Source: an uncultured Bacilli bacterium
GTDB lineage: Bacteria > Bacillota_I > Bacilli_A > RF39 > UBA660
Direction of reading: 5' to 3'
Length of the DNA: 64,000 bases
Assembly (NCBI GenBank): GCA_934183155.1
Contig: CAKPSB010000003.1
Span: forward strand, 3,818 to 67,817
Part shown: positions 1 through 64,000 of the stretch, piece after piece
Position numbering within the stretch: position 1 is the first letter of the stretch
How the letters are laid out: the number at the start of each line of letters is the position of its first letter
Notes under the pieces: generated by a model
The model's input: only the letters and a program-made list of their open reading frames with translations
The model's database searches: none
What the model was told of the DNA's origin: nothing
Translations under genes and position numbers: made by a program

Positions 1-270
1 AGCAACTATAACTTTTTCATCAATTTTAACATTTGGCGCACCACAAACAATCTGTAAAATACTCTTTCCAGTATCCACTTTACAAACTTTCAAATGATCA
101 CTATCAGGATGATTTTCACATTCTAAAACTTTACCAATAACAAGATTATCTATATGCTTTGTAATAACTTTTTCAATATTTATACCTGATTGTGTTATTT
201 TAACAGCTAATTCATTTAAATCTTGATCAGATAAATCAATATAATCTTTTACCCATTCTAAACTAATCAT
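1..270 (-). CDS. pheT: Phenylalanine--tRNA ligase beta subunit, N-terminal fragment. The gene continues beyond the window start.
   Basis: The minus-strand translation starts MISLEWVKDYIDLSDQDL...CGAPN, which is the typical PheT N-terminal tRNA-binding domain. The ATG lies 1 nt after the pheS stop, the usual pheS-pheT arrangement. Confidence 0.7.
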   Translation of the reverse strand, partial: MISLEWVKDYIDLSDQDLNELAVKITQSGINIEKVITKHIDNLVIGKVLECENHPDSDHLKVCKVDTGKSILQIVCGAPNVKIDEKVIVA

Positions 271-271
271 A

Positions 272-1312
272 TTACTCTGCCTCCTTTCTATCAAATATCC
301 TACTTTCTCTCAAATCAGTATTATAAAATACTCTACAATCATTAATATTATATTTAAGCATAGCTAAACGTTCTGCTCCAAATCCAAAAGCAAAGCCACT
401 CCACTCATTAGGATCATATCCACTCATTTTCAAAACATTTGGATGAACAACACCAGCTCCTGCCACTGTAATCCATCCTGTTTTTTTACATATATTACAT
501 CCTTTTCCCTTACAATTAAAACAACTAATATCAACTTCTACTGAAGGTTCAGTAAACTGATAATAACTTGGATGAAAACGTGTTTCAACATCTTCACCAA
601 ATAATTTTTTACAAATAATATCCAAAGTTCCTTTCAAATCGCTTAAACTAATATTCTTATCAACAAGCAATCCTTCTATTTGCATAAATTGATGTGAATG
701 AGTAGCATCATCATCATCTCTTCTATAAGTTTTACCTGGACAAATCATTCTAATTGGTGTCTTTCCTTCACCTTTTAACATTGTCCTAACTTGAACTGGT
801 GAAGTTTGGCTACGTAATAATATCTCTTCACCCTTTAAATAAAACGTATCTTGAGCATCTCTAGCTGGATGTCCTTTAGGAATGTTCAACATTTCAAAAT
901 TATATTTATCTTCCTCTATCTCAGGGCCATCAACCACATCATACCCCATAGACAAAAACACTTCTTCAACATCTTCAACTAATTTTTCCAAAATATTAGG
1001 AGCACCAATTTTCACATTATAACTAGGAAGACTAATATCAATAGTTTCACTTTTTAATTTTTCATTTAAAGCTAAAGACTCAAGCGCTTTTTTCTTCTCA
1101 TCATAAAAAGAATTAAAAGCACTTCTAATATCATTCACCTTTTTACCAAATTGTTTTTTCTCTTCATTTGGAACATTTTTTATTTCTTGATTTAATTCCG
1201 TAATTAATCCTTTTTTTCCAAGATATCTTACTTTTAAATCATTTAAATCATTTAAACTAGTAACACCAACTTTATCTTTTTCTAATAAATCTTCAAGTTC
1301 TTTTATTTTCAT
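272..1312 (-). CDS. pheS: Phenylalanine--tRNA ligase alpha subunit
   Basis: 346 aa. Class II aaRS motifs are present (…GWITVAGAGVVHPNVL…, FAFGFGAERLAMLKY), and the length is typical of bacterial PheS. Confidence 0.9.
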   Translation of the reverse strand: MKIKELEDLLEKDKVGVTSLNDLNDLKVRYLGKKGLITELNQEIKNVPNEEKKQFGKKVNDIRSAFNSFYDEKKKALESLALNEKLKSETIDISLPSYNVKIGAPNILEKLVEDVEEVFLSMGYDVVDGPEIEEDKYNFEMLNIPKGHPARDAQDTFYLKGEEILLRSQTSPVQVRTMLKGEGKTPIRMICPGKTYRRDDDDATHSHQFMQIEGLLVDKNISLSDLKGTLDIICKKLFGEDVETRFHPSYYQFTEPSVEVDISCFNCKGKGCNICKKTGWITVAGAGVVHPNVLKMSGYDPNEWSGFAFGFGAERLAMLKYNINDCRVFYNTDLRESRIFDRKEAE

Positions 1313-1319
1313 AATATCC

Positions 1320-1575
1320 TCCCTCTAAACAAAAATAACTATAAATTTAAGGACGACAAAATCGCGGTACCACCTTAATTTATAGTTATTACTATACACT
1401 TAAATCCTTTAACGCAAGATCACACGCTTACTATTAATAAGAACTCCTAAGACGAATTCATATAACTATATTACCTGTTTACACCACCCACAGGCTCTCT
1501 AAAAATAATCATCATACTACTACTTCTTAATCTTCGCTTTTCACATAAGATTATATCACACAATATATACTAAAG
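1320..1575 (-). ncRNA. T-box riboswitch leader upstream of pheS
   Basis: The minus strand carries AAGGTGGTACCGCG (plus-strand 1363-1376), matching the T-box consensus AAnnnGGGTGGnACCGCG. It is followed by a hairpin plus U-run just before the pheS RBS (GGGAGGATATTATG). The ~250 nt untranslated leader has a length typical of T-box leaders. Confidence 0.7.
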
Positions 1576-1582
1576 CAAAACA

Positions 1583-1855
1583 TTATTTTGTTTTTCCAAC
1601 CATATCATAAGCATCTATAGCTTGTTTCAGTCTCAACAAAGCTTCCGCCTTCTTTTGAGCAAGCATTTCTAATTGCCCCGGTTCAATTTTTTGAGCAAAA
1701 GGAAAATATGCGGAATTATCAAATATATTCTCAATTCCAACTTGTGGAAAAGATTCTAACACATGCAATTGAATTTCACCAATTTTTGAATAACCACCAT
1801 GTTTTCTATTTTCATAATTACTATTCATATTACTATTGATTTCAATTAACGTCAT
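1583..1855 (-). CDS. Hypothetical protein (90 aa). Its ATG directly abuts the TAG stop of the upstream ORF.
   Basis: ORF track. TAGATG junction with ORF 1856..2389. No recognisable motif. Confidence 0.4.
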   Translation of the reverse strand: MTLIEINSNMNSNYENRKHGGYSKIGEIQLHVLESFPQVGIENIFDNSAYFPFAQKIEPGQLEMLAQKKAEALLRLKQAIDAYDMVGKTK

Positions 1856-2389
1856 CTACTTTACCTCCGCTTCAGCCATTGCCTTTATAAGCATTTTTGA
1901 ATCATTTTTAAAATATGCATTATAAAATATATCCTCACCAACAATTTTACTAATTAAATTAGTCATAATAATTTCATCAGTAAAAAAATTATTATCAACA
2001 TCCCCAACTAAATTATTAGTTAAAATTTCTGTATATCCTTCATTCAAAGCTAAAAATGTATTATTTTCATCATTAAAACCATAACAATTACCATTTGCTG
2101 TAATTACTCCAAGTAAACTATGCATAAGCCAGTGTCTAGCATCAGATTCCGTAATAAGTCCATAATTAATAGCAATTTCATTATTATGAGCAATATACTT
2201 GCAAGGCATCTTTACTAAATACATACTTTCCCTTTTTATCTGTAACGTTTTAAGCCGGTCCTTTAAAGTCGTCAAATCCACATCTTTAAAAATTTCATGA
2301 AAAATAGTTACAAGTTCCATAATATTATCCTTAACTTCTAAAGTTAAATTTTCATTTGAATCCAAAGCAGCTTTGATTTCTTCTACCAT
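1856..2389 (-). CDS. Hypothetical protein (177 aa)
   Basis: ORF track. It is divergent from the ATP-grasp operon. Codon usage is consistent with neighbours. No recognisable family. Confidence 0.45.
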   Translation of the reverse strand: MVEEIKAALDSNENLTLEVKDNIMELVTIFHEIFKDVDLTTLKDRLKTLQIKRESMYLVKMPCKYIAHNNEIAINYGLITESDARHWLMHSLLGVITANGNCYGFNDENNTFLALNEGYTEILTNNLVGDVDNNFFTDEIIMTNLISKIVGEDIFYNAYFKNDSKMLIKAMAEAEVK

Positions 2390-2643
2390 AACTAAATCAC
2401 CTATGAGGTATTATACCATATGCCCAAATAAAAGTATACATCTTTTTCACCTTTTTTTGACATTTATTATACACTCTATACCATAATCTTCTCTTTATCC
2501 ATTAAAGCAAAATATAAAACAAATTTTTAAAAAAGTTTTCCACATAGTTTTCCACATTTTATTTTTTTAAAATAGAAACCAAACGTATAATTGCTTTATA
2601 CCCAATTTTGTTATATAATTAAAAACATAGAAAGAGGGATAAT

Positions 2644-3867
2644 ATGAAAACATTTCTTCCAATAATTCTTGGTACAGATGCCAACGCATACGGACTTGCT
2701 CGCTCATTTTATGATAAATATAAAATTAAATCTCTTGCTGTCGGTTCATTTGCTTTACGAGAAACAAAAAATAGTAAAATTATGGACGTACTAACAATTA
2801 AAAATTTTCAAAATGAGGATGTATTTTTAGAAAAATTAATCGAAATAGGTCAAAAATATAAAACACAATATGATGCCTTAATACTGCTATCTTGTGCTGA
2901 ATGGTATACAAATCCTATAGTCAACAATAAAGAAAAGTTAGAAAAATATTTTATATTACCATTCATGAATAAGGAAATAAAAGATGAACTAGAAGACAAA
3001 GAAAAATTTTACAACATCTGTGAAAAATATAATTTAGACTATCCAAAAACTTATATTGTAACTCAAAAAAACAAAGATGAAATAAATCTACCATTTCCAT
3101 TTCCAGTTGCCCTAAAACCTTCTAACTCTACAGCCTATTCAAAAGTAACCTTCGCTGGCAAAGAAAAAAGCTATAAAATAACAAATACAAAAGATTTGAA
3201 TGAAACAATAAATAAAATATTTTCATCAGGCTACAATGGTCATATAATTATTCAAGATTTTATACCAGGTTTAGATGACACAATGTACGTTTTAAACTGT
3301 TATTCAAATAAAAAAGGCAAAGTTAAAATGATGTGTTTAGGTAGATGCATACTAGAAGAACATACACCATATGGCGTAGGAAATTATAAAGCAATTATAT
3401 CAATGGGTAACAAAGAAATATACGAAAAAATTAAATATTTCTTAGAACAAATAAAATATGTTGGCTTCTCTAATTTTGATTTAAAATATGACTATCGAGA
3501 TAAAAAATACAAACTATTTGAAATAAATATAAGGCAAGGACGAAGTAGCTATTTTACAACTGCTTGTGGTAAAAATTTAGCTCAATATTTGATTGAAGAT
3601 TACATATTAAATGAAAACAAAGAAACCGATTACAATTATAATGAATTTCTATGGCTTCATACACCAAAAGTCTTATTAAAAAAATACGTCTACAATAAAG
3701 AAACATTAGAAAAAGCTTTAACTTTAATTAAAGAAAAAAAATATGCCTACACTTTAAAAAACAAAAAGGATAATAGTTTAATAAGAACATTTTGGATAAA
3801 CAGAATATATAACAAAGACAAAAAAATGTTTAAACTTTATCCCCCAAAAAAGGATGATGAATTATGA
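2644..3867 (+). CDS. ATP-grasp carboxylate-amine ligase, a putative D-aspartate ligase of the peptidoglycan cross-bridge
   Basis: 407 aa. The N-terminus ILGTDANAYGLARSF and the overall pattern look like ATP-grasp/PylC-like ligases. It overlaps the start of the downstream racemase by 4 nt (operon). RBS is AGAGGGATAATATG. Confidence 0.55.
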   Translation: MKTFLPIILGTDANAYGLARSFYDKYKIKSLAVGSFALRETKNSKIMDVLTIKNFQNEDVFLEKLIEIGQKYKTQYDALILLSCAEWYTNPIVNNKEKLEKYFILPFMNKEIKDELEDKEKFYNICEKYNLDYPKTYIVTQKNKDEINLPFPFPVALKPSNSTAYSKVTFAGKEKSYKITNTKDLNETINKIFSSGYNGHIIIQDFIPGLDDTMYVLNCYSNKKGKVKMMCLGRCILEEHTPYGVGNYKAIISMGNKEIYEKIKYFLEQIKYVGFSNFDLKYDYRDKKYKLFEINIRQGRSSYFTTACGKNLAQYLIEDYILNENKETDYNYNEFLWLHTPKVLLKKYVYNKETLEKALTLIKEKKYAYTLKNKKDNSLIRTFWINRIYNKDKKMFKLYPPKKDDEL

Positions 3868-4541
3868 AATATGATTTAGGAATAGTTGGTGGTCTGGGTC
3901 CTCTAGCAAGCTGCTACTTCTATGAATTAATAACAAAAAAAACAAAAGTAAATAAAGATCAAGATCATTTAAACATCATAATCCTAAGTGATGCAAAAAC
4001 ACCTGATAGAACATCATACATCTTAGATAACAAAAAAGAAAACCCTTATCCCTATTTACTAAACGATTGTAAAACATTGCAAAAATTAGGCTGCAAATTA
4101 ATTTGCATACCATGCAATACTTCAGTATACTTTCACGATAAATTACAAAAAAACTTAAATATAAAACTTAGTAATATGATTGAAAACACTATAGAATTTA
4201 TTAAAAACAATAATTATAAAAAAGTCGCAATTATGGCTACAACTGGTACAATTAATTCAAATTTATACCAAACATATTTACAAAAAAACAACATACAATT
4301 TATATTACCAAATCAAGAAAACGTCATGAAAATAATTTACAACTACGTAAAACAAGGAAAACAAGTACCAAAAGATTTATGGGATAAAACAGTAGGGACT
4401 CTAAATGTAGATGCCATAATTTTAGGGTGCACAGAGCTTTCCATTTTAAAAAAAGATTTCAAACTAAATGATAAATATATTGATCCCTTGGAAATTGAAA
4501 CAGATAAAGTATTAAAATTTTTTAACAAAGAAAGGTTGTGA
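3864..4541 (+). CDS. Asp/Glu racemase family protein, likely aspartate racemase
   Basis: 225 aa. GIVGGLGPLAS is present, and both catalytic-Cys motifs are there (…IPCNTSVYFH… and …ILGCTELS…). Confidence 0.7.
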   Translation: MKYDLGIVGGLGPLASCYFYELITKKTKVNKDQDHLNIIILSDAKTPDRTSYILDNKKENPYPYLLNDCKTLQKLGCKLICIPCNTSVYFHDKLQKNLNIKLSNMIENTIEFIKNNNYKKVAIMATTGTINSNLYQTYLQKNNIQFILPNQENVMKIIYNYVKQGKQVPKDLWDKTVGTLNVDAIILGCTELSILKKDFKLNDKYIDPLEIETDKVLKFFNKERL

Positions 4542-4545
4542 AACT

Positions 4546-6375
4546 ATGTGTGGATTTTGTGGATACATAAACAAAAAAGAAAAAGATAATATCAAAAAAA
4601 TGAACGATATGATTGCCCATCGTGGCCCCGATGACGAATCTTACTACAAAGATGATTTTATAGCTATGGGTTTTAGAAGACTTTCTATAATTGACCTTAA
4701 GGGTGGTAGACAACCAATGAGTAATGAAGATGACTCTTTATATATTACTTTCAACGGTGAAATTTATAACTTTCAAACCATAAAAGAAGATTTAGTAAAA
4801 AAAGGTCATACTTTTAAAACAAAAACTGATACCGAAGTTATTTTACATGGTTATGAAGAATATGGTAAAGATATATTAAATAAACTAAGAGGTATGTTTG
4901 CTTTTGTAATTTGGGATAAAAAAAATGAAACATTATTTGGAGCACGTGATCACTTTGGTCAAAAACCATTTTACTATGCCAATATGAATGGTACATTTAT
5001 GTACTCTTCTGAAATAAAAAGTTTCTTAAAACATCCTGATTTTATAAAAAAAATTAATAAAGATGCTTTAAAACCTTATTTAACTTTTCAAACATCAGTA
5101 CTTAATGAAACATTTTTTAGTGGTGTATACAAATTAAAACCAGGACACTATTTTATATATGAATTAAAAAACAACAATTTTAAAACAGAAGCTTATTATA
5201 ATGTTGAATTTACTCCAATAAAACAAGATTTTGATAAATTAGTTAATGAAATTGACAAAACAATAACTAAATCAATAGATACCCATCTAATTAGTGATGT
5301 TCCAATTGGTGCATACCTTTCAGGAGGAATTGACTCATCATATGTCGTTAGTTATCTAAAACCAGATAAAACTTTCTCAGTTGGTTTTGATTACCAAAAC
5401 TTTAATGAAGTTCCTTATGCTAAACAATTATCAGATATGCTTCATATTCAAAATAAAAACGAGCTAATAAATGCTGACGACTTTTTCGAAAGCATAGAAA
5501 ACGTAGAATATTATGCTGATGAACCAACAGCAAATTTATCTGCGGTTCCATTATATTTTCTATCAAAACTAGCTGTGAAGGATGTCAAAGTTGTTCTATC
5601 AGGTGAAGGAGCTGACGAATTATTTGGCGGATACATCAATTATGACGATGATATAAAACTTAAAAAATATCGTAAACTACCATTTTGCCTAAGAAAATTT
5701 ATTAAAACCATCATCTCACCTTTTCCAACATTCCATGGAAAAAATTTCTTAACAAAAGGTGGCAGTAAATTAGAAGACTACTACATTGGTCAAGCCTTTG
5801 TTTTTGATGGCAAAGAAGCTAATAATATTTTATCAAACAAATACAAAAGCAATTTAAAATTTCAAGATATAACTAAACCATACTTTGACAAAGTCAAAAA
5901 TGAAGACGAAGTTACCAAAAAACAATATTTAGATATGAACTTTTGGCTTCCAAACGACATATTATTAAAAGCCGATAAAATGAGTATGGCTAATTCCTTA
6001 GAACTTAGAACACCAATACTAGATAAAGAAGTATTTTCCCTAGCCTCTACCATTCCTGTAGACTATAAAATAACTCATAACACCACTAAATATATCTTAA
6101 GAAAAGCCGCTGCAAAAAGAATACCTGAACAATGGTATAAAAGAAGAAAAAAAGGATTTCCAGTTCCAATAATAAAATGGTTTAGAGAAGAAAAATATTA
6201 TAACATTGTTAAAGAAATGTTTAACCAAGACTTTACCAGTGAATTCTTTGACCAAAAAAAATTATTAAAAATGCTAGAAGAACATTATAAAGGTAAAAAA
6301 AATAACTGTCGAAAAATATGGACAGTTTATGTATTCTTAGTTTGGTATAAAAAATTCTTTGTTGATTTTGCTTAA
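4546..6375 (+). CDS. asnB: Asparagine synthase (glutamine-hydrolysing), AsnB/AsnH-like
   Basis: 609 aa. The N-terminus is MCGFCGY (class II GATase with Cys2), and the PP-loop SGGIDSS is present. Confidence 0.85.
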   Translation: MCGFCGYINKKEKDNIKKMNDMIAHRGPDDESYYKDDFIAMGFRRLSIIDLKGGRQPMSNEDDSLYITFNGEIYNFQTIKEDLVKKGHTFKTKTDTEVILHGYEEYGKDILNKLRGMFAFVIWDKKNETLFGARDHFGQKPFYYANMNGTFMYSSEIKSFLKHPDFIKKINKDALKPYLTFQTSVLNETFFSGVYKLKPGHYFIYELKNNNFKTEAYYNVEFTPIKQDFDKLVNEIDKTITKSIDTHLISDVPIGAYLSGGIDSSYVVSYLKPDKTFSVGFDYQNFNEVPYAKQLSDMLHIQNKNELINADDFFESIENVEYYADEPTANLSAVPLYFLSKLAVKDVKVVLSGEGADELFGGYINYDDDIKLKKYRKLPFCLRKFIKTIISPFPTFHGKNFLTKGGSKLEDYYIGQAFVFDGKEANNILSNKYKSNLKFQDITKPYFDKVKNEDEVTKKQYLDMNFWLPNDILLKADKMSMANSLELRTPILDKEVFSLASTIPVDYKITHNTTKYILRKAAAKRIPEQWYKRRKKGFPVPIIKWFREEKYYNIVKEMFNQDFTSEFFDQKKLLKMLEEHYKGKKNNCRKIWTVYVFLVWYKKFFVDFA

Positions 6376-6377
6376 AA

Positions 6378-6400
6378 AACCTAAAATAGGTTTTTTTATT
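6378..6400. terminator. Bidirectional rho-independent terminator between the convergent asnB and the 121-aa ORF
   Basis: aaaAACCTAaaaTAGGTTttttt hairpin with flanking A and T runs. Confidence 0.5.
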
Positions 6401-6761
6401 TATGTAAAACTAACTTAGAACTTTTATTATAATCAAACCCTTCTAAATATTTAATTTTTGCTAAAGCAAAAGAATTAACAAGTGGCCTAGATACATTAAT
6501 TGGATAAGCCATAACCAGCCTTTCTTTAGAATACTTAATTTTATCCAAAGGAAGAGTATCAATAATATCTATAATACTATTACTATATTGATAAAGATAT
6601 TGCCATTTAAAATATGGACTATTCTCATTTATATCAGATTTAATTATTTCATTAATATTAATACCTTCAATTTTAGATAATTCATCAAAGTATCTTTTGT
6701 TCATTAGCCTAATACTAATTTTTATATTTTCAAGTTCATCTAAATATATTTCACTTTCCAT
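6396..6761 (-). CDS. Hypothetical protein (121 aa)
   Basis: ORF track. Located downstream of clpC on the same strand. No recognisable motif. Confidence 0.35.
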   Translation of the reverse strand: MESEIYLDELENIKISIRLMNKRYFDELSKIEGININEIIKSDINENSPYFKWQYLYQYSNSIIDIIDTLPLDKIKYSKERLVMAYPINVSRPLVNSFALAKIKYLEGFDYNKSSKLVLHK

Positions 6762-6820
6762 AATATACCTCCTTCTTTTAGTAAAACGTATAATATATCA
6801 TTTTATTATTTATGTCAAAT

Positions 6821-9106
6821 TTATACACCCTGTTTCAAAGAATTAATTATAATTTCTTTTTTATCCTCTATAATACCATCAATAACAATATTTTCTACCT
6901 TATCCTTAATGACTTTCTTAATCTTTCTAGCGCCATATATTTTATAATCTATCAAAGAAATAATTTCATCAATAATTTCATTAGATATCTTAATTTTAAT
7001 TTTATCTTTATACTTATTTTTAAAATTTTTAAGTTCCAATTTAATTATTTTTTTAACATCATTTTCATTTAAATCATTAAATTTAATAACTTTATCCACC
7101 CTATTCATAAATGGTACTGAAAAACTTTCATTTAATCTAGAGGTCCTAAACTCATTATTAAACCCAACATTTATTTCATGAAAACCAGCGTTTGAAGTCA
7201 TAATTATAACTACATTATCAAATCTAATTTCCTTACCCTTATTGTTTTTTATTCTCCCCTCATCAAGAACTTGAAGAAACAAATTTATAATATTTCTATG
7301 AGCTTTTTCTATTTCATCTAAAATTAAAACCGAATATGGTTTATTTCTAATTTGTTCTAAAATATTACTATCGTCATATCCTATATATCCTGCTGGAGCC
7401 CCTATTAATTTACTTATACTGTGAGCCTCTTTATATTCACTCATATCTAGTTTAATAACATTATTTTCCCCTACTAATATCTTTCCAAACAATTTAGCTA
7501 AAGCCGTCTTACCTACACCAGAAGATCCACAAAACAAAAACGAAAAACATTTATCATTAAAACCTAATTTTATTTTTTTAAAAATATTACATACTTCTTT
7601 AACCGCTTCATCTTGTCCAATAATCAACTTATTTATTTTTTGTGTTGCTTGAGTAATCATCTTCGACTTTTGATTAAGAATTTCATATGTTGGAATATTA
7701 GTCTTATCATTTATTACTTTAGCCACATCTAACGCTTCTACCTTTTGTAAACGTTTTTTATAAATAGAAAGTTCCAAATTATTAATCAAATTCATTAAAG
7801 AAACCTCTTTATTTTTTAAACTACTAGCTTTTTCAAAATCATTATCCAAAATAGCCTTTTCTTTTAATTTAATAACCTCTTTCAACTCTTTATTATACTT
7901 TCCATAATTCTTTAAAGATTTATTTTCTTTTAAACTTACCTTAGCACAAACTTCATCTAAAACATCTATTGACCTATCTGGTTCATTACGATTATAAATA
8001 TACTTGTCAGACAAATTTATAATTAAATCTATAATTTTCTCATCAATTATAACTTTATGATAATTTTCATATACACCCTTTAAATTCATTAAAATCTTTT
8101 TTACCATTTCCTTAGAAGGTGCTTCAATAAAAACCTTTTGAAATCTTCTTTCTAAAGCACTATCTTTTTCAATGTACCTCTTATACTCATCAATTGTAGT
8201 AGCGCCAATACACCTTATTTTTCCACGGGCTAAAGCCGGCTTAAATATATTAGAAGCATCAATAGCTCCTTCAGCTCCTCCAGCACCAACAAGCGTATGA
8301 ACTTCATCAATAAATAAAATAATATCATTATCATTTTCAACTTCACTTAAAATCTTATTTAACTTTTCTTCAAATTCACCACGATATTTTGTACCAGCAA
8401 CCACCGAAGACATATCTAAACTTATAATTTTTTTGTTTTTCAAAGATAAAGGAACATCACCATTCACAATCATACAAGCTAAAGCTTCAACAATAGCCGT
8501 TTTACCAACACCAGCTTGCCCTATTAATATAGGATTATTTTTGCATCTTCTAGACAAAATTTCAATAACCCTTTTTATCTCTTCATCTCTACCAGTAATA
8601 GGATCTAACTCCCCATTAATAGCTTTTTCATTTAAATTAATACCAAGCTTTTCCGTAAGCGTTTTTTTATTGTTTTTAGGATATATAATCTTGTCTGAAA
8701 ACTCATTATATAATTCATCTATATCAACATTCATACTTACTAAAACCCTAATTGCAACTCCTTCACCTTCATCTAAAAGACTAGAAAATAAATGACCTAT
8801 TGTAACTAATCCATCATTATTTTCTTTAGCGTCTTCTGTAGCATTTTCAAGTATTCTCTTCAAAAGAGGTGTATATAAAAACCATTTACTATGTTTACTA
8901 CCCTTACCAATTATTTTTATAATTTTTTCTTTAAATGCTATATAATCTACACCATATTCTTTTAATTTACGAGAAACTACATTATCACCTTTTAAAATTG
9001 CTAAAAGCAAATGTTCAGACGAAACATAAGGATGATTTAATTCATACATTTCCTTTTTTGCTACCTCAATTACTTTTCTTGCTTCTTCTTCAAAATTACC
9101 AAACAT
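6821..9106 (-). CDS. clpC: ClpC-like AAA+ ATP-dependent Clp protease ATP-binding subunit. Likely start is M12 of the track ORF.
   Basis: There is a Clp_N domain ([14 protein letters not shown]) and two AAA+ modules (GQAGVGKTA; [11 protein letters not shown]; Walker [10 protein letters not shown]). The VGF tripeptide (HEINVGFNN) is the ClpP-docking motif. RBS AAAGGGG sits 8 nt before the ATG at 9106. Confidence 0.8.
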
Positions 9107-9185
9107 TTTTATACCCCTTTCAATATATCCTATGTACATAATGGTAATATTTGAATAATTTTAAACAACAAAAAACTTTATATTT

Positions 9186-10631
9186 CTATAAAGTCTTATA
9201 TAATTTATATTTTTTTAAAATTAAAAATAACATATCAAAATTAATTATTTGAAGATTATCAATTGCATCCTTGTTAGAATGAAGATGAACTCTCATAAGT
9301 CTATACTTAACTACCGTATCCAACGTTAACTGCATATTTATAATATTTAAATTATCAACAAGATCTTCTTCATATGTATGCATATTCTTTTTAACTAATA
9401 TTGGATTATCTACTACACTTTTAATACTTAATTTTACTTCGTCCTTTTTTGAAATTGCATTAACAAGATCACTAGACTTAATAATTCTTGGTTTAACACT
9501 TATAACTATTTTTTCAGGTTTTAGCAAATCAGGCTTCTTTTTTATATCAATATTATCTAAATTTAAACCAGCCAAATCAGTAGATTCTTTTAAAATACTC
9601 TTAGTTTTAGATGATTTATTATTCCTATATGAATCTTTTTCTAAGCCCTCAGAAGGCTTTAAATTAAATATTTTATCAAAAGAAGATACTTTCTTATCAG
9701 TTTTCAAAGGATTCTCTGTTTTCAAAACAAATTCCCTTTCAGCAAGCATCTCAGAAGGCTTAACAATTATTTTTGGACTTACAACCGGTTTTGCTTTAAA
9801 AATAGAGATATTATTTTCTTTTAAAAGGATTTCTTTATCATTTAATTTTTCCGTTGGCTTAATTATAATTTTAGAATCCTTTTTATTAGAAACAGGTGTA
9901 TTTAATTTAACAGCTTCTAATTTTTCAATATCAAATTTAAACGGTTTTAATTTCAACTTATTTGATTTTTTAGAAACTACATTTATATAACCAACTTTAG
10001 AATTATCAATTTTTAAAGTTTTTATAGGCATTTTTTTATCTTCTAAAGAAATACTCTGACCACGTTTATCTAAAATATCTGTCACTTTATTGATAGCATT
10101 TATAATCAAAATAGCCAAAATTTGAAGTGTAAAAACGCCAATTAAAAGTTGCATTAAAGTTAAAACATCATTATTAACATATAAAGCATTATCTTTATAA
10201 ATATTTATATTTTTAGTTTTAACAATAGTTAATATTAAAACAAATAATAACTGAACTAAAGCAAAAGAAAAAATATTAATAATTTTATTTATCTTATACA
10301 TCTTTTTACTTAAAAAGCTTATCAAAGCAATAATTGAACAAGCAACTACAACAACAAAAAGTGTTATAAAATTAGGAAAATACAATGTCATAAATAAGCC
10401 ATCCATCAAATTATCAAATAATTTAAATATAACATCTCCACCAATATATAAAACAAACAAAATAACTAACAAATATACAATAACAAAAGCTTTTTTACCA
10501 TGTTTTTTCTGTAATAACCATATAATTACTGGGACTAATAAAATTACAATAAAAAGTGGGTGTTCTAAAACATTATTAAAAAACACTTGAATTTTATCAA
10601 TAAGCGACAATTGTTTCATAAACCTTCCCAC
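9186..10631 (-). CDS. Membrane protein with a Lys-rich repetitive C-terminal region
   Basis: 481 aa. About 4-5 N-terminal TM helices. The C-terminus has degenerate KP(S/T)E(K/M)L…-type repeats. It sits 46 nt upstream of clpC. Confidence 0.5.
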   Translation of the reverse strand: MGRFMKQLSLIDKIQVFFNNVLEHPLFIVILLVPVIIWLLQKKHGKKAFVIVYLLVILFVLYIGGDVIFKLFDNLMDGLFMTLYFPNFITLFVVVVACSIIALISFLSKKMYKINKIINIFSFALVQLLFVLILTIVKTKNINIYKDNALYVNNDVLTLMQLLIGVFTLQILAILIINAINKVTDILDKRGQSISLEDKKMPIKTLKIDNSKVGYINVVSKKSNKLKLKPFKFDIEKLEAVKLNTPVSNKKDSKIIIKPTEKLNDKEILLKENNISIFKAKPVVSPKIIVKPSEMLAEREFVLKTENPLKTDKKVSSFDKIFNLKPSEGLEKDSYRNNKSSKTKSILKESTDLAGLNLDNIDIKKKPDLLKPEKIVISVKPRIIKSSDLVNAISKKDEVKLSIKSVVDNPILVKKNMHTYEEDLVDNLNIINMQLTLDTVVKYRLMRVHLHSNKDAIDNLQIINFDMLFLILKKYKLYKTL

Positions 10632-10632
10632 C

Positions 10633-12291
10633 TCACTTTATTAATTTATCACATTTAGGAATTTTTTTTAATACCTTCTGCTTAATTTTTTCAATCATCT
10701 CTGTTCCAACAATATCCGCTAAAGTATTTGACTTATAAGCAACTATAAAATATATTAAAATACCAACAATACCATATAAAGCTATATAAGCCATCGAAAC
10801 ACCCCTAGATACACTATAACATGGAATAAATAATTTTATAATTGCCAAACCAAGCACCATAATAATAGTACACATAATAACTTTTATAAATGTCCTAATA
10901 GTTTTCAAATAACTAATATTAGTTTTTTTCTTAACCTGTTTTAAAAGCCAAATAAGTTCTATTGTATCAATTAAAATATTCAAAGATATTGTAGCATAAT
11001 AAGCTTCCAACCCGATTTTATTAAATAAATTCATCATAGGAATATTTAAAACCATTTTTGCTATCAAAGCTCCAACTAGTGCTGTAATAGTTGCTTTAGT
11101 ATTATTCATTGATTGATTAGTATTAACAGACACCGAACATATAGCTAATGGAATTTGAGATAATATAAGTAAACTAAATATAGAACTATTAAGTTCATCA
11201 AATCCATAAAATACTGTCCATACAGCTTTAGACATAAAACTAATACCAACAGAAAGAGGGATAACTACTAAAAATAAAGTTTGTAAAGCCTGTGTAATTT
11301 TAGCATTAACTTCTTTATAATTTTTAACAGCATAACTTGAAGCTATAGTTGGAATCAAACTAGTAATAATACCCGTAGAAATAGCCATAACAATCATATT
11401 TAGCTTAGAACCCCAAGTTTCAATAACACTAACAACATTCTCACTTATTTTAGCCGTATAACCAAGTCCAACAAGACCTTTAACAACCGTAAAAACATCA
11501 ACCAAAACAAAAACTGACTCTAAAAGTGATATAACCACAAAAGGTAAAGCATAAAAAATAATTTTACGAATCAAATCATTTCTAGTTATTTTTACTTCTT
11601 CAGCTTTTGCTTTTTCATTTCTTTTTAAATCTTTACTTTTTTTAATTTTAATAAAAACATAAAAATAAGCAACTAAAGCTCCAACTGTAGCCCCAAAAAC
11701 AGAAACCCCAACAGCTGTTTTCAAAGATAAATGAAATACTTTTAAAGTTAAAAAACTACCAAATAATATAACAAAAACTCTCGCTAACTGTTCTAAAATA
11801 TCCGCAATAGAAGATACTTGCATAATTTTATGTCCTTGTAAATAGCCTTTAGAAACGCTTAAAAACGGAACAACTAAAATAGCCGTAGATATTATTCTAA
11901 TAACCATTGCAACATCTTCCGTAGTATTGCCACCTTTAACACCGCCAATAATTAAATAAGCAACATCAGGGGCAAAAATAAATAATACTAAAAACGATAT
12001 AACACATAAAATAGATATTATTTTAAGACCAATTTTAAAAGTTCGCTCTTTAGTATGATAAAAACCCATTTCATTATATTCTGACACTACCTTACTCATT
12101 GCAACAGGTATACCAGAAGTTGCTAAATTCAAAAACACATTATAAATAGAATAAGCATAACTATACAAAGCTCCACCTTGAGCACCAATAATTGCATAAA
12201 ATGGAATAACATACACCAAACCTATAACTTTGCAAATAACAATTCCAATAATTGAAATTGCTGCCCCCTTTAAAAAACCAGTTTTTTTCAT
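10633..12291 (-). CDS. MOP-superfamily polysaccharide/lipid II flippase (SpoVB/MurJ-like). Probable start is MKKTGF at 12291.
   Basis: About 14 TM segments. The N-terminus MKKTGFLKGAAISIIGIVICKVIGLVYVIPFY is typical of SpoVB/MurJ-like proteins. Confidence 0.7.
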   Translation of the reverse strand: MKKTGFLKGAAISIIGIVICKVIGLVYVIPFYAIIGAQGGALYSYAYSIYNVFLNLATSGIPVAMSKVVSEYNEMGFYHTKERTFKIGLKIISILCVISFLVLFIFAPDVAYLIIGGVKGGNTTEDVAMVIRIISTAILVVPFLSVSKGYLQGHKIMQVSSIADILEQLARVFVILFGSFLTLKVFHLSLKTAVGVSVFGATVGALVAYFYVFIKIKKSKDLKRNEKAKAEEVKITRNDLIRKIIFYALPFVVISLLESVFVLVDVFTVVKGLVGLGYTAKISENVVSVIETWGSKLNMIVMAISTGIITSLIPTIASSYAVKNYKEVNAKITQALQTLFLVVIPLSVGISFMSKAVWTVFYGFDELNSSIFSLLILSQIPLAICSVSVNTNQSMNNTKATITALVGALIAKMVLNIPMMNLFNKIGLEAYYATISLNILIDTIELIWLLKQVKKKTNISYLKTIRTFIKVIMCTIIMVLGLAIIKLFIPCYSVSRGVSMAYIALYGIVGILIYFIVAYKSNTLADIVGTEMIEKIKQKVLKKIPKCDKLIK

Positions 12292-12298
12292 AAAACAC

Positions 12299-12466
12299 CT
12301 ACCTATAAACAATTAACGCTGAAAAACAATATATTTGTTCTTCAAAAGCAAATGCTGATACCGAAAATTTTATATCAATTATCTCAGGATCTTCTTCTAA
12401 AATAAATTTATTAATAGCATTTTCCAAATCCTTCTCATGACCTTCATCAAAAACTTTTACTTTCAT
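12299..12466 (-). CDS. cse60: Small sporulation protein Cse60-like (55 aa). It is absent from the ORF track because it is under 60 aa.
   Basis: The minus-strand translation is MKVKVFDEGHEKDLENAINKFILEEDPEIIDIKFSVSAFAFEEQIYCFSALIVYR. From memory this matches the Cse60/YteV pattern (VKLFDExHEKDLE…YCFSA.IVY). It has its own RBS (GGTGG), and a terminator hairpin of the upstream gene lies just before it. Confidence 0.5.
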   Translation of the reverse strand: MKVKVFDEGHEKDLENAINKFILEEDPEIIDIKFSVSAFAFEEQIYCFSALIVYR

Positions 12467-12533
12467 TATACCACCATAAACAATATAACAAAAACAGGAC
12501 CATTAAAATGTCAAATAAAGAGGTATGACCTCT

Positions 12534-13745
12534 TTATCTTCTATTACCGTATGCAGAAGTAAAATAAATTCCTCTAGATGGAATATTACTAACCATTATA
12601 CTTGGATTTATTCTTCCAGAATTATTTGTATGAAGTCCATTAAATAAATTTAAATGTACATGCGTACCATAAGCACAACTATCTTCTGAATGAAGACCGC
12701 CCATTGAACCTAATTTAGTATCAGGATAAACCAATTGTCCAATACTAACAGAAACACTAGTCATATGCCAATATGAAGTTGTATAATATCTTCCACTTAA
12801 ATTATGATAAACATAAACAATATGGTTACCACAAGCACCAGCATACCTTGGATAAGTTATATTAACAACCTTTCCAGCCGCTACTGGATAAACACTATCA
12901 CCATGTGTACCATTAGAAAAATCAACACCAGTATGGAATTCACCATCACGTTGACCATATCCACTAGTTACTCTACCTTTATAAATTGGCATATATGTAC
13001 TTCCAGTTATAGAAACCCCGCTACCGCCAGAAGACCCACCACTAATCACCGGCGGACTAATTCTTCGTTGACATTGAGATAAAGTTTCATTACCACTACA
13101 ACCCATTTTCTTTAAATTATTAATTAAACTAATAGTAGTTTTATATTCATCATCCTTAGAAAGCATACCTTCTTGAATTGATTCTATTTGTTTATTAAGC
13201 TTAGCCTCTAAAGCACTAAGCTGTGCTTGTTTACTATTAAGCTCTATCTGTTTATTACTAAGCTCTTTTTGTTTTTCATCAAGTTTTTTTATATCTTCAT
13301 TATATTCGTTAACAAGATTCTCGTTATAATCACCAAGCTGTTCAGCTACCGAAATACGATAAATAAAATCAGTAAAATCAGTCGCACCAAAAATATATTC
13401 TAAATAATTATTACCACCATTAGTAACTTGAACAAATTTCATAATATCTTTCATTTGAGCATTTTTCTTTTCAATATCTTTTTGAATTGTTACTATCTGA
13501 TTTTGAATATCTTTAACTTGACTTTGAATACTAGAAATTTGACTTTCAACTTCTTGTTTTTGTCTAGTTGCTTCATTTCTTTCAGCCTCAGTTAATTCCT
13601 TCTCATTTTTAGCCTTATTATAAGCATCCCTATTAGCCTGAGCTTCAGCATTTAACTGATCAAGCGTTTTTTCCTTAGCTAAACTTATAGGTAAAAATAA
13701 ATTAAATAAAACTAAAGAAACTACAAATAAACTAATTTTTTTCAT
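12534..13745 (-). CDS. Secreted M23 family metallopeptidase with an N-terminal coiled-coil region (EnvC/LytM-like)
   Basis: Signal peptide, then a long heptad-rich region. The C-terminus carries HTGVDFS…HVHLNLF (the HxxxD and HxH M23 motifs). Confidence 0.8.
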   Translation of the reverse strand: MKKISLFVVSLVLFNLFLPISLAKEKTLDQLNAEAQANRDAYNKAKNEKELTEAERNEATRQKQEVESQISSIQSQVKDIQNQIVTIQKDIEKKNAQMKDIMKFVQVTNGGNNYLEYIFGATDFTDFIYRISVAEQLGDYNENLVNEYNEDIKKLDEKQKELSNKQIELNSKQAQLSALEAKLNKQIESIQEGMLSKDDEYKTTISLINNLKKMGCSGNETLSQCQRRISPPVISGGSSGGSGVSITGSTYMPIYKGRVTSGYGQRDGEFHTGVDFSNGTHGDSVYPVAAGKVVNITYPRYAGACGNHIVYVYHNLSGRYYTTSYWHMTSVSVSIGQLVYPDTKLGSMGGLHSEDSCAYGTHVHLNLFNGLHTNNSGRINPSIMVSNIPSRGIYFTSAYGNRR

Positions 13746-13755
13746 TTAAACCACC

Positions 13756-14400
13756 TTATTCTTTTAAAACTTCAACTGATTTTTTATAATCAGGCATATG
13801 TTTTTCAACCGTTTGCCAAAATTCCCTCGAATGATCAAAATGAACAAAATGAGAAAGTTCATGAATAATTACATAATCAATTTCATGAACACCATATTCA
13901 ATTAACTTTGAATTTAAAGTAATTGAATCATCACGTTTATTACAAACGCCCCACCTTGTTTTCATAGATCTTATTTTTAATTTAGGAAAAGGAATATCCT
14001 CATCAAATAAATCATAATTATATGTAAGTCTTTCGTTAAACACCCGTTTTGTCTCTAACTTTAACCATTTTTCTAACATTATATCATCTTTAGTATAAAT
14101 TTTATTACTATCTAACTGTATATCATCAAATGGTACTTTTATTATATCATACTTTTGTCCCAAATAATAAAATGAAGAAGCCTTTTCCATTTTTTTCTTA
14201 GCTTTAGACAATGCTTTTTGTAAAAAAAGCTTTTCATTATCCAAAATTGTTTTTACTTCCCTTTTTGTTGTCAAATAATTAGTTGTAACGCAAATAGTCA
14301 TATCATCTTTTATTTTAATATAAGTATTTTTGTTATTTTTTTTTATAACCAAAACCTTATACGTCTCACCATTTAATTTATAATTAAACATAACTTCCAT
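13756..14400 (-). CDS. YgjP-like M48/DUF45 family metal-dependent hydrolase
   Basis: WGVCNKRDDSITLNSKLI…IIHELSHFVHFDHSREFW. The HExxH is in the DUF45 context. Confidence 0.7.
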   Translation of the reverse strand: MEVMFNYKLNGETYKVLVIKKNNKNTYIKIKDDMTICVTTNYLTTKREVKTILDNEKLFLQKALSKAKKKMEKASSFYYLGQKYDIIKVPFDDIQLDSNKIYTKDDIMLEKWLKLETKRVFNERLTYNYDLFDEDIPFPKLKIRSMKTRWGVCNKRDDSITLNSKLIEYGVHEIDYVIIHELSHFVHFDHSREFWQTVEKHMPDYKKSVEVLKE

Positions 14401-14461
14401 TAAACCACCTACTATAGTTTAGCACATTTTAATAAAGAAAAAAACTTTCTATAAAAGAAAA

Positions 14462-14857
14462 TTATTTTTTTAAATCAGCCGTACAGTGAGGGCATTTAAC
14501 CGCTTTTAAATTAATGTCACTAAAACAATATGGACAAGTTTTACTTGTCTTAACTTCTTTTTTATTAGATTTAATTTTAAATTTATTAATTGTCTTAACC
14601 ATACAAAATAAAACAAAGGCCATAATAATAAAATTAATTAATGCCGAAATAAACGTAGATATAAACCCCGCAACATCTTGCCAACTATAATGGGCCCCAG
14701 CTGTTATAAATTTTAAAATAGGATTTATAAAATTATCTGTAAGTGAACTCACCAATCCTGAAAACGCCGTTCCAATAATTATACCAACAGCCATATCCAT
14801 CATATTACCCTTTAAAGCAAATTCTTTAAATTCATTTAAAAACTTTTTCATAATCAC
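14462..14857 (-). CDS. mscL: Large-conductance mechanosensitive channel MscL with a C-terminal CxxC…CxxC zinc-ribbon tail
   Basis: FKEFALKGNMMDMAVGIIIGTAFSGLV is the MscL signature. The C-terminus is CPYCFSDINLKAVKCPHCTADL. Confidence 0.8.
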   Translation of the reverse strand: MIMKKFLNEFKEFALKGNMMDMAVGIIIGTAFSGLVSSLTDNFINPILKFITAGAHYSWQDVAGFISTFISALINFIIMAFVLFCMVKTINKFKIKSNKKEVKTSKTCPYCFSDINLKAVKCPHCTADLKK

Positions 14858-14912
14858 ACCTCATAAACATTGTAAAAAAAAACATACAAAAATCAATTAT
14901 TTTCATATATTT

Positions 14913-15590
14913 TTATTCTTTAACCTCAAAATATTCTCCAGAATCTAAATACAATATACCTTTTTTATTATTAAACTCTTTAATTATATCTAAATAATCA
15001 TCCAACTTAGAAAACTTATTTAAAGTTAAATAAACTTGATTGCCATCATTCATAGTCAAAAAAAATCTACCATTATCAACCTCATTTGGATCATACTTAA
15101 TTTCTGAAATTCTTTTTATGATTGAATAATCAATACTAGAAATAGCCTTTAAAAATTTAGCATACACCTTATCAGGAACATAATTTATAACCGTTGGAAC
15201 AGAAAAATTATCACTTGTTTCCGTTTTGTCCATTAAAATAGTTTTCTGTTTAGGCAAATAATAAAATAAAGGCAAATTCTCTTTTACTTCTATCACTACA
15301 TTATTTAGACCTCTTTTATACACCTTAGCGGCTTTAATATAAATATCTTTTTCTAATTTATTTTGAACATTCATCGGTATAGTTTTTAAAGCCGATGGAT
15401 AACTTGAAAGACCAGCCTTTTTTATAATCTGCCAATCACTATATATAATATTATTCTTAACGATAATATTATTAATCTTTACATCAGTCAAAAAAGATAA
15501 AATAAGCAATAATATTATCAGCATTAATAACGTTAATAAAATTTTACCAATTTTCAATTTTCTTTTTTTCTTTTTAGCCCCTCGTCCCAA
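14913..15590 (-). CDS. divIB: Cell division protein FtsQ/DivIB (POTRA-containing)
   Basis: Basic N-terminus, one TM helix and a POTRA-like region. It lies immediately downstream of murG, matching dcw synteny. Confidence 0.6.
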   Translation of the reverse strand: MGRGAKKKKRKLKIGKILLTLLMLIILLLILSFLTDVKINNIIVKNNIIYSDWQIIKKAGLSSYPSALKTIPMNVQNKLEKDIYIKAAKVYKRGLNNVVIEVKENLPLFYYLPKQKTILMDKTETSDNFSVPTVINYVPDKVYAKFLKAISSIDYSIIKRISEIKYDPNEVDNGRFFLTMNDGNQVYLTLNKFSKLDDYLDIIKEFNNKKGILYLDSGEYFEVKE

Positions 15591-15611
15591 TTAAATCACC
15601 TATTCTATAAT

Positions 15612-16688
15612 TTAATCAATTATTTTCTTGATATTTTCATATATTATTTCTGTGCTGTTTTTAATTTCCATTTTTTCTAAATTTTTCTTCATTTCACCAC
15701 ATTTTACCCTATCACATATTAATCTATCCGTTGCCTTTGATAAAGTTCTATCTTTTAAATCTTTTTCCTCAATCATAACTGCCGCTTGATTATTTACTAA
15801 ATCTAAAGCATTCAAATATTGATGATTATTAGCTACAAAAGGAGATGGAATTAAAATAGATGGCACTTTAAGTGCAATTATTTCACTTAAAGTAGAAGCA
15901 CCAGCCCTAGAAATCATAACATCAGCCTCTTTCATAATACTAGTTAATCCTTCATAAAATGGTAATATTTTAACATTTGAAGGAAATTCATGTTTTATCA
16001 CATCGTCATAAGAACTTTTTCCAGTAATAAATAAAACTTCATAATTTTTAGCCTTAAAATGTTTAAGTTCACTTTCTAAATATTTACTTACTCTTCCAGC
16101 GCCAAGAGAACCCATAACAATTAAAACTAACTTTTTATTAGGAGTTAATCCAAGCATTTTCTTATCAGCTGCCATAACTCCCTTCGCATCCTCACCACAA
16201 GGATTTCCAGTAACAATTGTCTTATTCTTAGGCATTTTATCCAAAGAAGAAACAAAAGATACGCCAATTAAATCTGAATATTTACTTAAAAATCGATTTG
16301 ATTTCCCAGGAAGCGAATTTTGTTCATGTAAAAATGTCTTATATCCTAATTTTTTGGCGCTAATAATTACCGGAACAGTTACATAACCACCAACACCAAT
16401 AACAATATCAGGATTAAAATCCTTAATTATTTTTCGACATTTTCTAAAAGCTTTAAACAAACATTTAACTGTCTTTACATTTTTAAACAAATGTTTTTTG
16501 TTAAAACCATATATTTCAATTGACTCAAATGGAATACCACGTGCTGGAACTATATCCTTTTCCATTCTATTATGAGTTCCAATATATAAAAACTCACTAT
16601 CAGGTTCTTTCTCCTTTATCTTTTTTATAATAGCCAGTGCCGGATAAATATGACCACCTGTTCCACCCGCACTTATAATAACTCTCAT
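15612..16688 (-). CDS. murG: UDP-N-acetylglucosamine--N-acetylmuramyl-(pentapeptide) pyrophosphoryl-undecaprenol N-acetylglucosamine transferase
   Basis: MRVIISAGGTGGHIYPALAI and GT28 C-terminal motifs. Confidence 0.85.
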   Translation of the reverse strand: MRVIISAGGTGGHIYPALAIIKKIKEKEPDSEFLYIGTHNRMEKDIVPARGIPFESIEIYGFNKKHLFKNVKTVKCLFKAFRKCRKIIKDFNPDIVIGVGGYVTVPVIISAKKLGYKTFLHEQNSLPGKSNRFLSKYSDLIGVSFVSSLDKMPKNKTIVTGNPCGEDAKGVMAADKKMLGLTPNKKLVLIVMGSLGAGRVSKYLESELKHFKAKNYEVLFITGKSSYDDVIKHEFPSNVKILPFYEGLTSIMKEADVMISRAGASTLSEIIALKVPSILIPSPFVANNHQYLNALDLVNNQAAVMIEEKDLKDRTLSKATDRLICDRVKCGEMKKNLEKMEIKNSTEIIYENIKKIID

Positions 16689-16752
16689 ACAATCACATCC
16701 TTATAAATATTATATACATAATTATATTTAACCGCAAGTAAATAAATACATT

Positions 16753-18678
16753 TTAAAAAATCTCATTTTTAATATTGACAATTAACTCTTTCTTTCTCAA
16801 AATACGATGAGATAAAATCATACATATTACAACCATAATTAAACATAAAATAAAACTTAACAAAAGTAATCTATAATCAAAAATTGATATTTTTAATCTA
16901 AAAACCTTACCAACATTTATATATAAAAATTTAAAAATCAAAAGGACAAATGGCAATGCATACAAAAATGATTTCAAACTTATAATTAAACTTTCTATAA
17001 ATAAAATCATTTTTATTCGGCAAAAATGAAGGCCCAAAGAATTTAACGTTGAAAATTCCTTTTTTCTTAACTTTATATTAGCCGAAGTAATATTAAAAAC
17101 AGTCGTTATACAAATAAAAATAATTAACATCATAACCAAAAAAACAAAAATTTTTATAACCAATACAAAATTATTTATAAGTTCTCTTGCTTTTTTTATG
17201 TTACTATAAGTCAATTCAATATTTCTTTTTCTAGCATAGTCATTAAGTAATCTATCTATATCTCGCTTATCGGTTGTAAGATAAGATACTGCCTGATAAT
17301 TAGGGCAAACTGACAAAAACTTCTTATCAGACAAATTTAAAATTAATGTATCACTTTTTAAATGTTCCTTAAATCCAAAAGGTATATTTTTTGTAAGTTT
17401 TACATCTATATTTACATCATTAATCTTAATTTTATTTAAATTTTTAAAAGGTTCATAATTTAATTTAGTAACTAAATTACCATCATTCTTAATTTCCACT
17501 ACCTTATTAACAATTTCATTATTACCTAAATTTGTAATCATCGCATTCATACTATCGTGATACCCTACCTTAAATTTACTTTTAGGAATTTGAACATCAA
17601 CATTACACATTTTAAATACTATAACATTTTTTGCCTTCAACTTTTGACTAATACTCTCTAAATATGAATAATCAGCCACTAAAGAAACATCATATTCAGG
17701 TAAAACAACATAATCATTCAATATATTAAAAGTATATTTCATAAAAATAAAAAAACTATTAAAAAGAAAAATAAAAACAAAAAGGCAAACAATTAAACTC
17801 CTATATTTTTTCTTTTCTCTTTCATAATTTAACAAAGCATAATTAAAAATAAAAAATTTATTTAAATTATAATTATTTTTATAATCATCATAATGCTCAT
17901 AAATAAATGACATAATACTATATTTTCTTATATTTCTAAGAGGTAAAAAAGAAGCAAATATAATAATTAATAACATAAAAAATAGCGAAATTAAGATAAA
18001 AGGTAAATAAATAGATAAAGACAAATCATTAAACATCTCATATAAAAGTTTATTTATAATTTTAATTAAAAAATAATTAAATCCTAAACTTATCATAAAA
18101 CCTACAATTATTCCGGCAATACCTACAATTACCCCTTGATAAAAATATATTTTATATAATTCCCTATTTCCAGCACCACTTATTTTAAACAAAAATATAT
18201 CTTTTTTTTGCTTTCTAATAGAAATATTAAACGAATTATAAATAATTAAAAAAACTGAAATAGATAAAATAAAAATTATACTAATTAATACTTTTTTAAA
18301 TAAATTAAGCATATTTTCTTCCCTACTTATCCCATACAAAGAAAGAAGTTTATTATTATAAACAACCTGATCACACCTATTATATTTACATATTTTTTCA
18401 GTATAAATATAAGTCTTTTTAATGTTTTTAAACTTTATATAATAAGTATCATTACTAACCTTTACAATACTTTGTTTATTTATACTATTTAAACTTCCAA
18501 TTATTTTAACATGATAATCACCAGATGTCTTTATCACCATTTTTATTAAATAACTTCTAAAAGAAGAAAATAAAATACTAATACCAAATAAAAGCATACT
18601 AGACAAAATTATACCAACAAACATAGTAATAGTTTGTTTTTTACTTTTTTTTAAATATTTAATGCTTAATGACAACAT
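16753..18678 (-). CDS. ABC transporter permease, FtsX-like family
   Basis: 641 aa. FtsX-type TM bundles at both ends with a large extracytoplasmic region. It overlaps the ATPase gene (operon). Confidence 0.7.
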   Translation of the reverse strand: MLSLSIKYLKKSKKQTITMFVGIILSSMLLFGISILFSSFRSYLIKMVIKTSGDYHVKIIGSLNSINKQSIVKVSNDTYYIKFKNIKKTYIYTEKICKYNRCDQVVYNNKLLSLYGISREENMLNLFKKVLISIIFILSISVFLIIYNSFNISIRKQKKDIFLFKISGAGNRELYKIYFYQGVIVGIAGIIVGFMISLGFNYFLIKIINKLLYEMFNDLSLSIYLPFILISLFFMLLIIIFASFLPLRNIRKYSIMSFIYEHYDDYKNNYNLNKFFIFNYALLNYEREKKKYRSLIVCLFVFIFLFNSFFIFMKYTFNILNDYVVLPEYDVSLVADYSYLESISQKLKAKNVIVFKMCNVDVQIPKSKFKVGYHDSMNAMITNLGNNEIVNKVVEIKNDGNLVTKLNYEPFKNLNKIKINDVNIDVKLTKNIPFGFKEHLKSDTLILNLSDKKFLSVCPNYQAVSYLTTDKRDIDRLLNDYARKRNIELTYSNIKKARELINNFVLVIKIFVFLVMMLIIFICITTVFNITSANIKLRKKEFSTLNSLGLHFCRIKMILFIESLIISLKSFLYALPFVLLIFKFLYINVGKVFRLKISIFDYRLLLLSFILCLIMVVICMILSHRILRKKELIVNIKNEIF

Positions 18679-19339
18679 TCTTTATGATCTTCCCATCACT
18701 CATAGTAATAACTCTATCAGCCTCTTTAACAAGTGATACATCATGCGTAACCATAATTATTGTTTGTTTATATTTTTTATTATAAAATTTTAAAATTTTC
18801 ATAATTTGTTTACTATTTTTACTATCTAAATTACCAGTTGGCTCATCTGCCAATAATAATTTAGGACGATTTATCAAAGCTCTACCAATACCCGCTCTTT
18901 GCTGCTCACCACCAGATAAATCATTCGGAAAGCTATTTTTTTTATTTAAAATTCCTAAATTTTTAAGTAATCCATCAACCTTAGCATTATCAACTTCTCT
19001 TCCATCAAACAAAGCTGGTAATAAAATATTTTCTTTTATATTTAAAACCGGAATTAAATTATAAAACTGATAAACAATTCCAATAAATTTTCGTCTAAAA
19101 ACAGTTAATTTTTTATTAGTCATTTTAAATATATCATTATTATTTATTAAAACAGTTCCACTTGATGGTTTATCTAAACCACCTAAAAGATGCAAAAGTG
19201 TACTTTTACCACTACCGCTTTTACCAACTATAGCCACAAATTCACCCTTTTTAACATTAAAAGTAACATTATTTAAAGCGCAAAAATTATTTTTACCATA
19301 TGACTTACTCAAATTTTTAACATTTAAAACTTCCATCAT
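18659..19339 (-). CDS. ABC transporter ATP-binding protein (MacB/LolD-like)
   Basis: Walker A GKSGSGKST, signature LSGGEQQR, Walker B LLLADEPT. Confidence 0.85.
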   Translation of the reverse strand: MMEVLNVKNLSKSYGKNNFCALNNVTFNVKKGEFVAIVGKSGSGKSTLLHLLGGLDKPSSGTVLINNNDIFKMTNKKLTVFRRKFIGIVYQFYNLIPVLNIKENILLPALFDGREVDNAKVDGLLKNLGILNKKNSFPNDLSGGEQQRAGIGRALINRPKLLLADEPTGNLDSKNSKQIMKILKFYNKKYKQTIIMVTHDVSLVKEADRVITMSDGKIIKNVVIKH

Positions 19340-19614
19340 TTACATTCCCTTCTTTTTTAAAGCTCTAGCTATATAAATGCCTGTAATAATTACTTTATTT
19401 TTTTTAATTTTATAACTAATAGCATATTTTAATAAATCTGTTTTCATCACTACCACCTCATTTATTAACATAGTAATTAAAAACACATAAATCCTACTTA
19501 AAATTAAAAAAATGTAATTTTTTAGTATTACAAGCTTCAAACTATAAATTTTAAATATCTTTTAAGTAATCATTGATTTTTTTGTATAATTTATGCTATA
19601 CTTATTATGCACAT

Positions 19615-19690
19615 GTCTCCTTAGCTCAGTTGGTAGAGCAACTGACTCTTAATCAGTGGGTCTGGGGTTCGAGCCCCCAAGGGGACACCA
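19615..19690 (+). tRNA. tRNA-Lys (anticodon CTT)
   Basis: 76-nt cloverleaf. The acceptor GTCTCCT pairs with AGGGGAC. D-arm is TAGCTCAGTTGGTAGAGCA. Anticodon stem ACTGA/TCAGT has loop CTCTTAA. T-arm is GGTTCGAGCCCC. Terminal ACCA is encoded. Confidence 0.85.
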
Positions 19691-19699
19691 TTTAAACAT

Positions 19700-19725
19700 T
19701 AAAGCCTTTTTATAAGGCTTTTTAT
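19700..19725 (+). terminator. Rho-independent terminator after tRNA-Lys
   Basis: AAAGCCTTtttatAAGGCTTTTT. Confidence 0.55.
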
Positions 19726-19772
19726 ATAGCAGTTACTATAACTTAATTATCCTATATTAATTTTAAAAGCAA

Positions 19773-19808
19773 AAAATCTACATGCCACCTCGTGTAGATT
19801 TTTTTTAA
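19773..19808. terminator. Bidirectional terminator hairpin at the 3' end of the gamma-glutamyl hydrolase-like gene
   Basis: aaaaATCTACAtgccacctcgTGTAGATttttttt. Confidence 0.5.
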
Positions 19809-19816
19809 ATAACTTC

Positions 19817-20557
19817 TTAAAATTTTTTATTATTTTTTTTCATGCATTGTTTAATAAATAATTTAAATAATCCAATATTTTCATATTCAATCTCAGGATG
19901 AAATTGAACTCCAACCATCCACCAACTACTCTCTTTATTTTCAATAACTTCTATAACACCATCTTCACTTTTACCTGTGATTTTAAATATACTTTTACAA
20001 ATAAATAGTTCCTCTTTAGCCATCGAATTATGAAGCGAAGGCATATTTATAATGTTTTTTCCAAAAACCTCATAAATTTTAGAGTTTTTGTCTAAAAATA
20101 CTTTATGCTTAGAATCATTTATATAATTAACATTAAAAGGATCTAACTTGTTATGTCCAACTTTATCATACAAATACCTACCCTCATCTTCATATTTAAA
20201 ATTTTTAGTAATTTGATCATATGAAAGTTCATTAGGAAATTGACTTCTATACCACTCATAACCAGCCATTGCCTGTAGACCTAAACAAACACCCAAAACA
20301 GGAATTTTATGCAAATAAGCCCAATGAAGTGCACAAATATGTGAGCTACCTAAATGTGGCCCTCCTTGAATTATTAAACCATCACACAAATTTATTTCAT
20401 CTTCATTAAACTTTTCATCTGGAAATAAAAGACCTATTGGAATACCTCCGGCTTCTTCTATTCTCTTTGGAAAATTATCAACAAATCTTGTTTGACATAA
20501 AAAAGGATCATCTTCATTCATTTTTCTTGGAGCAATAACCCCTATTACTGGTTTCAT
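19817..20557 (-). CDS. Class I glutamine amidotransferase-like / gamma-glutamyl-gamma-aminobutyrate hydrolase family (peptidase C26)
   Basis: GVCLGLQ nucleophile elbow, with the His in FHPE. Confidence 0.7.
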   Translation of the reverse strand: MKPVIGVIAPRKMNEDDPFLCQTRFVDNFPKRIEEAGGIPIGLLFPDEKFNEDEINLCDGLIIQGGPHLGSSHICALHWAYLHKIPVLGVCLGLQAMAGYEWYRSQFPNELSYDQITKNFKYEDEGRYLYDKVGHNKLDPFNVNYINDSKHKVFLDKNSKIYEVFGKNIINMPSLHNSMAKEELFICKSIFKITGKSEDGVIEVIENKESSWWMVGVQFHPEIEYENIGLFKLFIKQCMKKNNKKF

Positions 20558-20636
20558 AAAACAAACCCCCTAAATTATTTTATTTAATTAAATTAAAATA
20601 ATTATAACAAAACATAAAAAGTAATTCAATCACCGC

Positions 20637-21407
20637 CTAAAGAATAAGCTTTTTTATTTTTTCTAATCCATTTTTTTCTAATCTAGATATTTGCGCTTGA
20701 CTTATACCAATTTCAGCTGCAAGTTCAGTTTGCGTTTTACCAATTAAATATCTTTGTGTAATAATATACCTTTCCTTATCCTTAATCTCATTCAAAGCTT
20801 TCCTTAAAGCAATCTTCGTTTCCAAATCATATATCTGATCGTCTTCCGAAAGCTGATCAGATAAATATATAACATCACCACCATCGCTATAAATCGGTTC
20901 AAACATACTAACAGTATCCTTCAAACTATTTAAAGAAAGCGCTACTTCCCACTCAGGTAAATTCATTTTTGCAGCAATCAAGCTAACTGAAGGTTCTTCA
21001 TTGTTCTGATATGTAAGTGTTTCCTTTAGCTTTAAAGCTTTATAAGCTATATCCTTAATACTTCTAGAAATTCTAAGAGATGTATTATCCCTTAAATATC
21101 TTTTAACTTCACCCAAAATCATTGGAACAGCATACGTACTAAACCTAACTCCATGGGAAAGATCAAAGTTATCAATAGCCTTAATTAAGCCAATTACTCC
21201 AACTTGAAATAAATCATCCAAGTTATCACATCTACCAGAAAAACTTTTTAAAACCGCTAAAACCAATTTCAAATTACCATTAATCAAAGTATCTTTTGCT
21301 TCCATATTCCCACTTTGATAACTTTTAAACAACTCTACTTGCCTTTCATTAGATAAAACTTCAATATTCGCAGTATTCACGCCACATATATCAACTTTAT
21401 GACGTGC
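20637..21407 (-). CDS. sigG: Sporulation sigma factor SigG. Likely start is MARHKVDICGV.
   Basis: KVDICGVNT…NGNLKLVLAV…DDLFQVGVIGLIKAIDNFDLSHGVRFSTYAVPMILGEVKRYLRDN…FEPIYSDGGD…ISQAQISRLEK. This matches the B. subtilis SigG signature blocks closely. Confidence 0.85.
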   Translation of the reverse strand, partial: ARHKVDICGVNTANIEVLSNERQVELFKSYQSGNMEAKDTLINGNLKLVLAVLKSFSGRCDNLDDLFQVGVIGLIKAIDNFDLSHGVRFSTYAVPMILGEVKRYLRDNTSLRISRSIKDIAYKALKLKETLTYQNNEEPSVSLIAAKMNLPEWEVALSLNSLKDTVSMFEPIYSDGGDVIYLSDQLSEDDQIYDLETKIALRKALNEIKDKERYIITQRYLIGKTQTELAAEIGISQAQISRLEKNGLEKIKKLIL

Positions 21408-21455
21408 CATAATAAAACTCCTTTCTACCATTATATTGGTAAAAAGAAGTTAATT

Positions 21456-21977
21456 TTAAACAAAAAGATAAATAAATAACAAAATTAAAAAAATCAAAAA
21501 TAAAATCATAGAAAATATAAAAATAATTTGTTTATTACTAAAACATTTCTTTAACTTATTATATATAAAATACAAATATATAAATAATCCAAATATTAAA
21601 CACAAATATGACAAAAAAATAGAAATTTTTAAACAAATCATAGAAAAAACTATACATATAATTAAAAATATACTATTTGAAGCAAATAAATTAAAATAAT
21701 TAATAAAGCTTATTTTTCTTTCATATAAATGAACTAAAAAAGGCAAAATAAAGAAAAAAATAAAACCAAATAACAAAACAAGCATAAATGAAAATAAATA
21801 ATTTTCTTTTACTTGTGACACTGTTACAAACTGATTTAAAACATTTGCGTTTTCAATAAAAGACTCAGTATTTAATTTTACAATAGATTGCTTTAAAAAA
21901 ACATAAAAAATAGCTAAAACTAAAGATGTTATCCCAACAAGTAATATATTTTTATAAATTTTTACCATCAACATCAC
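21456..21977 (-). CDS. Hypothetical polytopic membrane protein
   Basis: ORF track. 173 aa, about 5 TM segments. It overlaps the PAP2 gene by 26 nt. Confidence 0.4.
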   Translation of the reverse strand: MMLMVKIYKNILLVGITSLVLAIFYVFLKQSIVKLNTESFIENANVLNQFVTVSQVKENYLFSFMLVLLFGFIFFFILPFLVHLYERKISFINYFNLFASNSIFLIICIVFSMICLKISIFLSYLCLIFGLFIYLYFIYNKLKKCFSNKQIIFIFSMILFLIFLILLFIYLFV

Positions 21978-22569
21978 CTTTTAAATACTTATCTAAAATA
22001 GAAATATATACAATCAAATAAGCCCCACTAATAGCAAAACCAGCACATACATCACTAGGATAATGAACCCCTAAATAAATACGACTCATTCCTATCAAAA
22101 AAATAAAAATACCTAAAAAAACTTTAAAAATAACCTTAGAACTTTTATCCAAATTTATCCTATCAATTAAAAAAATAATAAAACCATAAAAGCCTAATGA
22201 TAACATAGCGTGTCCAGAAGGAAAACTATAACCACTTTCAAAAACCATCATTAAATCATAAGGTCTAGGTCGTGCGAAAAATAATTTTAAAAAGTAATTA
22301 AATAAAAAAATTAAAACAGCATTTGTAGTTATCAAAAAACCATATTTTTTATCAATAAAAAAGCTTAAAAAACATATTAAAATTATCATAAAAGGACTTG
22401 AAAATAAAGTAACAAATTTATATAAACAAGTTAATAAATTATTATCAATTTTAACTATATTATATATATAGTTATCAAAAGGATATATTTTATTAATTGA
22501 AACCATATAAGCAAAAAATAAAAATATACATAATAAAAATGTAAAAACAAACCATTTAAACTTTGTCAT
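21952..22569 (-). CDS. PAP2 family phosphatase (undecaprenyl-diphosphatase/lipid phosphatase type)
   Basis: KLFFARPRP…SFPSGHAM…SRIYLGVHYPSDV. These are PAP2 motifs 1-3. Confidence 0.7.
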   Translation of the reverse strand: MTKFKWFVFTFLLCIFLFFAYMVSINKIYPFDNYIYNIVKIDNNLLTCLYKFVTLFSSPFMIILICFLSFFIDKKYGFLITTNAVLIFLFNYFLKLFFARPRPYDLMMVFESGYSFPSGHAMLSLGFYGFIIFLIDRINLDKSSKVIFKVFLGIFIFLIGMSRIYLGVHYPSDVCAGFAISGAYLIVYISILDKYLKGDVDGKNL

Positions 22570-22610
22570 TCTATCATCAACCTTACATCAAAATAATATC
22601 TTATGATTTT

Positions 22611-23480
22611 CTAATTTCGCTTTATTGCGTTAGGAACCTTTTTAATATGGTTACCTATAATCTCTGACACATCAAAAATAGTTACAAAAGAAGAAGAATC
22701 AATATCATCTAAAATATCCCTCAAAATAGAAACTTCAAATCTTGTAATAACCGTATATAAAACTTTCTTATCATTATGTGAAATAATTCCTTCACCTGAT
22801 AAAACAGTAACAGTTCTTCCTAATCTTTTCAATATTTCTTTAGAAATTTCATCACCATCATCAGTAATTATAAAAGCCGCTTTCGCACTATTTAATCCAT
22901 CTGAAACCATATCAATAACCTTATAGCTTATAAAATAAGTAAGTAAAGAATATAAAGCTCTATCAGTTCCAAAAACAAAAATAGCCGCACCATAAATAAA
23001 AATATTAAAAGCAAAAACTACTTGTCCAACAGATAAACTTTTCTTTCTAGTTACTAAAATTGCTACTATTTCCGTGCCATCTAAACAGCCACCTTCTTTA
23101 ATAATTATACCAACACCAACACCTAAAGCAATACCACCATAAACGGTCGCTAATAAAGTATTATCAATTAATGGATTATAACGATGAAACACTTCTAACA
23201 ACGTACTAAAAAGTAACATAGCATACCCTGCTTTAATTAAAAACTTTTTGCCTAATGTTTTATATCCTAAAATTAAAAAAGGTAAATTTATCAAAAATAT
23301 AATTAATCCCAAAGAACCACCAAATAAAGTATTTATAATTATTGATACACCATTCATACCACCGTCAATCATTTTATTTGGAATCAATATAAGCTCCAAT
23401 GCAGCCGCTGAAATTATTGCACCAACTGTAATTAATACAAGTGATAAAAAAAATCTTTTTGTAAATAATCTTTGTTTCAT
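22611..23480 (-). CDS. YitT-family membrane protein (DUF161 membrane domain plus DUF2179 C-terminal domain)
   Basis: 289 aa. The N-terminal TM half is GMNGVSIIIN…GYKTLGKKF. The C-terminal soluble domain pattern is typical of the YitT/YqfU family. Confidence 0.6.
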   Translation of the reverse strand: MKQRLFTKRFFLSLVLITVGAIISAAALELILIPNKMIDGGMNGVSIIINTLFGGSLGLIIFLINLPFLILGYKTLGKKFLIKAGYAMLLFSTLLEVFHRYNPLIDNTLLATVYGGIALGVGVGIIIKEGGCLDGTEIVAILVTRKKSLSVGQVVFAFNIFIYGAAIFVFGTDRALYSLLTYFISYKVIDMVSDGLNSAKAAFIITDDGDEISKEILKRLGRTVTVLSGEGIISHNDKKVLYTVITRFEVSILRDILDDIDSSSFVTIFDVSEIIGNHIKKVPNAIKRN

Positions 23481-23573
23481 AATACCTCACCTAATTTAAT
23501 TATAAACAAGTTTTTAAATATTTAAAAGAGATATAAAAAAAATATAATGAAGTTTACATTATTTTCTAATATA

Positions 23574-24638
23574 TTAAATATCAATATTTTTCTCTATTAT
23601 TCGTCTATTTTCTAAAAGTCGTTCATCAGCATCTATTTTAATAGCCTTATCAATATTTTCTAAAGCCTTTTTATAATCATTTATATTAAAATAACAAATA
23701 GATAAAAGGTCATAAATATATAATGGCAAACAAAAATATTCATTTATATAAGTTTTATAATTAGTTTTAATTTCTAACGCCTTATTTAAAAATGTAATAG
23801 CATCTTCATATCTTTTAATATCATAATAAAATAAACCCAATTCAGCATATCCATCTTTTAAATATGGTGCTTCTAAAATAGCTTTTTTATACCACATCTC
23901 AGCCTCATCATATCTTTTTAAATTCTTATAACATCTTCCAATAAATCTCATTGAAGCACATCTTTCATCTTTCCATGTTGCTGTTTTTAAATTTAAATGT
24001 TTAATAAATGTATCAATTGCCTTATTCCAATCACCAAGATACATATACTCTCTACCTAAATAGTGCATATTACGATCATCTAAAGGATTTTCCTTTACCG
24101 AAATCTCAAGCAGCGGTAAATAATTTCTAATTTTATCTTTATCAGGATAATGATTTAATACTATATCTACAAACACCTTTTTTTCCTTACAATCACATTT
24201 TAAAACTTCATGAACTGGATAAATCCACCGATAACCCCTTCTACTATGAATCTTTTCATAATAAAAACTAACTAATGGAATATTGTCCTTTAAAGACCAA
24301 TTATATATATATGAAGCCCTCGTAGTACCTTTATTCCAAGCCTTTTCTAACTTATCTCGCCACCCTTTTTCAAACACTTCATCTATATCTGTACACACAC
24401 AAATGTCCGCATCATCATCTACCATATCTAAAGACATATTTCTAGCCTTATCAAAACGCCATGGATTTATTAAGCTATATTTAACTTTCACACCAAGCTC
24501 TTTTAAAATTTTCACAGAATCATCTGTAGAACCTGTATCTAAAACAAAAATTTTATCAGCCTCGCTCATTGAATCAAACCATCTTCTTATAAATTTCTCT
24601 TCATTTTTGCAAATAGCATAAACACACACTTTGTACAT
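23574..24638 (-). CDS. Family 2 glycosyltransferase fused to C-terminal TPR repeats
   Basis: The N-terminus MYKVCVYAICKNEEKFIRRWFDSM…VLDTGSTDDS is the GT2 DxD region. The C-terminal ~150 aa has TPR-like W/Y/A periodicity (AEMWYKKAILEAP…AELGLFYY…). Confidence 0.65.
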   Translation of the reverse strand: MYKVCVYAICKNEEKFIRRWFDSMSEADKIFVLDTGSTDDSVKILKELGVKVKYSLINPWRFDKARNMSLDMVDDDADICVCTDIDEVFEKGWRDKLEKAWNKGTTRASYIYNWSLKDNIPLVSFYYEKIHSRRGYRWIYPVHEVLKCDCKEKKVFVDIVLNHYPDKDKIRNYLPLLEISVKENPLDDRNMHYLGREYMYLGDWNKAIDTFIKHLNLKTATWKDERCASMRFIGRCYKNLKRYDEAEMWYKKAILEAPYLKDGYAELGLFYYDIKRYEDAITFLNKALEIKTNYKTYINEYFCLPLYIYDLLSICYFNINDYKKALENIDKAIKIDADERLLENRRIIEKNIDI

Positions 24639-24668
24639 AAAATCACCTAATAAATTATATGATTTTCC

Positions 24669-25358
24669 TCAACTTTTATCTAATTGTTTTAATCTTTTAA
24701 TAACTTTTTTTTCAATTCTTGAAATATAAGATTGTGAAATTCCCATCATTCTAGCAACATCTTTTTGTGTCATCTCATCCTCGTTATAAAGACCATACCT
24801 TAATATCATTATTTTTTTATCTCTCTCATTTAAACAATTAATCTCTTGATAAAGCAACTTCTTTTCAATTTCCTCCTCTAAACCTTTAGTAACAACATCA
24901 CTATCAGTCCCAAGTACATCTTCTAAATGTAACTCATTACCTTCAGCATCATAACTTAAATTATCTTCAAAACTAATTTCCGCTTTTCTTCGTTTATTTT
25001 TTCTCAAAAACATCAATATTTCATTATCAATACACCTTGAAGCATATGTCGCAAGTTTAATATTTTTGTCTAACTTATAAGTATTCACCCCTTTTATCAA
25101 ACCAACACTACCAATACTAACTAAATCTTCCAAATCGACTCCTGTATTTTCATACTTTTTAGCCAAAAAAACAACTAAACGCAAATTATGTTCAATAAGT
25201 TTATTACGCGCACTATCATCACCATTTGTCGATAAAATTACATATTTTATTTCATCATCTTTAGAAAGTGGCGCTGGTAATTTATCCGCACTACCAATAA
25301 AAAAAACAGCTTCATCTTTAAAAATTTTCTTAATAAATTTAATTATTCTTCTAATCAT
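24669..25358 (-). CDS. sigE: Sporulation sigma factor SigE (pro-sigma-E with N-terminal pro-sequence)
   Basis: FIGSADKLPAPLSKDDE…IEHNLRLVVFLAKKYENTGVDLEDLVSIGSVGLIKGVNTY…KLATYASRCIDNEILMFLR…MMGISQSYISRIEK. This matches B. subtilis pro-SigE closely. Confidence 0.85.
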   Translation of the reverse strand: MIRRIIKFIKKIFKDEAVFFIGSADKLPAPLSKDDEIKYVILSTNGDDSARNKLIEHNLRLVVFLAKKYENTGVDLEDLVSIGSVGLIKGVNTYKLDKNIKLATYASRCIDNEILMFLRKNKRRKAEISFEDNLSYDAEGNELHLEDVLGTDSDVVTKGLEEEIEKKLLYQEINCLNERDKKIMILRYGLYNEDEMTQKDVARMMGISQSYISRIEKKVIKRLKQLDKS

Positions 25359-25359
25359 T

Positions 25360-26127
25360 TTAACCCTCCATTAATCCATTTAATAAAACATCCATATTAA
25401 TATTTTCATTAAAAGCTAAATAAATATTTTCAAACATTCCAATTCCAACCACCTCCACCCTTCTAACTTTTATTCCCTCTAAAATGCCACTAGCACCAAC
25501 AGATGTATAAGGAATATACATTTTCTTATTTTTAAAAGTATTTTTAATATTCGTTATTATAACTGGTTTTCCTTTAAAAGTAAGTGTATTACCAGTATCT
25601 AAATAACCATTTAAATTAAGTATCCTTCTACCTATATAAATATTTACTTTATAAGTATTAACTATTTTCTTTTTATACATTATATTTTGTTTTACATAAA
25701 AATATAATACTAAAGGTGATACTATAATTAAAAAGATAAAATTTATACTTATACCATTGTTATAAAATAAAATTCCTTTATGACTATAAGCAAACTCAAT
25801 GTTCAAAACATATAAAAACCCCCCTAAAAAAATACTAACAATATAAAACATAACAATGTTAACTAAAAAAGTTTTTAAATTTCTATACCCAAATGTAATT
25901 AAAATCATTAAAATACTTAAATATAATTTTATAAAAAATAACTGTAAAGAACTTATTTTAAAAAAAAGCACTAAAATAGTTAAACTTCCAACAAATGCGC
26001 CCAAAACAATTCTAAAAATTTTTACATTTCGTTTTAATAATATTTGAACAGAAAAAAGTAGCAAAAAATCAAAAAAGAAATTTAAAAAAAGCACTTCATC
26101 AATATAAATAGTCATTTTACCACCCAA
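25360..26127 (-). CDS. spoIIGA: Sigma-E processing peptidase SpoIIGA
   Basis: It is a membrane protein immediately upstream of sigE. The N-terminus IYIDEVLFLNFFFDFLLLFSVQILLKR matches the SpoIIGA start. DTGN is present in GYLDTGNTLT, the aspartic protease motif. Confidence 0.7.
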   Translation of the reverse strand: MGGKMTIYIDEVLFLNFFFDFLLLFSVQILLKRNVKIFRIVLGAFVGSLTILVLFFKISSLQLFFIKLYLSILMILITFGYRNLKTFLVNIVMFYIVSIFLGGFLYVLNIEFAYSHKGILFYNNGISINFIFLIIVSPLVLYFYVKQNIMYKKKIVNTYKVNIYIGRRILNLNGYLDTGNTLTFKGKPVIITNIKNTFKNKKMYIPYTSVGASGILEGIKVRRVEVVGIGMFENIYLAFNENINMDVLLNGLMEG

Positions 26128-26166
26128 AATAAGTATAAAAAAAACGACGTTAAAATTATGTCGTTT

Positions 26167-27858
26167 TTATTTGTTTAATATTTTATTTAGCTCATCCATT
26201 AATTTGTCTTTAGAAACCTCTATATCAACTTTACCATCCCTAGATTTAAGTTCAACTATATTATCCTTTGCTTTTTTACCAATAGTTATTTTATAAGGAA
26301 TACCAATTAAATCCATATCATTAAATTTAATTCCAGCCCTTTCATCTCTATCATCAAGTAACGTTTCAATATTATAACTATTTAACAAATCATAAACTTC
26401 ATCAGCTAAAAAGGTTTGCTTTTCATCTTTTGAATTAATCAAAACAATTCCAACTTTAAAAGGTGCGACAGAAATAGGCCATACCAATCCCTTATCATCC
26501 GCTGTTTGTTCTGCTAAAGCACTCATACATCTAGCAATTCCAATACCATAACAACCCATATACACTGGTTTTAAAGTGTTATCTTTATCTAAATAATTTA
26601 AATCTAAAGCTAATGAATATTTAGTGCCTAATTTAAATGTATTACCAACTTCAATACCTTTTTTAAAATAAATTTTACCGCCACATTTTGGGCATGTATC
26701 TCCCTGTTTAATATTTACAATATCCCCTTGCATATAAACATCAAAATCTTTTAAATTAACATTAATATAATGATATCCTGTAACATTAGCTCCGCAAACA
26801 AAATTACACATATCAGCCACTTCGTTGTCAATAACAATTTTTGCATTCATATTAACAGGACCTAAAGAACCAAAAGAAGCATCTGTAATTGTTTTTAACT
26901 CTTCTTCAGTAGCAAGTTCAACACTTTTTGCCTTCAAAAGTTTACGTAACTTCGTATCATTCAATTCTCTATCGCCTTTAATTACCGCAACAATAATATC
27001 ACCATCAACATTATAAACAAGCGTTTTTACCGTTTTTTTAACATCAACATCTAACAATTTAACTATATCTTCAATTGTTTTAGCACCTTTTGTGGCAATT
27101 TTTTCAATCTTTTTTTCCTCTTCATGTAAACCTTTTTCAGCTACAACCTCAGCTACCTCAATATTTGAACCATAATCACAACTATCACACATTACAAGTG
27201 TATCTTCACCAATTTCAGTTACAGCCTGAAATTCCTCAGATAAATCTCCACCCATAACACCAGTATCAGCTTTTACAATTCGATAATCAATACCAATTTC
27301 ATCAAAAGTATTTTTATAAGCTGTAACCATTTTTTGATAAGATATTTCACCAGAATTAACATCTGTATCAAAACTATAAGCGTCTTTCATCGTAAACTCA
27401 CGTGTTCTAATAAGTCCATATCTAGGTCTTGCTTCATCTCTAAATTTATCTTGCATTTGATAAATATTAAATGGCATGTCCTTATATGATTTTATTTTTT
27501 CTTTAGCAGCCATTACAAATAATTCTTCATGCGTAGGGCCTAAACAAAATTCACGATTATTACGGTCATTTAATTTAAACATATCGCTTCCAAAAGAATC
27601 ATAGCGATTTGACTTTTGAAAAATTTCACTTGGTATCAAAGCAGGCATCAAAACCTCTAAAGCCCCAGCTTCATTCATATGTTTCCTAACTATTTTTTCA
27701 ATATTTTGTTTTACTCTAAGACCAAGTGGCATAAACATGTAAACACCACTAGCCTCTTTCTTTATATAACCAGCTCTTACTAATAAATTACCACTCTTAG
27801 AATCTTCTCCCTTTACATCTTCTTTTTTCGTATAGAAAAAACTATTACTTAATTTCAT
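26167..27858 (-). CDS. proS: Proline--tRNA ligase (bacterial type). Start is at M21 of the track ORF.
   Basis: MKLSNSFFYTKKE…LLVRAGYIKK… with class II motifs throughout. RBS TAGGAGGA sits 8 nt before the ATG at 27858. Confidence 0.9.
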   Translation of the reverse strand: MKLSNSFFYTKKEDVKGEDSKSGNLLVRAGYIKKEASGVYMFMPLGLRVKQNIEKIVRKHMNEAGALEVLMPALIPSEIFQKSNRYDSFGSDMFKLNDRNNREFCLGPTHEELFVMAAKEKIKSYKDMPFNIYQMQDKFRDEARPRYGLIRTREFTMKDAYSFDTDVNSGEISYQKMVTAYKNTFDEIGIDYRIVKADTGVMGGDLSEEFQAVTEIGEDTLVMCDSCDYGSNIEVAEVVAEKGLHEEEKKIEKIATKGAKTIEDIVKLLDVDVKKTVKTLVYNVDGDIIVAVIKGDRELNDTKLRKLLKAKSVELATEEELKTITDASFGSLGPVNMNAKIVIDNEVADMCNFVCGANVTGYHYINVNLKDFDVYMQGDIVNIKQGDTCPKCGGKIYFKKGIEVGNTFKLGTKYSLALDLNYLDKDNTLKPVYMGCYGIGIARCMSALAEQTADDKGLVWPISVAPFKVGIVLINSKDEKQTFLADEVYDLLNSYNIETLLDDRDERAGIKFNDMDLIGIPYKITIGKKAKDNIVELKSRDGKVDIEVSKDKLMDELNKILNK

Positions 27859-28078
27859 TTTATATCCTCCTAACAAAAAAAGGATAGTACACAAGGAGTG
27901 CAAAAAGCACGGTACCATCCTCTCATTTACTTAATTAATATAACGGTTTTACCCGGGAGTGATTAGCTCCACTTAGAAAGTAGGAATTAAATACTATCAT
28001 AACTTGTTCTCACTATCCAAGCTCACTTTTTATGAGGAAATATTTAATATTCTTTCTTCATCGATTTATATAATAACT
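27859..28078 (-). ncRNA. T-box riboswitch leader upstream of proS
   Basis: The minus strand carries AGAGGATGGTACCGTG (plus 27908-27920), a T-box variant, followed by the terminator hairpin GCACTCCTTGTGTACTATCCTTTTTTT just before the proS RBS. Confidence 0.55.
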
Positions 28079-28585
28079 TTAAAATTTAATAATACTAATT
28101 GCGAAAAGTAAAAATAAATTATATGCATATTTCAATCTAAACTTAAACTTAATAGAAAGTTCATTTGTAGCAACTACTTTATCAACCAAACTTACTATCC
28201 AACTTTCCATATACTTTGGAACGGAAATATTAACCGGAAACATATGAGATCTAATCATATCTTTCTCTTTAATAGTCAAATCAAAATTATTCTCAGCCGT
28301 TTTCAAAGACAATTTAGGATGTAGAAAATAAGATTTCAGTCTATCCTTTTTAGACCAATCCTCAGGACTAAAAAAGAAATCATGTAATAAACCACCAATA
28401 GCTGTTTGTTCATAATCTAAATGTAACATTTTAGCCACTTTGTATGAGTAATAAGATACTTTTAACGAATGATCATATCTACTAATACCATGATGTTCTA
28501 TTTTTTTAATTTTATTAAACTCTTCATTGTTTATAATATTATTTATAATTCTCATATATTGTAAGTCGTTTTTATGACTACTCAT
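28079..28585 (-). CDS. HD-domain phosphohydrolase family protein
   Basis: H…HD motif: HHGISRYDHSLKV…GGLLHDFFF. Confidence 0.55.
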   Translation of the reverse strand: MSSHKNDLQYMRIINNIINNEEFNKIKKIEHHGISRYDHSLKVSYYSYKVAKMLHLDYEQTAIGGLLHDFFFSPEDWSKKDRLKSYFLHPKLSLKTAENNFDLTIKEKDMIRSHMFPVNISVPKYMESWIVSLVDKVVATNELSIKFKFRLKYAYNLFLLFAISIIKF

Positions 28586-28648
28586 TATATTTCACCTCAA
28601 ATTACTTAACCAGTATAGCACAATATGATATAATTTTCAAATTGACCC

Positions 28649-29704
28649 TTAACTGTCATTTTCGCTTGTATTTCCTTCTATTTTTAACTCTTCTGATGGT
28701 GGCGTTATTTGAATAAATGTATTTCCATCATTAACTTTTATTTCTTTTCCATCTTTATCTTTATAAACTGTTTGACTTGTTCTACTATCCTTAGACCAAG
28801 TTATCGCAATAGCGTAACCATCTGTTATATAATAACCATCACCTGATCCAATATTATCTAACTTTAATCTTCCATAAGAATCATAAGTATGAGTAGCAAT
28901 CGGCGTAATAATAATATTTTTATATGTATATTGTTTACCTGTTAAAGCATCTACATGTGGTGTATTTGACATACTCCTTTTATACACCTTATTTGCCTCA
29001 TCATATTCGTAACTACTATTAGTATAATATGAATACTTAATAAATACTGTATCGGCTTTTATAGCATTTTCTTTCTTGCTTAAATCAACCTCATCAACAC
29101 TATAATTTAAAAGTAGTTTCTTATTAGTATCCCTATCATACCCTTTTTCTTTAGCAAAAGCTTTTATTTTTTCCATACTTGTAAAAGCTGTATGCTCAGA
29201 AGCCTTATGAAGTGATGTATCTCGCCAAAACACTTTAGAATCAGTAAGACCATTTATATTATCAACACCAAGTGAAGAAATATCTGCCTTAGCCTGCTCA
29301 CTCCAACCAAAATGAACATAAATAGCATCGTTTTCTAAAGCATAATCTAAATAATATGGCCTAGAACTTCTAACAGAACCAATTTTAGAAGTGTTTTGAT
29401 CTTTAAATAAAGCCATTAATCTAGTAATACCACCTTCAGCTAATATTTCATAAGTTATATAAGCATCCTGTAGTCCTGCATGAGGCCAAGCCGCATGATT
29501 ATTATTTATCATCACCGCAATAGGCCTTGTTTTTGACTTTTCATCAACAATTTTCAATTTTTTAACAATCTTTACCTTTTTAGAAATGCGTTCGTCGACT
29601 TCACTTTTATTAGTCCAATAATAATACGCTCCTAAAGCAACAATAATTATAATTAAAAAAGAAATTATGAAAAATCTTTTTTGACGTTTTTTCCTCTTTG
29701 TCAT
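28649..29704 (-). CDS. DUF3048 (YerB-like) membrane-anchored or lipoprotein
   Basis: The N-terminal anchor is followed by PIAVMINNNHAAWPHAGLQDAYITYEILAEGGITRLMALF, the characteristic DUF3048 core. Confidence 0.6.
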   Translation of the reverse strand: MTKRKKRQKRFFIISFLIIIIVALGAYYYWTNKSEVDERISKKVKIVKKLKIVDEKSKTRPIAVMINNNHAAWPHAGLQDAYITYEILAEGGITRLMALFKDQNTSKIGSVRSSRPYYLDYALENDAIYVHFGWSEQAKADISSLGVDNINGLTDSKVFWRDTSLHKASEHTAFTSMEKIKAFAKEKGYDRDTNKKLLLNYSVDEVDLSKKENAIKADTVFIKYSYYTNSSYEYDEANKVYKRSMSNTPHVDALTGKQYTYKNIIITPIATHTYDSYGRLKLDNIGSGDGYYITDGYAIAITWSKDSRTSQTVYKDKDGKEIKVNDGNTFIQITPPSEELKIEGNTSENDS

Positions 29705-29798
29705 AGAAAATCTCCTTCAATATTATTATAAAACAAATACATTTGCAAAAAATGACAAAATTTATCATCATATAAATATATGTCTATTAATATATTAA

Positions 29799-31058
29799 TT
29801 ATTCAGTAACAATCCAAGCATCTGGAATAGCTCTAGTAGATTTTTGACCACTACCATTAACTGGTTTATTTATTAATTGATTATTAATAACAAGACCACT
29901 AGAAGTACCACCATCTAAATTAGCAGCATTATATGCCCCATACTTCATCAATATTTCCGTAAGTTCAACCATTCCTACGCCATCAATGCCATGAGCATAA
30001 TCTCTTCCATCCATAACTAAGAAAAGCACTATACCATCTTGTCTTTGCCCAATTGCACTTCGAGGAGCCGTTCCCCAACCACCATTTCCTTTAATAAATG
30101 ATGGTGTCCCATTAACAATTAAAAACGGACCAAATTCAACAGCATCACGAATACCTTTTTCCAAAGCTTGCTGAGCCGTCATTTTTTTCATTATAAATTT
30201 ATTATCTTTAGTAAAGCCTAACACCCCACCAGATACAGGAACATTTCCATTATTACTCACAACTTTACCATTTTGAATAACAACGCCATGTGGTTTACTA
30301 CCATTTCCCATATAACCAGGATCATTAAATCCACTAGCATTCATCGCTACAATTGCTTTATTATTTTTAGCAATCGTTGTAAGCATTTCGCCTTTAACAT
30401 TTAAATTTGTAGCTGTACCAACTTTAACTTTTGAAGCATCATAAATAGCAACAAGATAACCTCTCATACCATCACTATTTATATTAATCAACTTATACTT
30501 CTCACCATCTTCATGTGATAAAATTTCTTTTTCATACTTGTTTTTATACATTCCTTTTGATTTACTATAATCAACAAATGTAATTGCATTTAAATCAGTG
30601 TCTTCATCAACTGATTTAACATAATTGTTTTTCAAAACTGCATCAATTGTTTTTTGACTATAAAACCATTTTGCTAAATATTGATGACGCATCGTCGTCA
30701 TAGCCGTAGTAATTAACCATTCACGAAAATTAGGATAAGGTCCATACAATAAAAATCCAAGTCCTGAGCCACAAGTTAAGGCAACACAAATAATAACCAC
30801 TACTATCTTTTGCCAAGTTTTCATCTTTACTTTTTCTTTTTTAGCTATTTTTCTATCATTATTTTTCTCATCATTTTTAACTTCTTTTTGCATATCATTT
30901 TCCTGAAATTTTTCTTCATAATTTCTAAGCAATCTATCAATATCTACATCTTTTTTATCAGGAAACAAATCATCAAGCGAAGGATCTTTCATATAATCTT
31001 TATCTTCTAACTCACTACGCTCTTCATCATCAAACAAATACTCGTCATTCTTATGCAT
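29799..31058 (-). CDS. Phosphodiester glycosidase family protein (DUF2233/NAGPA-like). It is membrane-anchored with an acidic N-terminal tail.
   Basis: …AMNASGFNDPGYMGNGSKPHGVVIQNGKVV…GQRQDGIVLFLVMDGRDYAHGIDGVGMVELTEILMKYGAYNAANLDGGTSS…. Confidence 0.6.
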   Translation of the reverse strand: MHKNDEYLFDDEERSELEDKDYMKDPSLDDLFPDKKDVDIDRLLRNYEEKFQENDMQKEVKNDEKNNDRKIAKKEKVKMKTWQKIVVVIICVALTCGSGLGFLLYGPYPNFREWLITTAMTTMRHQYLAKWFYSQKTIDAVLKNNYVKSVDEDTDLNAITFVDYSKSKGMYKNKYEKEILSHEDGEKYKLININSDGMRGYLVAIYDASKVKVGTATNLNVKGEMLTTIAKNNKAIVAMNASGFNDPGYMGNGSKPHGVVIQNGKVVSNNGNVPVSGGVLGFTKDNKFIMKKMTAQQALEKGIRDAVEFGPFLIVNGTPSFIKGNGGWGTAPRSAIGQRQDGIVLFLVMDGRDYAHGIDGVGMVELTEILMKYGAYNAANLDGGTSSGLVINNQLINKPVNGSGQKSTRAIPDAWIVTE

Positions 31059-31632
31059 TTTTTTCTACCTCTTCCTTGCCAAAAAATTCTCCGTCTTTAT
31101 CATAATCAATATAATCTTTATAAATAGCATAATTAGCTTTATTAACTTTAGAATACTTATTTTTATTCTCAGCATTATACTTATCATATTCATCAATTAA
31201 TTCATTATACTGTTTAACATCTGAAATATAATAATTATTAGCAGCCTCATAATTAGCCTTAAAAGTAATACATCTCGTATTAGCTCTAACATCACCATAT
31301 TCAACTATACAATTTTTCTTTAAAACTAAAGCTTCATTATCTACTTTTTTAATTGCCTCTTCATAATTTTTCATAAAATCATTCCAAGCTTTATAATTAG
31401 TAGCTAAAGTTTCGATATATAAATCCTCTTTATTTTCATAAAACTTATTTCTTAAAGATGAAAACTCATCAACAGCCTTATTAAAACTTGCATAAGAACT
31501 TATAATTTCATCAACCTTCTTTTTTGTTTGCAATTTATCTTTTTTCAAACCATCAACCCAAACACACGCCAATATCAACAAAACACAAAGAATTCCAATA
31601 ACAATTCCAATAATTTTTAACGATTTTTTCAT
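31051..31632 (-). CDS. Hypothetical membrane-anchored protein (193 aa)
   Basis: ORF track. Signal or anchor, then a Lys/Glu/Tyr-rich soluble domain. It overlaps the downstream gene by 8 nt. Confidence 0.4.
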   Translation of the reverse strand: MKKSLKIIGIVIGILCVLLILACVWVDGLKKDKLQTKKKVDEIISSYASFNKAVDEFSSLRNKFYENKEDLYIETLATNYKAWNDFMKNYEEAIKKVDNEALVLKKNCIVEYGDVRANTRCITFKANYEAANNYYISDVKQYNELIDEYDKYNAENKNKYSKVNKANYAIYKDYIDYDKDGEFFGKEEVEKNA

Positions 31633-31703
31633 AACTTACTCCTTCTTATCTTCTTATACACTATACCAAATTACAAAAAAAATGTAAAGCATTGTCGAAA
31701 CAC

Positions 31704-33467
31704 TTATACATCCTTTTCTAATTCATCCAATATTTCTTTTAATCTTACAGCCACATCCTTAGGTAATATTTCACTAAGATTCTCAACTGATTGACTTTTT
31801 ATATTATCTATAGTTTTATATTTCTTTAACAATTCATTTTTCCTTTTCTCGCCTATTCCAGCTATATCATCTAAAATAGATGCATAAAGTCCCTTACTTC
31901 TAATTTGTCTATGATAATTAATGGTAAAATTATGAACTTCATCCTGCATTCTTTCTAAATAATGAAATAAATTACTACGCTTTTCTATAGGAATTTCCCC
32001 ATTAAAAGTTATTAAAGCATTTGTAGAATGTTTATCATCCTTCTTTAACCCAACCAAATTAATTTTCAAATTTAAACCATCCAATATTTCTTTAGCCGCA
32101 TTCATTTGTCCTAAACCACCATCGACAATAATTAAATCAGGACGTGTTAAATCATCCTTTAACACCCTAAAATACCGTCTATATAAAGCTTCCTTCATAG
32201 TTCCATAATCATCATTCTTATCAAAAGAAATTTTAAACTTACGATATTCATTCTTAAGTGGCCTTCCATCTAAAAAAACAACCATTCCTGAAACATTATA
32301 AGTTCCAAATAAATGAGCATTATCAAAAAGTTCAATTCTATCCAATTTGCTCAAGTTTAAAACTTTTCTTAACTCATCATTTGCCTTCCACGTCATTTGC
32401 TCATCCTTATTCAACAATTCCAATTTATCTTCTAATTGTTTTTTAGCATTATCTGAAGCCATTAAAACTAACTTTTTCTTTACTCCTTTTTCTGGCACTT
32501 TAACCATTATTTTTAAATAATCTTCTAATAACTTATTATCTACAATTTGTGGGACTAAAATTTCTTTAGGTGGTAACGCTTTTTCATAAAATTTAGCAAT
32601 ATATCTAGTCAATTCCTCCGCCTCATCATCAATCAAAGGAATTATTTGATGATGATGTCCAGTTATTTTATTACCGCGCACAAAAAATATAAATACACTC
32701 AAATAATTTCCATCATTATAATATCCAAATATATCTCGATCTATATTATCATGAACCTCAATTTTTTGTTTAACCAAAACAAGATTAATATCATCAAGTA
32801 ATTGCTTCAATTCCAAAGCTTTTTCATAATGTAACTGGCTACTTTCTTTTTCAATTTCCTTATATATTTTATCCGTAACAACATCATTATTGCCTTTTAA
32901 AAAACTTACAATATCTTTTTCCATTTTTTTCACTTTATCTAAAGGTACATCATTACTACAATAACCCAAACACTGTCCTATATGATAATATAAACAAGGT
33001 CTCTTTTGATATGTTTTACACTTTCTCAAAGGATAAAGTCTGTTTAACATATTAACTACTTTTCTAGCCGCATAAACATTAGGATAAGGACCAAATAATC
33101 TTGTCGTTTTTCTTTTTTTATGAACATTTCTAACTACAAGTAATCGTGGAACTGCATCTTCTGTAAGTTCTATATATGGATAACTTTTATCATCCCTAAG
33201 TAAAATATTAAACTTAGGATCATGTTTTTTTATCAAACTAATTTCCAATATCAAAGACTCTGTTTCAGATGAAACAACAATATAATCAAAATCAGCTATT
33301 TCACTAACAAGTCTAGCCGTTTTACCAGTATGAGAAGAATGAAAATAAGAGTTTAATCTATTTCTTAAATCTTTTGCCTTACCAACATAAATAATAACTC
33401 CATTAGCATTTTTCATAAGATAACATCCCGGCTTATGAGGAACTAATTTAAGTTTTTCAAGCACCAT
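31704..33467 (-). CDS. uvrC: Excinuclease ABC subunit C
   Basis: GIY-YIG N-terminus (PGCYLMKNANGVIIYVGKAKDLRNRLNSYF). UvrBC-interacting and RNaseH-like/HhH regions. 587 aa. Confidence 0.9.
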   Translation of the reverse strand: MVLEKLKLVPHKPGCYLMKNANGVIIYVGKAKDLRNRLNSYFHSSHTGKTARLVSEIADFDYIVVSSETESLILEISLIKKHDPKFNILLRDDKSYPYIELTEDAVPRLLVVRNVHKKRKTTRLFGPYPNVYAARKVVNMLNRLYPLRKCKTYQKRPCLYYHIGQCLGYCSNDVPLDKVKKMEKDIVSFLKGNNDVVTDKIYKEIEKESSQLHYEKALELKQLLDDINLVLVKQKIEVHDNIDRDIFGYYNDGNYLSVFIFFVRGNKITGHHHQIIPLIDDEAEELTRYIAKFYEKALPPKEILVPQIVDNKLLEDYLKIMVKVPEKGVKKKLVLMASDNAKKQLEDKLELLNKDEQMTWKANDELRKVLNLSKLDRIELFDNAHLFGTYNVSGMVVFLDGRPLKNEYRKFKISFDKNDDYGTMKEALYRRYFRVLKDDLTRPDLIIVDGGLGQMNAAKEILDGLNLKINLVGLKKDDKHSTNALITFNGEIPIEKRSNLFHYLERMQDEVHNFTINYHRQIRSKGLYASILDDIAGIGEKRKNELLKKYKTIDNIKSQSVENLSEILPKDVAVRLKEILDELEKDV

Positions 33468-33547
33468 AATCTCACCTCTTTTATTATTATATCATTTTTT
33501 GAGTTGCTTTTTTTGTTTTTATTATTTATAATTTAAACGGTGATCAA

Positions 33548-34132
33548 ATGAAAACTATTAATAAAATAACTACCAATGAAATAATTATAAATAAATCAAA
33601 ATTTATTACAATTGTTATACCTGTAAATAAAATAGAAAATGTCGAAGTAGAAATTAATAATATTAAAAAAATATATAAAGGCGCTACCCACTATTGTTTT
33701 GGATATATAATAGATAATCACGAAAAATATAGTGATGATAAAGAGCCCACCAAAACCGCCGGTTTACCAATTTTAAACGTTTTAAAACAAAATAACCTAA
33801 CAAATATATTATGTGTTGTTGTAAGATATTTTGGCGGTATTAAATTAGGCTCCGGAGGCTTAATTAGAGCTTATTCTACAAGCACAAGTGAAGCATTAAA
33901 AAAATGCCAAATTAATAATATAACAGATGGTCTAAAAGTATTAATAGAATTTAAATATGAAAATATAAAACAAATTGATTACCTACTTCAAAATATAATA
34001 ATTAAAAAAAGTTTTCAAAATAATGTTATTTATGAATTTAAAATCAAAGAAATCGATTATAACAATATAAAAGAAAAATTAAATAATCTATGTAAAAGCA
34101 TTAAAACAAAAAAAATTTTAATATCAAATTAA
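33548..34132 (+). CDS. YigZ/IMPACT family protein (UPF0029)
   Basis: …GATHYCFGYII…DDKEPTKTAGLPILNVL…VVRYFGGIKLGSGGLIRAY. Confidence 0.75.
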   Translation: MKTINKITTNEIIINKSKFITIVIPVNKIENVEVEINNIKKIYKGATHYCFGYIIDNHEKYSDDKEPTKTAGLPILNVLKQNNLTNILCVVVRYFGGIKLGSGGLIRAYSTSTSEALKKCQINNITDGLKVLIEFKYENIKQIDYLLQNIIIKKSFQNNVIYEFKIKEIDYNNIKEKLNNLCKSIKTKKILISN

Positions 34133-34177
34133 AAACTAAGAAAATGAAACAAACATCATATAGTTTAAATCAAAATC

Positions 34178-35449
34178 TTAGTTTTTATTTTGTAAAACAA
34201 CATAACTTCTATTTGTAATATCTAAATTTTTAACATAATCTTTAAAAGTATTAAAATCTAATTTTTGTAATTTTTCATACATATCATAAACTGGAGCTTT
34301 TAATAAAAGCACTTGGTTTTGAATTAAATCACATGCACTCTTAGTATCTTCCGTTGAAAGCAAAATCTGATTTAAAGTTACTTTTTTTATCAAATTAAAA
34401 CTTTCCTCACTAAAATCAGTACTTTTAATAGTTTTATCAATCAAATCAATAACATCTGTATTATTTTTAACTTTACAGAAAAAACTTGCAATAAAATAAC
34501 CATCCAACTCTTCCATAGTAGCCGAAAGTGTTGATAACATATTATCATCATTGTCTAAAACATCTACAATTGATGAAAGATTTCCAAAACCCATATCAAT
34601 AAATATAGAAAAATATAATCTATTTAAATAAGCATCTTCAAAAAAATGATTATTTTTTATTTTATAATTAATATATATATATTTAGCTGAAAAATCTTTT
34701 TTTATTAATACTTCTTTATCTTTAACAACTTCTTTTGGCTCAGAAGCTTTTAAAATTTCAATATTAGGTCTATCTAAAAATACCATATTACTATAATATT
34801 TCTTTATAAACTTCATCGTTTTAAAAGGATCAACATCACCACTAATTGTTAACATCATGTTACTAGGATGATAAAATGCATTATAACAATCATATAACTG
34901 CTCTTTAGTTATACTGTTTATATCATCTAAAGAACCTAAAACTGTATTTTTATAGTCAGAATTATAAAATGTATTTAATAAACATTCATTATATGCAATT
35001 GTATATGGACGATCCAAACTTTGCTTTTTTTCTTGTAAAATAATTCCCTTTTCTTTTTGAACATTTTCATCAGTAAAATATGGTTTATGAATAGTATTAA
35101 GTAAATTTTCTAAATTCTCATAAAAATAATTTGCCCCAGTAAAATAATAAGCTGTAACAAATTTATTAGTATAAGCATTAGAAATAGCTCCATTCTTTTC
35201 ATAAACAAGCATTGGATCTATACCATCTTCTTTTTCAAACATTTTATGTTCCAAAAAATGAGCTATTCCTGCAGGTACTTTATAAGTTTTACCGTCTACT
35301 TTATAATTTAATATCCCCCCACCAAAAAAAGTTGTCATTCTAGCATGAATATTATTTCTCGGAATTTTGCTAATATATACTCTTAATCCATTATCTAAAA
35401 CTTCCTCATAAACATCCAGATTAATTGTTTTATAACTATGCTTCTCCAT
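34178..35449 (-). CDS. M16 family zinc peptidase (insulinase-like), the active subunit
   Basis: Inverted zinc-binding motif HFLEHKMFE (HxxEH). Confidence 0.75.
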   Translation of the reverse strand: MEKHSYKTINLDVYEEVLDNGLRVYISKIPRNNIHARMTTFFGGGILNYKVDGKTYKVPAGIAHFLEHKMFEKEDGIDPMLVYEKNGAISNAYTNKFVTAYYFTGANYFYENLENLLNTIHKPYFTDENVQKEKGIILQEKKQSLDRPYTIAYNECLLNTFYNSDYKNTVLGSLDDINSITKEQLYDCYNAFYHPSNMMLTISGDVDPFKTMKFIKKYYSNMVFLDRPNIEILKASEPKEVVKDKEVLIKKDFSAKYIYINYKIKNNHFFEDAYLNRLYFSIFIDMGFGNLSSIVDVLDNDDNMLSTLSATMEELDGYFIASFFCKVKNNTDVIDLIDKTIKSTDFSEESFNLIKKVTLNQILLSTEDTKSACDLIQNQVLLLKAPVYDMYEKLQKLDFNTFKDYVKNLDITNRSYVVLQNKN

Positions 35450-36710
35450 TACCTTCTCCTTCTAACAAATAGACCGTATCAATATGAATTTTATTAGCCA
35501 AATTAATTACATCTTGCCTAGTAACCTTCTCCATCATTTTCTTTCTATCTTCAAGTTTATCACAACCAATAAATAAATAAGCATTAAAATTTTCAACAAG
35601 CCAGTCATTACAGTCTTCTATTTCTATTAAAGAATTATAATAAATTTGTTTTACGCTATTAAATAATTCCAAAGAAAATTTACCTTTTTTCATATTTTCA
35701 ATTTCTTTTAATATAAGGTTATAAGTTTTATCAAAATTTTCACCATCAATTCCTGAAATAATTCTAATAACATCAAATAAATGATATTTTAAAGTATAAA
35801 TGTAGTAACATAATGAATTTTTTTCTCTAACCGTTTGATTAAGCAAAGAATTAACACCGCCACCTAAAATCCACGAAAACAAAATAAAAACATAATTTCT
35901 TTCAAAATCTGTTAATGCATCAAACTTACAGCCAACAATTAAATTACTTTGTGTATTATTACTTTTTTCAATAATAATATTAGGCTTATCATTAAATAAT
36001 TTTTGATGACATATATGATTTCTATCTACATATTTTCCTGGAAAACTAACATTTCTTTCAAAAATATCCTTTATTTCTAATGGATTTACATTACCACACA
36101 AAGTTATATCTAAGCTGCCTTTATTTAACACTTTTAAATAAAATTTATAAAGGTCTTGCGGTGTTAACTCACTTATTGATTTAATCAGCTGAGCAATACT
36201 TTTTTCTTTATAATCTTTAATTTGCATTATTTCATCAACTCTAGCTGACGCATAATCATTTGGATAATCTCTAATACTATTCAAATTTTCAATTACTTTC
36301 TTCTTTTGAATATTAAAAACTTTTTCATCAAAACCATCATTAATTATTTTAGGTTTAAACAATATATCCAATAAGTATTTTATACTTTCTTCATTCATTC
36401 CTTTTTCCGTATATTTTTCATTACAAAAATTTGCCCTTAAAGTTAACATATTTTCCATACCACTTACTAATACATTAACACTATAAGTTGGATCATATAT
36501 TTTAGCACATCCAATATTAATATCGCGTTTAGTTTTATATTTATAACTTGTATTAAGTAATAATCTACTCAATAATGAGAAATATTTTTCATCTCCATTT
36601 TCATCATCAAAGCGAATATTTATTGATAAAGAAATTGTTTTAAACCTATCTGTATTTATAATATGAAGTTTATAATTTTTTATATCATAGTTAAAATATT
36701 CCATACTCAC
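35436..36710 (-). CDS. M16 family peptidase-like protein, probably the non-catalytic partner
   Basis: Same size (424 aa) and overlapping the partner gene. M16-like layout but no HxxEH motif seen. Confidence 0.6.
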   Translation of the reverse strand: MSMEYFNYDIKNYKLHIINTDRFKTISLSINIRFDDENGDEKYFSLLSRLLLNTSYKYKTKRDINIGCAKIYDPTYSVNVLVSGMENMLTLRANFCNEKYTEKGMNEESIKYLLDILFKPKIINDGFDEKVFNIQKKKVIENLNSIRDYPNDYASARVDEIMQIKDYKEKSIAQLIKSISELTPQDLYKFYLKVLNKGSLDITLCGNVNPLEIKDIFERNVSFPGKYVDRNHICHQKLFNDKPNIIIEKSNNTQSNLIVGCKFDALTDFERNYVFILFSWILGGGVNSLLNQTVREKNSLCYYIYTLKYHLFDVIRIISGIDGENFDKTYNLILKEIENMKKGKFSLELFNSVKQIYYNSLIEIEDCNDWLVENFNAYLFIGCDKLEDRKKMMEKVTRQDVINLANKIHIDTVYLLEGEGNGEA

Positions 36711-36712
36711 CT

Positions 36713-37423
36713 CTACATAGAATCCAAAGCAAGCCTAATCATTTTATCCAATCCTTTTTCTCTTTCCAAAGGCGTTGCTACATCTTTAATATATTTGCTA
36801 TCAACAACACTCATCAAACAAGCCGCTTTTTTATTTAGCATTTTAGCTACATAAAAAAGTGCAAAAGCTTCCATCTCAGCTGCAATAGGACTTACTCCTT
36901 TTGGCATTCTTTCAAAAAATTTATCAATATTGCTCATATATAAATCAAAACAATCTAAACAAGCAGTCATTCCTTTAAATAACTTTATATTATTATTATA
37001 AGCAACTTTTTCAATTTTAATATTTAATTCTTCATCACTATAAGTAACATGACAGTCTTCATTATTCAAAGTTAAAGCAAAATTGCTCTCACTATAACAA
37101 GATGTAGATAAAATAACATCAAATAATTTCATATTCTTATCATAAGCTCCACAAGAACCAATTCTAATAATTTCCTCGACATCATAAAATTTATATAATT
37201 CATAAGAATATATTCCCATACTAGGCATTCCCATTCCTGAAGCCATAATCGTTACTTCTTTTCCATTATAATGTCCAGTATAAGCATAAATGTTTCTAAC
37301 TGATGAAACTAACTTATAATCAGACAAATATTTTTCTGCAATATATTTTGCCCTAAGCGGATCACCAGGCATAATAACCGTTTTAGCAATTTGTCCTTTT
37401 TCAGCACTATTGTGTGGCGTCAT
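36713..37423 (-). CDS. deoD: Purine nucleoside phosphorylase DeoD-type
   Basis: …TVIMPGDPLRAKYIAE…YTGHYNGKEVTIMASGMGMPSMGIYSYEL…. Confidence 0.85.
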   Translation of the reverse strand: MTPHNSAEKGQIAKTVIMPGDPLRAKYIAEKYLSDYKLVSSVRNIYAYTGHYNGKEVTIMASGMGMPSMGIYSYELYKFYDVEEIIRIGSCGAYDKNMKLFDVILSTSCYSESNFALTLNNEDCHVTYSDEELNIKIEKVAYNNNIKLFKGMTACLDCFDLYMSNIDKFFERMPKGVSPIAAEMEAFALFYVAKMLNKKAACLMSVVDSKYIKDVATPLEREKGLDKMIRLALDSM

Positions 37424-37510
37424 ATCATTACCTTCTTTCTACATAAAATTTTAACAAAGCATATTATTAATGTCAATGTCCTACCTTACTAATTATATAA
37501 TTAGCTTACA

Positions 37511-38515
37511 CTATTTTTCTAAATAATTTAAAGCTTCCCTAAAAGTTTCAACCGGAATAATATCTATATTAAAGCCTCTTTTATCTTTTATCTTTTTAGC
37601 TTCATTATAATTATCACCCTTAGGTACAAGAAAAACATCAGCTTTATTATTAACCGCACCAATTAATTTATACTTAACTCCACCTATCTCGCCAACATTT
37701 CCATCTATATCTATAGTTCCTGTACCAACCACTTTTTTACCATGAGTCAAATCTATTTTATTTAAATTACTATAAATTGTTAAAGTAAGCATAAGTCCAC
37801 CAGACGAACCATATTCCGTTTTTGAAAAATTTGTTTTAATTTTTTTATCAGATTTCACATCAAACGTCTCCGTTACAATAGCTCCAACCTTAGGAATACC
37901 ATTAATACTAATTAAAGTAGCTTTTTTTCTCATTATTTTATTATTTATATCTTTAACCTCAAAAGTAACATTATCGCCAGCCTTTTTCCCCGAAATATAA
38001 GAAAATAAAGCATCTTTATCTTTCAATTTTTTATTATCTATCTTCAATATCTGATCGCCAATTTTCAAATCAGTTTCTGCTTTTTTATCAACATAAGTAA
38101 TATAAACTTTATTATTTTCTATTTTATAATCTATAGCAGAATTTTTATATGCAACAAGTAAAGAAATATCGTTAGCCTCTTTAAGCAACATTTTATTACG
38201 ATAATTTTTCTCTTCAATGGTTTCATTATCAGCTTTAACTTCATCCTCTTTTTCAATATCCCAATCTTTATTAAAAACCGAATATAACAAAGTAGCCGGT
38301 GTTGCATGAATTTCTGAAACATAAGCCATATTAAGGCTTCCCTTCATCTTAAATGTAGAATTTATTTTGTTTTTAGTATTTATAAGTCCTCCAGGTGTAG
38401 AAATATAAAATGGCAATTCCAATAAAAAGAAAACAAAAAGTAACAAATAAGCAATTGCAATTTTATAATATTCTTTGATAAATTTTTTTATATTTTCATA
38501 TATTTTATTAAACAT
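37511..38515 (-). CDS. ylbL: YlbL/SepM-family protein (PDZ domain plus Lon-like S16 C-terminal proteolytic domain)
   Basis: N-terminal TM helix, a PDZ-like middle, and the C-terminus YGSSGGLMLTLTIY…VVGTGTIDIDGNVGEIGGVKYKLIGA. Confidence 0.65.
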   Translation of the reverse strand: MFNKIYENIKKFIKEYYKIAIAYLLLFVFFLLELPFYISTPGGLINTKNKINSTFKMKGSLNMAYVSEIHATPATLLYSVFNKDWDIEKEDEVKADNETIEEKNYRNKMLLKEANDISLLVAYKNSAIDYKIENNKVYITYVDKKAETDLKIGDQILKIDNKKLKDKDALFSYISGKKAGDNVTFEVKDINNKIMRKKATLISINGIPKVGAIVTETFDVKSDKKIKTNFSKTEYGSSGGLMLTLTIYSNLNKIDLTHGKKVVGTGTIDIDGNVGEIGGVKYKLIGAVNNKADVFLVPKGDNYNEAKKIKDKRGFNIDIIPVETFREALNYLEK

Positions 38516-38547
38516 ATTTATATCCTTTCTATTTTAGAGGTGCAAAA

Positions 38548-39519
38548 GTGAAAAAAATTACAAGCATATTAATCATGATTATTTTAATATTTATCGGATT
38601 TGAAATATTAACAAAATCCGAAAGCATATTAAAAGCAGTTGATTTTTCTTTAAATATTTTTAAAAATAACATTTTTCCATCATTATTTCCTTTTTTTGTA
38701 TTATCAAACATTTTAATCAAATGTGGCTTACCAGAATTAATGGGCTGTTTATTCAAAAAAATTATGAATAAATTATTTAAAATTAAAGGTATAACATCTT
38801 TCATATTTTTTATGAGTATTATCTCAGGAAACCCCGCAAACGCAAAATATACAAAAGAACTTTTATTAGAAGGAAAAATTAATAAATATGAAGCCACTAA
38901 AATATTATGCTTCACATCTTTTTCTAATCCACTTTTTATATTAGGAACAGCCTCTATGTTTTTAAATAATAAAGAAGTTGGCATTCTAATTTTAATCTGC
39001 CACTATTTAGGAAATTTATTTATAGGATTAGGCATGCGTAAATATCATCCAAGCAAAATTGAAAATGAAAAAATTAGTTTACTTAAAGCTATTAACGAAA
39101 TGCATCAAAAAAGAATTAGTAACAAAGATAATTTAGGAATTATTATTACTAACTCTTTAATAAGTAGTATTAACACACTACTTTTAATATTAGGTGTTAT
39201 TACAACATGTTTAGTAATAACAACAATTATAGATAATAATTTAAATTTAAATGACGTCCTACAAAGCATTTTAAACGGTTTTGTTGAAATGACACAAGGC
39301 TTAAAATATATAAGCATGCAAAATATACCATTAAAACTAAAATGCGTTTTAACCGTCATGATTTTATCATTTTCTGGTTTTAGTGTGCATCTTCAAATAA
39401 TGAGTATACTAAGTGACACTGAAATCAAATATTTACCATTTTTATGTGCTAGAATATGTCATGCCTTAATCTCTTCATTACTCATGTATATTTCTTTTGA
39501 CTTTTTTATAAATTTATAA
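38548..39519 (+). CDS. ylbJ: YlbJ-like sporulation integral membrane protein (nucleoside-recognition/Gate domain). GTG start.
   Basis: Polytopic membrane protein divergent from ylbL. This matches B. subtilis ylbJ-ylbL neighbourhood synteny. RBS AGAGGTG precedes the GTG. Confidence 0.55.
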   Translation: MKKITSILIMIILIFIGFEILTKSESILKAVDFSLNIFKNNIFPSLFPFFVLSNILIKCGLPELMGCLFKKIMNKLFKIKGITSFIFFMSIISGNPANAKYTKELLLEGKINKYEATKILCFTSFSNPLFILGTASMFLNNKEVGILILICHYLGNLFIGLGMRKYHPSKIENEKISLLKAINEMHQKRISNKDNLGIIITNSLISSINTLLLILGVITTCLVITTIIDNNLNLNDVLQSILNGFVEMTQGLKYISMQNIPLKLKCVLTVMILSFSGFSVHLQIMSILSDTEIKYLPFLCARICHALISSLLMYISFDFFINL

Positions 39520-39984
39520 AAAATAGTAAAATGTTATTTTATATTCATAAGGCTTAGATAAAGAACTATGATTTAATTTTAAATAAATTGATAAATAACA
39601 ATTATAATCATCAGGATTAACATAAGGATTTAGGCTATAATCTTCTATAACAGTTCCATCTGGTAGATTAAAAACCTGATTTCCAACTGTAACTTTAGCT
39701 GGAGTAGTTTCATCTCCCTTATCAATAACAATTTTTGAATTAACAGCTCCGCTAATATTACAAGTATTGTCTAAACAAGAAAGATAAGTTCCATCAGAAG
39801 GTAAAGCTGCTTTTATATTCTTAGATATAATACCAAGTTTTTCTTGGATAGCTGTTTTAACAGAAGTTTCTGCAAAAACATCTTTAACTTCAATCAATAC
39901 TTCAAAAAGAAAAACAGTAATAATCATTGTTAATGCAAAAGATGTAATTAACTCAACAACTGTAAATCCTTTATTATTTTTCAT
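39514..39984 (-). CDS. Type IV pilin-like / pseudopilin protein
   Basis: Class III signal MKNNKG|FTVVELITSFALTMIITVFLF (G-1, F+1, E+5). 156 aa with C-terminal Cys residues. RBS AGGAGGG. Confidence 0.6.
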   Translation of the reverse strand: MKNNKGFTVVELITSFALTMIITVFLFEVLIEVKDVFAETSVKTAIQEKLGIISKNIKAALPSDGTYLSCLDNTCNISGAVNSKIVIDKGDETTPAKVTVGNQVFNLPDGTVIEDYSLNPYVNPDDYNCYLSIYLKLNHSSLSKPYEYKITFYYFL

Positions 39985-39995
39985 AAGCCGCCCTC

Positions 39996-42755
39996 CTAAC
40001 TCCTAATAAATTTCCATTTTTGAGCATTACTCCTATTACAAGTATAACCCCAAACATTTGCGCCACTACTATTTCCAGATGCATCAACACATAAACCATC
40101 AATATTTTTAAACTCATAATAATCATTTTCAACATTACTTATATAGTAATGCCCACCATGATAATAATGAAAATTCCAAGTTACAATGTTAGTTTTAGAA
40201 GTGCTAGAATTACCAGCAACCCACAAATACTGACTACCATCTACTTGTGATTGAAAATTATAAATAATATTACTATTTTCTATTCTATTAGCCATAACTT
40301 TCCACTTTTGAGCACTTGAACTATTACCAGTATACATTTGAACATTAGTTCCGTTTGCAGCAGCTGCTCCATAAACATCAATTTTTAAATTATTATTTAA
40401 AGCTGACGCTATACTATAAGTATTAGTTGTCGTTGTAAATTTCTTACTACTATCATATAAAGTTCCACTTATAACTATAATATTATTATATAAAGTATTT
40501 TGACTATTTGTATTAGCACTTATATTTATAGAACTACCGCTTATACTAGTCTGACCTCCTTCAATAGTTATACCACCACTTCTAATTTTTTCTGAGCTAT
40601 AACCATTTTTTAAAGTAACATTATCATCAATATTAAGTATACCATTAGTATATATAAGTGACCCTGTTGCTTGAACACTATTACCATCCAAAACAATATT
40701 TTTTAAAGTAAGTGTCCCATTTTCAAAATCAACCATACTTTCATTAACAAAACTAGAACTTCTTATTAAAGAATAAGTTCCATTATAACTAGTTAAAGTT
40801 ATTTTTTTATTATCTGTTAAAATAAGCTTTTCAGTTATTCCAATATCACTCATCAAATGAATTGTCGCTCCATTTTTAGCACTATCATACGCTTTTTTAA
40901 TTGAATAGAAAGGATGAGACATAGTACCATCACCATCTAAATCACTTCCAGCAGAAGAAACATAATAATCACTCATAGCAATTTGACTTTCATCCTGTTT
41001 TATATGTCTTCCTTCAGAAACTTCTTTAAAATTAGAAGTACTATCAACTAAACTAAATGAATTACTATTACCAGCCACATATGTGTTATTTTGATAATAT
41101 TTTCTGCCATCAGCATAATAATGCCATACACCTATTTCTTCTAAATTATATTCTTGTCCTAAATCAACCGTAACACATTGATTAACATAATTATCAGAAA
41201 TTCCATCAACATACTTATCTTCATCATCAATTATTCCATCAACAACAGTACTAAACGTTCCAGTACCATGAACCGAACTAGTAGCAAAATCACCAGTCAC
41301 ATTCTTACCTTTAGCAACGTTTACGCCATCACTAATAGCTTGAATTTCAATCCAATGATTATTACCATTCACTGAATTTCCACCAATACAATTTTTTACA
41401 TATCTAACATTTTTTATTTTAGCACTATCACTTGTTGGGTTACTACCTAAATAAGAAATTTTTGCCATACCATCTTGACTATTAACACTACCCTGCATAT
41501 CCGTATTTATAAAATATTTATTTGAAAAATGAATAGTTTGATTTGTATGTACACCACTAATATTTATAGCATTAACCCCAGCATAGCCAGAAATATATGA
41601 AGATCCGCCGCCACCACCAGCATGCCATTTGGCACCAGAGCCTCCATAATATCCACTACCGCCGCCGCCACCAACGTGGCCATCGGAATAAGCTGCGCCA
41701 TTTCCGCCTTTACCAAAACTTCCAGCCGTTCCACCTGTACTATTAGCCTTACCACCTTTAGTTTGATAAGCCTTTAAACCAGCATAAGTATTTGCTACCA
41801 CATTAGCATAAACCTTTCCATTATTACCAATTAAAGTACCAGCTTCACCACCATGAGCTCCATTAGAATTATTAGACACGCCACCACCACCAGCAGCAAC
41901 CATAATTCTACTTTTTAAAGAAGTAGCATCATTCCAAGCACCTCCAGTTAATCTAACATCAGTAGCTCCACCACCACCACTTTTCGAAGAACTCCAACCA
42001 GTTCCACCACCATTAAAAAGATTTTCTCTAGTACCTGAAGCTCCTACATAAACATATAAATTTTGTCCTCTGTCTAAATAAACTTCTCCTTTAGTATAAG
42101 AGCCTAATCCTCCAGAATTGTCACTAGATCCACCTTGTGCACCCCAAAGCTCAATCTTATAATAACCTGGCATCTTCGTATAATATGTCTGAACATCACC
42201 TGTATACGTATACTCTTTAGTCTCTAAACTATTATCATATTTTGTATCAATAGCTATTGTTGCAAAAGTTCCATTTTTAAATTTAGCAAACAAACGGCCT
42301 TTATTTTTAATTATTTGAGCATCGACTTTACTAATAAAATCTCTTAAATCTTGTTTTAAAACAGCATCTTCTGTTGTTTTAACATAATCTTGAATAACAC
42401 TTAAATCTGATGAAGTGTAAATTAAAGTTTCTACCCCTGTTTGACTCATAATATTATCACAAAATCCAGTACTTTTAAGACCAATACTATCATTACAAGA
42501 ACCATTATTATAAACCATTAAATAAGGATTTCCTTTTATATAATTACCAAAAGGTTTATCCTGATTTTTTCTAAAATATTCACCTATTGATCCCAAATCA
42601 TAAACGCCCTCTACACTATTATAAGCATAACTGTTATTATAATTTATAACCAAATTTCTAAATTGAATAAATAAAAACATTAGAATAGTTAAAACAAACG
42701 TTGAAACTACTAATGACTCTGCTAATAAAAAACCCCGATTATTTACTCTTTTCAT
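39996..42755 (-). CDS. Giant (919 aa) prepilin-signal protein. It has a Gly-rich region, a beta-helix domain and a C-terminal ricin-B lectin. It is a putative pilus-displayed adhesin or carbohydrate-binding protein.
   Basis: N-terminus MKRVNNRG|FLLAESLVV… is a prepilin-peptidase site with Glu+5. Residues ~200-400 are GGxG-rich (GGGGSGYYGGSGAKWHAGGGGGSSY). The segment …DLDGDGTMSHPFYSIKKAYDSAKNGATIHLMSD… is a classic right-handed beta-helix cap. The C-terminus has QxW repeats (SAQKWKV…, NAQKWKFI), i.e. a ricin-type beta-trefoil. RBS AAAGGAG. Confidence 0.6.
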   Translation of the reverse strand: MKRVNNRGFLLAESLVVSTFVLTILMFLFIQFRNLVINYNNSYAYNSVEGVYDLGSIGEYFRKNQDKPFGNYIKGNPYLMVYNNGSCNDSIGLKSTGFCDNIMSQTGVETLIYTSSDLSVIQDYVKTTEDAVLKQDLRDFISKVDAQIIKNKGRLFAKFKNGTFATIAIDTKYDNSLETKEYTYTGDVQTYYTKMPGYYKIELWGAQGGSSDNSGGLGSYTKGEVYLDRGQNLYVYVGASGTRENLFNGGGTGWSSSKSGGGGATDVRLTGGAWNDATSLKSRIMVAAGGGGVSNNSNGAHGGEAGTLIGNNGKVYANVVANTYAGLKAYQTKGGKANSTGGTAGSFGKGGNGAAYSDGHVGGGGGSGYYGGSGAKWHAGGGGGSSYISGYAGVNAINISGVHTNQTIHFSNKYFINTDMQGSVNSQDGMAKISYLGSNPTSDSAKIKNVRYVKNCIGGNSVNGNNHWIEIQAISDGVNVAKGKNVTGDFATSSVHGTGTFSTVVDGIIDDEDKYVDGISDNYVNQCVTVDLGQEYNLEEIGVWHYYADGRKYYQNNTYVAGNSNSFSLVDSTSNFKEVSEGRHIKQDESQIAMSDYYVSSAGSDLDGDGTMSHPFYSIKKAYDSAKNGATIHLMSDIGITEKLILTDNKKITLTSYNGTYSLIRSSSFVNESMVDFENGTLTLKNIVLDGNSVQATGSLIYTNGILNIDDNVTLKNGYSSEKIRSGGITIEGGQTSISGSSINISANTNSQNTLYNNIIVISGTLYDSSKKFTTTTNTYSIASALNNNLKIDVYGAAAANGTNVQMYTGNSSSAQKWKVMANRIENSNIIYNFQSQVDGSQYLWVAGNSSTSKTNIVTWNFHYYHGGHYYISNVENDYYEFKNIDGLCVDASGNSSGANVWGYTCNRSNAQKWKFIRS

Positions 42756-42852
42756 ATTTTTTCTCCTTTGAAGATTGTTTTTATTCTAGAACTATTATAT
42801 AATATATTTAGGATAAAAGCTAGTCCCAAAAAGAATAAAGGAGCCTGATAAA

Positions 42853-44190
42853 ATGATAAGAAATTTTGATTTTGCAAAAATGCCAATAGTTGATGTAATA
42901 AATGAAATATTAACCGATTCATCTAAACGAGGAGCTAGTGATATTCACTTTGATCCATACGAAGAATATCTACTTATTAGAATTAGAATTGATGGTATTT
43001 TAATGGATTATGCTAAAGTACCAAATGAATATAGAGATTACCTTGTTACACGAATTAAAACCATTTCTAGAATGAATATTACCGAATCTAGACTACCACA
43101 AGATGGAGCCATCAAAGGAAACATTAATGGAATTGACCTAGACTTGCGTGTATCTGCTCTACCTGTTAGTACTGGAGAAAAAATAGTAATTCGTATTTTA
43201 GACTACAGCCGTAGTATGGCTGGTTTAGAGGAATTAGGGTTTAATGACGAAAATTATAAAAAAATACTTGAAATGATAAGTGTTCCAAATGGAATCATTT
43301 TAGTAACCGGAGCAACTGGTAGTGGTAAAAGTACAACCGTTTACTCAATGCTTCAATATTTAAATACTTCAGCAACAAACATAATCACTGTTGAAGACCC
43401 AATTGAAATGGACATAAGAGGAATTAATCAAGTTCAAACGAACTCTAAAATTGGCTTAACATTTGCCACTGCTTTAAGATCTATTTTAAGACAAGATCCA
43501 AATATCATCATGATTGGTGAAATACGTGATACTGAAACTGCCAAAATTGCTATTCGTGCTTCTATAACAGGCCACTTAGTTTTATCAACATTACACACCA
43601 ACACCGCTTTAAACACTATCGAAAGACTTATTGATATGGACGTTCAAAAATACCTATTAGCATCTGCTTTAGAAGGTGTTGTATCTCAAAAATTAGCTCG
43701 TCAATTATGCACGCACTGTCGCACACTAAGAAAAACAAGCAATTATGAAAAAATGATTTTCAAAACAGTTTTAGGTAAAGATGTTGAAGAAATATATGAT
43801 GTTGAAGGCTGTGAACATTGTCACGATGGCTATAAAGGAAGAATTGCCATCCATGAAGTATTAAGAATTGATCAAAACATTCGTGACGCTTTAAGTAACA
43901 ACGAAAGTAAAGAAAAAATTCGTGAACTTGTCTATGGTAGTGGTAATGTTATTACAATGCTTCAAGATGGTTTACAAAAAGTCATAGAAGGAAAAACTAC
44001 ATTTGAAGAAATATTAAAATTAATTGACCTTGAAGACGATGATAAAATTAGCAGTAATAGTTCGTTAAAAAATTCTATAATGGAAGCAAAAGAAGTTATG
44101 ACCGCAAAAGAAAAGAAAAATAATGAATCATTAGGCATCAAAGAAGAGAATAAAGAAATCTACTCAGCAGAAGACATTGAAACACTTTAG
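42853..44190 (+). CDS. Type II/IV secretion system ATPase (PilB/GspE/ComGA family)
   Basis: Walker A GATGSGKST. Asp box, Walker B and His box region (…TGHLVLSTLHTN…). Tetracysteine motif CTHCR…CEHCHDGYKGR. It is divergent from the pilin genes and ends at a bidirectional terminator (44221-44250). Confidence 0.85.
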   Translation: MIRNFDFAKMPIVDVINEILTDSSKRGASDIHFDPYEEYLLIRIRIDGILMDYAKVPNEYRDYLVTRIKTISRMNITESRLPQDGAIKGNINGIDLDLRVSALPVSTGEKIVIRILDYSRSMAGLEELGFNDENYKKILEMISVPNGIILVTGATGSGKSTTVYSMLQYLNTSATNIITVEDPIEMDIRGINQVQTNSKIGLTFATALRSILRQDPNIIMIGEIRDTETAKIAIRASITGHLVLSTLHTNTALNTIERLIDMDVQKYLLASALEGVVSQKLARQLCTHCRTLRKTSNYEKMIFKTVLGKDVEEIYDVEGCEHCHDGYKGRIAIHEVLRIDQNIRDALSNNESKEKIRELVYGSGNVITMLQDGLQKVIEGKTTFEEILKLIDLEDDDKISSNSSLKNSIMEAKEVMTAKEKKNNESLGIKEENKEIYSAEDIETL

Positions 44191-44220
44191 AACTTTTATA
44201 AGTTCTTTTTTTATAAAAAA

Positions 44221-44250
44221 AATCAGAAAATAAATTTCTGATCTTATTCA
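44221..44250. terminator. Bidirectional terminator
   Basis: aaaaaaaATCAGAAAtaaaTTTCTGATcttattc. Confidence 0.55.
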
Positions 44251-44708
44251 TATTTAGCAATAGCTTTAGCAACAACGCCTTTTAATTCGCCTTTAGTAAC
44301 TGCTGTAATTGTTCTTGTTTCACCAGCTTTTAAAGTATCACCAATATTACCTCTTAATGTAATAATAGTATTACCATCTTTATCTTTTAAATCAATATTT
44401 ACATCATTAATACTACTATCAGTATTTGCTGTATTTGTTACATCAGCTGTAAAAGTACTATAACCGTCCTTTGTAATTAAAGAAATATTAGTAAATTTTA
44501 AATTCTCATATACTTCCTCTTTTACAACACCCGCTTTAGTATTTGCTACCATTTCTTTTTTAGTATTCAAAACTAATTTTTCTTTTTTAAAGTTATTTGA
44601 TAAAGTAATACCAACAGTTAAAGCAATAATAGCGGCTAAAGCAACAATTAAATAATTTTTGTTTTTTTCTACAAATTCAACTACTTGTTTTTTTGAAATA
44701 TTCTTCAT
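44244..44708 (-). CDS. Hypothetical N-terminally membrane-anchored protein (154 aa)
   Basis: ORF track. One TM helix followed by a Thr/Asn-rich, probably beta-rich, domain. Confidence 0.35.
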   Translation of the reverse strand: MKNISKKQVVEFVEKNKNYLIVALAAIIALTVGITLSNNFKKEKLVLNTKKEMVANTKAGVVKEEVYENLKFTNISLITKDGYSTFTADVTNTANTDSSINDVNIDLKDKDGNTIITLRGNIGDTLKAGETRTITAVTKGELKGVVAKAIAKYE

Positions 44709-44762
44709 ATTCTCCCCTACCTTCTACAATAATTATAAGGGATATCTTTTATAATTTCAATA

Positions 44763-45209
44763 CTATAAATAAATTTTTAATTTATTTATATAAGTTTCAC
44801 CAAATTTTAATAAAGCTTTAGCCATATTTATAACCTTACTATCAACTTTGTTTTCAAACTTTCCAATATTTTTTGACAATTCTAAATTACCCATAGTTAA
44901 TCCCTTTATTAACATATCAGCAACACTAGCATCACTATTATCTTCTAATAATTCTTTATTAATACTTATTTTAGACATAGCTTTAGCCATAATATTCACA
45001 CCTTTAGCATCTAATTTGTGTTTTTTTAATAATTTCTCTGCTTCTAAAGAATATTTTTCATAATTTTTTTTAATTTCAAATAAAATATTTATTATCTTAT
45101 TATCTTTGTTTTTTAAAGCTTTCAATAAGTTTTCACTGCTTTGCACACCCATATTACAAGTCTGATAAATATAATTTAATAACTCTTCATTTTCATTCAT
45201 TTTCATCAC
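44763..45209 (-). CDS. Hypothetical all-alpha protein (148 aa)
   Basis: ORF track. No motif recognised. Confidence 0.35.
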   Translation of the reverse strand: MMKMNENEELLNYIYQTCNMGVQSSENLLKALKNKDNKIINILFEIKKNYEKYSLEAEKLLKKHKLDAKGVNIMAKAMSKISINKELLEDNSDASVADMLIKGLTMGNLELSKNIGKFENKVDSKVINMAKALLKFGETYINKLKIYL

Positions 45210-45276
45210 CCATTTTTATTATGAATAAATTTAAAAAAATTATAACTAAATTTATATTATTATAAAAAAAAGAGCC

Positions 45277-45993
45277 TTATAGCTCTACATTATGATATAC
45301 ATGTTGAACATCTTCAACTTCATCTAATAAACTTAACATTCTCTCAAAAGTTTCTTTGTCTTCGCCAGTTAAAGTAACTTTTTCTTTTGGAAACATACTT
45401 ATTTCGTCTAAATCAAATGAAACATCAGGTAATTTAGCCATAATAGCTTCTTTAATATTATTTAAATCATTAGGCTCCCCATAAACAACAACCTCATCAT
45501 TATCCGTTTCAATATCAACAACATCGACTGATGCTTCTAATAAGGCATCTAAAGCCTCTTCCTCTGAAAGTCCTTTAAAACTTACAAGACATAAATGATC
45601 ATACATATAACTAACACTACCTTGGTTACCCATTTTTACATGACATTTATTAATTACCGCTCTTACACTAGAAACACTCCTGTTAACATTATCTGTTAAA
45701 CAACTAACAATAGCTGTTGATCCAGCCGGACCAAAAATTTCATAATTAGCTGAAGTATAAGTTTCATCAGCCCCACTATTTACCTTATCAATTGCTCTAT
45801 TAATAATATCATTAGGAACTTGTTCCTTCTTAGCCTTTTCAACTAATCTTTTTAAAGTAGGATTACCTTCCAACTCTACACCACCATTACGAGCAGCTTG
45901 ATATATTTCTCTAGCATACATTGAATATAATTTTGCTTTAGCCGCTCCTGTTTTTTGAATACTTGCTTTTCTTACTTCATATGCTCTTCCCAT
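45277..45993 (-). CDS. yebC: YebC/PmpR family DNA-binding transcriptional regulator
   Basis: MGRAYEVRKASIQKTGAAKAKLYSMYAREI…. A terminator hairpin lies just downstream (45250-45275). Confidence 0.85.
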   Translation of the reverse strand: MGRAYEVRKASIQKTGAAKAKLYSMYAREIYQAARNGGVELEGNPTLKRLVEKAKKEQVPNDIINRAIDKVNSGADETYTSANYEIFGPAGSTAIVSCLTDNVNRSVSSVRAVINKCHVKMGNQGSVSYMYDHLCLVSFKGLSEEEALDALLEASVDVVDIETDNDEVVVYGEPNDLNNIKEAIMAKLPDVSFDLDEISMFPKEKVTLTGEDKETFERMLSLLDEVEDVQHVYHNVEL

Positions 45994-46676
45994 GTTAAAC
46001 TTCCCTTCTGCGCTTTCTTTAAAGCATTTTTAGCCGCTTCTTGTTCAGCAGACTTTTTACTATGTGAAACACCAGAACCATACACAATACCATCAATCAT
46101 TACGTTAACCGTAAATTTAGGATTATGTGAAGGACCTGTCTCACTAATCAAAATATATTCCAAACTCTTTTTATCAGTTTGAACACATTCTTGCAATAAA
46201 GATTTATAATCATCAAAGAAATCAACCTCATGATTTTCAATCAAAGGAATAATAAAATTATTAAAAAACTCTTTTACCTTATCTATACCTTGATCTAAAT
46301 ACAACGCTCCTAAAAAAGATTCAAATATATCTGAAACAATAGCCTTATTATATTTTCCTCCATTTTCAGCTTCACCTTTACCAAGCTTTAAATAATTATT
46401 TAATCCAAGTTTTTTTGAATATTCATAATTAGCTGTTTCACATACATAATGTGCTCTTATTTTAGTCATCTCACCTTCATCATACTTATTTATCTTATAC
46501 AAATAATCACTCATTAAAAGTTCTAAAACTGCATCACCCAAAAATTCTAAACGTTCATAACTTTTAACATTATGCTCATTAGAATATGAAGTATGTGAAA
46601 ATGCTGTATCATATAAACTTATATCATTAGGTTGAATTTTTAATTTTTTAAATAAATCCACTGCAATCACCTTCAT
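45972..46676 (-). CDS. rnc: Ribonuclease III
   Basis: ERLEFLGDAVLELLMSDYLY signature and a C-terminal dsRBD. Confidence 0.85.
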   Translation of the reverse strand: MKVIAVDLFKKLKIQPNDISLYDTAFSHTSYSNEHNVKSYERLEFLGDAVLELLMSDYLYKINKYDEGEMTKIRAHYVCETANYEYSKKLGLNNYLKLGKGEAENGGKYNKAIVSDIFESFLGALYLDQGIDKVKEFFNNFIIPLIENHEVDFFDDYKSLLQECVQTDKKSLEYILISETGPSHNPKFTVNVMIDGIVYGSGVSHSKKSAEQEAAKNALKKAQKGSLTWEEHMK

Positions 46677-46742
46677 AATTATACCATTTATTCAATCACT
46701 TTTAAAGTGCAAAATTAAAGAGAGCCTTAACCCTCTTTAATT

Positions 46743-47996
46743 CTATTTTTTAGCATTTAGTTTTTTGTCTCTATAAACTATAATACCAACACCACCAGCA
46801 ATAATTACTAAGCCTACACCTAAAATAATTAATGGAACACTAGCAGCAGTATTTGGAACATCAATATTAGTTCCACAATCCCATGCACCATAAAGTGTTA
46901 AATTATTATTTAAAGCAGTACCGTCAGTCCATTTACCAGTTAAATCATCTTTAGTAAACCAACCTTTAAATTTGCAATTTTCTTGTCTAGTAGTTAATTC
47001 ATTTTCTTGATCATATTTAGTACCTTTGTCAAAACAATTAGTACCAGGAGTTGGATCAGTCAAATTTGGATCAGGTTTAACATTACCAACAATAACATAA
47101 TTAACACAAACTCTTGGCTTATCAACTTTTGCAGTTAACTCAAATGATTTAGATAAATTATCATTGTCAGTATATAAAACTGCTAATCTTTGATAAGAAG
47201 AATCACTAGGTTGATAAATATACGCTTTAGTGTTTACACCATTTGCTGAAACAATAACTTTAATAGTAGTAGTTTGACCTAAAGCATTAGCTGGAATTTT
47301 AACTTGGAATTTTTCTCCAGCATTAAATGTAGTTTTAGATTGACCTTGAGTATTAGTAATTACTGTACCAGTAGGAGCTCCGCTGACTGCAACATTATAA
47401 ACTGTTGTACCAGTTAAAGTTGGAGCAATTTCATTTGAAACAAAGTAATTGCCATCATTAGATAAAATCATATTACTATTACTTACATTAACTGATAAAG
47501 TTGATGCAGCATTAGCTTTAGCTGTTTTAGCTCCAGCTACTAAAGCCTTAATGTTATCTCTAATGCCATAAGGATCAGCAGAATTAGTAGTAAAATCAGC
47601 ACTTAAAGCACCAGATTGACCAGTATCAGCTAAATACCACCATAAAGCACCTTGTGTAATAAATCTATCCAAATCATTATTACCTTTGATTGATTTATAA
47701 GGATAACCATTTTCTAAGATATATCTAATACCATTATCTGCTTCTTTAACTAAATTAACATTGGTTGTTTTTTCAGGCCATTTTTTTTCTACATCCATAC
47801 AATAAGCAACTTTGCCATCGTTAGTTCTAAATTTAGCCCATTTATAATTTTCTCCAATATAAGATACCATTACTCCTTCTCTACTAATAGTAGGATTTTT
47901 AGGAGCAGCACTTACTGTAGATACACTCGTAACAGTTAAAACTGCTACAAGTAAAAATGTACAAATTATACCATAAAGTTTTTTCATAGTTTTCAT
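46743..47996 (-). CDS. Surface adhesin with thioester-domain (TQXA) motifs and a Listeria-Bacteroides (Flg_new) repeat. C-terminal membrane/cell-wall anchor with a non-canonical VPNTA motif.
   Basis: Signal peptide. Cys motif VAYCMDVEKKWP and Gln motif FITQGALWWY. C-terminal …KFKGWFTKDDLTGKWTDGTALNNNLTLYGAWD… (Flg_new-like). The tail is …DVPNTAASVPLIILGVGLVIIAGGVGIIVYRDKKLNAKK (sorting-signal-like). Confidence 0.5.
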   Translation of the reverse strand: MKTMKKLYGIICTFLLVAVLTVTSVSTVSAAPKNPTISREGVMVSYIGENYKWAKFRTNDGKVAYCMDVEKKWPEKTTNVNLVKEADNGIRYILENGYPYKSIKGNNDLDRFITQGALWWYLADTGQSGALSADFTTNSADPYGIRDNIKALVAGAKTAKANAASTLSVNVSNSNMILSNDGNYFVSNEIAPTLTGTTVYNVAVSGAPTGTVITNTQGQSKTTFNAGEKFQVKIPANALGQTTTIKVIVSANGVNTKAYIYQPSDSSYQRLAVLYTDNDNLSKSFELTAKVDKPRVCVNYVIVGNVKPDPNLTDPTPGTNCFDKGTKYDQENELTTRQENCKFKGWFTKDDLTGKWTDGTALNNNLTLYGAWDCGTNIDVPNTAASVPLIILGVGLVIIAGGVGIIVYRDKKLNAKK

Positions 47997-48013
47997 AATT
48001 ATTCCTCCTTACT

Positions 48014-49801
48014 TTAACGTACCTTTGGCTTTACATCATTAAGATCTTCAACGCCATAAACTTTTTTATTTAATCTTCTCATAATTTCATCAACTTGTTC
48101 ATCGATAGTCTTATCTTTCTTACTATTTGAAAAAACTACGCTTTCATTATTAATCGTTTTTAGATCATCAACTGACTTATCTTTATCAGTTTTATTCTTT
48201 TTTCTTTTTCTTTCAGCTTCAGATAAAGCTGCTGCACCAATACCAGCTAATATTCCAGGCAAAACATTTGCCTCATCACCAGTTTGTGGTAAATTTCCTT
48301 GAGGAGTAACTGGAACAGATGGTTGTTCTGGCGTATTAGGAATATCTGGAGTATCAGGAGTGTCAGGCTTTGGCTTATCGCCAGGATTCTCTGGTTCCTT
48401 AGGATTGTTATCATCATGAGATGGTTTTAAGCTTGGAGTTGCATCAGGATTTTCTGATGTTTTTTTATTTTCTTCTAATTGATCAGAAACACCTGCAACA
48501 GTAGCAACATAGTTCTCACCTTTATATTTAAAAGTATAACTATTGCCATCAACAGTCTCAACATCATAATTTCCAAAATATGAATGTCTAACATCATCTT
48601 CCATATTGTCAGTTGGTGCATCTGGTAAAGCTACCAAATTGACTATTGCATCAGCTGGTATTTTACCTTCAGCTTGTAAACGTGAAACTAAATCTTGAAA
48701 TTGATTATTTGAAAGGCCAACACCGCCTACTGCTAAATAATAAACTCCCTCATCTTGTAAAATAACATATTGATTATCCCCAACAACAATTTTGTTTTCT
48801 GAAACAACTTGATCATTTTTATTTTCACTATCTTGAACATTAGTGTTGTTCTGTTCCTTATTTTCAGTACTTTGAGTTAATATAACATTGCCATCTTCAT
48901 CTTTAATAATTGCTGTGCCATTCTCATCATAATCAACAGAATAACCAGTATCAGCAATTTTGCCAGATTGACCAGTTTTAATAATATTTTCAAAATCATA
49001 TGCGGTAACATTACCTGATGAAATATCAACACCAGCATCTACTAATTGTTGAGCTAAAACCTCAGGAGCAGGAATATTACCAATTACTATTAATTGTCCA
49101 TCTTTTTCAATAAGATCATAACCATCAAAGTGTTTTACACTAGACTTTTGAATATTTTCATTAGTTACTTGCTCTTGTGTATTTGAAATATTACTTTCTA
49201 AAACATCTTCTACCGTATTTGTTTTAGTGCTTTCAGCTGGAGCAACTTCATCTTGTGTCTCAGCAGGTGTAACTTCAGAAGCGTTTTCAGCTGGAGCAAC
49301 TTCATCTTGAGTCTCAGCAGGTGTAACTTCAGAAGCGTTTTCAGCTGGAGCAACCTCATCTTGAGTCTCAGCAGGTGTAACTTCAGAAACATTTTCAACT
49401 GGAGCAACCTCATCTTGAGTCTCAGCAGGTGTAACTTCAGAAACATTTTCAGCTGGAGCAACCTCATCTTGAGTCTCAGCAGGTGTAACTTCAGAAGCAT
49501 TTTCAGCTGGAGCAACTTCATCTTGCGTCTCAGCAGGTGTAACTTCAGAAACATCTTCAGCCGGAGCAACATAAGTCTGCTCTAAAGTAGTAGGTGTAGT
49601 TGTATCAATAATTGCTGGAGCTTCCTCAGCTAACGCTTTACCAGGACTCATAATAGTAGCTAAAGCTGTCGCAACAGAAAATCCACCAATCAATACTCTA
49701 TTTCTTTTTTCTCTTAAAAAAGCACGTAATTTTTCAAGAGAACCGCTATTTAAACTAGCTGAATTAAATTTTTCTCTAAATAATTTAAATTTCATAAACA
49801 T
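48014..49801 (-). CDS. Repeat-containing surface protein with an LPQTG sortase motif
   Basis: Signal peptide. It has 7-8 copies of a 16-aa acidic repeat (EVTPAETQDEVAPAEN[AV]S). A Pro-rich stalk is followed by …QGNLPQTGDEANVLPGILAGIGAAALSEAERKRKKNK…. An unusual 55-aa hydrophilic extension follows the putative sorting signal. Confidence 0.55.
   Translation of the reverse strand: MFMKFKLFREKFNSASLNSGSLEKLRAFLREKRNRVLIGGFSVATALATIMSPGKALAEEAPAIIDTTTPTTLEQTYVAPAEDVSEVTPAETQDEVAPAENASEVTPAETQDEVAPAENVSEVTPAETQDEVAPVENVSEVTPAETQDEVAPAENASEVTPAETQDEVAPAENASEVTPAETQDEVAPAESTKTNTVEDVLESNISNTQEQVTNENIQKSSVKHFDGYDLIEKDGQLIVIGNIPAPEVLAQQLVDAGVDISSGNVTAYDFENIIKTGQSGKIADTGYSVDYDENGTAIIKDEDGNVILTQSTENKEQNNTNVQDSENKNDQVVSENKIVVGDNQYVILQDEGVYYLAVGGVGLSNNQFQDLVSRLQAEGKIPADAIVNLVALPDAPTDNMEDDVRHSYFGNYDVETVDGNSYTFKYKGENYVATVAGVSDQLEENKKTSENPDATPSLKPSHDDNNPKEPENPGDKPKPDTPDTPDIPNTPEQPSVPVTPQGNLPQTGDEANVLPGILAGIGAAALSEAERKRKKNKTDKDKSVDDLKTINNESVVFSNSKKDKTIDEQVDEIMRRLNKKVYGVEDLNDVKPKVR
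49225..49565. repeat. Tandem 48-bp coding repeat, about 7 copies, inside the LPQTG protein gene
   Basis: Near-identical units …cagctggagcaac(t/c)tcatcttg(a/t)gtctcagcaggtgtaacttcagaa(g/a)c(g/a)ttttc…. They also generate spurious repetitive ORFs in other frames (49210..49585). Confidence 0.8.
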
Positions 49802-50154
49802 CCCCCGTTTCCAACTAGAAAGATTGTATTAATTCCCTTTCATTTGTGGCATATAATAACACCAAACGTATTATTTGTCAAATTAACACAAAATTATTTT
49901 TATTTCTAATAAACTTGTTTAAAAACAACACCTCTAACACAATAAATTATAACAAATTTTAAGACATTTTTCCATACATATTAATATACTTTACAAAAAA
50001 TCGTAAAATATTTTAATAAAAAATAACTACTGCTTAAATAATTTAAATTTTTACATCTAAATCATAAAATATATACCATAATTTTAACTACTTTTTAAAG
50101 TTCTAAATATAACACCAATAACAAATATTAAAAAAGTCTCTCAATATGAAAGAC

Positions 50155-52089
50155 TTACTTAATTATTCTCTTAGAAGTAAAATAAGTAACAAGAAAATAA
50201 ATACCATAAATTAAAATTATAAAAATTGCTGTTATAATAATTGAAATAATACTCGTAGAAACACTAACAACCGCCAAAACTTTTCTTGCAAATAATATAC
50301 CAAATATAGAATGAAATACCCCTACAAATAAAGGAATCAAGAAAAATATAAGCGTTTGATCAAATAAAGTTTTATTTATGTTCTCATCACTAGCCCCTAT
50401 TTTTTTTAAAATAATATATTTTTCTTTATCATCACTAATATCTGATAAAGTTTTTAAAGCTAAAATAGCCGCTGATGTGATTAAAAATATACCACCCAAA
50501 TAAAATCCAATAAATATCATCATAGCGCCCATTCCTACACAAGAAGTATATATATCAATTTTTGTATTTTGATAATATGAGTCTTGATTTAAATATTCAA
50601 CATTAATACCCTTTTCAGCTTTTTCTTTATCACCTTTATAATTACCTGTTATATAAATAATGCTTTGTATACTATTTGATAAATTAGTATTATCAGGAAC
50701 AACAATTAATCCCATATTAGCTTTACTGCCACTCATTTCTATCATTCCTTCAACTACTTTATTATTCTTATTAACATAATCTTTTCCACCAATATTTAAC
50801 TTTACGCCTTTAGCTAAAGACTCATTATAATATTTTTTTAAAGCTTCATAATCAGTTACTAAAATAAACTCACCATTTTTTAAAGAAAGGCCATCTCTTT
50901 TATAAAGATTCATTAATTTATTATAATCAGAAAGCTTAATAACTGGTATACTGCGGGAGCTCATATAACTATTCATATTTCTAAATTTAAAATACTTATA
51001 TGCAGTCTCATCTGTTAAATAAGTCTTAAAAATAACTCTTTCCTTCAAAAAAACATTTGATTTTTTTAGAAATTCATCAATATTTTTGTTCTCAAGACCT
51101 ATTATTTGAATATCCGCTGGCGCGCCATAAATTAAATCTTTAGTCAAAGTCTCATTCATACTCCAAACAGACGAAAATAACGTTATTGTTAAAAATAAAA
51201 GTATACTAATAATGCTCATTGAAAAAACAGTAGAACTTATTTTACTATCAATTTGCTTTAACGTAAATATATTCAAATCCTTATAATATATTTTTTTATT
51301 TTTTTGAAATATTTTTAAAATAAAACCAGAAACACCAAAGAAAAATAAAAATGTGCCGATAATACCAAGTAAAATACTTAAACCAAATAAACCAATATCA
51401 AAAGTTTTTCTTAAAGCTAAATAATAAGCATATCCAAGCATAAAAATAGAAACGATAAATATTAAAATGGAAACTAAAGAATTTCTAATTTTAATATTTT
51501 CACTTTTTTTAGAAGCGTTTATCAAATTGATTAATTTATATTTAGTAACAACAAAAACATTAAAAATAATAACAATTAAATAAATTATTAAATAATAAAT
51601 TATTGTTTTAATCATTGCCTTATAAGAAAATACAAATTCAAATTTAGACATATCAACTTCAAACAATTTAGCCACAATAAGTGACATAAATTGTGATAAA
51701 AACAAACCTAAAGAAAGTCCAACAAACAAAGAAATAATTCCTATTAAAATAGTTTCTGAAAGTAATATTTTAGAAACATCCTTCTTACTCATTCCCAAAG
51801 TTAAATAAATACCAAATTCCTTTTTTCTTTTTTTAATTAAAAAATTAGAAGCATAAATTATCAAAAAGCCTAATATAATAGCCACAAAAATAGAAACTCC
51901 AGACAAAAACTGATTCATTAAATCCATAATTTGTTTTTGTGTAGAACTAAGTTTAAGCATAGCCTCCTGACCATCTAAAGCATTAAATACATAAAATATA
52001 GCAACCCCTAAAATTAAAGTTAAAAAATATACCGAATAATCTTTAAAACTTTTCTTAATATTTTTTAAAGCCATATTAAAGTGCATCAT
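50155..52089 (-). CDS. BceB-like ABC transporter permease (FtsX family, 10 TM)
   Basis: 644 aa. Duplicated FtsX TM bundles with a large extracellular domain between TM7 and TM8. It overlaps the ATPase gene. Confidence 0.75.
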   Translation of the reverse strand: MMHFNMALKNIKKSFKDYSVYFLTLILGVAIFYVFNALDGQEAMLKLSSTQKQIMDLMNQFLSGVSIFVAIILGFLIIYASNFLIKKRKKEFGIYLTLGMSKKDVSKILLSETILIGIISLFVGLSLGLFLSQFMSLIVAKLFEVDMSKFEFVFSYKAMIKTIIYYLIIYLIVIIFNVFVVTKYKLINLINASKKSENIKIRNSLVSILIFIVSIFMLGYAYYLALRKTFDIGLFGLSILLGIIGTFLFFFGVSGFILKIFQKNKKIYYKDLNIFTLKQIDSKISSTVFSMSIISILLFLTITLFSSVWSMNETLTKDLIYGAPADIQIIGLENKNIDEFLKKSNVFLKERVIFKTYLTDETAYKYFKFRNMNSYMSSRSIPVIKLSDYNKLMNLYKRDGLSLKNGEFILVTDYEALKKYYNESLAKGVKLNIGGKDYVNKNNKVVEGMIEMSGSKANMGLIVVPDNTNLSNSIQSIIYITGNYKGDKEKAEKGINVEYLNQDSYYQNTKIDIYTSCVGMGAMMIFIGFYLGGIFLITSAAILALKTLSDISDDKEKYIILKKIGASDENINKTLFDQTLIFFLIPLFVGVFHSIFGILFARKVLAVVSVSTSIISIIITAIFIILIYGIYFLVTYFTSKRIIK

Positions 52090-52846
52090 TCAAATCTCCT
52101 CCAAGGACAGTTACAACATCAATTATTTTATCAAAAAACTCTCTTCTACTATCGTCCCCCCTAATTAATTCATTAAAAATCTTACCATCTTTAATAAATA
52201 AAATTCTTGAACAATAACTAGCCGTAAAAGCATCATGCGTAACCATCAAAATAGTCGTTTTTAAATCAGCATTAAGTTCATTAATTTTTTCTAAAAGTAA
52301 TCTAGAAGATTTACTGTCTAAAGCTCCAGTTGGTTCATCCGCTAAAACTAACTTGGGATTAGTAATAAGCGCACGGCAACACGCTACCCTTTGCTTTTGA
52401 CCACCAGACAATTGATAAGGATATTTATTAATCACATCACTTATACCTAATTTTTTTGAAATTATTTCTATTTTTTTATCTATATTTTTATCCCTTTTAA
52501 TTGTCAAAGCTAAAGCTATATTTTCATAAGCCGTAAGTGTATCTAATAAATTAAAATCTTGAAAAATAAAACCTAAATCATTTCTTCTAAACTTATTCAA
52601 ATTCAAACCCTTTAATTTTGTTATATCAATACCATTCAATAAAATATGACCACTTGTAACTTTATCAATCGTTGATATACAGTTAAGCAAAGTTGTTTTA
52701 CCACTACCAGAAGCACCCATTATACCAACAAATTCACCTTCATAAACATCAAAAGAAATATTATCAATAGCCTTGGTTAAATTATTTTTATTTCCATAAT
52801 ATTTTTCAATGTTTTCCAAGCTTAAAATTTTACCCATTTCCATCAC
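52076..52846 (-). CDS. BceA-like ABC transporter ATP-binding protein
   Basis: GASGSGKTT, LSGGQKQR, LVLADEPT. Confidence 0.85.
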   Translation of the reverse strand: MMEMGKILSLENIEKYYGNKNNLTKAIDNISFDVYEGEFVGIMGASGSGKTTLLNCISTIDKVTSGHILLNGIDITKLKGLNLNKFRRNDLGFIFQDFNLLDTLTAYENIALALTIKRDKNIDKKIEIISKKLGISDVINKYPYQLSGGQKQRVACCRALITNPKLVLADEPTGALDSKSSRLLLEKINELNADLKTTILMVTHDAFTASYCSRILFIKDGKIFNELIRGDDSRREFFDKIIDVVTVLGGDLNDAL

Positions 52847-52910
52847 CTCAAAAACATTATATTAAAAAAATATTAATAAAACAATTTATTAATATTACCA
52901 AACATTACAA

Positions 52911-53237
52911 TTATGTAAGACTATTATAATGTTTTAACCCCTTATCAGTCACATTATAACCCTCACTAGCTTTAACTATTAAATTACTGTCAAGTAATTT
53001 ATTAAAAGCCCTAGACCAAGCTTCATCAATAAAAATAGTCTCATCACCAATAACTATTTTTTTATTATTCTTATTTAATGAGCAATTATTTAAAATAGCC
53101 TTTTCGAGCAAAAATACACTCTTTTCATTTAACTTAATTTTATTAACATTATCAAGCGAAATAGAAAAATCCATATTATCTAAACTAAATGTAAGTGGAT
53201 CATTCTCGCCCCTTTTACTTTTGGTAAGCATACCCAT
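52911..53237 (-). CDS. Hypothetical protein (108 aa) between the histidine kinase and the ABC transporter
   Basis: ORF track only. Confidence 0.35.
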   Translation of the reverse strand: MGMLTKSKRGENDPLTFSLDNMDFSISLDNVNKIKLNEKSVFLLEKAILNNCSLNKNNKKIVIGDETIFIDEAWSRAFNKLLDSNLIVKASEGYNVTDKGLKHYNSLT

Positions 53238-53239
53238 AA

Positions 53240-54271
53240 CTATTCATCTCCTCTAATATCATTCGTATATGAATTAATCGGAAAAACTATCTTAACCGTC
53301 GTTCCATTATCACTTTTGACAAAAACATTATTATTCAATTTATTACATAATTTTTTAACTAAATAAAGCCCTATTCCCGTCGAATTATATTTTTTTCTAC
53401 CATTTTTACCAGTAAAACCTTTATCAAATATTCTTGGGAGATCATCTTTATCAATTCCAATACCATTATCTTTAATCACTAAACAAACATCATTTTTATT
53501 TAAAACACTATATATTTCAATAATTGGTGCTTCTGCTATATATTTTATACTATTTGACAATATTTGATTAATAATAAATTCCATCCACTTACTATCAGTC
53601 TTAACCATCACATCTAAATCATGTATTTCTAACTTTATTTTATTTTCAATAAAATTATTTTTGTTTTTAATTATTACTTTATTAATAATATTTTCTAAAT
53701 TTACACTTTTAATCAAATAATCTTTTTCAGGGTTATAACTTCTCTCATAAAACAAAATAGTATCAATATAATTTTGAATTTTTAAAGACTCCTCCATTAT
53801 ACTACTTGTTATTCTATTTTTATTATTTTCACACATTAAAGTAATCGCTGAAAGCGGAAGCTTTACCTCATGAACCCAAAGTGTCATAAATTCTTCAAAA
53901 TCCTTCTGATTATGTTTAAATTTATTAATTTCTTCCAAAGCATATTTATTAATACATCTCAAAATATCTAATAATATTTTACTTTCTAAAAACATCGGTT
54001 TAATCATTTCTTGAACTAATAATTTGTTAAAATTCTTATCAACAATACTATATATTTCATCATAAAATCTTTTTTTTAAATTATAATCATATATCAAATA
54101 AACAAGAAAAGACAAAACCAATAAAAGTAAAACCATAACTATTAATACTAAATTAGAATTAAAAACAACAAGCAAAAATAAAATCAAAATAAAATTTATC
54201 AAATATAAAATAAGAAAAAATAACTTATCCTTTAAATAATCATTTAAATTCATAAAATGATATAACCCCAT
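53240..54271 (-). CDS. Sensor histidine kinase (BceS-like, intramembrane-sensing type)
   Basis: Two N-terminal TM helices with a minimal loop. H-box HEVKLPLSAI. HATPase motifs DNGIGI and GTGIGL. Confidence 0.75.
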   Translation of the reverse strand: MGLYHFMNLNDYLKDKLFFLILYLINFILILFLLVVFNSNLVLIVMVLLLLVLSFLVYLIYDYNLKKRFYDEIYSIVDKNFNKLLVQEMIKPMFLESKILLDILRCINKYALEEINKFKHNQKDFEEFMTLWVHEVKLPLSAITLMCENNKNRITSSIMEESLKIQNYIDTILFYERSYNPEKDYLIKSVNLENIINKVIIKNKNNFIENKIKLEIHDLDVMVKTDSKWMEFIINQILSNSIKYIAEAPIIEIYSVLNKNDVCLVIKDNGIGIDKDDLPRIFDKGFTGKNGRKKYNSTGIGLYLVKKLCNKLNNNVFVKSDNGTTVKIVFPINSYTNDIRGDE

Positions 54272-54927
54272 CCACGTCTAGTTTCAATAACATTTTTTAG
54301 ACCAATCTCTTCTAATTTTCTTCTAATTCGTGTAATATTTACAGTTAAAGTATTATCATCAACAAACATTTCACTATCCCAAAGATATCTCATTAAATCA
54401 TCTCTACTAACCACGCAGCCACGATGATTAATTAAATAAGACAATATAGAAAGTTCATTTTTAGTAAGTAATATATTTTTTCCATTATATTCAATCAAAC
54501 CTTTAAAAAGGTCTATTATCATTCCATTATATTCCAAAAAATTATTTCCACTACTCTTTCTCCTAAGTGCAGCTTCAATATGAGCAATTAAAACTTGCGG
54601 ATTATAAGGTTTAGTTATAAAATCATCTGCACCATAATTTAAAGATATAACCTCATCCATTTCACTGTTTCTACTAGTTACAACAATAATAGGAATATTT
54701 TTACTTTTTCTAACCTCTTTACATAATCTCATTCCATTAATTCCAGGAATATTTATATCCATTAAAATCAAATCAGCATTAGCTTTTAAAATATCATTCA
54801 ATGTATTTTCAAACTCATCAATAATTAATACTTCAAATCCATTATTTTTCAAAAAACAAGCGAGTTCTTCTCTTATTTTAAATTCATCTTCAATAAGTAA
54901 TATTTTATACATACCCATCACCAACAT
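54250..54927 (-). CDS. OmpR-family response regulator (BceR-like)
   Basis: Receiver domain (LIEDE…LILMDINIPG) plus a winged-helix C-terminus (…TRRGWGYIIL). Confidence 0.85.
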   Translation of the reverse strand: MLVMGMYKILLIEDEFKIREELACFLKNNGFEVLIIDEFENTLNDILKANADLILMDINIPGINGMRLCKEVRKSKNIPIIVVTSRNSEMDEVISLNYGADDFITKPYNPQVLIAHIEAALRRKSSGNNFLEYNGMIIDLFKGLIEYNGKNILLTKNELSILSYLINHRGCVVSRDDLMRYLWDSEMFVDDNTLTVNITRIRRKLEEIGLKNVIETRRGWGYIIL

Positions 54928-54931
54928 AATA

Positions 54932-56098
54932 TTATTTTTTTTTAAATTTTATCTGATCAGCATATTTAAATGCATATGCCATTACTGTATCTACCCCATT
55001 AATATAATCTTCTTTTGATTGCTCAACAAATATATCAGGTTTAAAAAACTTTGGAATAGTAACATCTTTTGTAACTTTTAAAGAATAATCTTCCTTAGAA
55101 AATGCTGCAACACCAACATTTGGTGCTAAAAAGCAAGTAGAAGAAGCAAACGTATATCCATTATGTTTTATCCACCCACTATTCCCATAACAATTCAGTG
55201 GCGTTGAAATTCCAGTTCCAATTGTAATAGCGCCTAATTCTATTAAATTAATAAGAGCATACCTACCACCAGAAAACACTCTATAATCAGTTAAACAAAT
55301 AAGCTTTTTATTACAATTTTCTAAAAAATCCATTAAACATTTATTAATAGCTGAATTGCCTCCAGTATTACCTCTAATATCAACAATTATAGTATCAATC
55401 GATGATAAATCTAACTGTTTCAATTCTTCTACCATATTTTCAATTTTTTCCTTAAATCTATTTTGAACAGAAGAATGAGTAATAACAAGCTTATTACCGG
55501 AAATATTAAAAGTACCAGGATTACCAAATAAATATTTTTCTGCATCAAACATTTCGCTTTCCAAATATTGTTCATCCTTTTTGAATTTTTTTACATATAT
55601 ATTACCATTACTATCTTTAAAATTCATAATTAATATATTTGCACCTCTTAATGAAGGCAAACTAAACAACCTTTGTTTATTAAATAATGCTTTTTCAATT
55701 TCATATTTTCTTTTTCCTTCAGTTCCATAAGCAATTACATCATCTAATTCATCTATAATAACATCAATTAAAACACCATTAATAGAAACTAAATTTAGCC
55801 CCTTCAAATCATCAGGAAAATTAACTATAATCTCTTTGCCAAACATTTTAAAATTAATAGGTATTCTTTGCATAACACTATACTGTGTATGAGCATCTAA
55901 AACACCACCCAATCTTTTAATCACGTAGTTCATTAAATAGTTAAAAGAATAATCATCAACTATATTCTGCTCTAAAACAATCTTATCATATATATTATTC
56001 AACTCTTCTTCATTAATTTCATGCCAAGGATTAACATGCTTATCCTTATAGAAACTTATAAATAAATCATACATCTTTTTATATTTTTCTGTAATCAT
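54932..56098 (-). CDS. Peptidase S41 family protein (C-terminal-processing-peptidase-like, no obvious PDZ)
   Basis: …IIVDIRGNTGGNSAINKCLMDF… and …VFSGGRYALINL… resemble the S41 core. Confidence 0.45.
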   Translation of the reverse strand: MITEKYKKMYDLFISFYKDKHVNPWHEINEEELNNIYDKIVLEQNIVDDYSFNYLMNYVIKRLGGVLDAHTQYSVMQRIPINFKMFGKEIIVNFPDDLKGLNLVSINGVLIDVIIDELDDVIAYGTEGKRKYEIEKALFNKQRLFSLPSLRGANILIMNFKDSNGNIYVKKFKKDEQYLESEMFDAEKYLFGNPGTFNISGNKLVITHSSVQNRFKEKIENMVEELKQLDLSSIDTIIVDIRGNTGGNSAINKCLMDFLENCNKKLICLTDYRVFSGGRYALINLIELGAITIGTGISTPLNCYGNSGWIKHNGYTFASSTCFLAPNVGVAAFSKEDYSLKVTKDVTIPKFFKPDIFVEQSKEDYINGVDTVMAYAFKYADQIKFKKK

Positions 56099-56228
56099 AA
56101 TACCCTCCTATTATCTATATCAGCAAGCATTATAGTCTTATTAATAAATACTTCATCACATATAAATATAACATAAATTTAATGAATATTAACAACAAAT
56201 TAAAAAATGCTATAATAATACGCCAGAG

Positions 56229-56522
56229 GTGAGAAAAATGAATGAAAAAAAATTTTTAGAATTTCAAGCAAGAATGAACGCAATGAAAGATGTAATAAGA
56301 ATATACGATCCAGAAAAATTTGAAGAATTATCTAGTGTAGACTGTTTCTGGGCTCCTGAGACTAGACCATTTAGATATAGCGCATGGGTGCAAGAAAACT
56401 ATGAAATCAATCCAAATAGCATTGTATCTTTAAAAGTATATTCCCTACTTATGGATATGCCAATTGATCAAGTAAGAGAAAAAATGATTGCTTATACCGA
56501 AAAAAACGCTAAAATAAAATAA
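56229..56522 (+). CDS. Hypothetical protein (97 aa). Probable start is MNEKKF.
   Basis: It has an extended -10 (TGCTATAAT, ~56205-56213), a strong RBS (AGAGGTGAG), and a clean terminator downstream. Confidence 0.45.
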   Translation: MRKMNEKKFLEFQARMNAMKDVIRIYDPEKFEELSSVDCFWAPETRPFRYSAWVQENYEINPNSIVSLKVYSLLMDMPIDQVREKMIAYTEKNAKIK

Positions 56523-56547
56523 ATTTTAATTCAAAAGCTAAAATAAT

Positions 56548-56575
56548 ATGATGACCAAAGTCATCTTTTTTTATT
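56548..56575 (+). terminator. Rho-independent terminator
   Basis: ATGATGACcaaaGTCATCttttttt. Confidence 0.55.
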
Positions 56576-56686
56576 TAAATTTAACTACCCAATATTATTA
56601 TATAAAACTTATTATCAAAAAACAATTCTCTTCCTAGAATTGTTTTTCTATTAAAAATTGAACACACGTCAAGTAAAATTACACTG

Positions 56687-56770
56687 TGGTGCATGAGACG
56701 AGAGTTGAACTCGCACGAGATTCCTCACTACCCCCTCAAAGTAGCGCGTCTACCATTCCGCCACCCATGC
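56687..56770 (-). tRNA. tRNA-Leu (anticodon GAG), type II with a long variable arm
   Basis: The reverse complement is GCATGGGTGGCGGAATGGTAGACGCGCTACTTTGAGGGGGTAGTGAGGAATCTCGTGCGAGTTCAACTCTCGTCTCATGCACCA. The acceptor stem pairs. The anticodon stem CTACT/GGTAG has loop TTGAGGG. A long extra arm is present. T-loop TTCAACT. CCA is encoded. Confidence 0.8.
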
Positions 56771-56794
56771 AAAAAGAAAAATTAATTAATTTTT

Positions 56795-57832
56795 CTACTT
56801 AAACACTCTTATAATATCATTATAAGTAATAAATAACATTAAAGCCATTAATAAGAAAAACCCAATAGCATGAACTGTATTTTCAAATTTTGGATCAACA
56901 GGCTTACCTTTTATCTTTTCAACTATAACAAATAACAACCTTCCTCCATCAAAAGCTGGAATAGGAAGTAAATTAATAAATCCCACATTTAAACTAAGTA
57001 AAGCTGTTAAACTTAAAAGAGATAATATTCCAGCAGAAGAAGCAGAATCAACAATGCTATAAATTCCAACAGGTCCCGCTAAAGAATTAAGTCCTAAATG
57101 ACCAGTAATTAAATATACAATCATTAAAATCATCTGCCAAATTAAAATAAACGTTTTAGAAAAAGCATAAACTATAGAAGGAATTACTCCTTTTTTAACA
57201 TTGTCACTAATACCAAATCCATATTTATAAACTTTTTGACCATCTACATTAACCTTTTTAGGAAGTAAAGAAACTGTTTTAATTTCACCATTTCTACTTA
57301 CTTCTAAAGAAATTTCTTTACCATTGTTTACTTGAAGTTCAAGGGCCAATAAATCATAGCTACTTGCATTTTTACCATTTAATTTTAAAATTTGATCACC
57401 TTTTTGTAAACCAGAAGTATAAGCAGGATAATCTTTACTAACATCACTCACTATAACTTTATTTTCTGGAGCACCATTAATCAAAGCTATTACAAAAAAA
57501 AGAACGATAGCTAAAATAAAGTTATTCATAATGCCGGCTATTACTGTCATAAATTTTTGGCCAAAGCTTTTAACACAAAACTTTTTATCTTTAGGAACTG
57601 ACTCATCATCATCAATTTCCTCACCAGCCATTTGTACAAAACCACCAATTGGAATTAATCTAATTGAATATTCAGTTTCATCATTTTTTCTAGTCCATTT
57701 AAATATACGAGGACCCATTCCTATTGAAAATTCATAAACATATATTCCTGCCCTTTTAGCAAATATAAAATGTCCAAACTCATGTATTAAAACAATTATC
57801 CCTAGTATTAATATAAAATAAATTAAAGTCAT
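56795..57832 (-). CDS. rseP: RIP metalloprotease RseP (site-2 protease)
   Basis: HEFGHF in TM1, a PDZ domain, and the LDG motif (PIPAFDGGRL). Confidence 0.85.
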   Translation of the reverse strand: MTLIYFILILGIIVLIHEFGHFIFAKRAGIYVYEFSIGMGPRIFKWTRKNDETEYSIRLIPIGGFVQMAGEEIDDDESVPKDKKFCVKSFGQKFMTVIAGIMNNFILAIVLFFVIALINGAPENKVIVSDVSKDYPAYTSGLQKGDQILKLNGKNASSYDLLALELQVNNGKEISLEVSRNGEIKTVSLLPKKVNVDGQKVYKYGFGISDNVKKGVIPSIVYAFSKTFILIWQMILMIVYLITGHLGLNSLAGPVGIYSIVDSASSAGILSLLSLTALLSLNVGFINLLPIPAFDGGRLLFVIVEKIKGKPVDPKFENTVHAIGFFLLMALMLFITYNDIIRVFK

Positions 57833-57844
57833 AAAATCCCCCTT

Positions 57845-58645
57845 TTATAAAATATTTATAAAAAACATAAAGCCAAGTAATACAAATATTATACTATCAA
57901 GTCTATCTAATATTCCACCATGACCTGGCATCAAATTAGAAAAATCCTTTTTTCCAAAATAACGTTTAATAGCTGAAAATACTAAATCTCCATATTGACC
58001 TAAAATAGATAAAAATGTACATATCATAAGCAAAGAAATCTTAGAAAATTCAGGATTAATAACCGTATGATAAAACATTGCACTTATAAATACACCCATA
58101 ATAGTACCACCAATCATACCTTCTATTGTTTTTTTAGGTGATATTTTTTCTAACAATTTATGCCTGCCAATAAGACAACCAGTAATATAAGCAAATGTAT
58201 CAGTTATCATTGGAATAAGTAATAAAAATATTAATAAATTTAAACTAACATTTCGAACCAATATCAAAAGTGACATTGATATTGATAAGAAAACAATTCC
58301 ACCTATTAAATAAAAAGCATCATTAACACTGTATTTTTCTCTTTCATGATATAAAACTGTTGGTATTAAAAACGCCATAAATAAAGCTGATAGTATTCTA
58401 TAATCTAAGCTAAATACAGATGATGAAATATTTTCATCAACAAGCATAATTAATGTCATAAAAATATATGCTATTAATTGAATAAAAATTGGTAATTGCT
58501 TTTTAACAATTTTAATATCTAAAAATTCCTTTAAAGCAAGCATTGAAATAATATAAACCCCAACATTATAAGCCATTCCACCAGTTAATATAAGAGGAAT
58601 AACAATAGCCAAAGCTACAATTGCACTAATTACTCTTATTTTCAT
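57845..58645 (-). CDS. cdsA: Phosphatidate cytidylyltransferase
   Basis: Polytopic membrane protein. The C-terminal CTP-transferase signature is …GHGGILDRLDS…. Confidence 0.8.
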   Translation of the reverse strand: MKIRVISAIVALAIVIPLILTGGMAYNVGVYIISMLALKEFLDIKIVKKQLPIFIQLIAYIFMTLIMLVDENISSSVFSLDYRILSALFMAFLIPTVLYHEREKYSVNDAFYLIGGIVFLSISMSLLILVRNVSLNLLIFLLLIPMITDTFAYITGCLIGRHKLLEKISPKKTIEGMIGGTIMGVFISAMFYHTVINPEFSKISLLMICTFLSILGQYGDLVFSAIKRYFGKKDFSNLMPGHGGILDRLDSIIFVLLGFMFFINIL

Positions 58646-59357
58646 CTTTTATACCTCCAAATCTTCTATCACGTTTAGTATATTCTATGATTGCTTTATC
58701 AAATTCATCATTATTAAAATCAGGAAAATAAACTTTTGGAAAATAAAACTCTGCATATGAATTTTGCCACAACATAAAATTACTTAATCTTTCTTCTCCA
58801 CTTGTTCTAATCATTAAATCAACATCAGGAATGTCTTGATATAAATATTTGTGAAAAACATTCTCATCTAAACTATTTATATCTAATTTACCCTCATCTA
58901 CATCAGCAACTATTTTTTTAGTAGCATCTATCAACTCAGCTCTAGAGCCATAATTAAAACATATATTAAAAACCTTATCTGTATACTTTTCAGTTTCCTT
59001 TTCAATTGTTTCTATAGCTTCTATTACCTTATTTGAAAGTCTATCTCTTCTACCAGAAAAAACCGCATGAATGTTTTCTTTATGACAAAAGTTTAAAATA
59101 TCGTTTAATTTGCCAGTTAATAAATTCATAATAAAATTTACTTCTTTTTCACTACGCTTAAAATTTTCTGTTGAAAACAAATAAGCACTTACATATTTAA
59201 TTTTTTTCGAAAAAATATAACTTGTTAATTTTTGCAAATTAATAAATCCAGCTTCATGGCCAGCACTTCTTGACTTACCTTTTTTTAAAGCCCATCTACC
59301 ATTTCCATCAACGATTAACGCTACATGATTTGGAATTTTCAAATTTGTATAGTCCAT
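58626..59357 (-). CDS. uppS: Isoprenyl transferase (undecaprenyl diphosphate synthase)
   Basis: HVALIVDGNGRWA…AYLFSTENFKR…RTSGEERLSNFMLWQ. Confidence 0.9.
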   Translation of the reverse strand: MDYTNLKIPNHVALIVDGNGRWALKKGKSRSAGHEAGFINLQKLTSYIFSKKIKYVSAYLFSTENFKRSEKEVNFIMNLLTGKLNDILNFCHKENIHAVFSGRRDRLSNKVIEAIETIEKETEKYTDKVFNICFNYGSRAELIDATKKIVADVDEGKLDINSLDENVFHKYLYQDIPDVDLMIRTSGEERLSNFMLWQNSYAEFYFPKVYFPDFNNDEFDKAIIEYTKRDRRFGGIKDENKSN

Positions 59358-59668
59358 TTAACTACCTCACTATCTAACAAATATTATAATATATTTTTAA
59401 GGATAAAACAATGAAAATTGTTTTGTTTACTTAATTTCAAAATAAAAACACCTATTTATAGGTGAAATTATGCTTTTTTTATTAATATTTTAAGTTCTTA
59501 TCCCTATCTAAATAATTTACCATATCTTTTCTATAAACAGCAACACGTCAACCAGTAATATTCCTTATCACCAAAACAGTGAAGAAATATAGCTAAGCCT
59601 TTATTATTACCCATTTCGTCTTGCTTTTATTACCTAAATAACATTTATAATATTCTTCAAAAAAAGCG

Positions 59669-59911
59669 TCATAAAGACGCTATATTAATATGTACTTTTT
59701 TCTCATGATTTAAATAACTACTAGCTTGGACAATAGTTCTAATAGCATTTGCTATCATTCCTTTTTTACCAATAACTCGGCCCATATCATCTTCACTAAC
59801 TAAAACTTCAATAGTTATTAATTCATCATCATCAAAAGCTCTCACTGATACTTCATCAGGATTTTTAACTAAACTTTTTACAAGAAATTCTGTTAAATCA
59901 CTTAATTTCAT
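59669..59911 (-). CDS. khpA: KH-domain RNA-binding protein (KhpA/YlqC family)
   Basis: 80 aa, with VIGKKGMIANAIR (a GxxG KH loop). It lies immediately downstream of rpsP. Confidence 0.75.
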   Translation of the reverse strand: MKLSDLTEFLVKSLVKNPDEVSVRAFDDDELITIEVLVSEDDMGRVIGKKGMIANAIRTIVQASSYLNHEKKVHINIASL

Positions 59912-59913
59912 AA

Positions 59914-60195
59914 TTATTTACTCTCTTTTTTTTGCTTTGATTCATGAAATTTTTTATTAATTCCTTTTTTATTAAATAAACTTTTTACTGTATCTGTTGG
60001 AATAGCTCCATCATTAAGCCATTTTAAAGCAACTTCTTCTTTAATGTTGATTTCTGCAGGATCAACTACTGGATTATATGTACCAACAAGTTCAATATAT
60101 TTTCCATCTCTTTTTACTCTTGCATCAGCGGCAACAATACGATAAAATGGTTTTCTTTTTGCACCCATTCTTAAAAGTCTTAATTTAACTGCCAT
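59914..60195 (-). CDS. rpsP: 30S ribosomal protein S16
   Basis: [42 protein letters not shown]. Confidence 0.9.
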
Positions 60196-60264
60196 AATAT
60201 CCCTCCATTTCTATCACTAATAATAGCATAAAAAAAAAGTCGTGTCAACCTTTTTTGTATAACA

Positions 60265-61005
60265 TCATTTTACTATTTTTTGAAGATTTTTAATAAAACT
60301 TTTACTTTTTAAATAAAGACCTGTATACCTTGAATAATAATCATCTAAAAACAAATTAATTTCGTTCTTACATTTATCACCAATTGCAATTTTAGAAATT
60401 TTACTAATATCAACATAATAAAACATTCTAATTAACTTAATCGTTTTTTCACTAACAATTGGTTCACCATTATAACAATTTTGACAAACAAAACCACCTT
60501 TATAACTAGAAAGTGTAACAATACCAGCCATACCACCACAAACTGCGCAGCAGTCTAAAACAGGCATAACCCCTAAATATTCCAAATATTTTAATTCCAA
60601 AATATTCATAATTACAAGTGGATCAAATTCCTCATTTATTTTAACTAAACCACTAATTAACAAATCAAAAATATTACAATTATTATTCTGTTTAATAACC
60701 CCTTCACTTAATTCTAAAATGTAAGCGGCATAACTAATTGCAGCAATATCCTTCTTCAAATTTTTAAAATTATTTAAAACACTTACTTCTTTTAGCTGAG
60801 ATAACTTATTTTCTTTATAATATACAACAAAAATACCATAAGTTAACTTTGACGATACACTTCTAAGCGGACTTTTTAACACTCGGCATCCTTTACTTAT
60901 TACCGAAATAAGGCCATACTTTTTAGTAATAATTCCTAAAATTTTACTTGTTTCGCCATAATTAACTTCACTAACAACAATCCCTTCCAGCTTCTCTAAG
61001 TTCAT
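60265..61005 (-). CDS. recO: DNA repair protein RecO
   Basis: OB-fold N-terminus and a C4 zinc finger (CAVCGG…CQNC). It follows era, matching operon synteny. Confidence 0.8.
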   Translation of the reverse strand: MNLEKLEGIVVSEVNYGETSKILGIITKKYGLISVISKGCRVLKSPLRSVSSKLTYGIFVVYYKENKLSQLKEVSVLNNFKNLKKDIAAISYAAYILELSEGVIKQNNNCNIFDLLISGLVKINEEFDPLVIMNILELKYLEYLGVMPVLDCCAVCGGMAGIVTLSSYKGGFVCQNCYNGEPIVSEKTIKLIRMFYYVDISKISKIAIGDKCKNEINLFLDDYYSRYTGLYLKSKSFIKNLQKIVK

Positions 61006-61087
61006 TTTTTACCTCTTCTTTATACGCTAAATAATACTCTAATTTACCTGTCATTTTAAATAAATTCCATAAATCTTCTTTTTTCAT
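60971..61087 (-). CDS. yqzL: YqzL-family small protein (38 aa), unannotated, overlapping the recO start
   Basis: The minus-strand translation is MKKEDLWNLFKMTGKLEYYLAYKEEVKNELREAGRDCC. It fits the YqzL pattern W..F..TG.I..YL.YKE and the conserved era-yqzL-recO position. It ends with TAG, 35 nt inside recO. Confidence 0.4.
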   Translation of the reverse strand: MKKEDLWNLFKMTGKLEYYLAYKEEVKNELREAGRDCC

Positions 61088-61206
61088 ATTCATTCCCCTT
61101 CTATAATTATATTGATACTTTTTTTAAATCTTTATACAAAATATCTTACAATTTAATTATAGCAAAACGAACAAATGTTTACAATGACTATTTTAAAATT
61201 TTACAC

Positions 61207-62106
61207 TTATTCAGTAAAGTCATTAAAATTAAATTCAGCTAAATATTTTTCTTTATCACGCCATTTTGAAATTGTTTTAACATACAGTTCCAAATACACC
61301 TTCTTATTAAAATATTCTTCCAAATCTTCTCTAGCAAGCATACCTATTTTTTTTATCATAGACCCTCCTTTACCAATAATTATTTTTTTAAGAGAATCAC
61401 GATCGACAATAATAGCTACATTAATTATTACTTTATCTTTATCTTTAACAAGTTTTTCAACAACACATGTTACTGAATGTGGAACTTCCTGCTTTGTAAG
61501 CCAAAGTACTTTTTCTCTAACTAACTCAGCAACCATAAAATTATCAGTTCTATTTGTAATAATACCTTCATCAAAATATTTAACACTATCAGGTAAATAA
61601 CTTTTTATAACTTTTTTAAATTCATCTACATTTTGTTTTTTTAAAGCAGATACCGGAACAATTTCCACAAATGGATATAAATCTTTATATTCATTTATTT
61701 TTAAAAATACCTCATCACTACTTAATCCATCTATTTTATTAATAACTAATATAACCGGTTTATTAATGCTTTTTAACCTTTCAATAACAAACTTATCACC
61801 TTTACCTAAACCAGCTTTCGCATCCACTAAAAAACAAATCAAATCAACATCATCTATGCTATAATAAGCACCTTTATTCAATAAATTTCCTAATTTATTA
61901 GATGGTTTATGAATTCCTGGAGTATCAACAAAAACTATTTGACTATCTTCATCATTATAAATACCTTGAATAATATTCCTCGTCGTTTGTGGCTTATTCG
62001 ATGTAATAGCTATTTTTTTATTAACAATAGAATTTAATAATGTACTTTTACCAACATTTGGTCTTCCAATTAAACTAACAAATCCACTTCTCATATTACC
62101 CTCCAT
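61207..62106 (-). CDS. era: GTPase Era
   Basis: MRSGFVSLIGRPNVGKSTLLN (G1), DTPG (G3), NKID (G4), and a C-terminal KH domain. Confidence 0.9.
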   Translation of the reverse strand: MEGNMRSGFVSLIGRPNVGKSTLLNSIVNKKIAITSNKPQTTRNIIQGIYNDEDSQIVFVDTPGIHKPSNKLGNLLNKGAYYSIDDVDLICFLVDAKAGLGKGDKFVIERLKSINKPVILVINKIDGLSSDEVFLKINEYKDLYPFVEIVPVSALKKQNVDEFKKVIKSYLPDSVKYFDEGIITNRTDNFMVAELVREKVLWLTKQEVPHSVTCVVEKLVKDKDKVIINVAIIVDRDSLKKIIIGKGGSMIKKIGMLAREDLEEYFNKKVYLELYVKTISKWRDKEKYLAEFNFNDFTE

Positions 62107-62112
62107 TAACTT

Positions 62113-62514
62113 TTAAAAAACAAACAATCCCATAATCTTAGGCAAAAAAATTATAAGTCCTATAACCAATGCTGTAAAACCAAACACTAAAACTGCTCCA
62201 GCGGCCGTATCCTTAGCTATTTTTGCAAGCGGATTAATTTGATTAGTAATCAAATCAATAGTTGCCTCTATACTTGTATTAATAAGTTCCGTTGCAATAA
62301 CAAGTCCAATACTTAAAAATATAGCTACCCACTCTAAAGACGATAATTTAAAATAAATTCCAAATATAATAACCAATATAGTTGCTAAAGTATGAACTAA
62401 AATATTTTGTTCATATTTAAAAGCATATTTTAAACCATCAAAAGCATATTTAAAACTTTTAAACAATCTTTTAAATCCTCTTTGCTTAAGTTTATCTCGT
62501 GAGACCATAGTCAT
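62113..62514 (-). CDS. dgkA: Diacylglycerol kinase / undecaprenol kinase (DgkA family)
   Basis: 133 aa, 3 TM. …RGFKRLFKSFKYAFDGLKYAFKYEQNILVH…LVIATELINTSIE…. Confidence 0.8.
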   Translation of the reverse strand: MTMVSRDKLKQRGFKRLFKSFKYAFDGLKYAFKYEQNILVHTLATILVIIFGIYFKLSSLEWVAIFLSIGLVIATELINTSIEATIDLITNQINPLAKIAKDTAAGAVLVFGFTALVIGLIIFLPKIMGLFVF

Positions 62515-62938
62515 TTAAAATCAACTCCTGTTTTGAAAACATTATTTTTTCTTCCTCTTTTGTCATATGATCATAACCAAGTAAATGAAGCAACCCATGA
62601 ATAGTTAAAAAACCCATTTCCCTTTTTAAACTATGTCCATATTCCTTAGCTTGCATCTCCATCCTTGGAACACATATATAAATATCTCCAAGTAATCTGC
62701 CAAATTCAAAATGAATATTATCATCACCATCTTCTAAGGCAAAACTTATAACATCAGTAACTCTATCAATACCACGATAGTTTTTGTTAATCTCCTGAAT
62801 CGTATTTTCATCAACAAATATAACATTAAAATTAACCTTTTCTAAATGCTCATGCTTTAAAGCAAACTCAATTATTTTCTTTTCTTCTTCTAAATCTAAC
62901 TGCTTATCAGTTTCATTAAACACCTCAAAATTATTCAT
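62492..62938 (-). CDS. ybeY: rRNA maturation endoribonuclease YbeY
   Basis: HGLLHLLGYDH zinc-binding motif. Confidence 0.85.
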   Translation of the reverse strand: MNNFEVFNETDKQLDLEEEKKIIEFALKHEHLEKVNFNVIFVDENTIQEINKNYRGIDRVTDVISFALEDGDDNIHFEFGRLLGDIYICVPRMEMQAKEYGHSLKREMGFLTIHGLLHLLGYDHMTKEEEKIMFSKQELILNDYGLTR

Positions 62939-63549
62939 TAAACTCCTACTCCTATTAAATTAAACATATAAAGTGCCATAATAGCAACCACTAACAAAAT
63001 CATTATATTATAAACTATTGGATTTTTCAATATAGACGGTAAATGTTCATTAATAACATTTAAAAATTTATAAATATAAAATCCAAATAATCCCCCAATA
63101 ACATTTAAAATAATATCATCAATATCAAATATTCTTCCTATTAAAAGCTGTATAACCTCAACCGACACCGAAACAAGTAATACCATAAAAAAAGCTGAAA
63201 TTGGTTTTTTTAAATTTAAATAATATGAAACAAAATAACCATATGGCATAAATAAAATAATATTTCCCAAAACATTTTTTATAAATAATCTACTACCTAA
63301 ATTATATCTAAAAATCTCTTTAAATGGAACAAAATTAGAAGAAGAATATCCAACATCCTGAAAAGTTACAACATAAAACAAACACAAAACATATATAATA
63401 AAAACTAAAGCTAAAAATTCTTTATAAAATACTATTTTTTCTTTATTTTTAATCAAATAAACTATCCTCATACTTATAACAATAACCGCACTAATTAAAA
63501 TTGTTGGCCAAACTTCTCCAAAAATCTTTAATAAACTTTGTCTAATCAT
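62938..63549 (-). CDS. VanZ-family membrane protein
   Basis: 203 aa, 4-5 TM, with …NVLGNIILFMPYGYF… (the VanZ-like N…FxPxG motif). Confidence 0.55.
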   Translation of the reverse strand: MIRQSLLKIFGEVWPTILISAVIVISMRIVYLIKNKEKIVFYKEFLALVFIIYVLCLFYVVTFQDVGYSSSNFVPFKEIFRYNLGSRLFIKNVLGNIILFMPYGYFVSYYLNLKKPISAFFMVLLVSVSVEVIQLLIGRIFDIDDIILNVIGGLFGFYIYKFLNVINEHLPSILKNPIVYNIMILLVVAIMALYMFNLIGVGV

Positions 63550-63555
63550 ACATAA

Positions 63556-64000
63556 TCACCTAATTTCTTGATAATCAGTAATGTCTTCATATATGGCAAA
63601 AAACATCTCTACCTCTACTATACTCTTCTTTACCTTAGTTTTCAAATACTTACTTCGGATAATATACTCATCTTTTTTTAATTTAGCCTTCATCTGCTTT
63701 ATAGATTCCTTTTTAGCATACCCCAAAACTTCATCAAAAGTTAAAATTTGATTTATATATTTAACCTCTTTTTGATTTTGTCTAACAAATTCTAAAGGAA
63801 TATTAGGATGCTTTAAAATAACTTTCTCCTTTATTTTTTTATTTTTATATCTATCAAATGTTAATTCAAAATAATGATTTAAAAACTTAATAGCATAAAC
63901 ATTTTTTTCATTTCCTGTTTCTTTAACCGCCTGATAATAAAGTGGATAATCTATCTTTGTAACATACCAAACTTCTGCATAAACCTTTCCATTTGCCCTT
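63556..64000 (-). CDS. Hypothetical protein, C-terminal fragment. The gene continues past the window end. It is possibly YqfD-like given its position.
   Basis: The minus-strand frame is open from the window edge (…KVYAEVWYVTKIDYPLYYQAVKETG…EDITDYQEIR*) and ends at TGA 63556-63558. It is not in the ORF track because it is partial. Confidence 0.3.
   Translation of the reverse strand, partial: RANGKVYAEVWYVTKIDYPLYYQAVKETGNEKNVYAIKFLNHYFELTFDRYKNKKIKEKVILKHPNIPLEFVRQNQKEVKYINQILTFDEVLGYAKKESIKQMKAKLKKDEYIIRSKYLKTKVKKSIVEVEMFFAIYEDITDYQEIR

Follow-up and report, generated by a model that had tools for sequence, protein, structure and literature searches.

Three plus-strand genes of the window (the whole 64,000-nucleotide stretch of DNA analysed here) most probably form an operon that supplies peptidoglycan with a D-aspartate side chain, following the RacD/AslA(Aslfm)/AsnH pathway known from lactococci, lactobacilli and Enterococcus faecium. 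We place the probability of this reading at about 0.8. The first gene (2644-3867, 407 aa) encodes an ATP-grasp ligase, predicted from homology and a fold model to be a D-aspartate ligase of the Aslfm/AslA family (EC 6.3.1.12). The second (3864-4541, 225 aa) encodes a predicted PLP-independent, RacD-like aspartate racemase, and the third (4546-6375, 609 aa) a glutamine-dependent AsnB-type amidotransferase that is predicted to be AsnH-like. The three activities have been described in the literature (PMC4155827, PMC13631041, PMC3885529). Enterococci, lactic acid bacteria and the spore-forming Lysinibacillus have all been known to possess this pathway, and the trio described here is an ordinary further member.

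The operon, its surroundings and its host

As the initial annotation had described, the genes are co-directional and partly overlapping. The ligase stop and the racemase start share an ATGA (3864-3867, a 4-nt overlap), and just 4 nt separate the racemase gene from the amidotransferase gene. The same annotation placed the operon right next to a T-box-controlled pheST. A T-box leader (1346-1543, minus strand; Rfam, 119.7 bits) is indeed found directly upstream of pheS (272-1312, minus strand), but the adjacency is loose: the T-box is separated from the operon by two small minus-strand ORFs without assigned function (1583-1855 and 1856-2389). The position of the trio beside pheST is kept in all close relatives examined.

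The intergenic region 5' of the operon contains a tandem repeat, GTTTTCCACAT-A-GTTTTCCACAT (2535-2558, plus strand), which we read from the sequence as a candidate operator. Relatives also carry its core (TTTTCCACA/TGTGGAAAA) in this intergenic region, arranged as a direct repeat at locus L008 and as an inverted repeat at loci L001, L003, L009, L010 and L014. The three copies of the core in the window are not significant alone, as this count is reached in 18 of 100 shuffles. The TTTTCCACA repeats may have an operator role, and control of the operon by a regulator binding these conserved upstream repeats is a possibility. Between the repeat and the ligase gene lies a probable vegetative-type promoter (2591-2619, plus strand), with a weak -35 box (TTGCTT), a 17-nt spacer and a -10 box (TATAAT) inside a conserved GTTATATAAT that is kept at the equivalent site in L001, L008, L009, L012 and L014. 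At the other end of the operon, a weak hairpin rich in A and T (AAAACCTA-AAA-TAGGTTTT), with a T run after it (6376-6399), may act as a bidirectional terminator. This hairpin sits between the operon and a convergent 121-aa ORF. Intrinsic-terminator and promoter scans of positions 1300-7000 returned nothing exceeding shuffled expectation; the promoter was missed by the consensus scan because its -35 box fits at only three of six positions, and the hairpin by the terminator scan because it has only two G-C pairs.

The host belongs to an uncultured, low-GC (~27%) gut lineage known from metagenomes only. The lineage is genome-reduced, and one related genome has a 1.385-Mb contig. It had been labelled a spore-former, and this label has real support. 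In particular, SigE-, SigG-, SpoIIGA- and YlbJ-like genes are present in the window, and YabP and YqfD genes lie just past its end on matching metagenome contigs. However, the genes within the window are identified by best matches that stay below the NCBIfam cut-offs, and we would say that the host lineage appears to carry core sporulation genes.

The amidotransferase and its linkage to the ligase

The initial annotation recognized the third gene product as a Cys2, glutamine-dependent asparagine synthase, and its sequence agrees. The protein starts with MCGF (Cys2), carries an SGGIDS PP-loop at residues 259-264 and matches Asn_synthase (299 bits) and GATase_7 (154 bits) in Pfam as well as TIGR01536 (537.5 bits, cut-off 267). 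AsnH, the D-Asp alpha-carboxyl amidotransferase of Lactococcus lactis and Lacticaseibacillus casei, likewise belongs to the glutamine-dependent AsnB-type enzymes and shares the Cys2 and the PP-loop, and genes of this type are linked to D-Asp ligase genes in many genomes. The likeness is one of domains, motifs and gene linkage, and these do not separate the window enzyme from mDAP-amidating AsnB/AsnB1. We predict that the window enzyme acts, like AsnH, on the alpha-carboxyl of D-Asp and makes D-isoasparagine.

In Firmicutes, enzymes of the AsnB type have other roles too, amidating mDAP or producing free asparagine, and the AsnB homologues that amidate mDAP in several of these bacteria can complement Asn auxotrophy (PMC8554201, PMC5485061). 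The window enzyme passes the general TIGR01536 asparagine synthase model, and the third gene could be merely co-transcribed, its product being either an asparagine synthetase of the housekeeping type or an amidotransferase for mDAP similar to AsnB/AsnB1 of B. subtilis, Listeria and L. plantarum. We consider this rather unlikely, given the 4-nt spacing to the racemase gene and the linkage seen elsewhere. Across a survey of 80 loci of ligase homologues, each from a different species, 22 have an AsnB-type gene no more than 3 kb from the ligase gene and on its strand. Sixteen of these are outside the host lineage, with homologues 43-54% identical to the window amidotransferase. A further point against a housekeeping role is that GatA/GatB and a GAD-domain AspRS are encoded just past the window, which makes a tRNA-dependent route of amidation available; the argument is weak, because GatCAB may serve Gln-tRNA only.

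The survey also shows how widely the rest of the arrangement recurs. The racemase gene is directly downstream of the ligase gene in 49 of the 80 loci, and both the racemase and an AsnB-type gene are present in 14. Linked loci include those of Vagococcus bubulae, Pediococcus acidilactici, Metalysinibacillus, Viridibacillus and Raoultibacter, and the order ligase-racemase-amidotransferase is identical in Raoultibacter (L038) and in an uncultured Clostridiales MAG (L049). The view that the presence of all three genes together is special is not supported by these counts. In some proteins (P0123, P0177 and P0249), the ATP-grasp and Asp/Glu-racemase parts are even fused into a single polypeptide. 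Ligase homologues are found in Lysinibacillus, Sporosarcina, Viridibacillus, Ureibacillus, Paenisporosarcina, Intestinibacter and Romboutsia, and taxa that are documented or named as having L-Lys-D-Asp walls repeatedly show the pair of ligase and racemase genes, often together with one of the AsnB type. Vagococcus, Pediococcus and Sporosarcina are taxa with such wall types; a literature search on the wall types of these three genera returned nothing useful.

The closest parallel among spore-formers is found in the Caryophanaceae (Lysinibacillus, Sporosarcina and Viridibacillus, with Lys-Asp A4-alpha walls), endospore-forming Firmicutes that have the same ligase (44-46% identity), usually with the racemase behind it. 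Viridibacillus and Metalysinibacillus also have an AsnB-type gene nearby. Unlike the metagenome-only window lineage and its relative with the 1.385-Mb contig, these are aerobic, large-genome, cultured bacilli. The initial annotation had regarded this chemistry as poorly documented in endospore-formers. This is not supported, since Lysinibacillus is an endospore-former defined by its Lys-Asp peptidoglycan (PMC4566186, PMC6971209) and many spore-formers carry the ligase.

The ligase, the racemase and the donor amino acid

Matches of the ligase to ATP-grasp families in Pfam and NCBIfam are sub-threshold only. A sequence search of the PDB gave no meaningful match, no family member having a solved structure at the sequence level, and an AlphaFold2 model was therefore compared with the PDB using Foldseek. 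The model (mean pLDDT 93.4) matched the L-amino-acid ligase 3vot, PurK, biotin carboxylase, CPS and PylC at E ~1e-14. The ligase as modelled has an ATP-grasp fold; at 11-16% identity, these matches speak for the fold and nothing more. The residues that are invariant in the family (K158, Q204, D279 and E293-x-N295-x-R297) are all present.

At the level of sequence, the ligase is 41% identical over 406 aa to an E. faecium protein, P0417 (E 6e-108, 312 bits; the alignment spans residues 4-399 of the 407 in the window protein and 10-415 of the 421 in P0417), whose identity as Aslfm rests on its NCBI/UniRef name, 'D-aspartate ligase [E. faecium]'. P0417 heads a cluster of 1209 sequences, in which E. 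hirae and E. durans members bear the same name. For comparison, the Vagococcus salmoninarum and E. faecium homologues are 40% identical, the same level as the window ligase and that of E. faecium. Identity is 53% to a JGI-named D-aspartate ligase (P0418), 50% to the homologue of Serpentinicella, 46% to that of Sporosarcina pasteurii and 44% to that of Lysinibacillus. The comparison against ligase families that the initial annotation had proposed favours its reading, with 41-53% identity to the D-aspartate ligase set versus only 30-34% to a paralogous branch fused to DegT-like PLP domains (P0172, P0214, P0217 and P0228). The family as a whole is large: no fewer than 596 species genomes have a relative, and E<=1e-30 is reached by 412 of the 50%-identity clusters. 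In a neighbour-joining tree of 155 members (100 bootstraps), the window's own clade has a support of 100 and the backbone above it 0-9, and because of this backbone we rely on pairwise identities instead of placing the ligase inside a characterized clade.

The window ligase has the same length and architecture as Aslfm (Enterococcus faecium) and AslA (Lactococcus lactis), with an ATP-grasp fold according to the model, and the racemase gene is immediately downstream, as in Enterococcus, Vagococcus and Ligilactobacillus loci. The racD and aslA genes of L. lactis have been reported to share one operon (PMC4155827). The window differs from these systems in its host (an uncultured, genome-reduced lineage with putative sporulation genes), in having the amidotransferase gene inside the same operon and in the racemase, which shares only 33% identity with the aspartate racemase of E. 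faecium (P0446) and finds its best solved structure in an archaeon.

The racemase matches Asp_Glu_race in Pfam (104.6 bits) and the aspartate racemase model TIGR00035 (asp_race) with 189.5 bits (cut-off 93.1), and both catalytic cysteine motifs noticed initially are in place, PCNT (Cys84) and GCTE (Cys189). Among PDB entries, it is closest to the aspartate racemase of Pyrococcus horikoshii (1JFL, E 9.8e-40), and the two catalytic cysteines align; the structure of its C82A mutant (2DX7) shows Ala at the first Cys site of the alignment. Arg49 and Lys163, which we take to be substrate-binding residues, are conserved with P. horikoshii AspR. The best PDB matches are aspartate racemases throughout, while glutamate racemase models reach only 37-40 bits and the cysteate racemase model 160 bits, under its cut-off of 190.

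The neighbouring racemase, rather than the ligase sequence, carries the assignment of D-Asp as the donor. This is because the ligase is slightly closer (46-48%) to homologues from Peptoniphilaceae, which are without an adjacent racemase. For example, an Anaerococcus homologue is 47% identical to the window ligase and has no neighbouring racemase gene, and the peptidoglycan of Anaerococcus prevotii is L-Lys-D-Glu (PMC3035230). With homologues in a genus that makes D-Glu bridges, donor specificity may not be uniform in the family. Stems can vary as well: Bifidobacterium with variable position-3 residues have an Asp/isoAsn bridge together with Aslfm and AsnH homologues (bioRxiv 10.1101/2023.10.08.561446). 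The same ligase family could, in the window, be performing other chemistry, joining D-Asp or another D-dicarboxylic amino acid, for example D-Glu, to an L-Orn or mDAP stem and giving an A4-beta or A4-gamma wall rather than A4-alpha. We judge this improbable, as translational coupling to a predicted aspartate racemase favours a D-Asp donor and the characterized enzymes use L-Lys stems (PMC13631041).

It is very unlikely that the operon serves something other than peptidoglycan, be it a secondary-metabolite peptide, a capsule, or a D-amino-acid-modified teichoic acid or polysaccharide. Other ATP-grasp enzymes do have such roles, the paralogous branch carries its DegT-like fusions, and an L-amino-acid ligase that forms dipeptides heads the structural matches, but that match reflects the fold only. 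We reject the secondary-metabolite and capsule reading on the identity to the D-aspartate ligase set and on the finding that genes for NRPSs, transporters, glycosyltransferases or precursor peptides are missing beside the operon, both among the ORFs and profile matches of the window and at the relatives' loci.

The proposed pathway and what it would mean

A role in a D-Asp bridge is well supported by homology and conserved synteny. From these, together with the gene structures, catalytic motifs and fold, we infer every substrate and the wall chemistry as follows. The racemase would turn L-Asp into D-Asp by a two-cysteine, PLP-independent mechanism (Cys84 and Cys189). The ATP-grasp ligase would then activate the beta-carboxyl of D-Asp as an acyl phosphate and join it to the side-chain amino group of the position-3 diamino acid of UDP-MurNAc-pentapeptide, an acceptor that would be L-Lys by analogy with Aslfm. 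Next, the AsnB-type enzyme would hydrolyse glutamine at Cys2, and the released ammonia would amidate the adenylated alpha-carboxyl of the attached D-Asp to give D-isoasparagine. After export, transpeptidases would close the bridge between the D-Asx amino group and D-Ala4 of an adjacent stem, resulting in an A4-alpha-type wall.

The wider neighbourhood comprises pheT, GlyRS, SepF and DivIVA genes beyond one end of the window and GatAB, AspRS, YabP and YqfD genes beyond the other. A search of the window, and of 10 kb past either end on matching metagenome contigs, turned up neither murE nor any other Mur ligase gene. We see a small chance that the lineage departs from the Aslfm paradigm, be it through an mDAP or Orn stem, through a vegetative D-isoAsn bridge alongside a different spore cortex, or through one AsnB-type enzyme that serves both bridge amidation and asparagine supply. 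In older work on Bacillus (Lysinibacillus) sphaericus, the wall chemistry of vegetative cells reportedly differs from that of the spore cortex.

The operon brings no new enzymology. The recurrence of the AsnB-type linkage across Firmicutes and at least one actinobacterium (Raoultibacter) does, however, allow a firmer annotation of similar trios. If the D-aspartate side-chain reading is correct, the wall type of this uncultured gut lineage can be predicted, namely a D-Asx cross-bridge that is probably amidated. This would be useful for reading susceptibility to lysozyme, endolysins and bacteriocins, and would bear on the muropeptides sensed by the host and on gut microbial D-aspartate pools.

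Gene arrangement around the operon

ORF calling returned the three genes at exactly the coordinates of the initial annotation: gene 1 (predicted D-aspartate ligase; 2644-3867, + strand, 407 aa), gene 2 (predicted aspartate racemase; 3864-4541, +, 225 aa) and gene 3 (AsnB-type amidotransferase; 4546-6375, +, 609 aa). Genes 1 and 2 overlap by four bases (ATGA), and a gap of 4 nt separates gene 2 from gene 3. The first ATG of the operon has the ribosome-binding site AGAAAGAGGGA upstream, and consensus scans gave no convincing promoter or terminator inside the operon. The operon lies on the + strand of a window with a G+C content of ~27%, and nearly all remaining genes of the window lie on the - strand. 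These include pheS (272-1312, -), with a T-box leader immediately upstream (1346-1543, -; Rfam, 119.7 bits). Two small ORFs of 90 aa (1583-1855, -) and 177 aa (1856-2389, -) sit between this leader and the operon, and one of 121 aa (6396-6761, -) occupies the other flank; none of the three has a Pfam or NCBIfam match. All close relatives but locus L012 have the 177-aa ORF in a syntenic position, transcribed away from the ligase gene (62-85% identity).

Upstream of the operon is a tandem GTTTTCCACAT-A-GTTTTCCACAT (2535-2558, +). In the relatives L001, L003, L008, L009, L010 and L014, the corresponding intergenic region ahead of the ligase gene also holds the core TTTTCCACA/TGTGGAAAA. It forms a direct repeat in L008 and an inverted repeat in L001, L009 and L014, right after the conserved GTTATATAAT, a probable -10 box; it was not found in the ligase upstream region of L011 and L012. 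These conserved TTTTCCACA repeats may serve as the operator of a regulator.

In L001, the relative with a 1.385-Mb contig, a glmS-like gene (14426-16228) for a 600-aa protein with GATase and SIS domains separates the 119-aa post-operon ORF from clpC; the window lacks such a gene at the matching position. Two metagenome contigs, L090 and L091, match the window past pheT and part ways after a 432-aa ORF. L091 then carries a 611-aa serine recombinase (15510-17345; Resolvase/Recombinase domains) and L090 carries ThiF, GlyRS, MgtC, SepF and DivIVA (15113-21041), a pattern suggestive of an insertion that varies between strains, just before the window begins. Finally, a 919-aa protein (39996-42755, -) combines a glycine-rich ALK_LTK_GRD-type Pfam match with faint ricin-type lectin matches, according to the precomputed annotation of a matching contig; this combination is unexpected in a bacterium.

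Assignment of the three enzymes

Gene 1 gives only sub-threshold ATP-grasp matches in Pfam and NCBIfam, and no sequence-level PDB relative was found. Its AlphaFold2 model (42 homologues as input, mean pLDDT 93.4) establishes an ATP-grasp fold, its structural matches being L-amino-acid ligase, PurK, biotin carboxylase, carbamoyl-phosphate synthetase and PylC, with E ~1e-14. K158, Q204, D279 and E293-x-N295-x-R297 are invariant across the family and agree with the customary sites for nucleotide and Mg. Searching 1.84 billion cluster representatives with a profile returned 4115 clusters at E<=1e-3, of which 412 reached E<=1e-30; among those that carry a name are 'D-aspartate ligase' (JGI/IMG) and 'carboxylate--amine ligase' (Vagococcus).

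With the Vagococcus protein as query, the search led to P0417, a 421-aa Enterococcus faecium protein that heads a cluster of 1209 sequences and is named D-aspartate ligase by NCBI and UniRef, as are the E. hirae and E. durans members of its cluster; by database name, P0417 is the published Aslfm. Along its full length, the gene 1 protein shares 41% identity with P0417 (406 aa aligned, 312 bits, E 6e-108), on a par with the 40% that the homologue from Vagococcus salmoninarum shares with that of E. faecium. Identity is 53% to a JGI-named D-aspartate ligase (P0418), 50% to a Serpentinicella homologue, 46% to that of Sporosarcina pasteurii and 44% to that of Lysinibacillus, and only 30-34% to a paralogous branch fused to a DegT-like PLP domain. 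The comparison with the E. faecium enzyme supports the proposed ligase identity. In a neighbour-joining tree of the family, the window's own clade has a bootstrap of 100 and the backbone has no support; the assignment therefore rests on pairwise similarity and context rather than on tree position.

In the paralogous branch (the set P0172, P0214, P0217, P0228, P0213 and P0204), the DegT/DnrJ/EryC1-like domain is N-terminal. P0204 has a response-regulator receiver at its N-terminus, and P0213 (1235 aa) also bears a C-terminal FemAB domain; the FemAB fusion hints that this branch, too, may have a cell-wall side-chain role.

Gene 2 encodes a PLP-independent racemase of the Asp/Glu family (Pfam Asp_Glu_race, 104.6 bits; TIGR00035, 189.5 bits against a cut-off of 93.1). 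Identity to the E. faecium aspartate racemase is 33%, and the closest solved structure is the aspartate racemase of Pyrococcus horikoshii (1JFL, E 9.8e-40), with which both catalytic cysteine motifs, PCNT (Cys84) and GCTE (Cys189), align.

Gene 3 encodes a glutamine-dependent AsnB-type amidotransferase (TIGR01536, 537.5 bits; GATase_7 and Asn_synthase matches), with Cys2 as N-terminal nucleophile and the PP-loop SGGIDS. Firmicutes AsnB homologues also serve in mDAP amidation or free Asn production (PMC8554201, PMC5485061), and it is synteny alone that favours the predicted AsnH-like role over these. GatA/GatB and a GAD-domain AspRS are encoded just beyond the window, so a tRNA-dependent amidation route is present; this is weak evidence on the role of gene 3.

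Proposed pathway and inferred substrates

The three predicted activities are those that build the L-Lys-D-Asp/D-Asn bridge. There, RacD supplies D-Asp, AslA/Aslfm joins it to the precursor L-Lys via beta-aspartyl phosphate, and AsnH amidates the alpha-carboxyl; this step follows ligation, since the ligase accepts neither D-Asn nor D-isoAsn (PMC4155827, PMC13631041, PMC3885529). By analogy, a two-thiol racemisation would convert L-Asp to D-Asp, which with ATP would give beta-aspartyl phosphate. The residue-3 side-chain amine of UDP-MurNAc-pentapeptide would attack this phosphate, and the alpha-carboxyl, once adenylated, would receive glutamine-derived ammonia to yield D-isoAsn. Once the precursor is exported, cross-linking would join the D-Ala4 carbonyl from an adjacent stem to D-Asx at its free amino group. 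This scheme builds on observed motifs, fold, homology and synteny; every substrate in it we infer.

The ligase by itself does not reveal its donor. In Peptoniphilaceae, homologues from Anaerococcus, Gallicola, Miniphocaeibacter and Lagierella share 46-48% identity with the window protein, and the range over the Peptoniphilaceae loci L017, L018, L019, L024 and L081 is 44-48%; no Asp racemase is adjacent to these ligase genes. Since the peptidoglycan of Anaerococcus prevotii is L-Lys-D-Glu (PMC3035230) and these loci have no adjacent racemase, some family members, putatively those of Peptoniphilaceae, are likely D-Glu ligases. In Anaerococcus rubeinfantis, an NlpC/P60-SH3 wall hydrolase is encoded two genes upstream of the ligase gene. 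For the window ligase, coupling to the predicted aspartate racemase speaks for D-Asp as donor. As to the acceptor, no murE was found in the window or in the 10 kb flanking it on either side. MurE of the mDAP type carries a DNPR motif with Arg416 (E. coli numbering), an Arg that Lys-type enzymes are not known to have.

Homology, fold, motifs, fusions and synteny together support the functional reading of the trio well, and we give a D-Asp cross-bridge pathway a probability of about 0.8. A more novel reading appears improbable: under it, the acceptor might be other than Lys, wall chemistry might differ between vegetative cells and the cortex, the amidotransferase might have two roles, and a regulator might act on the TTTTCCACA repeats.

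Synteny and occurrence in spore-formers

In every close relative (68-80% identity) the trio sits beside pheST; for one of them, L001, it lies on the 1.385-Mb contig_20843 of ENA ERZ21563605. A scan with one genome per species found a ligase relative in at least 596 species, and neighbour genes were counted by tblastn in the best 80 loci. The racemase is directly downstream of the ligase on the same strand in 49 of the 80, and an AsnB-type gene lies within 3 kb on the same strand in 22 (16 outside the window's lineage). Both occur in 14, so the co-location of all three genes is not unique. The order asn-lig-rac is found in Vagococcus bubulae and Metalysinibacillus jejuensis, and the window's own order, lig-rac-asn, in Raoultibacter massiliensis and an uncultured Clostridiales MAG; the AsnB-type gene is 1-2 kb upstream in Pediococcus acidilactici, Viridibacillus arenosi, Secundilactobacillus kimchicus and Companilactobacillus futsaii. 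Three proteins (P0123, P0177, P0249) hold the ATP-grasp and Asp/Glu racemase domains in one polypeptide. In L012 (7240-10292), the ligase (65% identity) is directly followed by the AsnB-type gene, and no racemase was found between them or elsewhere in the 16-kb contig.

Sporulation-type genes (SigG-, SigE-, SpoIIGA-, YlbJ- and SpoVB/MurJ-like, plus YabP and YqfD outside the window) lie at 20637-21431, 24669-26127, 38548-39519 and 10633-12312, and at 8610-9994 of locus L088; they occur in a lineage whose relative has the 1.385-Mb contig. The SigE- (316.6 bits), SigG- (343.9 bits), SpoIIGA- (105 bits) and YlbJ-like (217 bits) assignments are best matches, and all the sporulation-type matches fall under the NCBIfam equivalog cut-offs. 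With YabP and YqfD just past the window end, these genes make it a reasonable inference that the lineage is endospore-forming or descended from endospore-formers.

The initial annotation held that this chemistry is little documented in spore-formers, which the literature contradicts. The ligase also occurs in Lysinibacillus, Sporosarcina, Viridibacillus, Ureibacillus, Paenisporosarcina, Solibacillus, Intestinibacter and Romboutsia. Family members already carry the label D-aspartate ligase in IMG, so a KO-based pipeline would probably reach the correct annotation for gene 1. The claimed unusualness of the operon is not supported: the pathway is already known, and Lysinibacillus, an endospore-former, is defined and named by its Lys-Asp peptidoglycan (PMC4566186, PMC6971209).

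Follow-up and report, generated by a model that had tools for sequence, protein, structure and literature searches.

Three genes for the ATPase and minor pilins of a probable type IV filament, one pilin carrying interchangeable modules, in an uncultured lineage of gut Bacilli

Three neighbouring genes in a 64-kb stretch of DNA from an uncultured Bacilli bacterium (hereafter the window, meaning the whole stretch analyzed) probably make up one half of a conventional type IV filament machine, that of the ATPase and the minor pilins, with the platform, the prepilin peptidase and the major pilin encoded elsewhere in the genome. The initial annotation had left two readings open, namely that the partner genes lie elsewhere or that the system is unusually reduced. 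We favor the former because the peptidase (PilD) and platform (PilC) genes adjoin the orthologous ATPase gene in a sister clade, because complementary half-loci occur in related lineages, and because the genes are under purifying selection; the 'minimal system' reading fails, and what is encoded is most likely a type IV filament of the ordinary kind whose genes lie scattered. The features of the locus are listed below (in the leaders, a slash follows the conserved Gly at position -1).

39514..39984, minus strand: pilS, small minor pilin; ORF of 156 aa; leader MKNNKG/FTVVEL; GspJ/XcpW-like fold
39996..42755, minus strand: pilBIG, modular pilin; ORF of 919 aa with Pfam domains
42231..42755, minus strand: pilBIG pilin module, aa 1-175, including the leader MKRVNNRG/FLLAESL
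41448..42173, minus strand: pilBIG ALK/LTK-type glycine-rich domain, aa 195-436 (Pfam PF12810, 1e-39 to 3e-41)
40437..41447, minus strand: pilBIG central region, aa 437-773; sub-threshold F5_F8_type_C_2 match (E 0.014), galactose-binding-like
40008..40436, minus strand: pilBIG C-terminal ricin-type beta-trefoil lectin module, aa 774-916 (RicinB_lectin_2 8e-15, Ricin_B_lectin 7e-10)
42756..42852, no strand: divergent intergenic region between pilBIG and the ATPase gene, 97 bp; AAAGGAG 8 nt before the ATPase ATG
42853..44190, plus strand: GspE/PilB-type assembly ATPase, 445 aa (T2SSE 4e-126), with tetracysteine motif
44189..44242, no strand: pair of adjacent AT-rich hairpins with T and A runs on either side; fold -12.6 kcal/mol, z -2.4

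The two minus-strand genes had been annotated as starting with class III signal peptides, and both ORFs, with their leaders and about 20 hydrophobic residues each, are as described; their N-termini carry the only two class III-type motifs in the six-frame translation of the window. Only 11 nt separate pilBIG (upstream) from pilS, so the two presumably form a single operon. The reading frames of all three genes are intact, and all three are under purifying selection (pN/pS between strains of 0.05-0.10 for the ATPase, 0 for pilS and 0.16-0.33 for pilBIG). The annotated 'bidirectional terminator' is a rough fit to the two hairpins, which share A/T runs and are likely the terminators of the ATPase gene and of a convergent gene for an FxLYD-domain protein, and which a GC-requiring terminator scan missed. 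A consensus scan for the ATPase promoter in this AT-rich DNA gave no more sites than shuffled sequence; its one -35/-10-like site (minus strand, 42829-42801) is not above chance. The housekeeping neighbors named in the annotation are ylbL/ylbJ on one side, as stated, and yebC/rnc on the other, with two small genes that had been omitted (that for the FxLYD-domain protein and one for a 148-aa protein) between the ATPase gene and yebC/rnc.

Judged from its motifs (Walker A and B, Asp and His boxes: GATGSGKST, GEIRDxET and a His-box), the window ATPase is predicted to be an extension ATPase of the GspE/PilB class, presumably hexameric, and 80 of 81 ATPase sequences, that of the window included, retain these catalytic motifs unbroken. 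Its tetracysteine motif reads CTHC, 38 residues, CEHC; it has no N1/MshEN N-terminal domains, and its C-terminal tail is acidic and lysine-rich. It scores 488.6 bits with the GspE model and 471.4 bits with the PilB model, each under the model's own equivalog cut-off, and its nearest PDB entries are GspE 4pht (3.5e-107) and PilB 5zfr (2e-100). Of the three-part family label PilB/GspE/ComGA given on annotation, the first two parts and the tetracysteine motif thus stand and the third does not: the match to the ComGA model NF041000 spans residues 18-282 only and reaches 260.3 bits against a cut-off of 300.

The class III motif is invariant at G-1 and E+5 across 25 orthologues of pilS and 31 of pilBIG. 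The match of pilS to Pfam N_methyl is borderline (21.1 bits, cut-off 21.2), and N_methyl is not reported for pilBIG in the Pfam scan. Sequence-profile searches of the PDB with the two families gave no match; the structure model of pilS resembles GspJ-type minor pilins and shows the 'lollipop' fold of type IV pilins (a long N-terminal helix on a beta-sheet head), and the pilin module of pilBIG bears a weak likeness to GspI-type pilins.

A modular pilin has been defined as an N-terminal class III pilin module joined to at least one extra domain that is not pilus-specific (Raynaud 2021, PMC8179133), a definition that pilBIG fits with its pilin module, ALK_LTK_GRD domain and ricin lectins. Against the PDB, the ricin module matches the xylanase CBM13 1knl (8e-4), and a sequence relative of the central region was not found. 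Orthologues in the sister clade, at 150-170 aa, consist of the module alone (the basal form), whereas those in the window's own clade measure 390-919 aa. Depending on the species, orthologues carry DUF285, DUF6273, Laminin_G_3, BspA-LRR, GRD or ricin modules. This swapping of modules fits the modular-pilin concept (PMC8179133, PMC9934059). Searched by itself, the 175-aa pilin module brought up only 11 short proteins as homologues.

We compared the locus with those of 80 species-level genomes from related uncultured Bacilli with small genomes and low GC (relatives of CAG-822 / Ca. Coprosoma). The order ylbL-ylbJ-pilS-pilBIG-ATPase is kept in about 70 of the 80, with ATPase identities of 67-89%, and this conservation is vertical. 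Two groups of loci emerge from the ATPase tree, and they match those given by gene order. Tetranucleotide correlation does not separate the two clades. In the sister clade, as set by the ATPase tree, genes for a protein with A24_N_bact and Peptidase_A24 domains and for a protein with two T2SSF domains lie directly past the ATPase gene in 21 of the 23 informative loci (those with at least 4 kb of downstream sequence). The Peptidase_A24 gene is adjacent in 25 sister-clade loci, the platform there is 580-900 aa long with a long N-terminal extension, and two loci (L082 and L083) preserve the complete order including dnaG-sigA-trmK. Not one of 37 informative loci in the window's clade has PilC or PilD genes adjoining the ATPase gene. 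Four related lineages (L084/85, L086-88, L089-91 and L095) carry half-loci of the order dnaG-sigA-trmK-yqfQ-PilC-PilD that have no ATPase gene for 10 kb around; in three of the four a 126-129-aa pilin follows PilD, with the motif GF(T/S)LVELL in L084 and L089. No tie between these half-loci and the window's clade was found by shared contig, assembly accession, cluster names, tetranucleotide signature, or DNA or protein overlap. One of them (L086, PilD-sepF-divIVA) was considered as belonging to the window species and rejected: a strain contig carrying the window's exact PheS (L176) has MgtC before sepF. A subclade of seven species has both pilin genes cleanly deleted and the ATPase gene intact, from which it follows that the ATPase serves pilins encoded elsewhere; a 272-aa pilin with GFTLVEL is encoded separately in one member of the window's clade (L025).

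The annotated absence of a platform, a prepilin peptidase and PilM/N/O from the flanks was upheld. Pfam scans (1-49.8 kb, ORFs of 100 aa or more) and reading by eye of the ORFs of 50-64 kb found no T2SSF, Peptidase_A24 or PilM/N/O in the 64-kb window; lineage-specific platform and peptidase HMMs run against its six-frame translation found nothing (best E 0.028); and PilC and PilD are also absent from the 10 kb past each window end, which brings the coverage of the window species to about 84 kb. By Pfam, PilM, PilN, PilO and PilT, the set that would mark a monoderm type IVa pilus, were seen neither in the window nor around the complete sister-clade loci, and may be encoded elsewhere. For PilC and PilD, a profile search across 5.8 billion proteins gave sister-clade proteins for all of the best 120 matches listed; a scan of metagenomes with the ATPase did not bring up the 788-kb contig bearing P0314; and the literature on RFN20 and CAG-822 makes no mention of pili. 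A DUF87 lead (L024) was tried as a partner and rejected, being ylxM/ftsY context.

We infer that PilC and PilD are nevertheless present in this genome. The ancestral order, which the sister clade retains, is dnaG-sigA-trmK-yqfQ-PilC-PilD followed, on the opposite strand, by the ATPase gene, the two pilin genes, ylbJ and ylbL. In the window's clade the two halves were probably parted by a rearrangement that broke this order between PilD and the ATPase gene. PilD would cleave both prepilins past the conserved Gly; pilS and the pilin module of pilBIG may pair as a tip or priming complex, by analogy with GspI-GspJ or Streptococcus sanguinis PilA-PilC; and the hexameric ATPase would drive the platform to polymerize a major pilin of the GFTL(V/I)ELL type beneath that complex. 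Given the tip position, the glycine-rich and ricin-lectin modules would be displayed at the filament tip, where they may bind glycans or other gut ligands. One minor pilin has come to carry ligand-binding modules that can be exchanged, among them a bacterial glycine-rich domain of the ALK/LTK type and ricin lectins. These modules are candidates for what determines attachment to the host or to glycans in organisms that have so far resisted cultivation. Such a variable tip adhesin is mildly interesting, and the rest is most likely an ordinary filament; what this widespread uncultured lineage of small-genome gut Bacilli appears to keep is a very compact type IV filament set of ATPase, platform, peptidase and a few pilins.

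An alternative that takes the missing neighbors at face value is that the whole window clade (about 48 species) lost the GspF-type platform and PilD, with the ATPase and pilins using another partner, which may be a Tad-type TadB/C plus TadV of the kind found near mutS in close relatives, or a novel membrane protein. This would be a type IV filament motor under strong purifying selection with a non-canonical partner, and it would account for the 37 clade loci and the 84 kb devoid of PilC/PilD as well as for the lack of any PilC-PilD locus linked to this clade; several relatives, moreover, carry Tad-like loci about 5 kb upstream (TadA, a TadZ-like ParA/MinD-type ATPase, TadE-like, and TadB-like with a T2SSF domain). 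We nonetheless regard it as very improbable, in that no Tad locus was seen in the window or its flanks, absence from 84 kb of a genome of about 1.4 Mb is weak evidence, every type IV filament ATPase of the GspE/PilB class known to function has a GspF-family partner (PMC6916266), and the split loci exactly complement the order of the sister clade, in which the canonical partners adjoin the orthologous ATPase. The 'platform-less' pilus motor is a tempting false lead, best explained by rearrangement splitting a canonical five-gene cluster. Unlikely, though deserving more credence, is that the genes serve a Com-type competence pseudopilus for DNA uptake, not an adhesive pilus, the two pilins being ComGD/E/F-like minor pilins. 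The Bacillus/Streptococcus Com pilus (ComGA, ComGB, ComC, ComGC-GG) has the same minimal part list as the sister-clade loci (ATPase, platform, peptidase and pilins, with PilM/N/O and PilT not seen in those loci), and its peptidase and pilin genes are likewise separable from the rest; modular minor pilins can bind DNA, as does ComZ (cited in PMC8179133); and most pilin orthologues give weak ComGE, ComGD or ComGF matches. Those matches, however, all score far too low for their cut-offs and stem from the hydrophobic segment at the N-terminus, and the ATPase fails the ComGA model by the scores given above and bears the GspE/PilB tetracysteine motif. The gene order and the extended platform also differ from those of the Com pilus, Pfam scans of the window turned up neither comE nor comF, and the C-terminal modules are of lectin or adhesin type and are swapped between species, which is hard to reconcile with a DNA-binding role.

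That the locus is a decaying, non-functional remnant of a lost pilus system could be argued from the distance of its partners and from the subclade already without both pilin genes, but we consider this extremely improbable: motifs are invariant across dozens of species, the exact window proteins recur across metagenome assemblies (20 to 64 index blocks), and the intact frames and low pN/pS values contradict decay. The initial annotation had also described the unit as a small inserted island bracketed by core genes, and a horizontally acquired island between ylbJ and yebC would be in keeping with the flanking housekeeping genes and with the slightly raised GC of pilBIG (0.36 at 41-42 kb). The stretch of raised GC is that of the glycine-rich domain, however, composition is otherwise not anomalous, Pfam scans of the window found no integrase at the borders of the unit, and the distribution is not patchy; comparison with relatives, which the annotation had proposed as the check on insertion, places the unit at the same position beside ylbJ/ylbL in both major clades. 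An island is, on this synteny, hardly credible.

The closest known parallels are the modular minor pilins PilA-PilC and PilB of S. sanguinis (PMC8179133, PMC9934059), to which no similarity of the window pilins can be detected in sequence; here the modules, which vary by species, comprise an ALK/LTK glycine-rich domain with ricin lectins, and the genes are split and seen without PilM/N/O, whereas S. sanguinis has one pil cluster with pilM/N/O and pilT. Compared with the GspI-GspJ-GspK (XcpV-W-X) tip of type II secretion systems, the window organism is a monoderm without a secretin and GspC/L/M, its ATPase is without the GspL-binding N1 domain, equivalents of GspK or GspH were not identified, and the I-like subunit bears about 740 extra residues. 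Diderm type IVa pili differ in lineage, in their pilins and in having PilM/N/O/P/Q and PilT, which were not seen here, but their assembly genes too are scattered over the chromosome and not gathered in one operon (PMC6916266).

The window has a GC content of approximately 27% and carries the majority of its genes on the minus strand. The initial annotation had placed the three open reading frames (ORFs) considered here at exactly the right coordinates:

39514-39984, minus strand: pilS, a 156-aa ORF (minor pilin)
39996-42755, minus strand: pilBIG, a 919-aa ORF (modular pilin), whose end lies 11 nt upstream of pilS
42853-44190, plus strand: the assembly ATPase, a 445-aa ORF, separated from pilBIG by a 97-bp divergent spacer

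The prepilin-type N-termini proposed for both minus-strand proteins are present in full (a short polar leader with a terminal Gly, then Phe+1, Glu+5 and about 20 hydrophobic residues), and a six-frame pattern scan of the 64 kb places the prepilin-leader motif at these two sites only. The assignment of the third protein to the tetracysteine-bearing PilB/GspE ATPases was likewise borne out (Pfam T2SSE, 4e-126; nearest solved structures GspE/EpsE and PilB, 1e-100 to 1e-107), with Walker A, Asp-box, His-box and CxxC-x30-CxxC motifs complete. The protein has no N-terminal N1/MshEN region, and its alignment begins at GspE position 107 and PilB position 179. Against the ComGA equivalog model it fell short of the threshold (260 bits versus a cut-off of 300). 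Two AT-rich hairpins with T and A runs at their flanks lie between the ATPase and the convergent downstream gene.

We confirmed that platform, prepilin peptidase and PilM/N/O genes are absent nearby. Pfam scans of the first 49.8 kb, covering ORFs of 100 aa or more, found no T2SSF, Peptidase_A24 or PilM/N/O domains, the ORFs at 50-64 kb read by eye as housekeeping genes, and HMMs built from the lineage's own platforms and peptidases had no match in the six-frame translation of the window (best E 0.028). Using an 89-kb metagenome contig located by exact protein matches, we read an extra 10 kb per side; there were no pilus genes within 10 kb of either window end, the right flank containing yqfD, yabP, Band_7, NfeD, aspS, gatB and gatA, and the left pheT, ThiF, a class II aminoacyl-tRNA synthetase (tRNA-synt_2b), MgtC, sepF and divIVA. 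On the window's own contig a serine recombinase of 611 aa (Resolvase/Recombinase domains; L177:15510-17345) adjoins the contig end, some 5 kb to the left of window position 1; a contig from another sample (L176, 98.9% identical DNA) has the ThiF and tRNA-synthetase genes instead, and the recombinase looks like a strain-specific mobile element.

A scan for the ATPase in one genome per GTDB species yielded 80 loci (67-89% ATPase identity), all from uncultured small-genome Bacilli ('Firmicutes bacterium CAG:822', 'Ca. Coprosoma', complete MAGs of 1.3-1.5 Mb). In an ORF-by-ORF comparison, the order ylbL, ylbJ, pilS, pilBIG, ATPase was common to nearly all of them, which argues against the earlier suggestion of a small inserted island; the pilin-ATPase locus is old and vertically inherited, and is no insertion. 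The ATPase tree divides the loci into two groups, Clade I (the window, L001-L046, L062 and L074) and its sister Clade II (the remainder of L047-L080). The window's sporulation genes (spoIIGA and two sporulation-type sigma factor genes at 20637-26127, and ylbJ), with yqfD and yabP just outside it, show that the sporulation programme is kept in a lineage with genomes of about 1.4 Mb.

The two clades differ in what lies beside the ATPase. Two genes converge on it in Clade II, a prepilin peptidase (PilD; 255 aa, A24_N_bact and Peptidase_A24 domains) and a GspF-type platform (PilC; 580-900 aa, two T2SSF domains); among informative loci (at least 4 kb of downstream sequence), both adjoin the ATPase in 21 of 23 in Clade II and in none of 37 in Clade I. 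A library-wide profile search for the platform family, with contig look-ups, revealed two kinds of locus. L082 and L083 have the full order, dnaG-sigA-trmK-yqfQ-PilC-PilD followed by the opposite-strand ATPase, the pilins, ylbJ and ylbL, and this is the ancestral order. Four related lineages (L084/85, L086-88, L089-91 and L095) have dnaG-sigA-trmK-yqfQ-PilC-PilD with no ATPase within 10 kb, and three of them have a 126-129-aa pilin after PilD (reading GF(T/S)LVELL in L084 and L089). The gene content of these loci complements the window's half exactly. A metagenome scan found a lone ATPase plus pilin in further lineages, on contigs of 400-700 kb; given these and the complementary half-loci, cluster splitting is common, and the window is one half of a split cluster. 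Of the initial alternatives, that of a minimal, platform-less machine is not supported.

The cluster was apparently broken up independently several times. In two sister-clade genomes (L056 and L076) PilD and PilC are also gone from their usual place, and the ORFs that come immediately after the ATPase in L076 measure 217, 359 and 594 aa, the sizes of trmK, sigA and dnaG elsewhere. In the window, the position of PilD and PilC in the sister clade is taken at 44244-45209 by a 154-aa membrane protein with an FxLYD domain and a protein of 148 aa with no family match; throughout Clade I, the gene for the latter keeps its place to the right of the ATPase as its neighbour. The lineage's platforms (L047:12172-14865, L060:9387-11585, P0001-P0169) reach 580-900 aa versus the usual 400 or so, with a long N-terminal extension (a hydrophobic start, then a K/E-rich low-complexity stretch) ahead of the two T2SSF domains, and some also carry PF28597.

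Judged by their conservation, the window's pilin and ATPase genes are very probably functional. The 25 pilS and 31 pilBIG orthologues show no variation in the leader and cleavage motifs, the remaining sequence falling to 25-50% identity, and 80 of 81 ATPase sequences, including the window's, have all motifs intact (the exception, L034, has no tetracysteine match). Between strains of the window species, pN/pS is 0.05-0.10 for the ATPase and 0.16-0.33 for pilBIG, and pilS has zero nonsynonymous versus 5-7 synonymous changes. A monophyletic subclade of seven species (L010, L012, L014-L017 and L020) has lost both pilin genes in a clean deletion, so that ylbJ and the ATPase lie about 108 bp apart (for example, L010:9892-10001); its ATPase is intact with a longer C-terminal tail (474-529 aa), and the pilins that it serves must accordingly be encoded at other sites. 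One Clade I genome (L025) does have a 272-aa GFTLVEL pilin of this separate kind, beside spoVA genes.

None of the PilC-PilD loci that we recovered could be assigned to an assembly or contig of Clade I. The signs of function, the intact ATPase of the pilin-less subclade and the separate L025 pilin, taken as a whole, make it very likely that the peptidase and platform are encoded elsewhere in the window species' genome; that the clade truly lacks the pair is highly improbable.

Beyond its pilin module, the window's pilBIG contains three regions:

aa 195-436: ALK/LTK-type glycine-rich domain (GRD; 1e-39)
middle stretch of 340 residues: no assigned family, faint galactose-binding-like signal
aa 774-916: ricin-type beta-trefoil lectin module

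Other Clade I orthologues carry DUF285, DUF6273, ConA-like Laminin_G_3, BspA-type LRR, GRD or ricin modules instead. A few Clade II genomes show the reverse size pattern, with the other pilin as the large protein. Within the window species, pilBIG diverges by 1.8-4.1% at the nucleotide level versus about 1% for neighbouring genes, and some assemblies break within it. The strain differences (up to 4.1%) concentrate in the C-terminal modules, and some metagenome contigs begin in or near pilBIG (that of L184 inside the gene, that of L180 in the ATPase gene, some 500 bp upstream). Pilins of this large modular type, and proteins with a glycine-rich domain, are recurrent in the group; a related genome (L089:1-4242), a few kb from its PilC-PilD locus, encodes a 910-aa N_methyl pilin with Ig-like domains beside a GRD protein of more than 669 aa.

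Most likely, the three genes belong to a compact type IV filament system of a monoderm, with its genes dispersed and with a minor pilin that is modular and variable. In its modular-pilin design pilBIG resembles Streptococcus sanguinis PilB and PilC; there, the small pilin PilA attaches to PilC, which bears a lectin, and stabilises it within a proposed tip complex (PMC8179133; PMC9934059). As the likeliest mechanism, we infer that PilD would remove the 6- and 8-residue leaders, that GspJ-like pilS would pair with the pilBIG pilin module and prime assembly on the PilC platform, that the ATPase would power polymerisation of a small GFTL(V/I)ELL major pilin below this pair, and that the filament tip would display glycine-rich and lectin modules for attachment to gut glycans or other ligands. 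A Com-like role in DNA uptake is conceivable, the Clade II part list being Com-like; both the kind of ATPase and the exchange of adhesin and lectin modules between species speak against it. Most orthologues of both pilins match ComGE, ComGD or ComGF below threshold, through the N-terminal segment. Our literature search found no pilus report for this uncultured gut lineage.

In close relatives, the stretch immediately upstream of mutS-ylbL holds a Tad-type pilus locus (L005:1-2500, L009:1-3400 and L010:1-3920; also L014, L017, L020, L024 and L026), encoding a TadA/CpaF-like ATPase (442 aa), a TadZ-like ParA/MinD-type ATPase, TadE-like small proteins and a 481-497-aa fusion of Ig-like domains with a T2SSF (TadB-like) domain; no homologues of the TadA-, TadB- or TadZ-like proteins were found in the window. 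Just past rnc, at 46743-49801, the window encodes two surface proteins, one a thioester-domain (TED) protein with a Listeria-Bacteroides repeat, the other a 595-aa LPXTG-anchored protein whose long tandem repeat (…SEVTPAETQDEVAPAEN…) generates spurious ORFs on both strands.

What the first reader, a model, noticed from the sequence alone, without database searches (positions are those of the whole stretch)
46743..47996. Thioester-domain (TQXA-type) adhesin with a non-canonical VPNTA sorting-like signal
The protein contains the paired hallmark motifs of internal-thioester (TIE/TED) adhesins: a Cys in V-A-Y-C-M-D and a Gln in F-I-T-Q-G-A-L-W-W. Both sit in the first ~120 residues after the signal peptide. 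Such Cys-Gln thioesters mediate covalent attachment to host or other targets. The C-terminus has a Listeria-Bacteroides (Flg_new) repeat. The tail is …DVPNTAAS + 23 hydrophobic residues + RDKKLNAKK. That looks like a sortase sorting signal, but with VPNTA instead of LPxTG, closer to the LPNTA recognised by class-D-type sortases. No sortase gene is in the window.
Basis: partly seen in the sequence, partly recalled or inferred. Interest (0 to 1): 0.6.

Follow-up and report, generated by a model that had tools for sequence, protein, structure and literature searches.

The report
Thioester adhesin with VPxT sortase signal
This gene from an uncultured gut bacterium encodes a small surface protein with a reactive internal thioester "warhead" for covalent sticking, and its unusual VPNTA tail belongs to a widespread but undescribed anchoring signal that in related bacteria sits next to its own dedicated sortase enzyme.

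Summary
The ORF is real: minus strand, 46743..47996, 417 aa. It is a class II thioester-domain (TED) surface protein. Support comes from Pfam TED at 41.5 bits, profile hits to BaTIE and EfmTIE86, and a Foldseek match at E 3e-18. An InlB-type B-repeat (Flg_new) module and a C-terminal sorting-type tail follow the TED.

Q115 (TQGALW) only flanks the bond. The thioester partner of C66 is the invariant Q269 (YQRLA), which aligns with the bond-forming Gln of both crystal structures.

VPNTA is not a one-off. V-P-x-T followed by a TM segment and a basic tail is as conserved as the thioester residues, across a clade with over 2000 representatives. In 56 of 61 informative loci from related low-GC gut Bacilli, the TED gene overlaps a dedicated sortase gene of about 215 aa. 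That sortase is class D/C-like and meets no curated class cutoff. Two of these loci have exact VPNTA tails.

In the window's own lineage (CAG:822 / Ca. Coprosoma-like MAGs, 1.3-1.5 Mb, walled) no sortase is adjacent. Instead the TED gene always follows an LPxTG protein that has an odd extension after its sorting signal and an invariant lysine. Whether this genome encodes a sortase could not be tested. Verdict: a new variant of a known kind, of moderate interest.

The parts
46743..47996 (-). Whole gene: 417-aa secreted class II TED / B-repeat surface protein with a VPNTA sorting-type tail (stop codon at 46743..46745)
   Evidence: ORF list and translation. Full-length homologs at 54-99% identity. 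AF2 model with mean pLDDT 81.
47907..47996 (-). Sec signal peptide, residues 1-30 (…TVSA|APKNP)
   Evidence: Read directly from the sequence: basic N-terminus, hydrophobic core, VSA-A cleavage site. The AF2 model has a helix at 2-23 followed by a low-pLDDT linker. A30, A31 and P32 are invariant or nearly so.
47121..47900 (-). Class II thioester domain, residues ~33-292: upper TED lobe plus an inserted beta-sandwich and a long P/Q hairpin
   Evidence: Pfam TED at 41.5 bits. Profile against PDB: 6fwv 1e-16, 6fwy 6e-10, 4c0z, 5dcq. Foldseek: 6fwv 3e-18; 6fwy 5e-16 with TM 0.64. pLDDT is about 90 across this region.
47799..47801 (-). C66, predicted thioester cysteine, in Y-C-M-D ([YFL]C-phi-zeta motif)
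   Evidence: Invariant in A1 and conserved in at least 90% of the diverse set A2. Aligns to BaTIE Cys71 and EfmTIE86 Cys88.
47640..47657 (-). TQGALW (residues 114-119): the TQxx-phi-W helix motif that flanks the bond but is not the bond partner
   Evidence: T114, Q115, A117 and W119 are invariant even in A2. The motif's role is described in PMC6194298.
47190..47192 (-). [quoted passage not shown]
   Evidence: Invariant in A1 and conserved in at least 90% of A2. BaTIE 'VQNT' (Gln266) and EfmTIE86 'VYQDA' (Gln292) align onto it. It lies at the turn of the long hairpin E243-263/E271-289.
46869..47114 (-). Flg_new / InlB B-repeat-like module, residues ~295-376, with four invariant cysteines (C297, C321, C341, C374)
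   Evidence: Pfam Flg_new at 28.5 bits. Foldseek hits to the InlB B-repeat: 2y5p with TM 0.75, 7pv9 at 4e-05. This is the most conserved block of the family.
46845..46859 (-). V380-P-N-T-A384: sorting pentapeptide of the VPxT class (predicted cleavage after T383)
   Evidence: V380 and T383 are invariant and P381 and A384 are at least 90% conserved in A1, while residues 376-379 and 382 vary. P381 and T383 are invariant in A2. The same motif class lies next to a sortase gene in 56/61 loci.
46746..46838 (-). Hydrophobic segment (residues 387-408) plus basic tail RDKKLNAKK (409-417): the membrane-retention part of the sorting signal
   Evidence: Read from the sequence. AF2 helix at 389-415. Weak match to NCBIfam LPxTATN and LPXTG_anchor models.
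48014..49801 (-). Co-transcribed upstream partner: 595-aa secreted protein. It has an 18-aa x6 repeat (DNA 49231..49570), a globular core, the invariant K459 (48425..48427) in a 'PDAEPGDKP'-type motif, a Pro-rich wall-spanning segment, LPQTG (48278..48292), a TM segment, KRKKNK, and then an extra ~60-aa tail
   Evidence: ORF. Gram_pos_anchor at 19.2 bits against a cutoff of 20. Present immediately upstream of the TED gene in every locus where upstream sequence exists. Conservation analysis. Tandem repeat. The pair occurs at 3 or more chromosomal positions.
49853..49881 (-). Best promoter-like site (TTGACA-17-TATTAT with TG), ~50 nt upstream of the partner ATG. There is a 17-nt gap with AGGAGG between the partner stop and the TED ATG, so a bicistronic operon is likely
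   Evidence: Promoter scan, 11/12 matches. Intergenic sequence read. These are consensus matches only.

Best explanation
The gene encodes a compact, Sec-exported surface adhesin of an uncultured, walled, low-GC gut bacterium (class Bacilli, CAG:822 / Ca. Coprosoma-like).

Its N-terminal two-thirds form a class II thioester domain. C66 and Q269 are predicted to autocatalytically form an internal thioester (losing NH3). The T114-Q115...W119 helix packs against the bond. A nucleophile on a target, typically a lysine amine on a host or microbial surface molecule, attacks the thioester and becomes covalently joined to Q269.

A B-repeat (Flg_new) module links the TED to a C-terminal sorting signal: VPNT|A, a 22-residue membrane segment and a basic tail. 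This signal belongs to a clade-wide VPxT[G/A/S/N/D] class whose cognate enzyme in related lineages is a dedicated class D/C-like sortase encoded by an overlapping downstream gene. I infer that a sortase encoded elsewhere in this genome cleaves after T383. It would then transfer the protein to the cell wall, or possibly to the co-encoded LPxTG partner.

Shown: the TED fold and its class, conservation of the bond residues, conservation of the signal, and the sortase linkage in relatives. Inferred: bond formation, sortase processing in this organism, and the identity of the target.
For: TED identity and class:
- Pfam TED at 41.5 bits.
- PDB profile hits to BaTIE at 1e-16 and EfmTIE86-TED at 6e-10.
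- The AF2 model has pLDDT ~90 over the TED.
- Foldseek top hits are the class II TEDs 6fwv (3e-18) and 6fwy (5e-16, TM 0.64), ahead of the class I TEDs Cpa and CpTIE.

Bond residues:
- C66 and Q269 are invariant in 51 family members and at least 90% conserved in 50 relatives at 26-42% identity.
- Both align to the crystallographic Cys/Gln pairs.
- All three motif definitions of PMC6194298 are met.

Sorting signal:
- V380 and T383 are invariant amid variable neighbours.
- About 108 of the best 150 clade representatives carry such a tail, nearly all of them VPxT[GASDN]+TM+basic, and none has LPxTG.
- G-ending variants pass the curated LPXTG_anchor cutoff.
- 56/61 informative loci have a sortase gene overlapping the TED gene's 3' end by 14-35 nt. 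This was confirmed by precomputed Pfam in Ca. Faecimonas.
- Exact VPNTA tails occur with an adjacent sortase in L108 and L110.
- The enzyme is a genuine sortase: Pfam 67-72 bits, TIGR01076 above its cutoff.

Organism is walled:
- MurJ, glutamate racemase, UppS, SepF/DivIVA and MurD, plus a BceAB-type module, are present.
- The partner protein has a canonical [LIVM]PxTG-D/E signal with a Pro-rich wall-spanning segment, which implies a working sortase pathway.
Against: No sortase gene was found in the window, its flanks, or about 50 related loci of the same lineage (831 kb, although these largely cover the same region). Presence of a sortase elsewhere in the 1.3-1.5 Mb genome could not be tested.

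The protein has almost no stalk or wall-spanning linker between its last domain and VPNTA. A peptidoglycan-linked copy might therefore be buried in the wall.

The curated TQXA and LPxTATN models score below their cutoffs.

Thioester formation and the target are untested.
Confidence: 0.66

Rival explanations
1. Same TED adhesin, but in this lineage the C-terminus is just a transmembrane anchor. The protein stays in the membrane, and the VPxT motif is an inherited relic or serves a structural role.
For: No sortase lies within 10 kb in any CAG:822-type locus, and none was found in 831 kb of lineage DNA. No spacer separates the B-repeat from the motif. AF2 predicts a plain C-terminal helix. A class II TED adhesin that works without sortase exists: TIEpLS20 (PMC8092201).
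Against: V380 and T383 are invariant, and P381 and A384 nearly so, across 44-99% identity while the adjacent residues drift. A relic would decay. The same motif class is sortase-coupled in 56/61 relatives. The neighbouring gene carries a canonical LPxTG signal, so a sortase is expected in the genome. TIEpLS20 lacks any such signal.
Confidence: 0.17
2. Two-protein covalent adhesin (a minimal pilus-like assembly). A sortase joins T383 of the TED protein to the invariant K459 of the co-encoded partner. The partner is in turn anchored to peptidoglycan through its own LPxTG, so it serves as stalk or base for the stalk-less TED.
For: The two genes are always adjacent and probably co-transcribed, and they move together between at least three chromosomal sites. 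They carry different sorting pentapeptides, as pilus tip and base subunits do (Cpa VPPTG, RrgC VPDTG). The partner has an invariant Lys in a conserved linear motif just before a Pro-rich tail. The TED protein lacks a stalk. Distant TED relatives carry SpaH/EbpB-like pilin C-terminal domains.
Against: The partner has no recognised pilin motif, CnaB domain or E-box, and no Pfam hit. Its AF2 model is unusable at pLDDT 55. No class C sortase is in the cassette. In the sortase-coupled relatives there is no partner gene at all, so direct wall anchoring is the simpler ancestral state.
Confidence: 0.12
3. A degenerate or non-reactive TED-fold protein (no thioester) that acts as a non-covalent binding or structural wall protein.
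For: The curated TQXA_dom model scores below its cutoff (17.3 vs 30.4 bits). No biochemical data exist for this clade.
Against: Both bond-forming residues and the whole TQxx-phi-W motif are invariant. 50/51 members hit TQXA_dom and 29/51 hit 'thioester-forming surface-anchored protein'. The fold match to bond-containing crystal structures is strong.
Confidence: 0.05

Closest known systems
Class II TED 'TIE' proteins: BaTIE (B. anthracis, PDB 6FWV), EfmTIE86 (6FWY), SaTIE (Miller et al. 2018, PMC6194298)
   Same: N-terminal signal peptide followed by a class II thioester domain with the [YFL]C-phi-zeta, TQxx-phi-W and phi-Q-zeta-phi-phi motifs. The Cys-Gln spacing is about 200 residues. A beta-sandwich insert is present. 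There is a C-terminal sorting signal.
   Different: Sequence identity is only ~16-19%. There are no CnaB isopeptide stalk domains: a single Flg_new/B-repeat module follows instead, and the whole protein is 417 aa versus 560-800+. The signal is VPNTA, not LPxTG (BaTIE has LPATG). The host is an uncultured commensal rather than a pathogen.
Cpa, the S. pyogenes pilus tip adhesin (class I TEDs; PDB 2XID, 4C0Z), with sortase Spy0129
   Same: A TED adhesin with a V-P-containing non-canonical signal (VPPTG) that is handled by a specialised, co-encoded sortase. The fold-level TED match is E 5e-4.
   Different: Cpa has class I TEDs inserted in isopeptide domains, and its sortase is class B. Cpa is polymerised onto a pilus shaft, whereas no shaft pilin or adjacent sortase is present here.
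LPxTATN / LPxTA substrates of class D sortases (Bacillus cellulosilyticus carbohydrases, PMC3617157; NCBIfam NF058670/NF058671; B. subtilis YhcS type)
   Same: The signal has Ala after the scissile Thr. The family consensus VPNTAAN resembles LPxTATN, and this is the best-scoring curated signal model (36/51 members). The sortase co-encoded in relatives has NF058671 as its second-best class model and C. perfringens SrtD as its best PDB match.
   Different: Position 1 is an invariant Val rather than Leu, and position 6 is A/S rather than T. All scores are far below the cutoffs (12-20 vs 32 bits; 56-67 vs 140 bits). Across the clade position 5 is free (G/A/S/N/D).
TIEpLS20, the conjugation adhesin of B. 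subtilis plasmid pLS20 (PMC8092201)
   Same: A class II TED at the N-terminus, with the Cys68/Gln256 pair inferred in the same way.
   Different: TIEpLS20 is plasmid-borne within a conjugation operon, has three CnaB-like domains, and has no sorting signal (it is sortase-independent). Here the gene is chromosomal among housekeeping genes and has a clear sorting-type tail.
InlB B-repeat / Flg_new (PF09479) modules of Listeria and Bacteroides surface proteins
   Same: The C-terminal module, residues ~295-376, matches by both sequence and fold.
   Different: Here it is a single copy with four invariant cysteines, fused directly (a 3-4 residue gap) to the sorting pentapeptide.

Membership tests
Thioester domain (TED, PF08341), bacterial TIE adhesins | Significant match to the TED family model | tested here: met
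   Pfam TED at 41.5 bits against a gathering score of 22. 50/51 family members hit TQXA_dom, though mostly below its cutoff.
Thioester domain (TED, PF08341), bacterial TIE adhesins | Bond-forming Cys in a [YFL]C-phi-zeta motif | tested here: met
   Y65-C66-M67-D68. Invariant and aligned to BaTIE Cys71 and EfmTIE86 Cys88.
Thioester domain (TED, PF08341), bacterial TIE adhesins | [quoted passage not shown] | tested here: met
   Y268-Q269-R270-L271-A272. Invariant and aligned to BaTIE Gln266 and EfmTIE86 Gln292.
Thioester domain (TED, PF08341), bacterial TIE adhesins | TQxx-phi-W motif next to the bond | tested here: met
   T114-Q115-G-A-L118-W119. T, Q, A and W are invariant even at 26-42% identity.
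Thioester domain (TED, PF08341), bacterial TIE adhesins | Cys and Gln side chains adjacent, and the thioester actually formed (-17 Da) | not testable with these tools
   Model coordinates are not exposed. This needs MS or a crystal structure.
Class II TED (Miller et al. 2018) | A ~75-residue beta-sandwich inserted before strands P/Q, with the Gln delivered by a long hairpin. Best structural neighbours should be class II rather than class I. | tested here: met
   The AF2 model has strands 166-263 plus a hairpin at 243-263/271-289. Foldseek gives 6fwv 3e-18 and 6fwy 5e-16 (TM 0.64), against class I 4c0z at 5e-4 and 5a0d at 1e-2. The Cys-Gln spacing of 203 compares with 195 and 204.
Sortase substrate (cell-wall sorting signal) | Tripartite C-terminus: pentapeptide, ~20 hydrophobic residues, basic tail; plus an N-terminal signal peptide | tested here: met
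   VPNTA + 22 hydrophobic residues + RDKKLNAKK, with signal peptide 1-30. The architecture is kept in all homologs.
Sortase substrate (cell-wall sorting signal) | Canonical LPxTG pentapeptide / match to a curated anchor model | tested here: not met
   The pentapeptide is VPNTA. LPXTG_anchor hits only 5/51 members and sits at the margin. The window protein has no TIGR01167 hit. G-ending relatives do pass (18.1 and 16.9 against 15.9).
Sortase substrate (cell-wall sorting signal) | Cognate sortase encoded in the same genome | not testable with these tools
   None was found in the window, its flanks, or related loci. The sortase profile search returned only other lineages. In relatives, 56/61 loci have an adjacent sortase.
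Sortase substrate (cell-wall sorting signal) | Cleavage after Thr and transfer to peptidoglycan | not testable with these tools
   Requires biochemistry.
LPxTATN signal / class D sortase system (NF058670, NF058671) | Signal HMM at or above 32 bits, with L at position 1 and T-N at positions 6-7 | tested here: not met
   12 bits here, with a best family E of 6e-4. The motif is V at position 1 and A/S at position 6. N at position 7 appears in many relatives but is S here.
LPxTATN signal / class D sortase system (NF058670, NF058671) | Associated sortase meets the class D model | tested here: not met
   TED-coupled sortases of relatives score 56-67 bits against 140 (NF058671) and 46-50 against 165 (class D). 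Class C scores 67-75 against 160.
Sortase-assembled pilus tip adhesin | Operon containing a class C (or pilus class B) sortase and a shaft pilin with a pilin-motif Lys | tested here: not met
   There is no sortase or recognisable pilin in the cassette. The partner has an invariant Lys but no pilin or CnaB signature. The partner fold is unresolved.

The most novel reading that the evidence does not exclude
The TED protein and its obligate upstream neighbour form a covalent two-protein adhesin. A sortase of the new VPxT-specific D/C-like family would ligate T383 of the stalk-less TED 'warhead' to the invariant K459 of the LPxTG partner, and the partner would then be wall-anchored. This would be a minimal heterodimeric pilus without pilin folds. 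The partner's conserved 60-90 aa extension beyond its own sorting signal might remain in the membrane after cleavage and act as a processing reporter or localisation element.
Probability: 0.12. Interest if true: 0.72.

Novelty: new variant of a known kind. Interest (0 to 1): 0.48.

Why it matters
Thioester adhesins are the only bacterial surface proteins known to bind targets covalently. Almost everything known about them comes from pathogens.

This work shows a very large, unstudied clade of compact class II TED proteins in uncultured, small-genome gut Bacilli of humans and animals. The clade has its own conserved anchoring code, VPxT[G/A/S/N/D]. In most lineages it also has a translationally coupled sortase that fits none of the curated classes.

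If that enzyme is specific for VPxT, three things follow:
- It defines a new sortase-substrate specificity.
- It gives an orthogonal tool for sortase-mediated protein ligation.
- It points to covalent adhesion as a core colonisation trait of these abundant but uncultured commensals.

The partner-linked variant in this window additionally offers a testable case of a possible two-protein covalent assembly.

Tried and rejected
1. An exact 77-nt DNA search of genome contigs found nothing. The species representative differs from the window.

2. Measuring the C66-Q269 and C66-Q115 distances in the AF2 model was not possible, because coordinates are not exposed. I relied on alignment to crystallographic bond residues instead.

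3. HMMER pairwise alignments placed the structural Gln one residue off (on Y268). Re-alignment against the diverse family put it on Q269.

4. The hunt for a sortase in the window's lineage failed on every route:
   - motif scan;
   - tblastn plus an unfiltered HMM over 831 kb;
   - extending both window ends by 10 kb;
   - a profile search of 5.8 billion proteins, which returned 5740 sortases but whose listed top 120 all came from other lineages;
   - a contig-length coincidence (2461 bp) that turned out to be two different contigs.

5. The LPxTATN / class D assignment was considered and rejected as membership, because scores are below the cutoffs.

6. A conjugation-adhesin role like TIEpLS20 was rejected. 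The context is chromosomal housekeeping genes with no conjugation genes.

7. A wall-less, Mollicutes-like host was rejected, because MurJ, MurD, glutamate racemase, UppS and PBP genes are present.

8. The partner's core was folded from a single sequence and gave pLDDT 55, which is unusable, so no fold search was run.

9. The third cassette gene and its homolog in the window gave only a weak DUF6057 hit.

10. Literature search found no paper describing VPxTA or VPNTA signals. Only RrgC VPDTG and Cpa VPPTG came up.
Full report
OBSERVATION. The ORF is real but lies on the minus strand (46743..47996, ATG, 417 aa).
- VAYCMD (C66) and FITQGALWW (Q115);
- a Flg_new match;
- the tail DVPNTAAS, 22 hydrophobic residues, then RDKKLNAKK.

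The window is 26.7% GC and contains no sortase. The gene has 236+ close homologs. The best 120 are all full length (about 414-428 aa) at 54-99% identity, and they come from uncultured 'Bacilli bacterium' gut MAGs. The Cys motif, the TQ motif and a VPxT[A/S] tail are conserved in essentially all of them.

WHAT THE N-TERMINAL DOMAIN IS. Several lines agree:
- Pfam TED scores 41.5 bits against a cutoff of 22.
- A family profile hits the solved TEDs: BaTIE 6fwv (1e-16), EfmTIE86-TED 6fwy (6e-10), Cpa 4c0z, and a streptococcal fibronectin-binding protein 5dcq.
- An AlphaFold2 model built on 51 sequences has pLDDT ~90 across residues 35-290.
- Its best Foldseek matches are the two class II TED structures, 6fwv at 3e-18 and 6fwy at 5e-16 with TM 0.64. 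These come ahead of the class I TEDs Cpa and CpTIE.

This is therefore a class II TED: an upper TED lobe, an inserted beta-sandwich, and a long hairpin that returns to the lobe, as described by Miller et al. 2018 (PMC6194298).

CORRECTION OF THE CYS-GLN PAIRING. The structural literature says otherwise.
- The TQxx-phi-W Gln and Trp only hydrogen-bond the Cys backbone and are not needed for bond formation.
- The experimentally observed pairs are BaTIE Cys71+Gln266 and EfmTIE86 Cys88+Gln292, with spacings of 195 and 204.

In this protein the invariant Q269 (Y-Q-R-L-A) lies 203 residues after C66. It sits at the turn of the hairpin 243-263/271-289. When the crystal-structure sequences are added to the diverse family alignment, their bond-forming Gln residues ('VQNT', 'VYQDA') align onto Q269. 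Their Cys aligns onto C66, and their TQ motif aligns onto Q115.

C66 and Q269 remain at least 90% conserved in 50 relatives that share only 26-42% identity. I could not measure distances, because model coordinates are not exposed.

THE C-TERMINAL MODULE. Residues ~295-376 match Flg_new (28.5 bits against 27) and the InlB B-repeat fold (2y5p, TM 0.75). This is the most conserved block of the family and carries four invariant cysteines. Only three or four variable residues separate it from the pentapeptide.

THE TAIL IS A MEMBER OF A CLADE-WIDE SIGNAL CLASS.
- Within the close family, V380 and T383 are invariant and P381 and A384 are at least 90% conserved. Residues 376-379 and 382 vary.
- A full HMMER scan of 1.84 billion representatives found 2004 relatives. 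About 108 of the best 150 (each at most 50% identical to the others) have such a C-terminal tail, and nearly all of these read V-P-x-T-[G/A/S/D/N] followed by a TM segment and a basic tail. Canonical LPxTG is absent.
- P381 and T383 are two of only eight invariant columns in the diverse alignment.
- Large non-TED proteins with RrgB-type isopeptide domains share the same Flg_new+VPPT[S/A] tail. The signal is therefore not tied to a single substrate family.
- G-ending variants pass the curated LPXTG_anchor cutoff, and their C-terminal domains resemble SpaH/EbpB pilins.
- For the window protein, the best curated signal model is LPxTATN, the class D sortase signal of Bacillus cellulosilyticus carbohydrases (PMC3617157). 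It reaches only 12 bits against a cutoff of 32.

LINK TO A SORTASE. A metagenome scan with the diverse alignment returned 80 loci.
- Of 61 loci with a complete TED gene and at least 750 nt downstream, 56 have a gene of about 215 aa on the same strand. Its start usually overlaps the TED stop by 14-35 nt.
- That gene encodes an N-terminal TM segment, IPKI, (I/L)(I/L)A(G/A)HSG and TTLTL(V/I)TC.
- It is a genuine sortase: Pfam 67-72 bits, and TIGR01076 at 57-63 bits against a cutoff of 39.
- It reaches no class cutoff: class C 67-75 against 160, 'LPxTATN-specific class D' 56-67 against 140.
- Its closest solved relatives are C. perfringens sortase D (4d70, 2e-16) and an Ebp class C sortase.
- The fifth motif residue in these coupled substrates is G (29), A (18), S, N or D. 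Two loci (L108, L110) have exactly VPNTA.
- Precomputed annotation in Ca. Faecimonas confirms the order TED+SpaA, then Sortase, then an unknown membrane protein, then PcrA.

This guilt-by-association is strong evidence that VPxT is a sortase signal with its own cognate enzyme family. Known precedents for V-P signals handled by specialised sortases are Cpa VPPTG (itself a TED adhesin) and RrgC VPDTG. I found no paper describing VPxTA signals or this TED-sortase pairing.

THE WINDOW'S OWN LINEAGE IS DIFFERENT. In CAG:822 / Ca. Coprosoma-type genomes (37 genome loci, three complete chromosomes of 1.34-1.54 Mb) no sortase lies within 10 kb. Instead, the TED gene is preceded in every locus with upstream sequence by a gene for a 440-775 aa protein, on the same strand with a gap of about 10-30 nt. 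That partner has:
- an extended signal peptide;
- acidic tandem repeats (54 nt x 6.3 in the window);
- a poorly conserved core;
- a conserved 'PDAEPG-D-K-P' motif with an invariant lysine (K459, 22/22);
- an (E/T)P-rich wall-spanning segment;
- [LIVM]PxTG-D/E, a TM segment and a basic patch;
- then, unusually, a further 60-90 residues that typically end in a short basic stretch, K-G-(R/K)-T-R in many orthologs.

The pair occupies at least three different chromosomal sites while staying together. A strong promoter-like site precedes the partner, and an AGGAGG precedes the TED ATG.

The organism is walled. MurJ, MurD, glutamate racemase, UppS, SepF/DivIVA and a BceAB-type module are present, and it also carries sporulation genes.

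MECHANISM (best estimate). The protein is exported by Sec, and C66-Q269 thioester formation is autocatalytic. A target amine then attacks the thioester, giving covalent adhesion. A sortase encoded elsewhere in the genome cleaves after T383, and the protein is transferred to the wall.

- Shown: the fold, the motifs, the conservation, and the sortase coupling in relatives.
- Inferred: bond formation, sortase processing in this organism, and the target.

The main rival is a plain TM anchor in this lineage. The strict conservation of V-P-x-T-A and the canonical LPxTG neighbour weaken that rival.

A more novel reading is sortase ligation of T383 to K459 of the partner. This would explain the obligate pairing, the two different pentapeptides, and the lack of a stalk. 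It has no direct support: the partner has no pilin signature, and its single-sequence model is unusable.

LIMITS. I could not determine whether this genome encodes a sortase. The last deep search returned 5740 sortases, but the 120 listed all came from other lineages.

VERDICT. This is a genuine class II thioester adhesin that NCBI already labels generically as a 'thioester domain-containing protein'. The Cys-Gln pairing does not, and the class D attribution is only approximate.

What is new:
- the VPxT signal class with its dedicated, unclassified sortase across a large clade of gut Bacilli;
- the partner-linked, sortase-unlinked variant seen here.

I rate it a new variant of a known kind, of moderate interest.

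Noticed in passing
window 48014..48200 (-), C-terminus of the partner protein; also L001-L038 upstream genes: The LPxTG partner carries a conserved 60-90 aa extension AFTER its complete sorting signal (LPQTG + TM + KRKKNK). The extension has a helical D/E-rich motif and typically ends in a short basic stretch, K-G-(R/K)-T-R in many orthologs. Ordinary LPXTG proteins stop a few residues after the basic patch, so the function is unknown.
   Followed up: partly
window 48425..48427 (-), K459 of the partner protein: An invariant lysine (22/22 orthologs) sits in a conserved linear motif '…S.DPDAEPG-D-K-P…' in an otherwise very poorly conserved protein, just before the (E/T)P-repeat wall-spanning segment. 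It is a candidate cross-link acceptor, but this is untested.
   Followed up: partly
L054-L128 (e.g. L062 10001..13048; L127 4506..7901): In related gut Bacilli (e.g. Ca. Faecimonas) there is a conserved cassette: TED(VPxT) gene, an overlapping ~215-aa sortase that fits no curated sortase class, then a conserved 280-440 aa membrane protein (weak DUF6057), then pcrA.
   Followed up: yes
window 9186..10631 (-): A homolog (tblastn E 5e-21) of the membrane protein that follows the sortase in the TED-sortase cassettes of other lineages. Here it sits next to murJ (10633..12312), about 36 kb from the TED gene. Pfam gives only a weak DUF6057/acyltransferase-3 hint.
   Followed up: partly
window 39996..42755 (-): A 919-aa protein with a strong match to the ALK/LTK glycine-rich domain (PF12810, 137 bits) plus C-terminal ricin-type lectin repeats. 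This is an unusual bacterial combination.
   Followed up: no
window 46869..47114 (-), residues 297, 321, 341, 374: Four invariant cysteines in the extracellular Flg_new/B-repeat module, which suggests two disulfides or metal binding. The InlB B-repeat is not known to me to have these. Their geometry could not be checked.
   Followed up: no
window 50155..54927 (-): A BceAB-type module: a 644-aa FtsX-family permease, an ABC ATPase, a histidine kinase and a response regulator, immediately upstream of the cassette. This is typical of sensing cell-wall-active peptides.
   Followed up: no
L004, L005, L029, L032, L037 (genome contigs record titles): Contigs carrying this Bacilli-type cassette at 49-83% identity are deposited under the names Oscillospiraceae, Sphaerochaetaceae and Muribaculaceae. 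These are probably binning or labelling errors in those MAGs.
   Followed up: no
L001 19050..21254; L043 8610..9994; L045 22478..23252: Sporulation-associated genes (SpoIIIAH, Germane, GerE, YabP, YqfD, YunB) occur in these 1.3-1.5 Mb reduced genomes, so the lineage may form spores despite its small genome.
   Followed up: no
L033/L035 (MAG RGIG5875) and L032/L037 (MAG SRP278969_co2_99): Some genomes carry two diverged paralogs of the TED/Flg_new protein (44-49% identity to the query) on different contigs.
   Followed up: no
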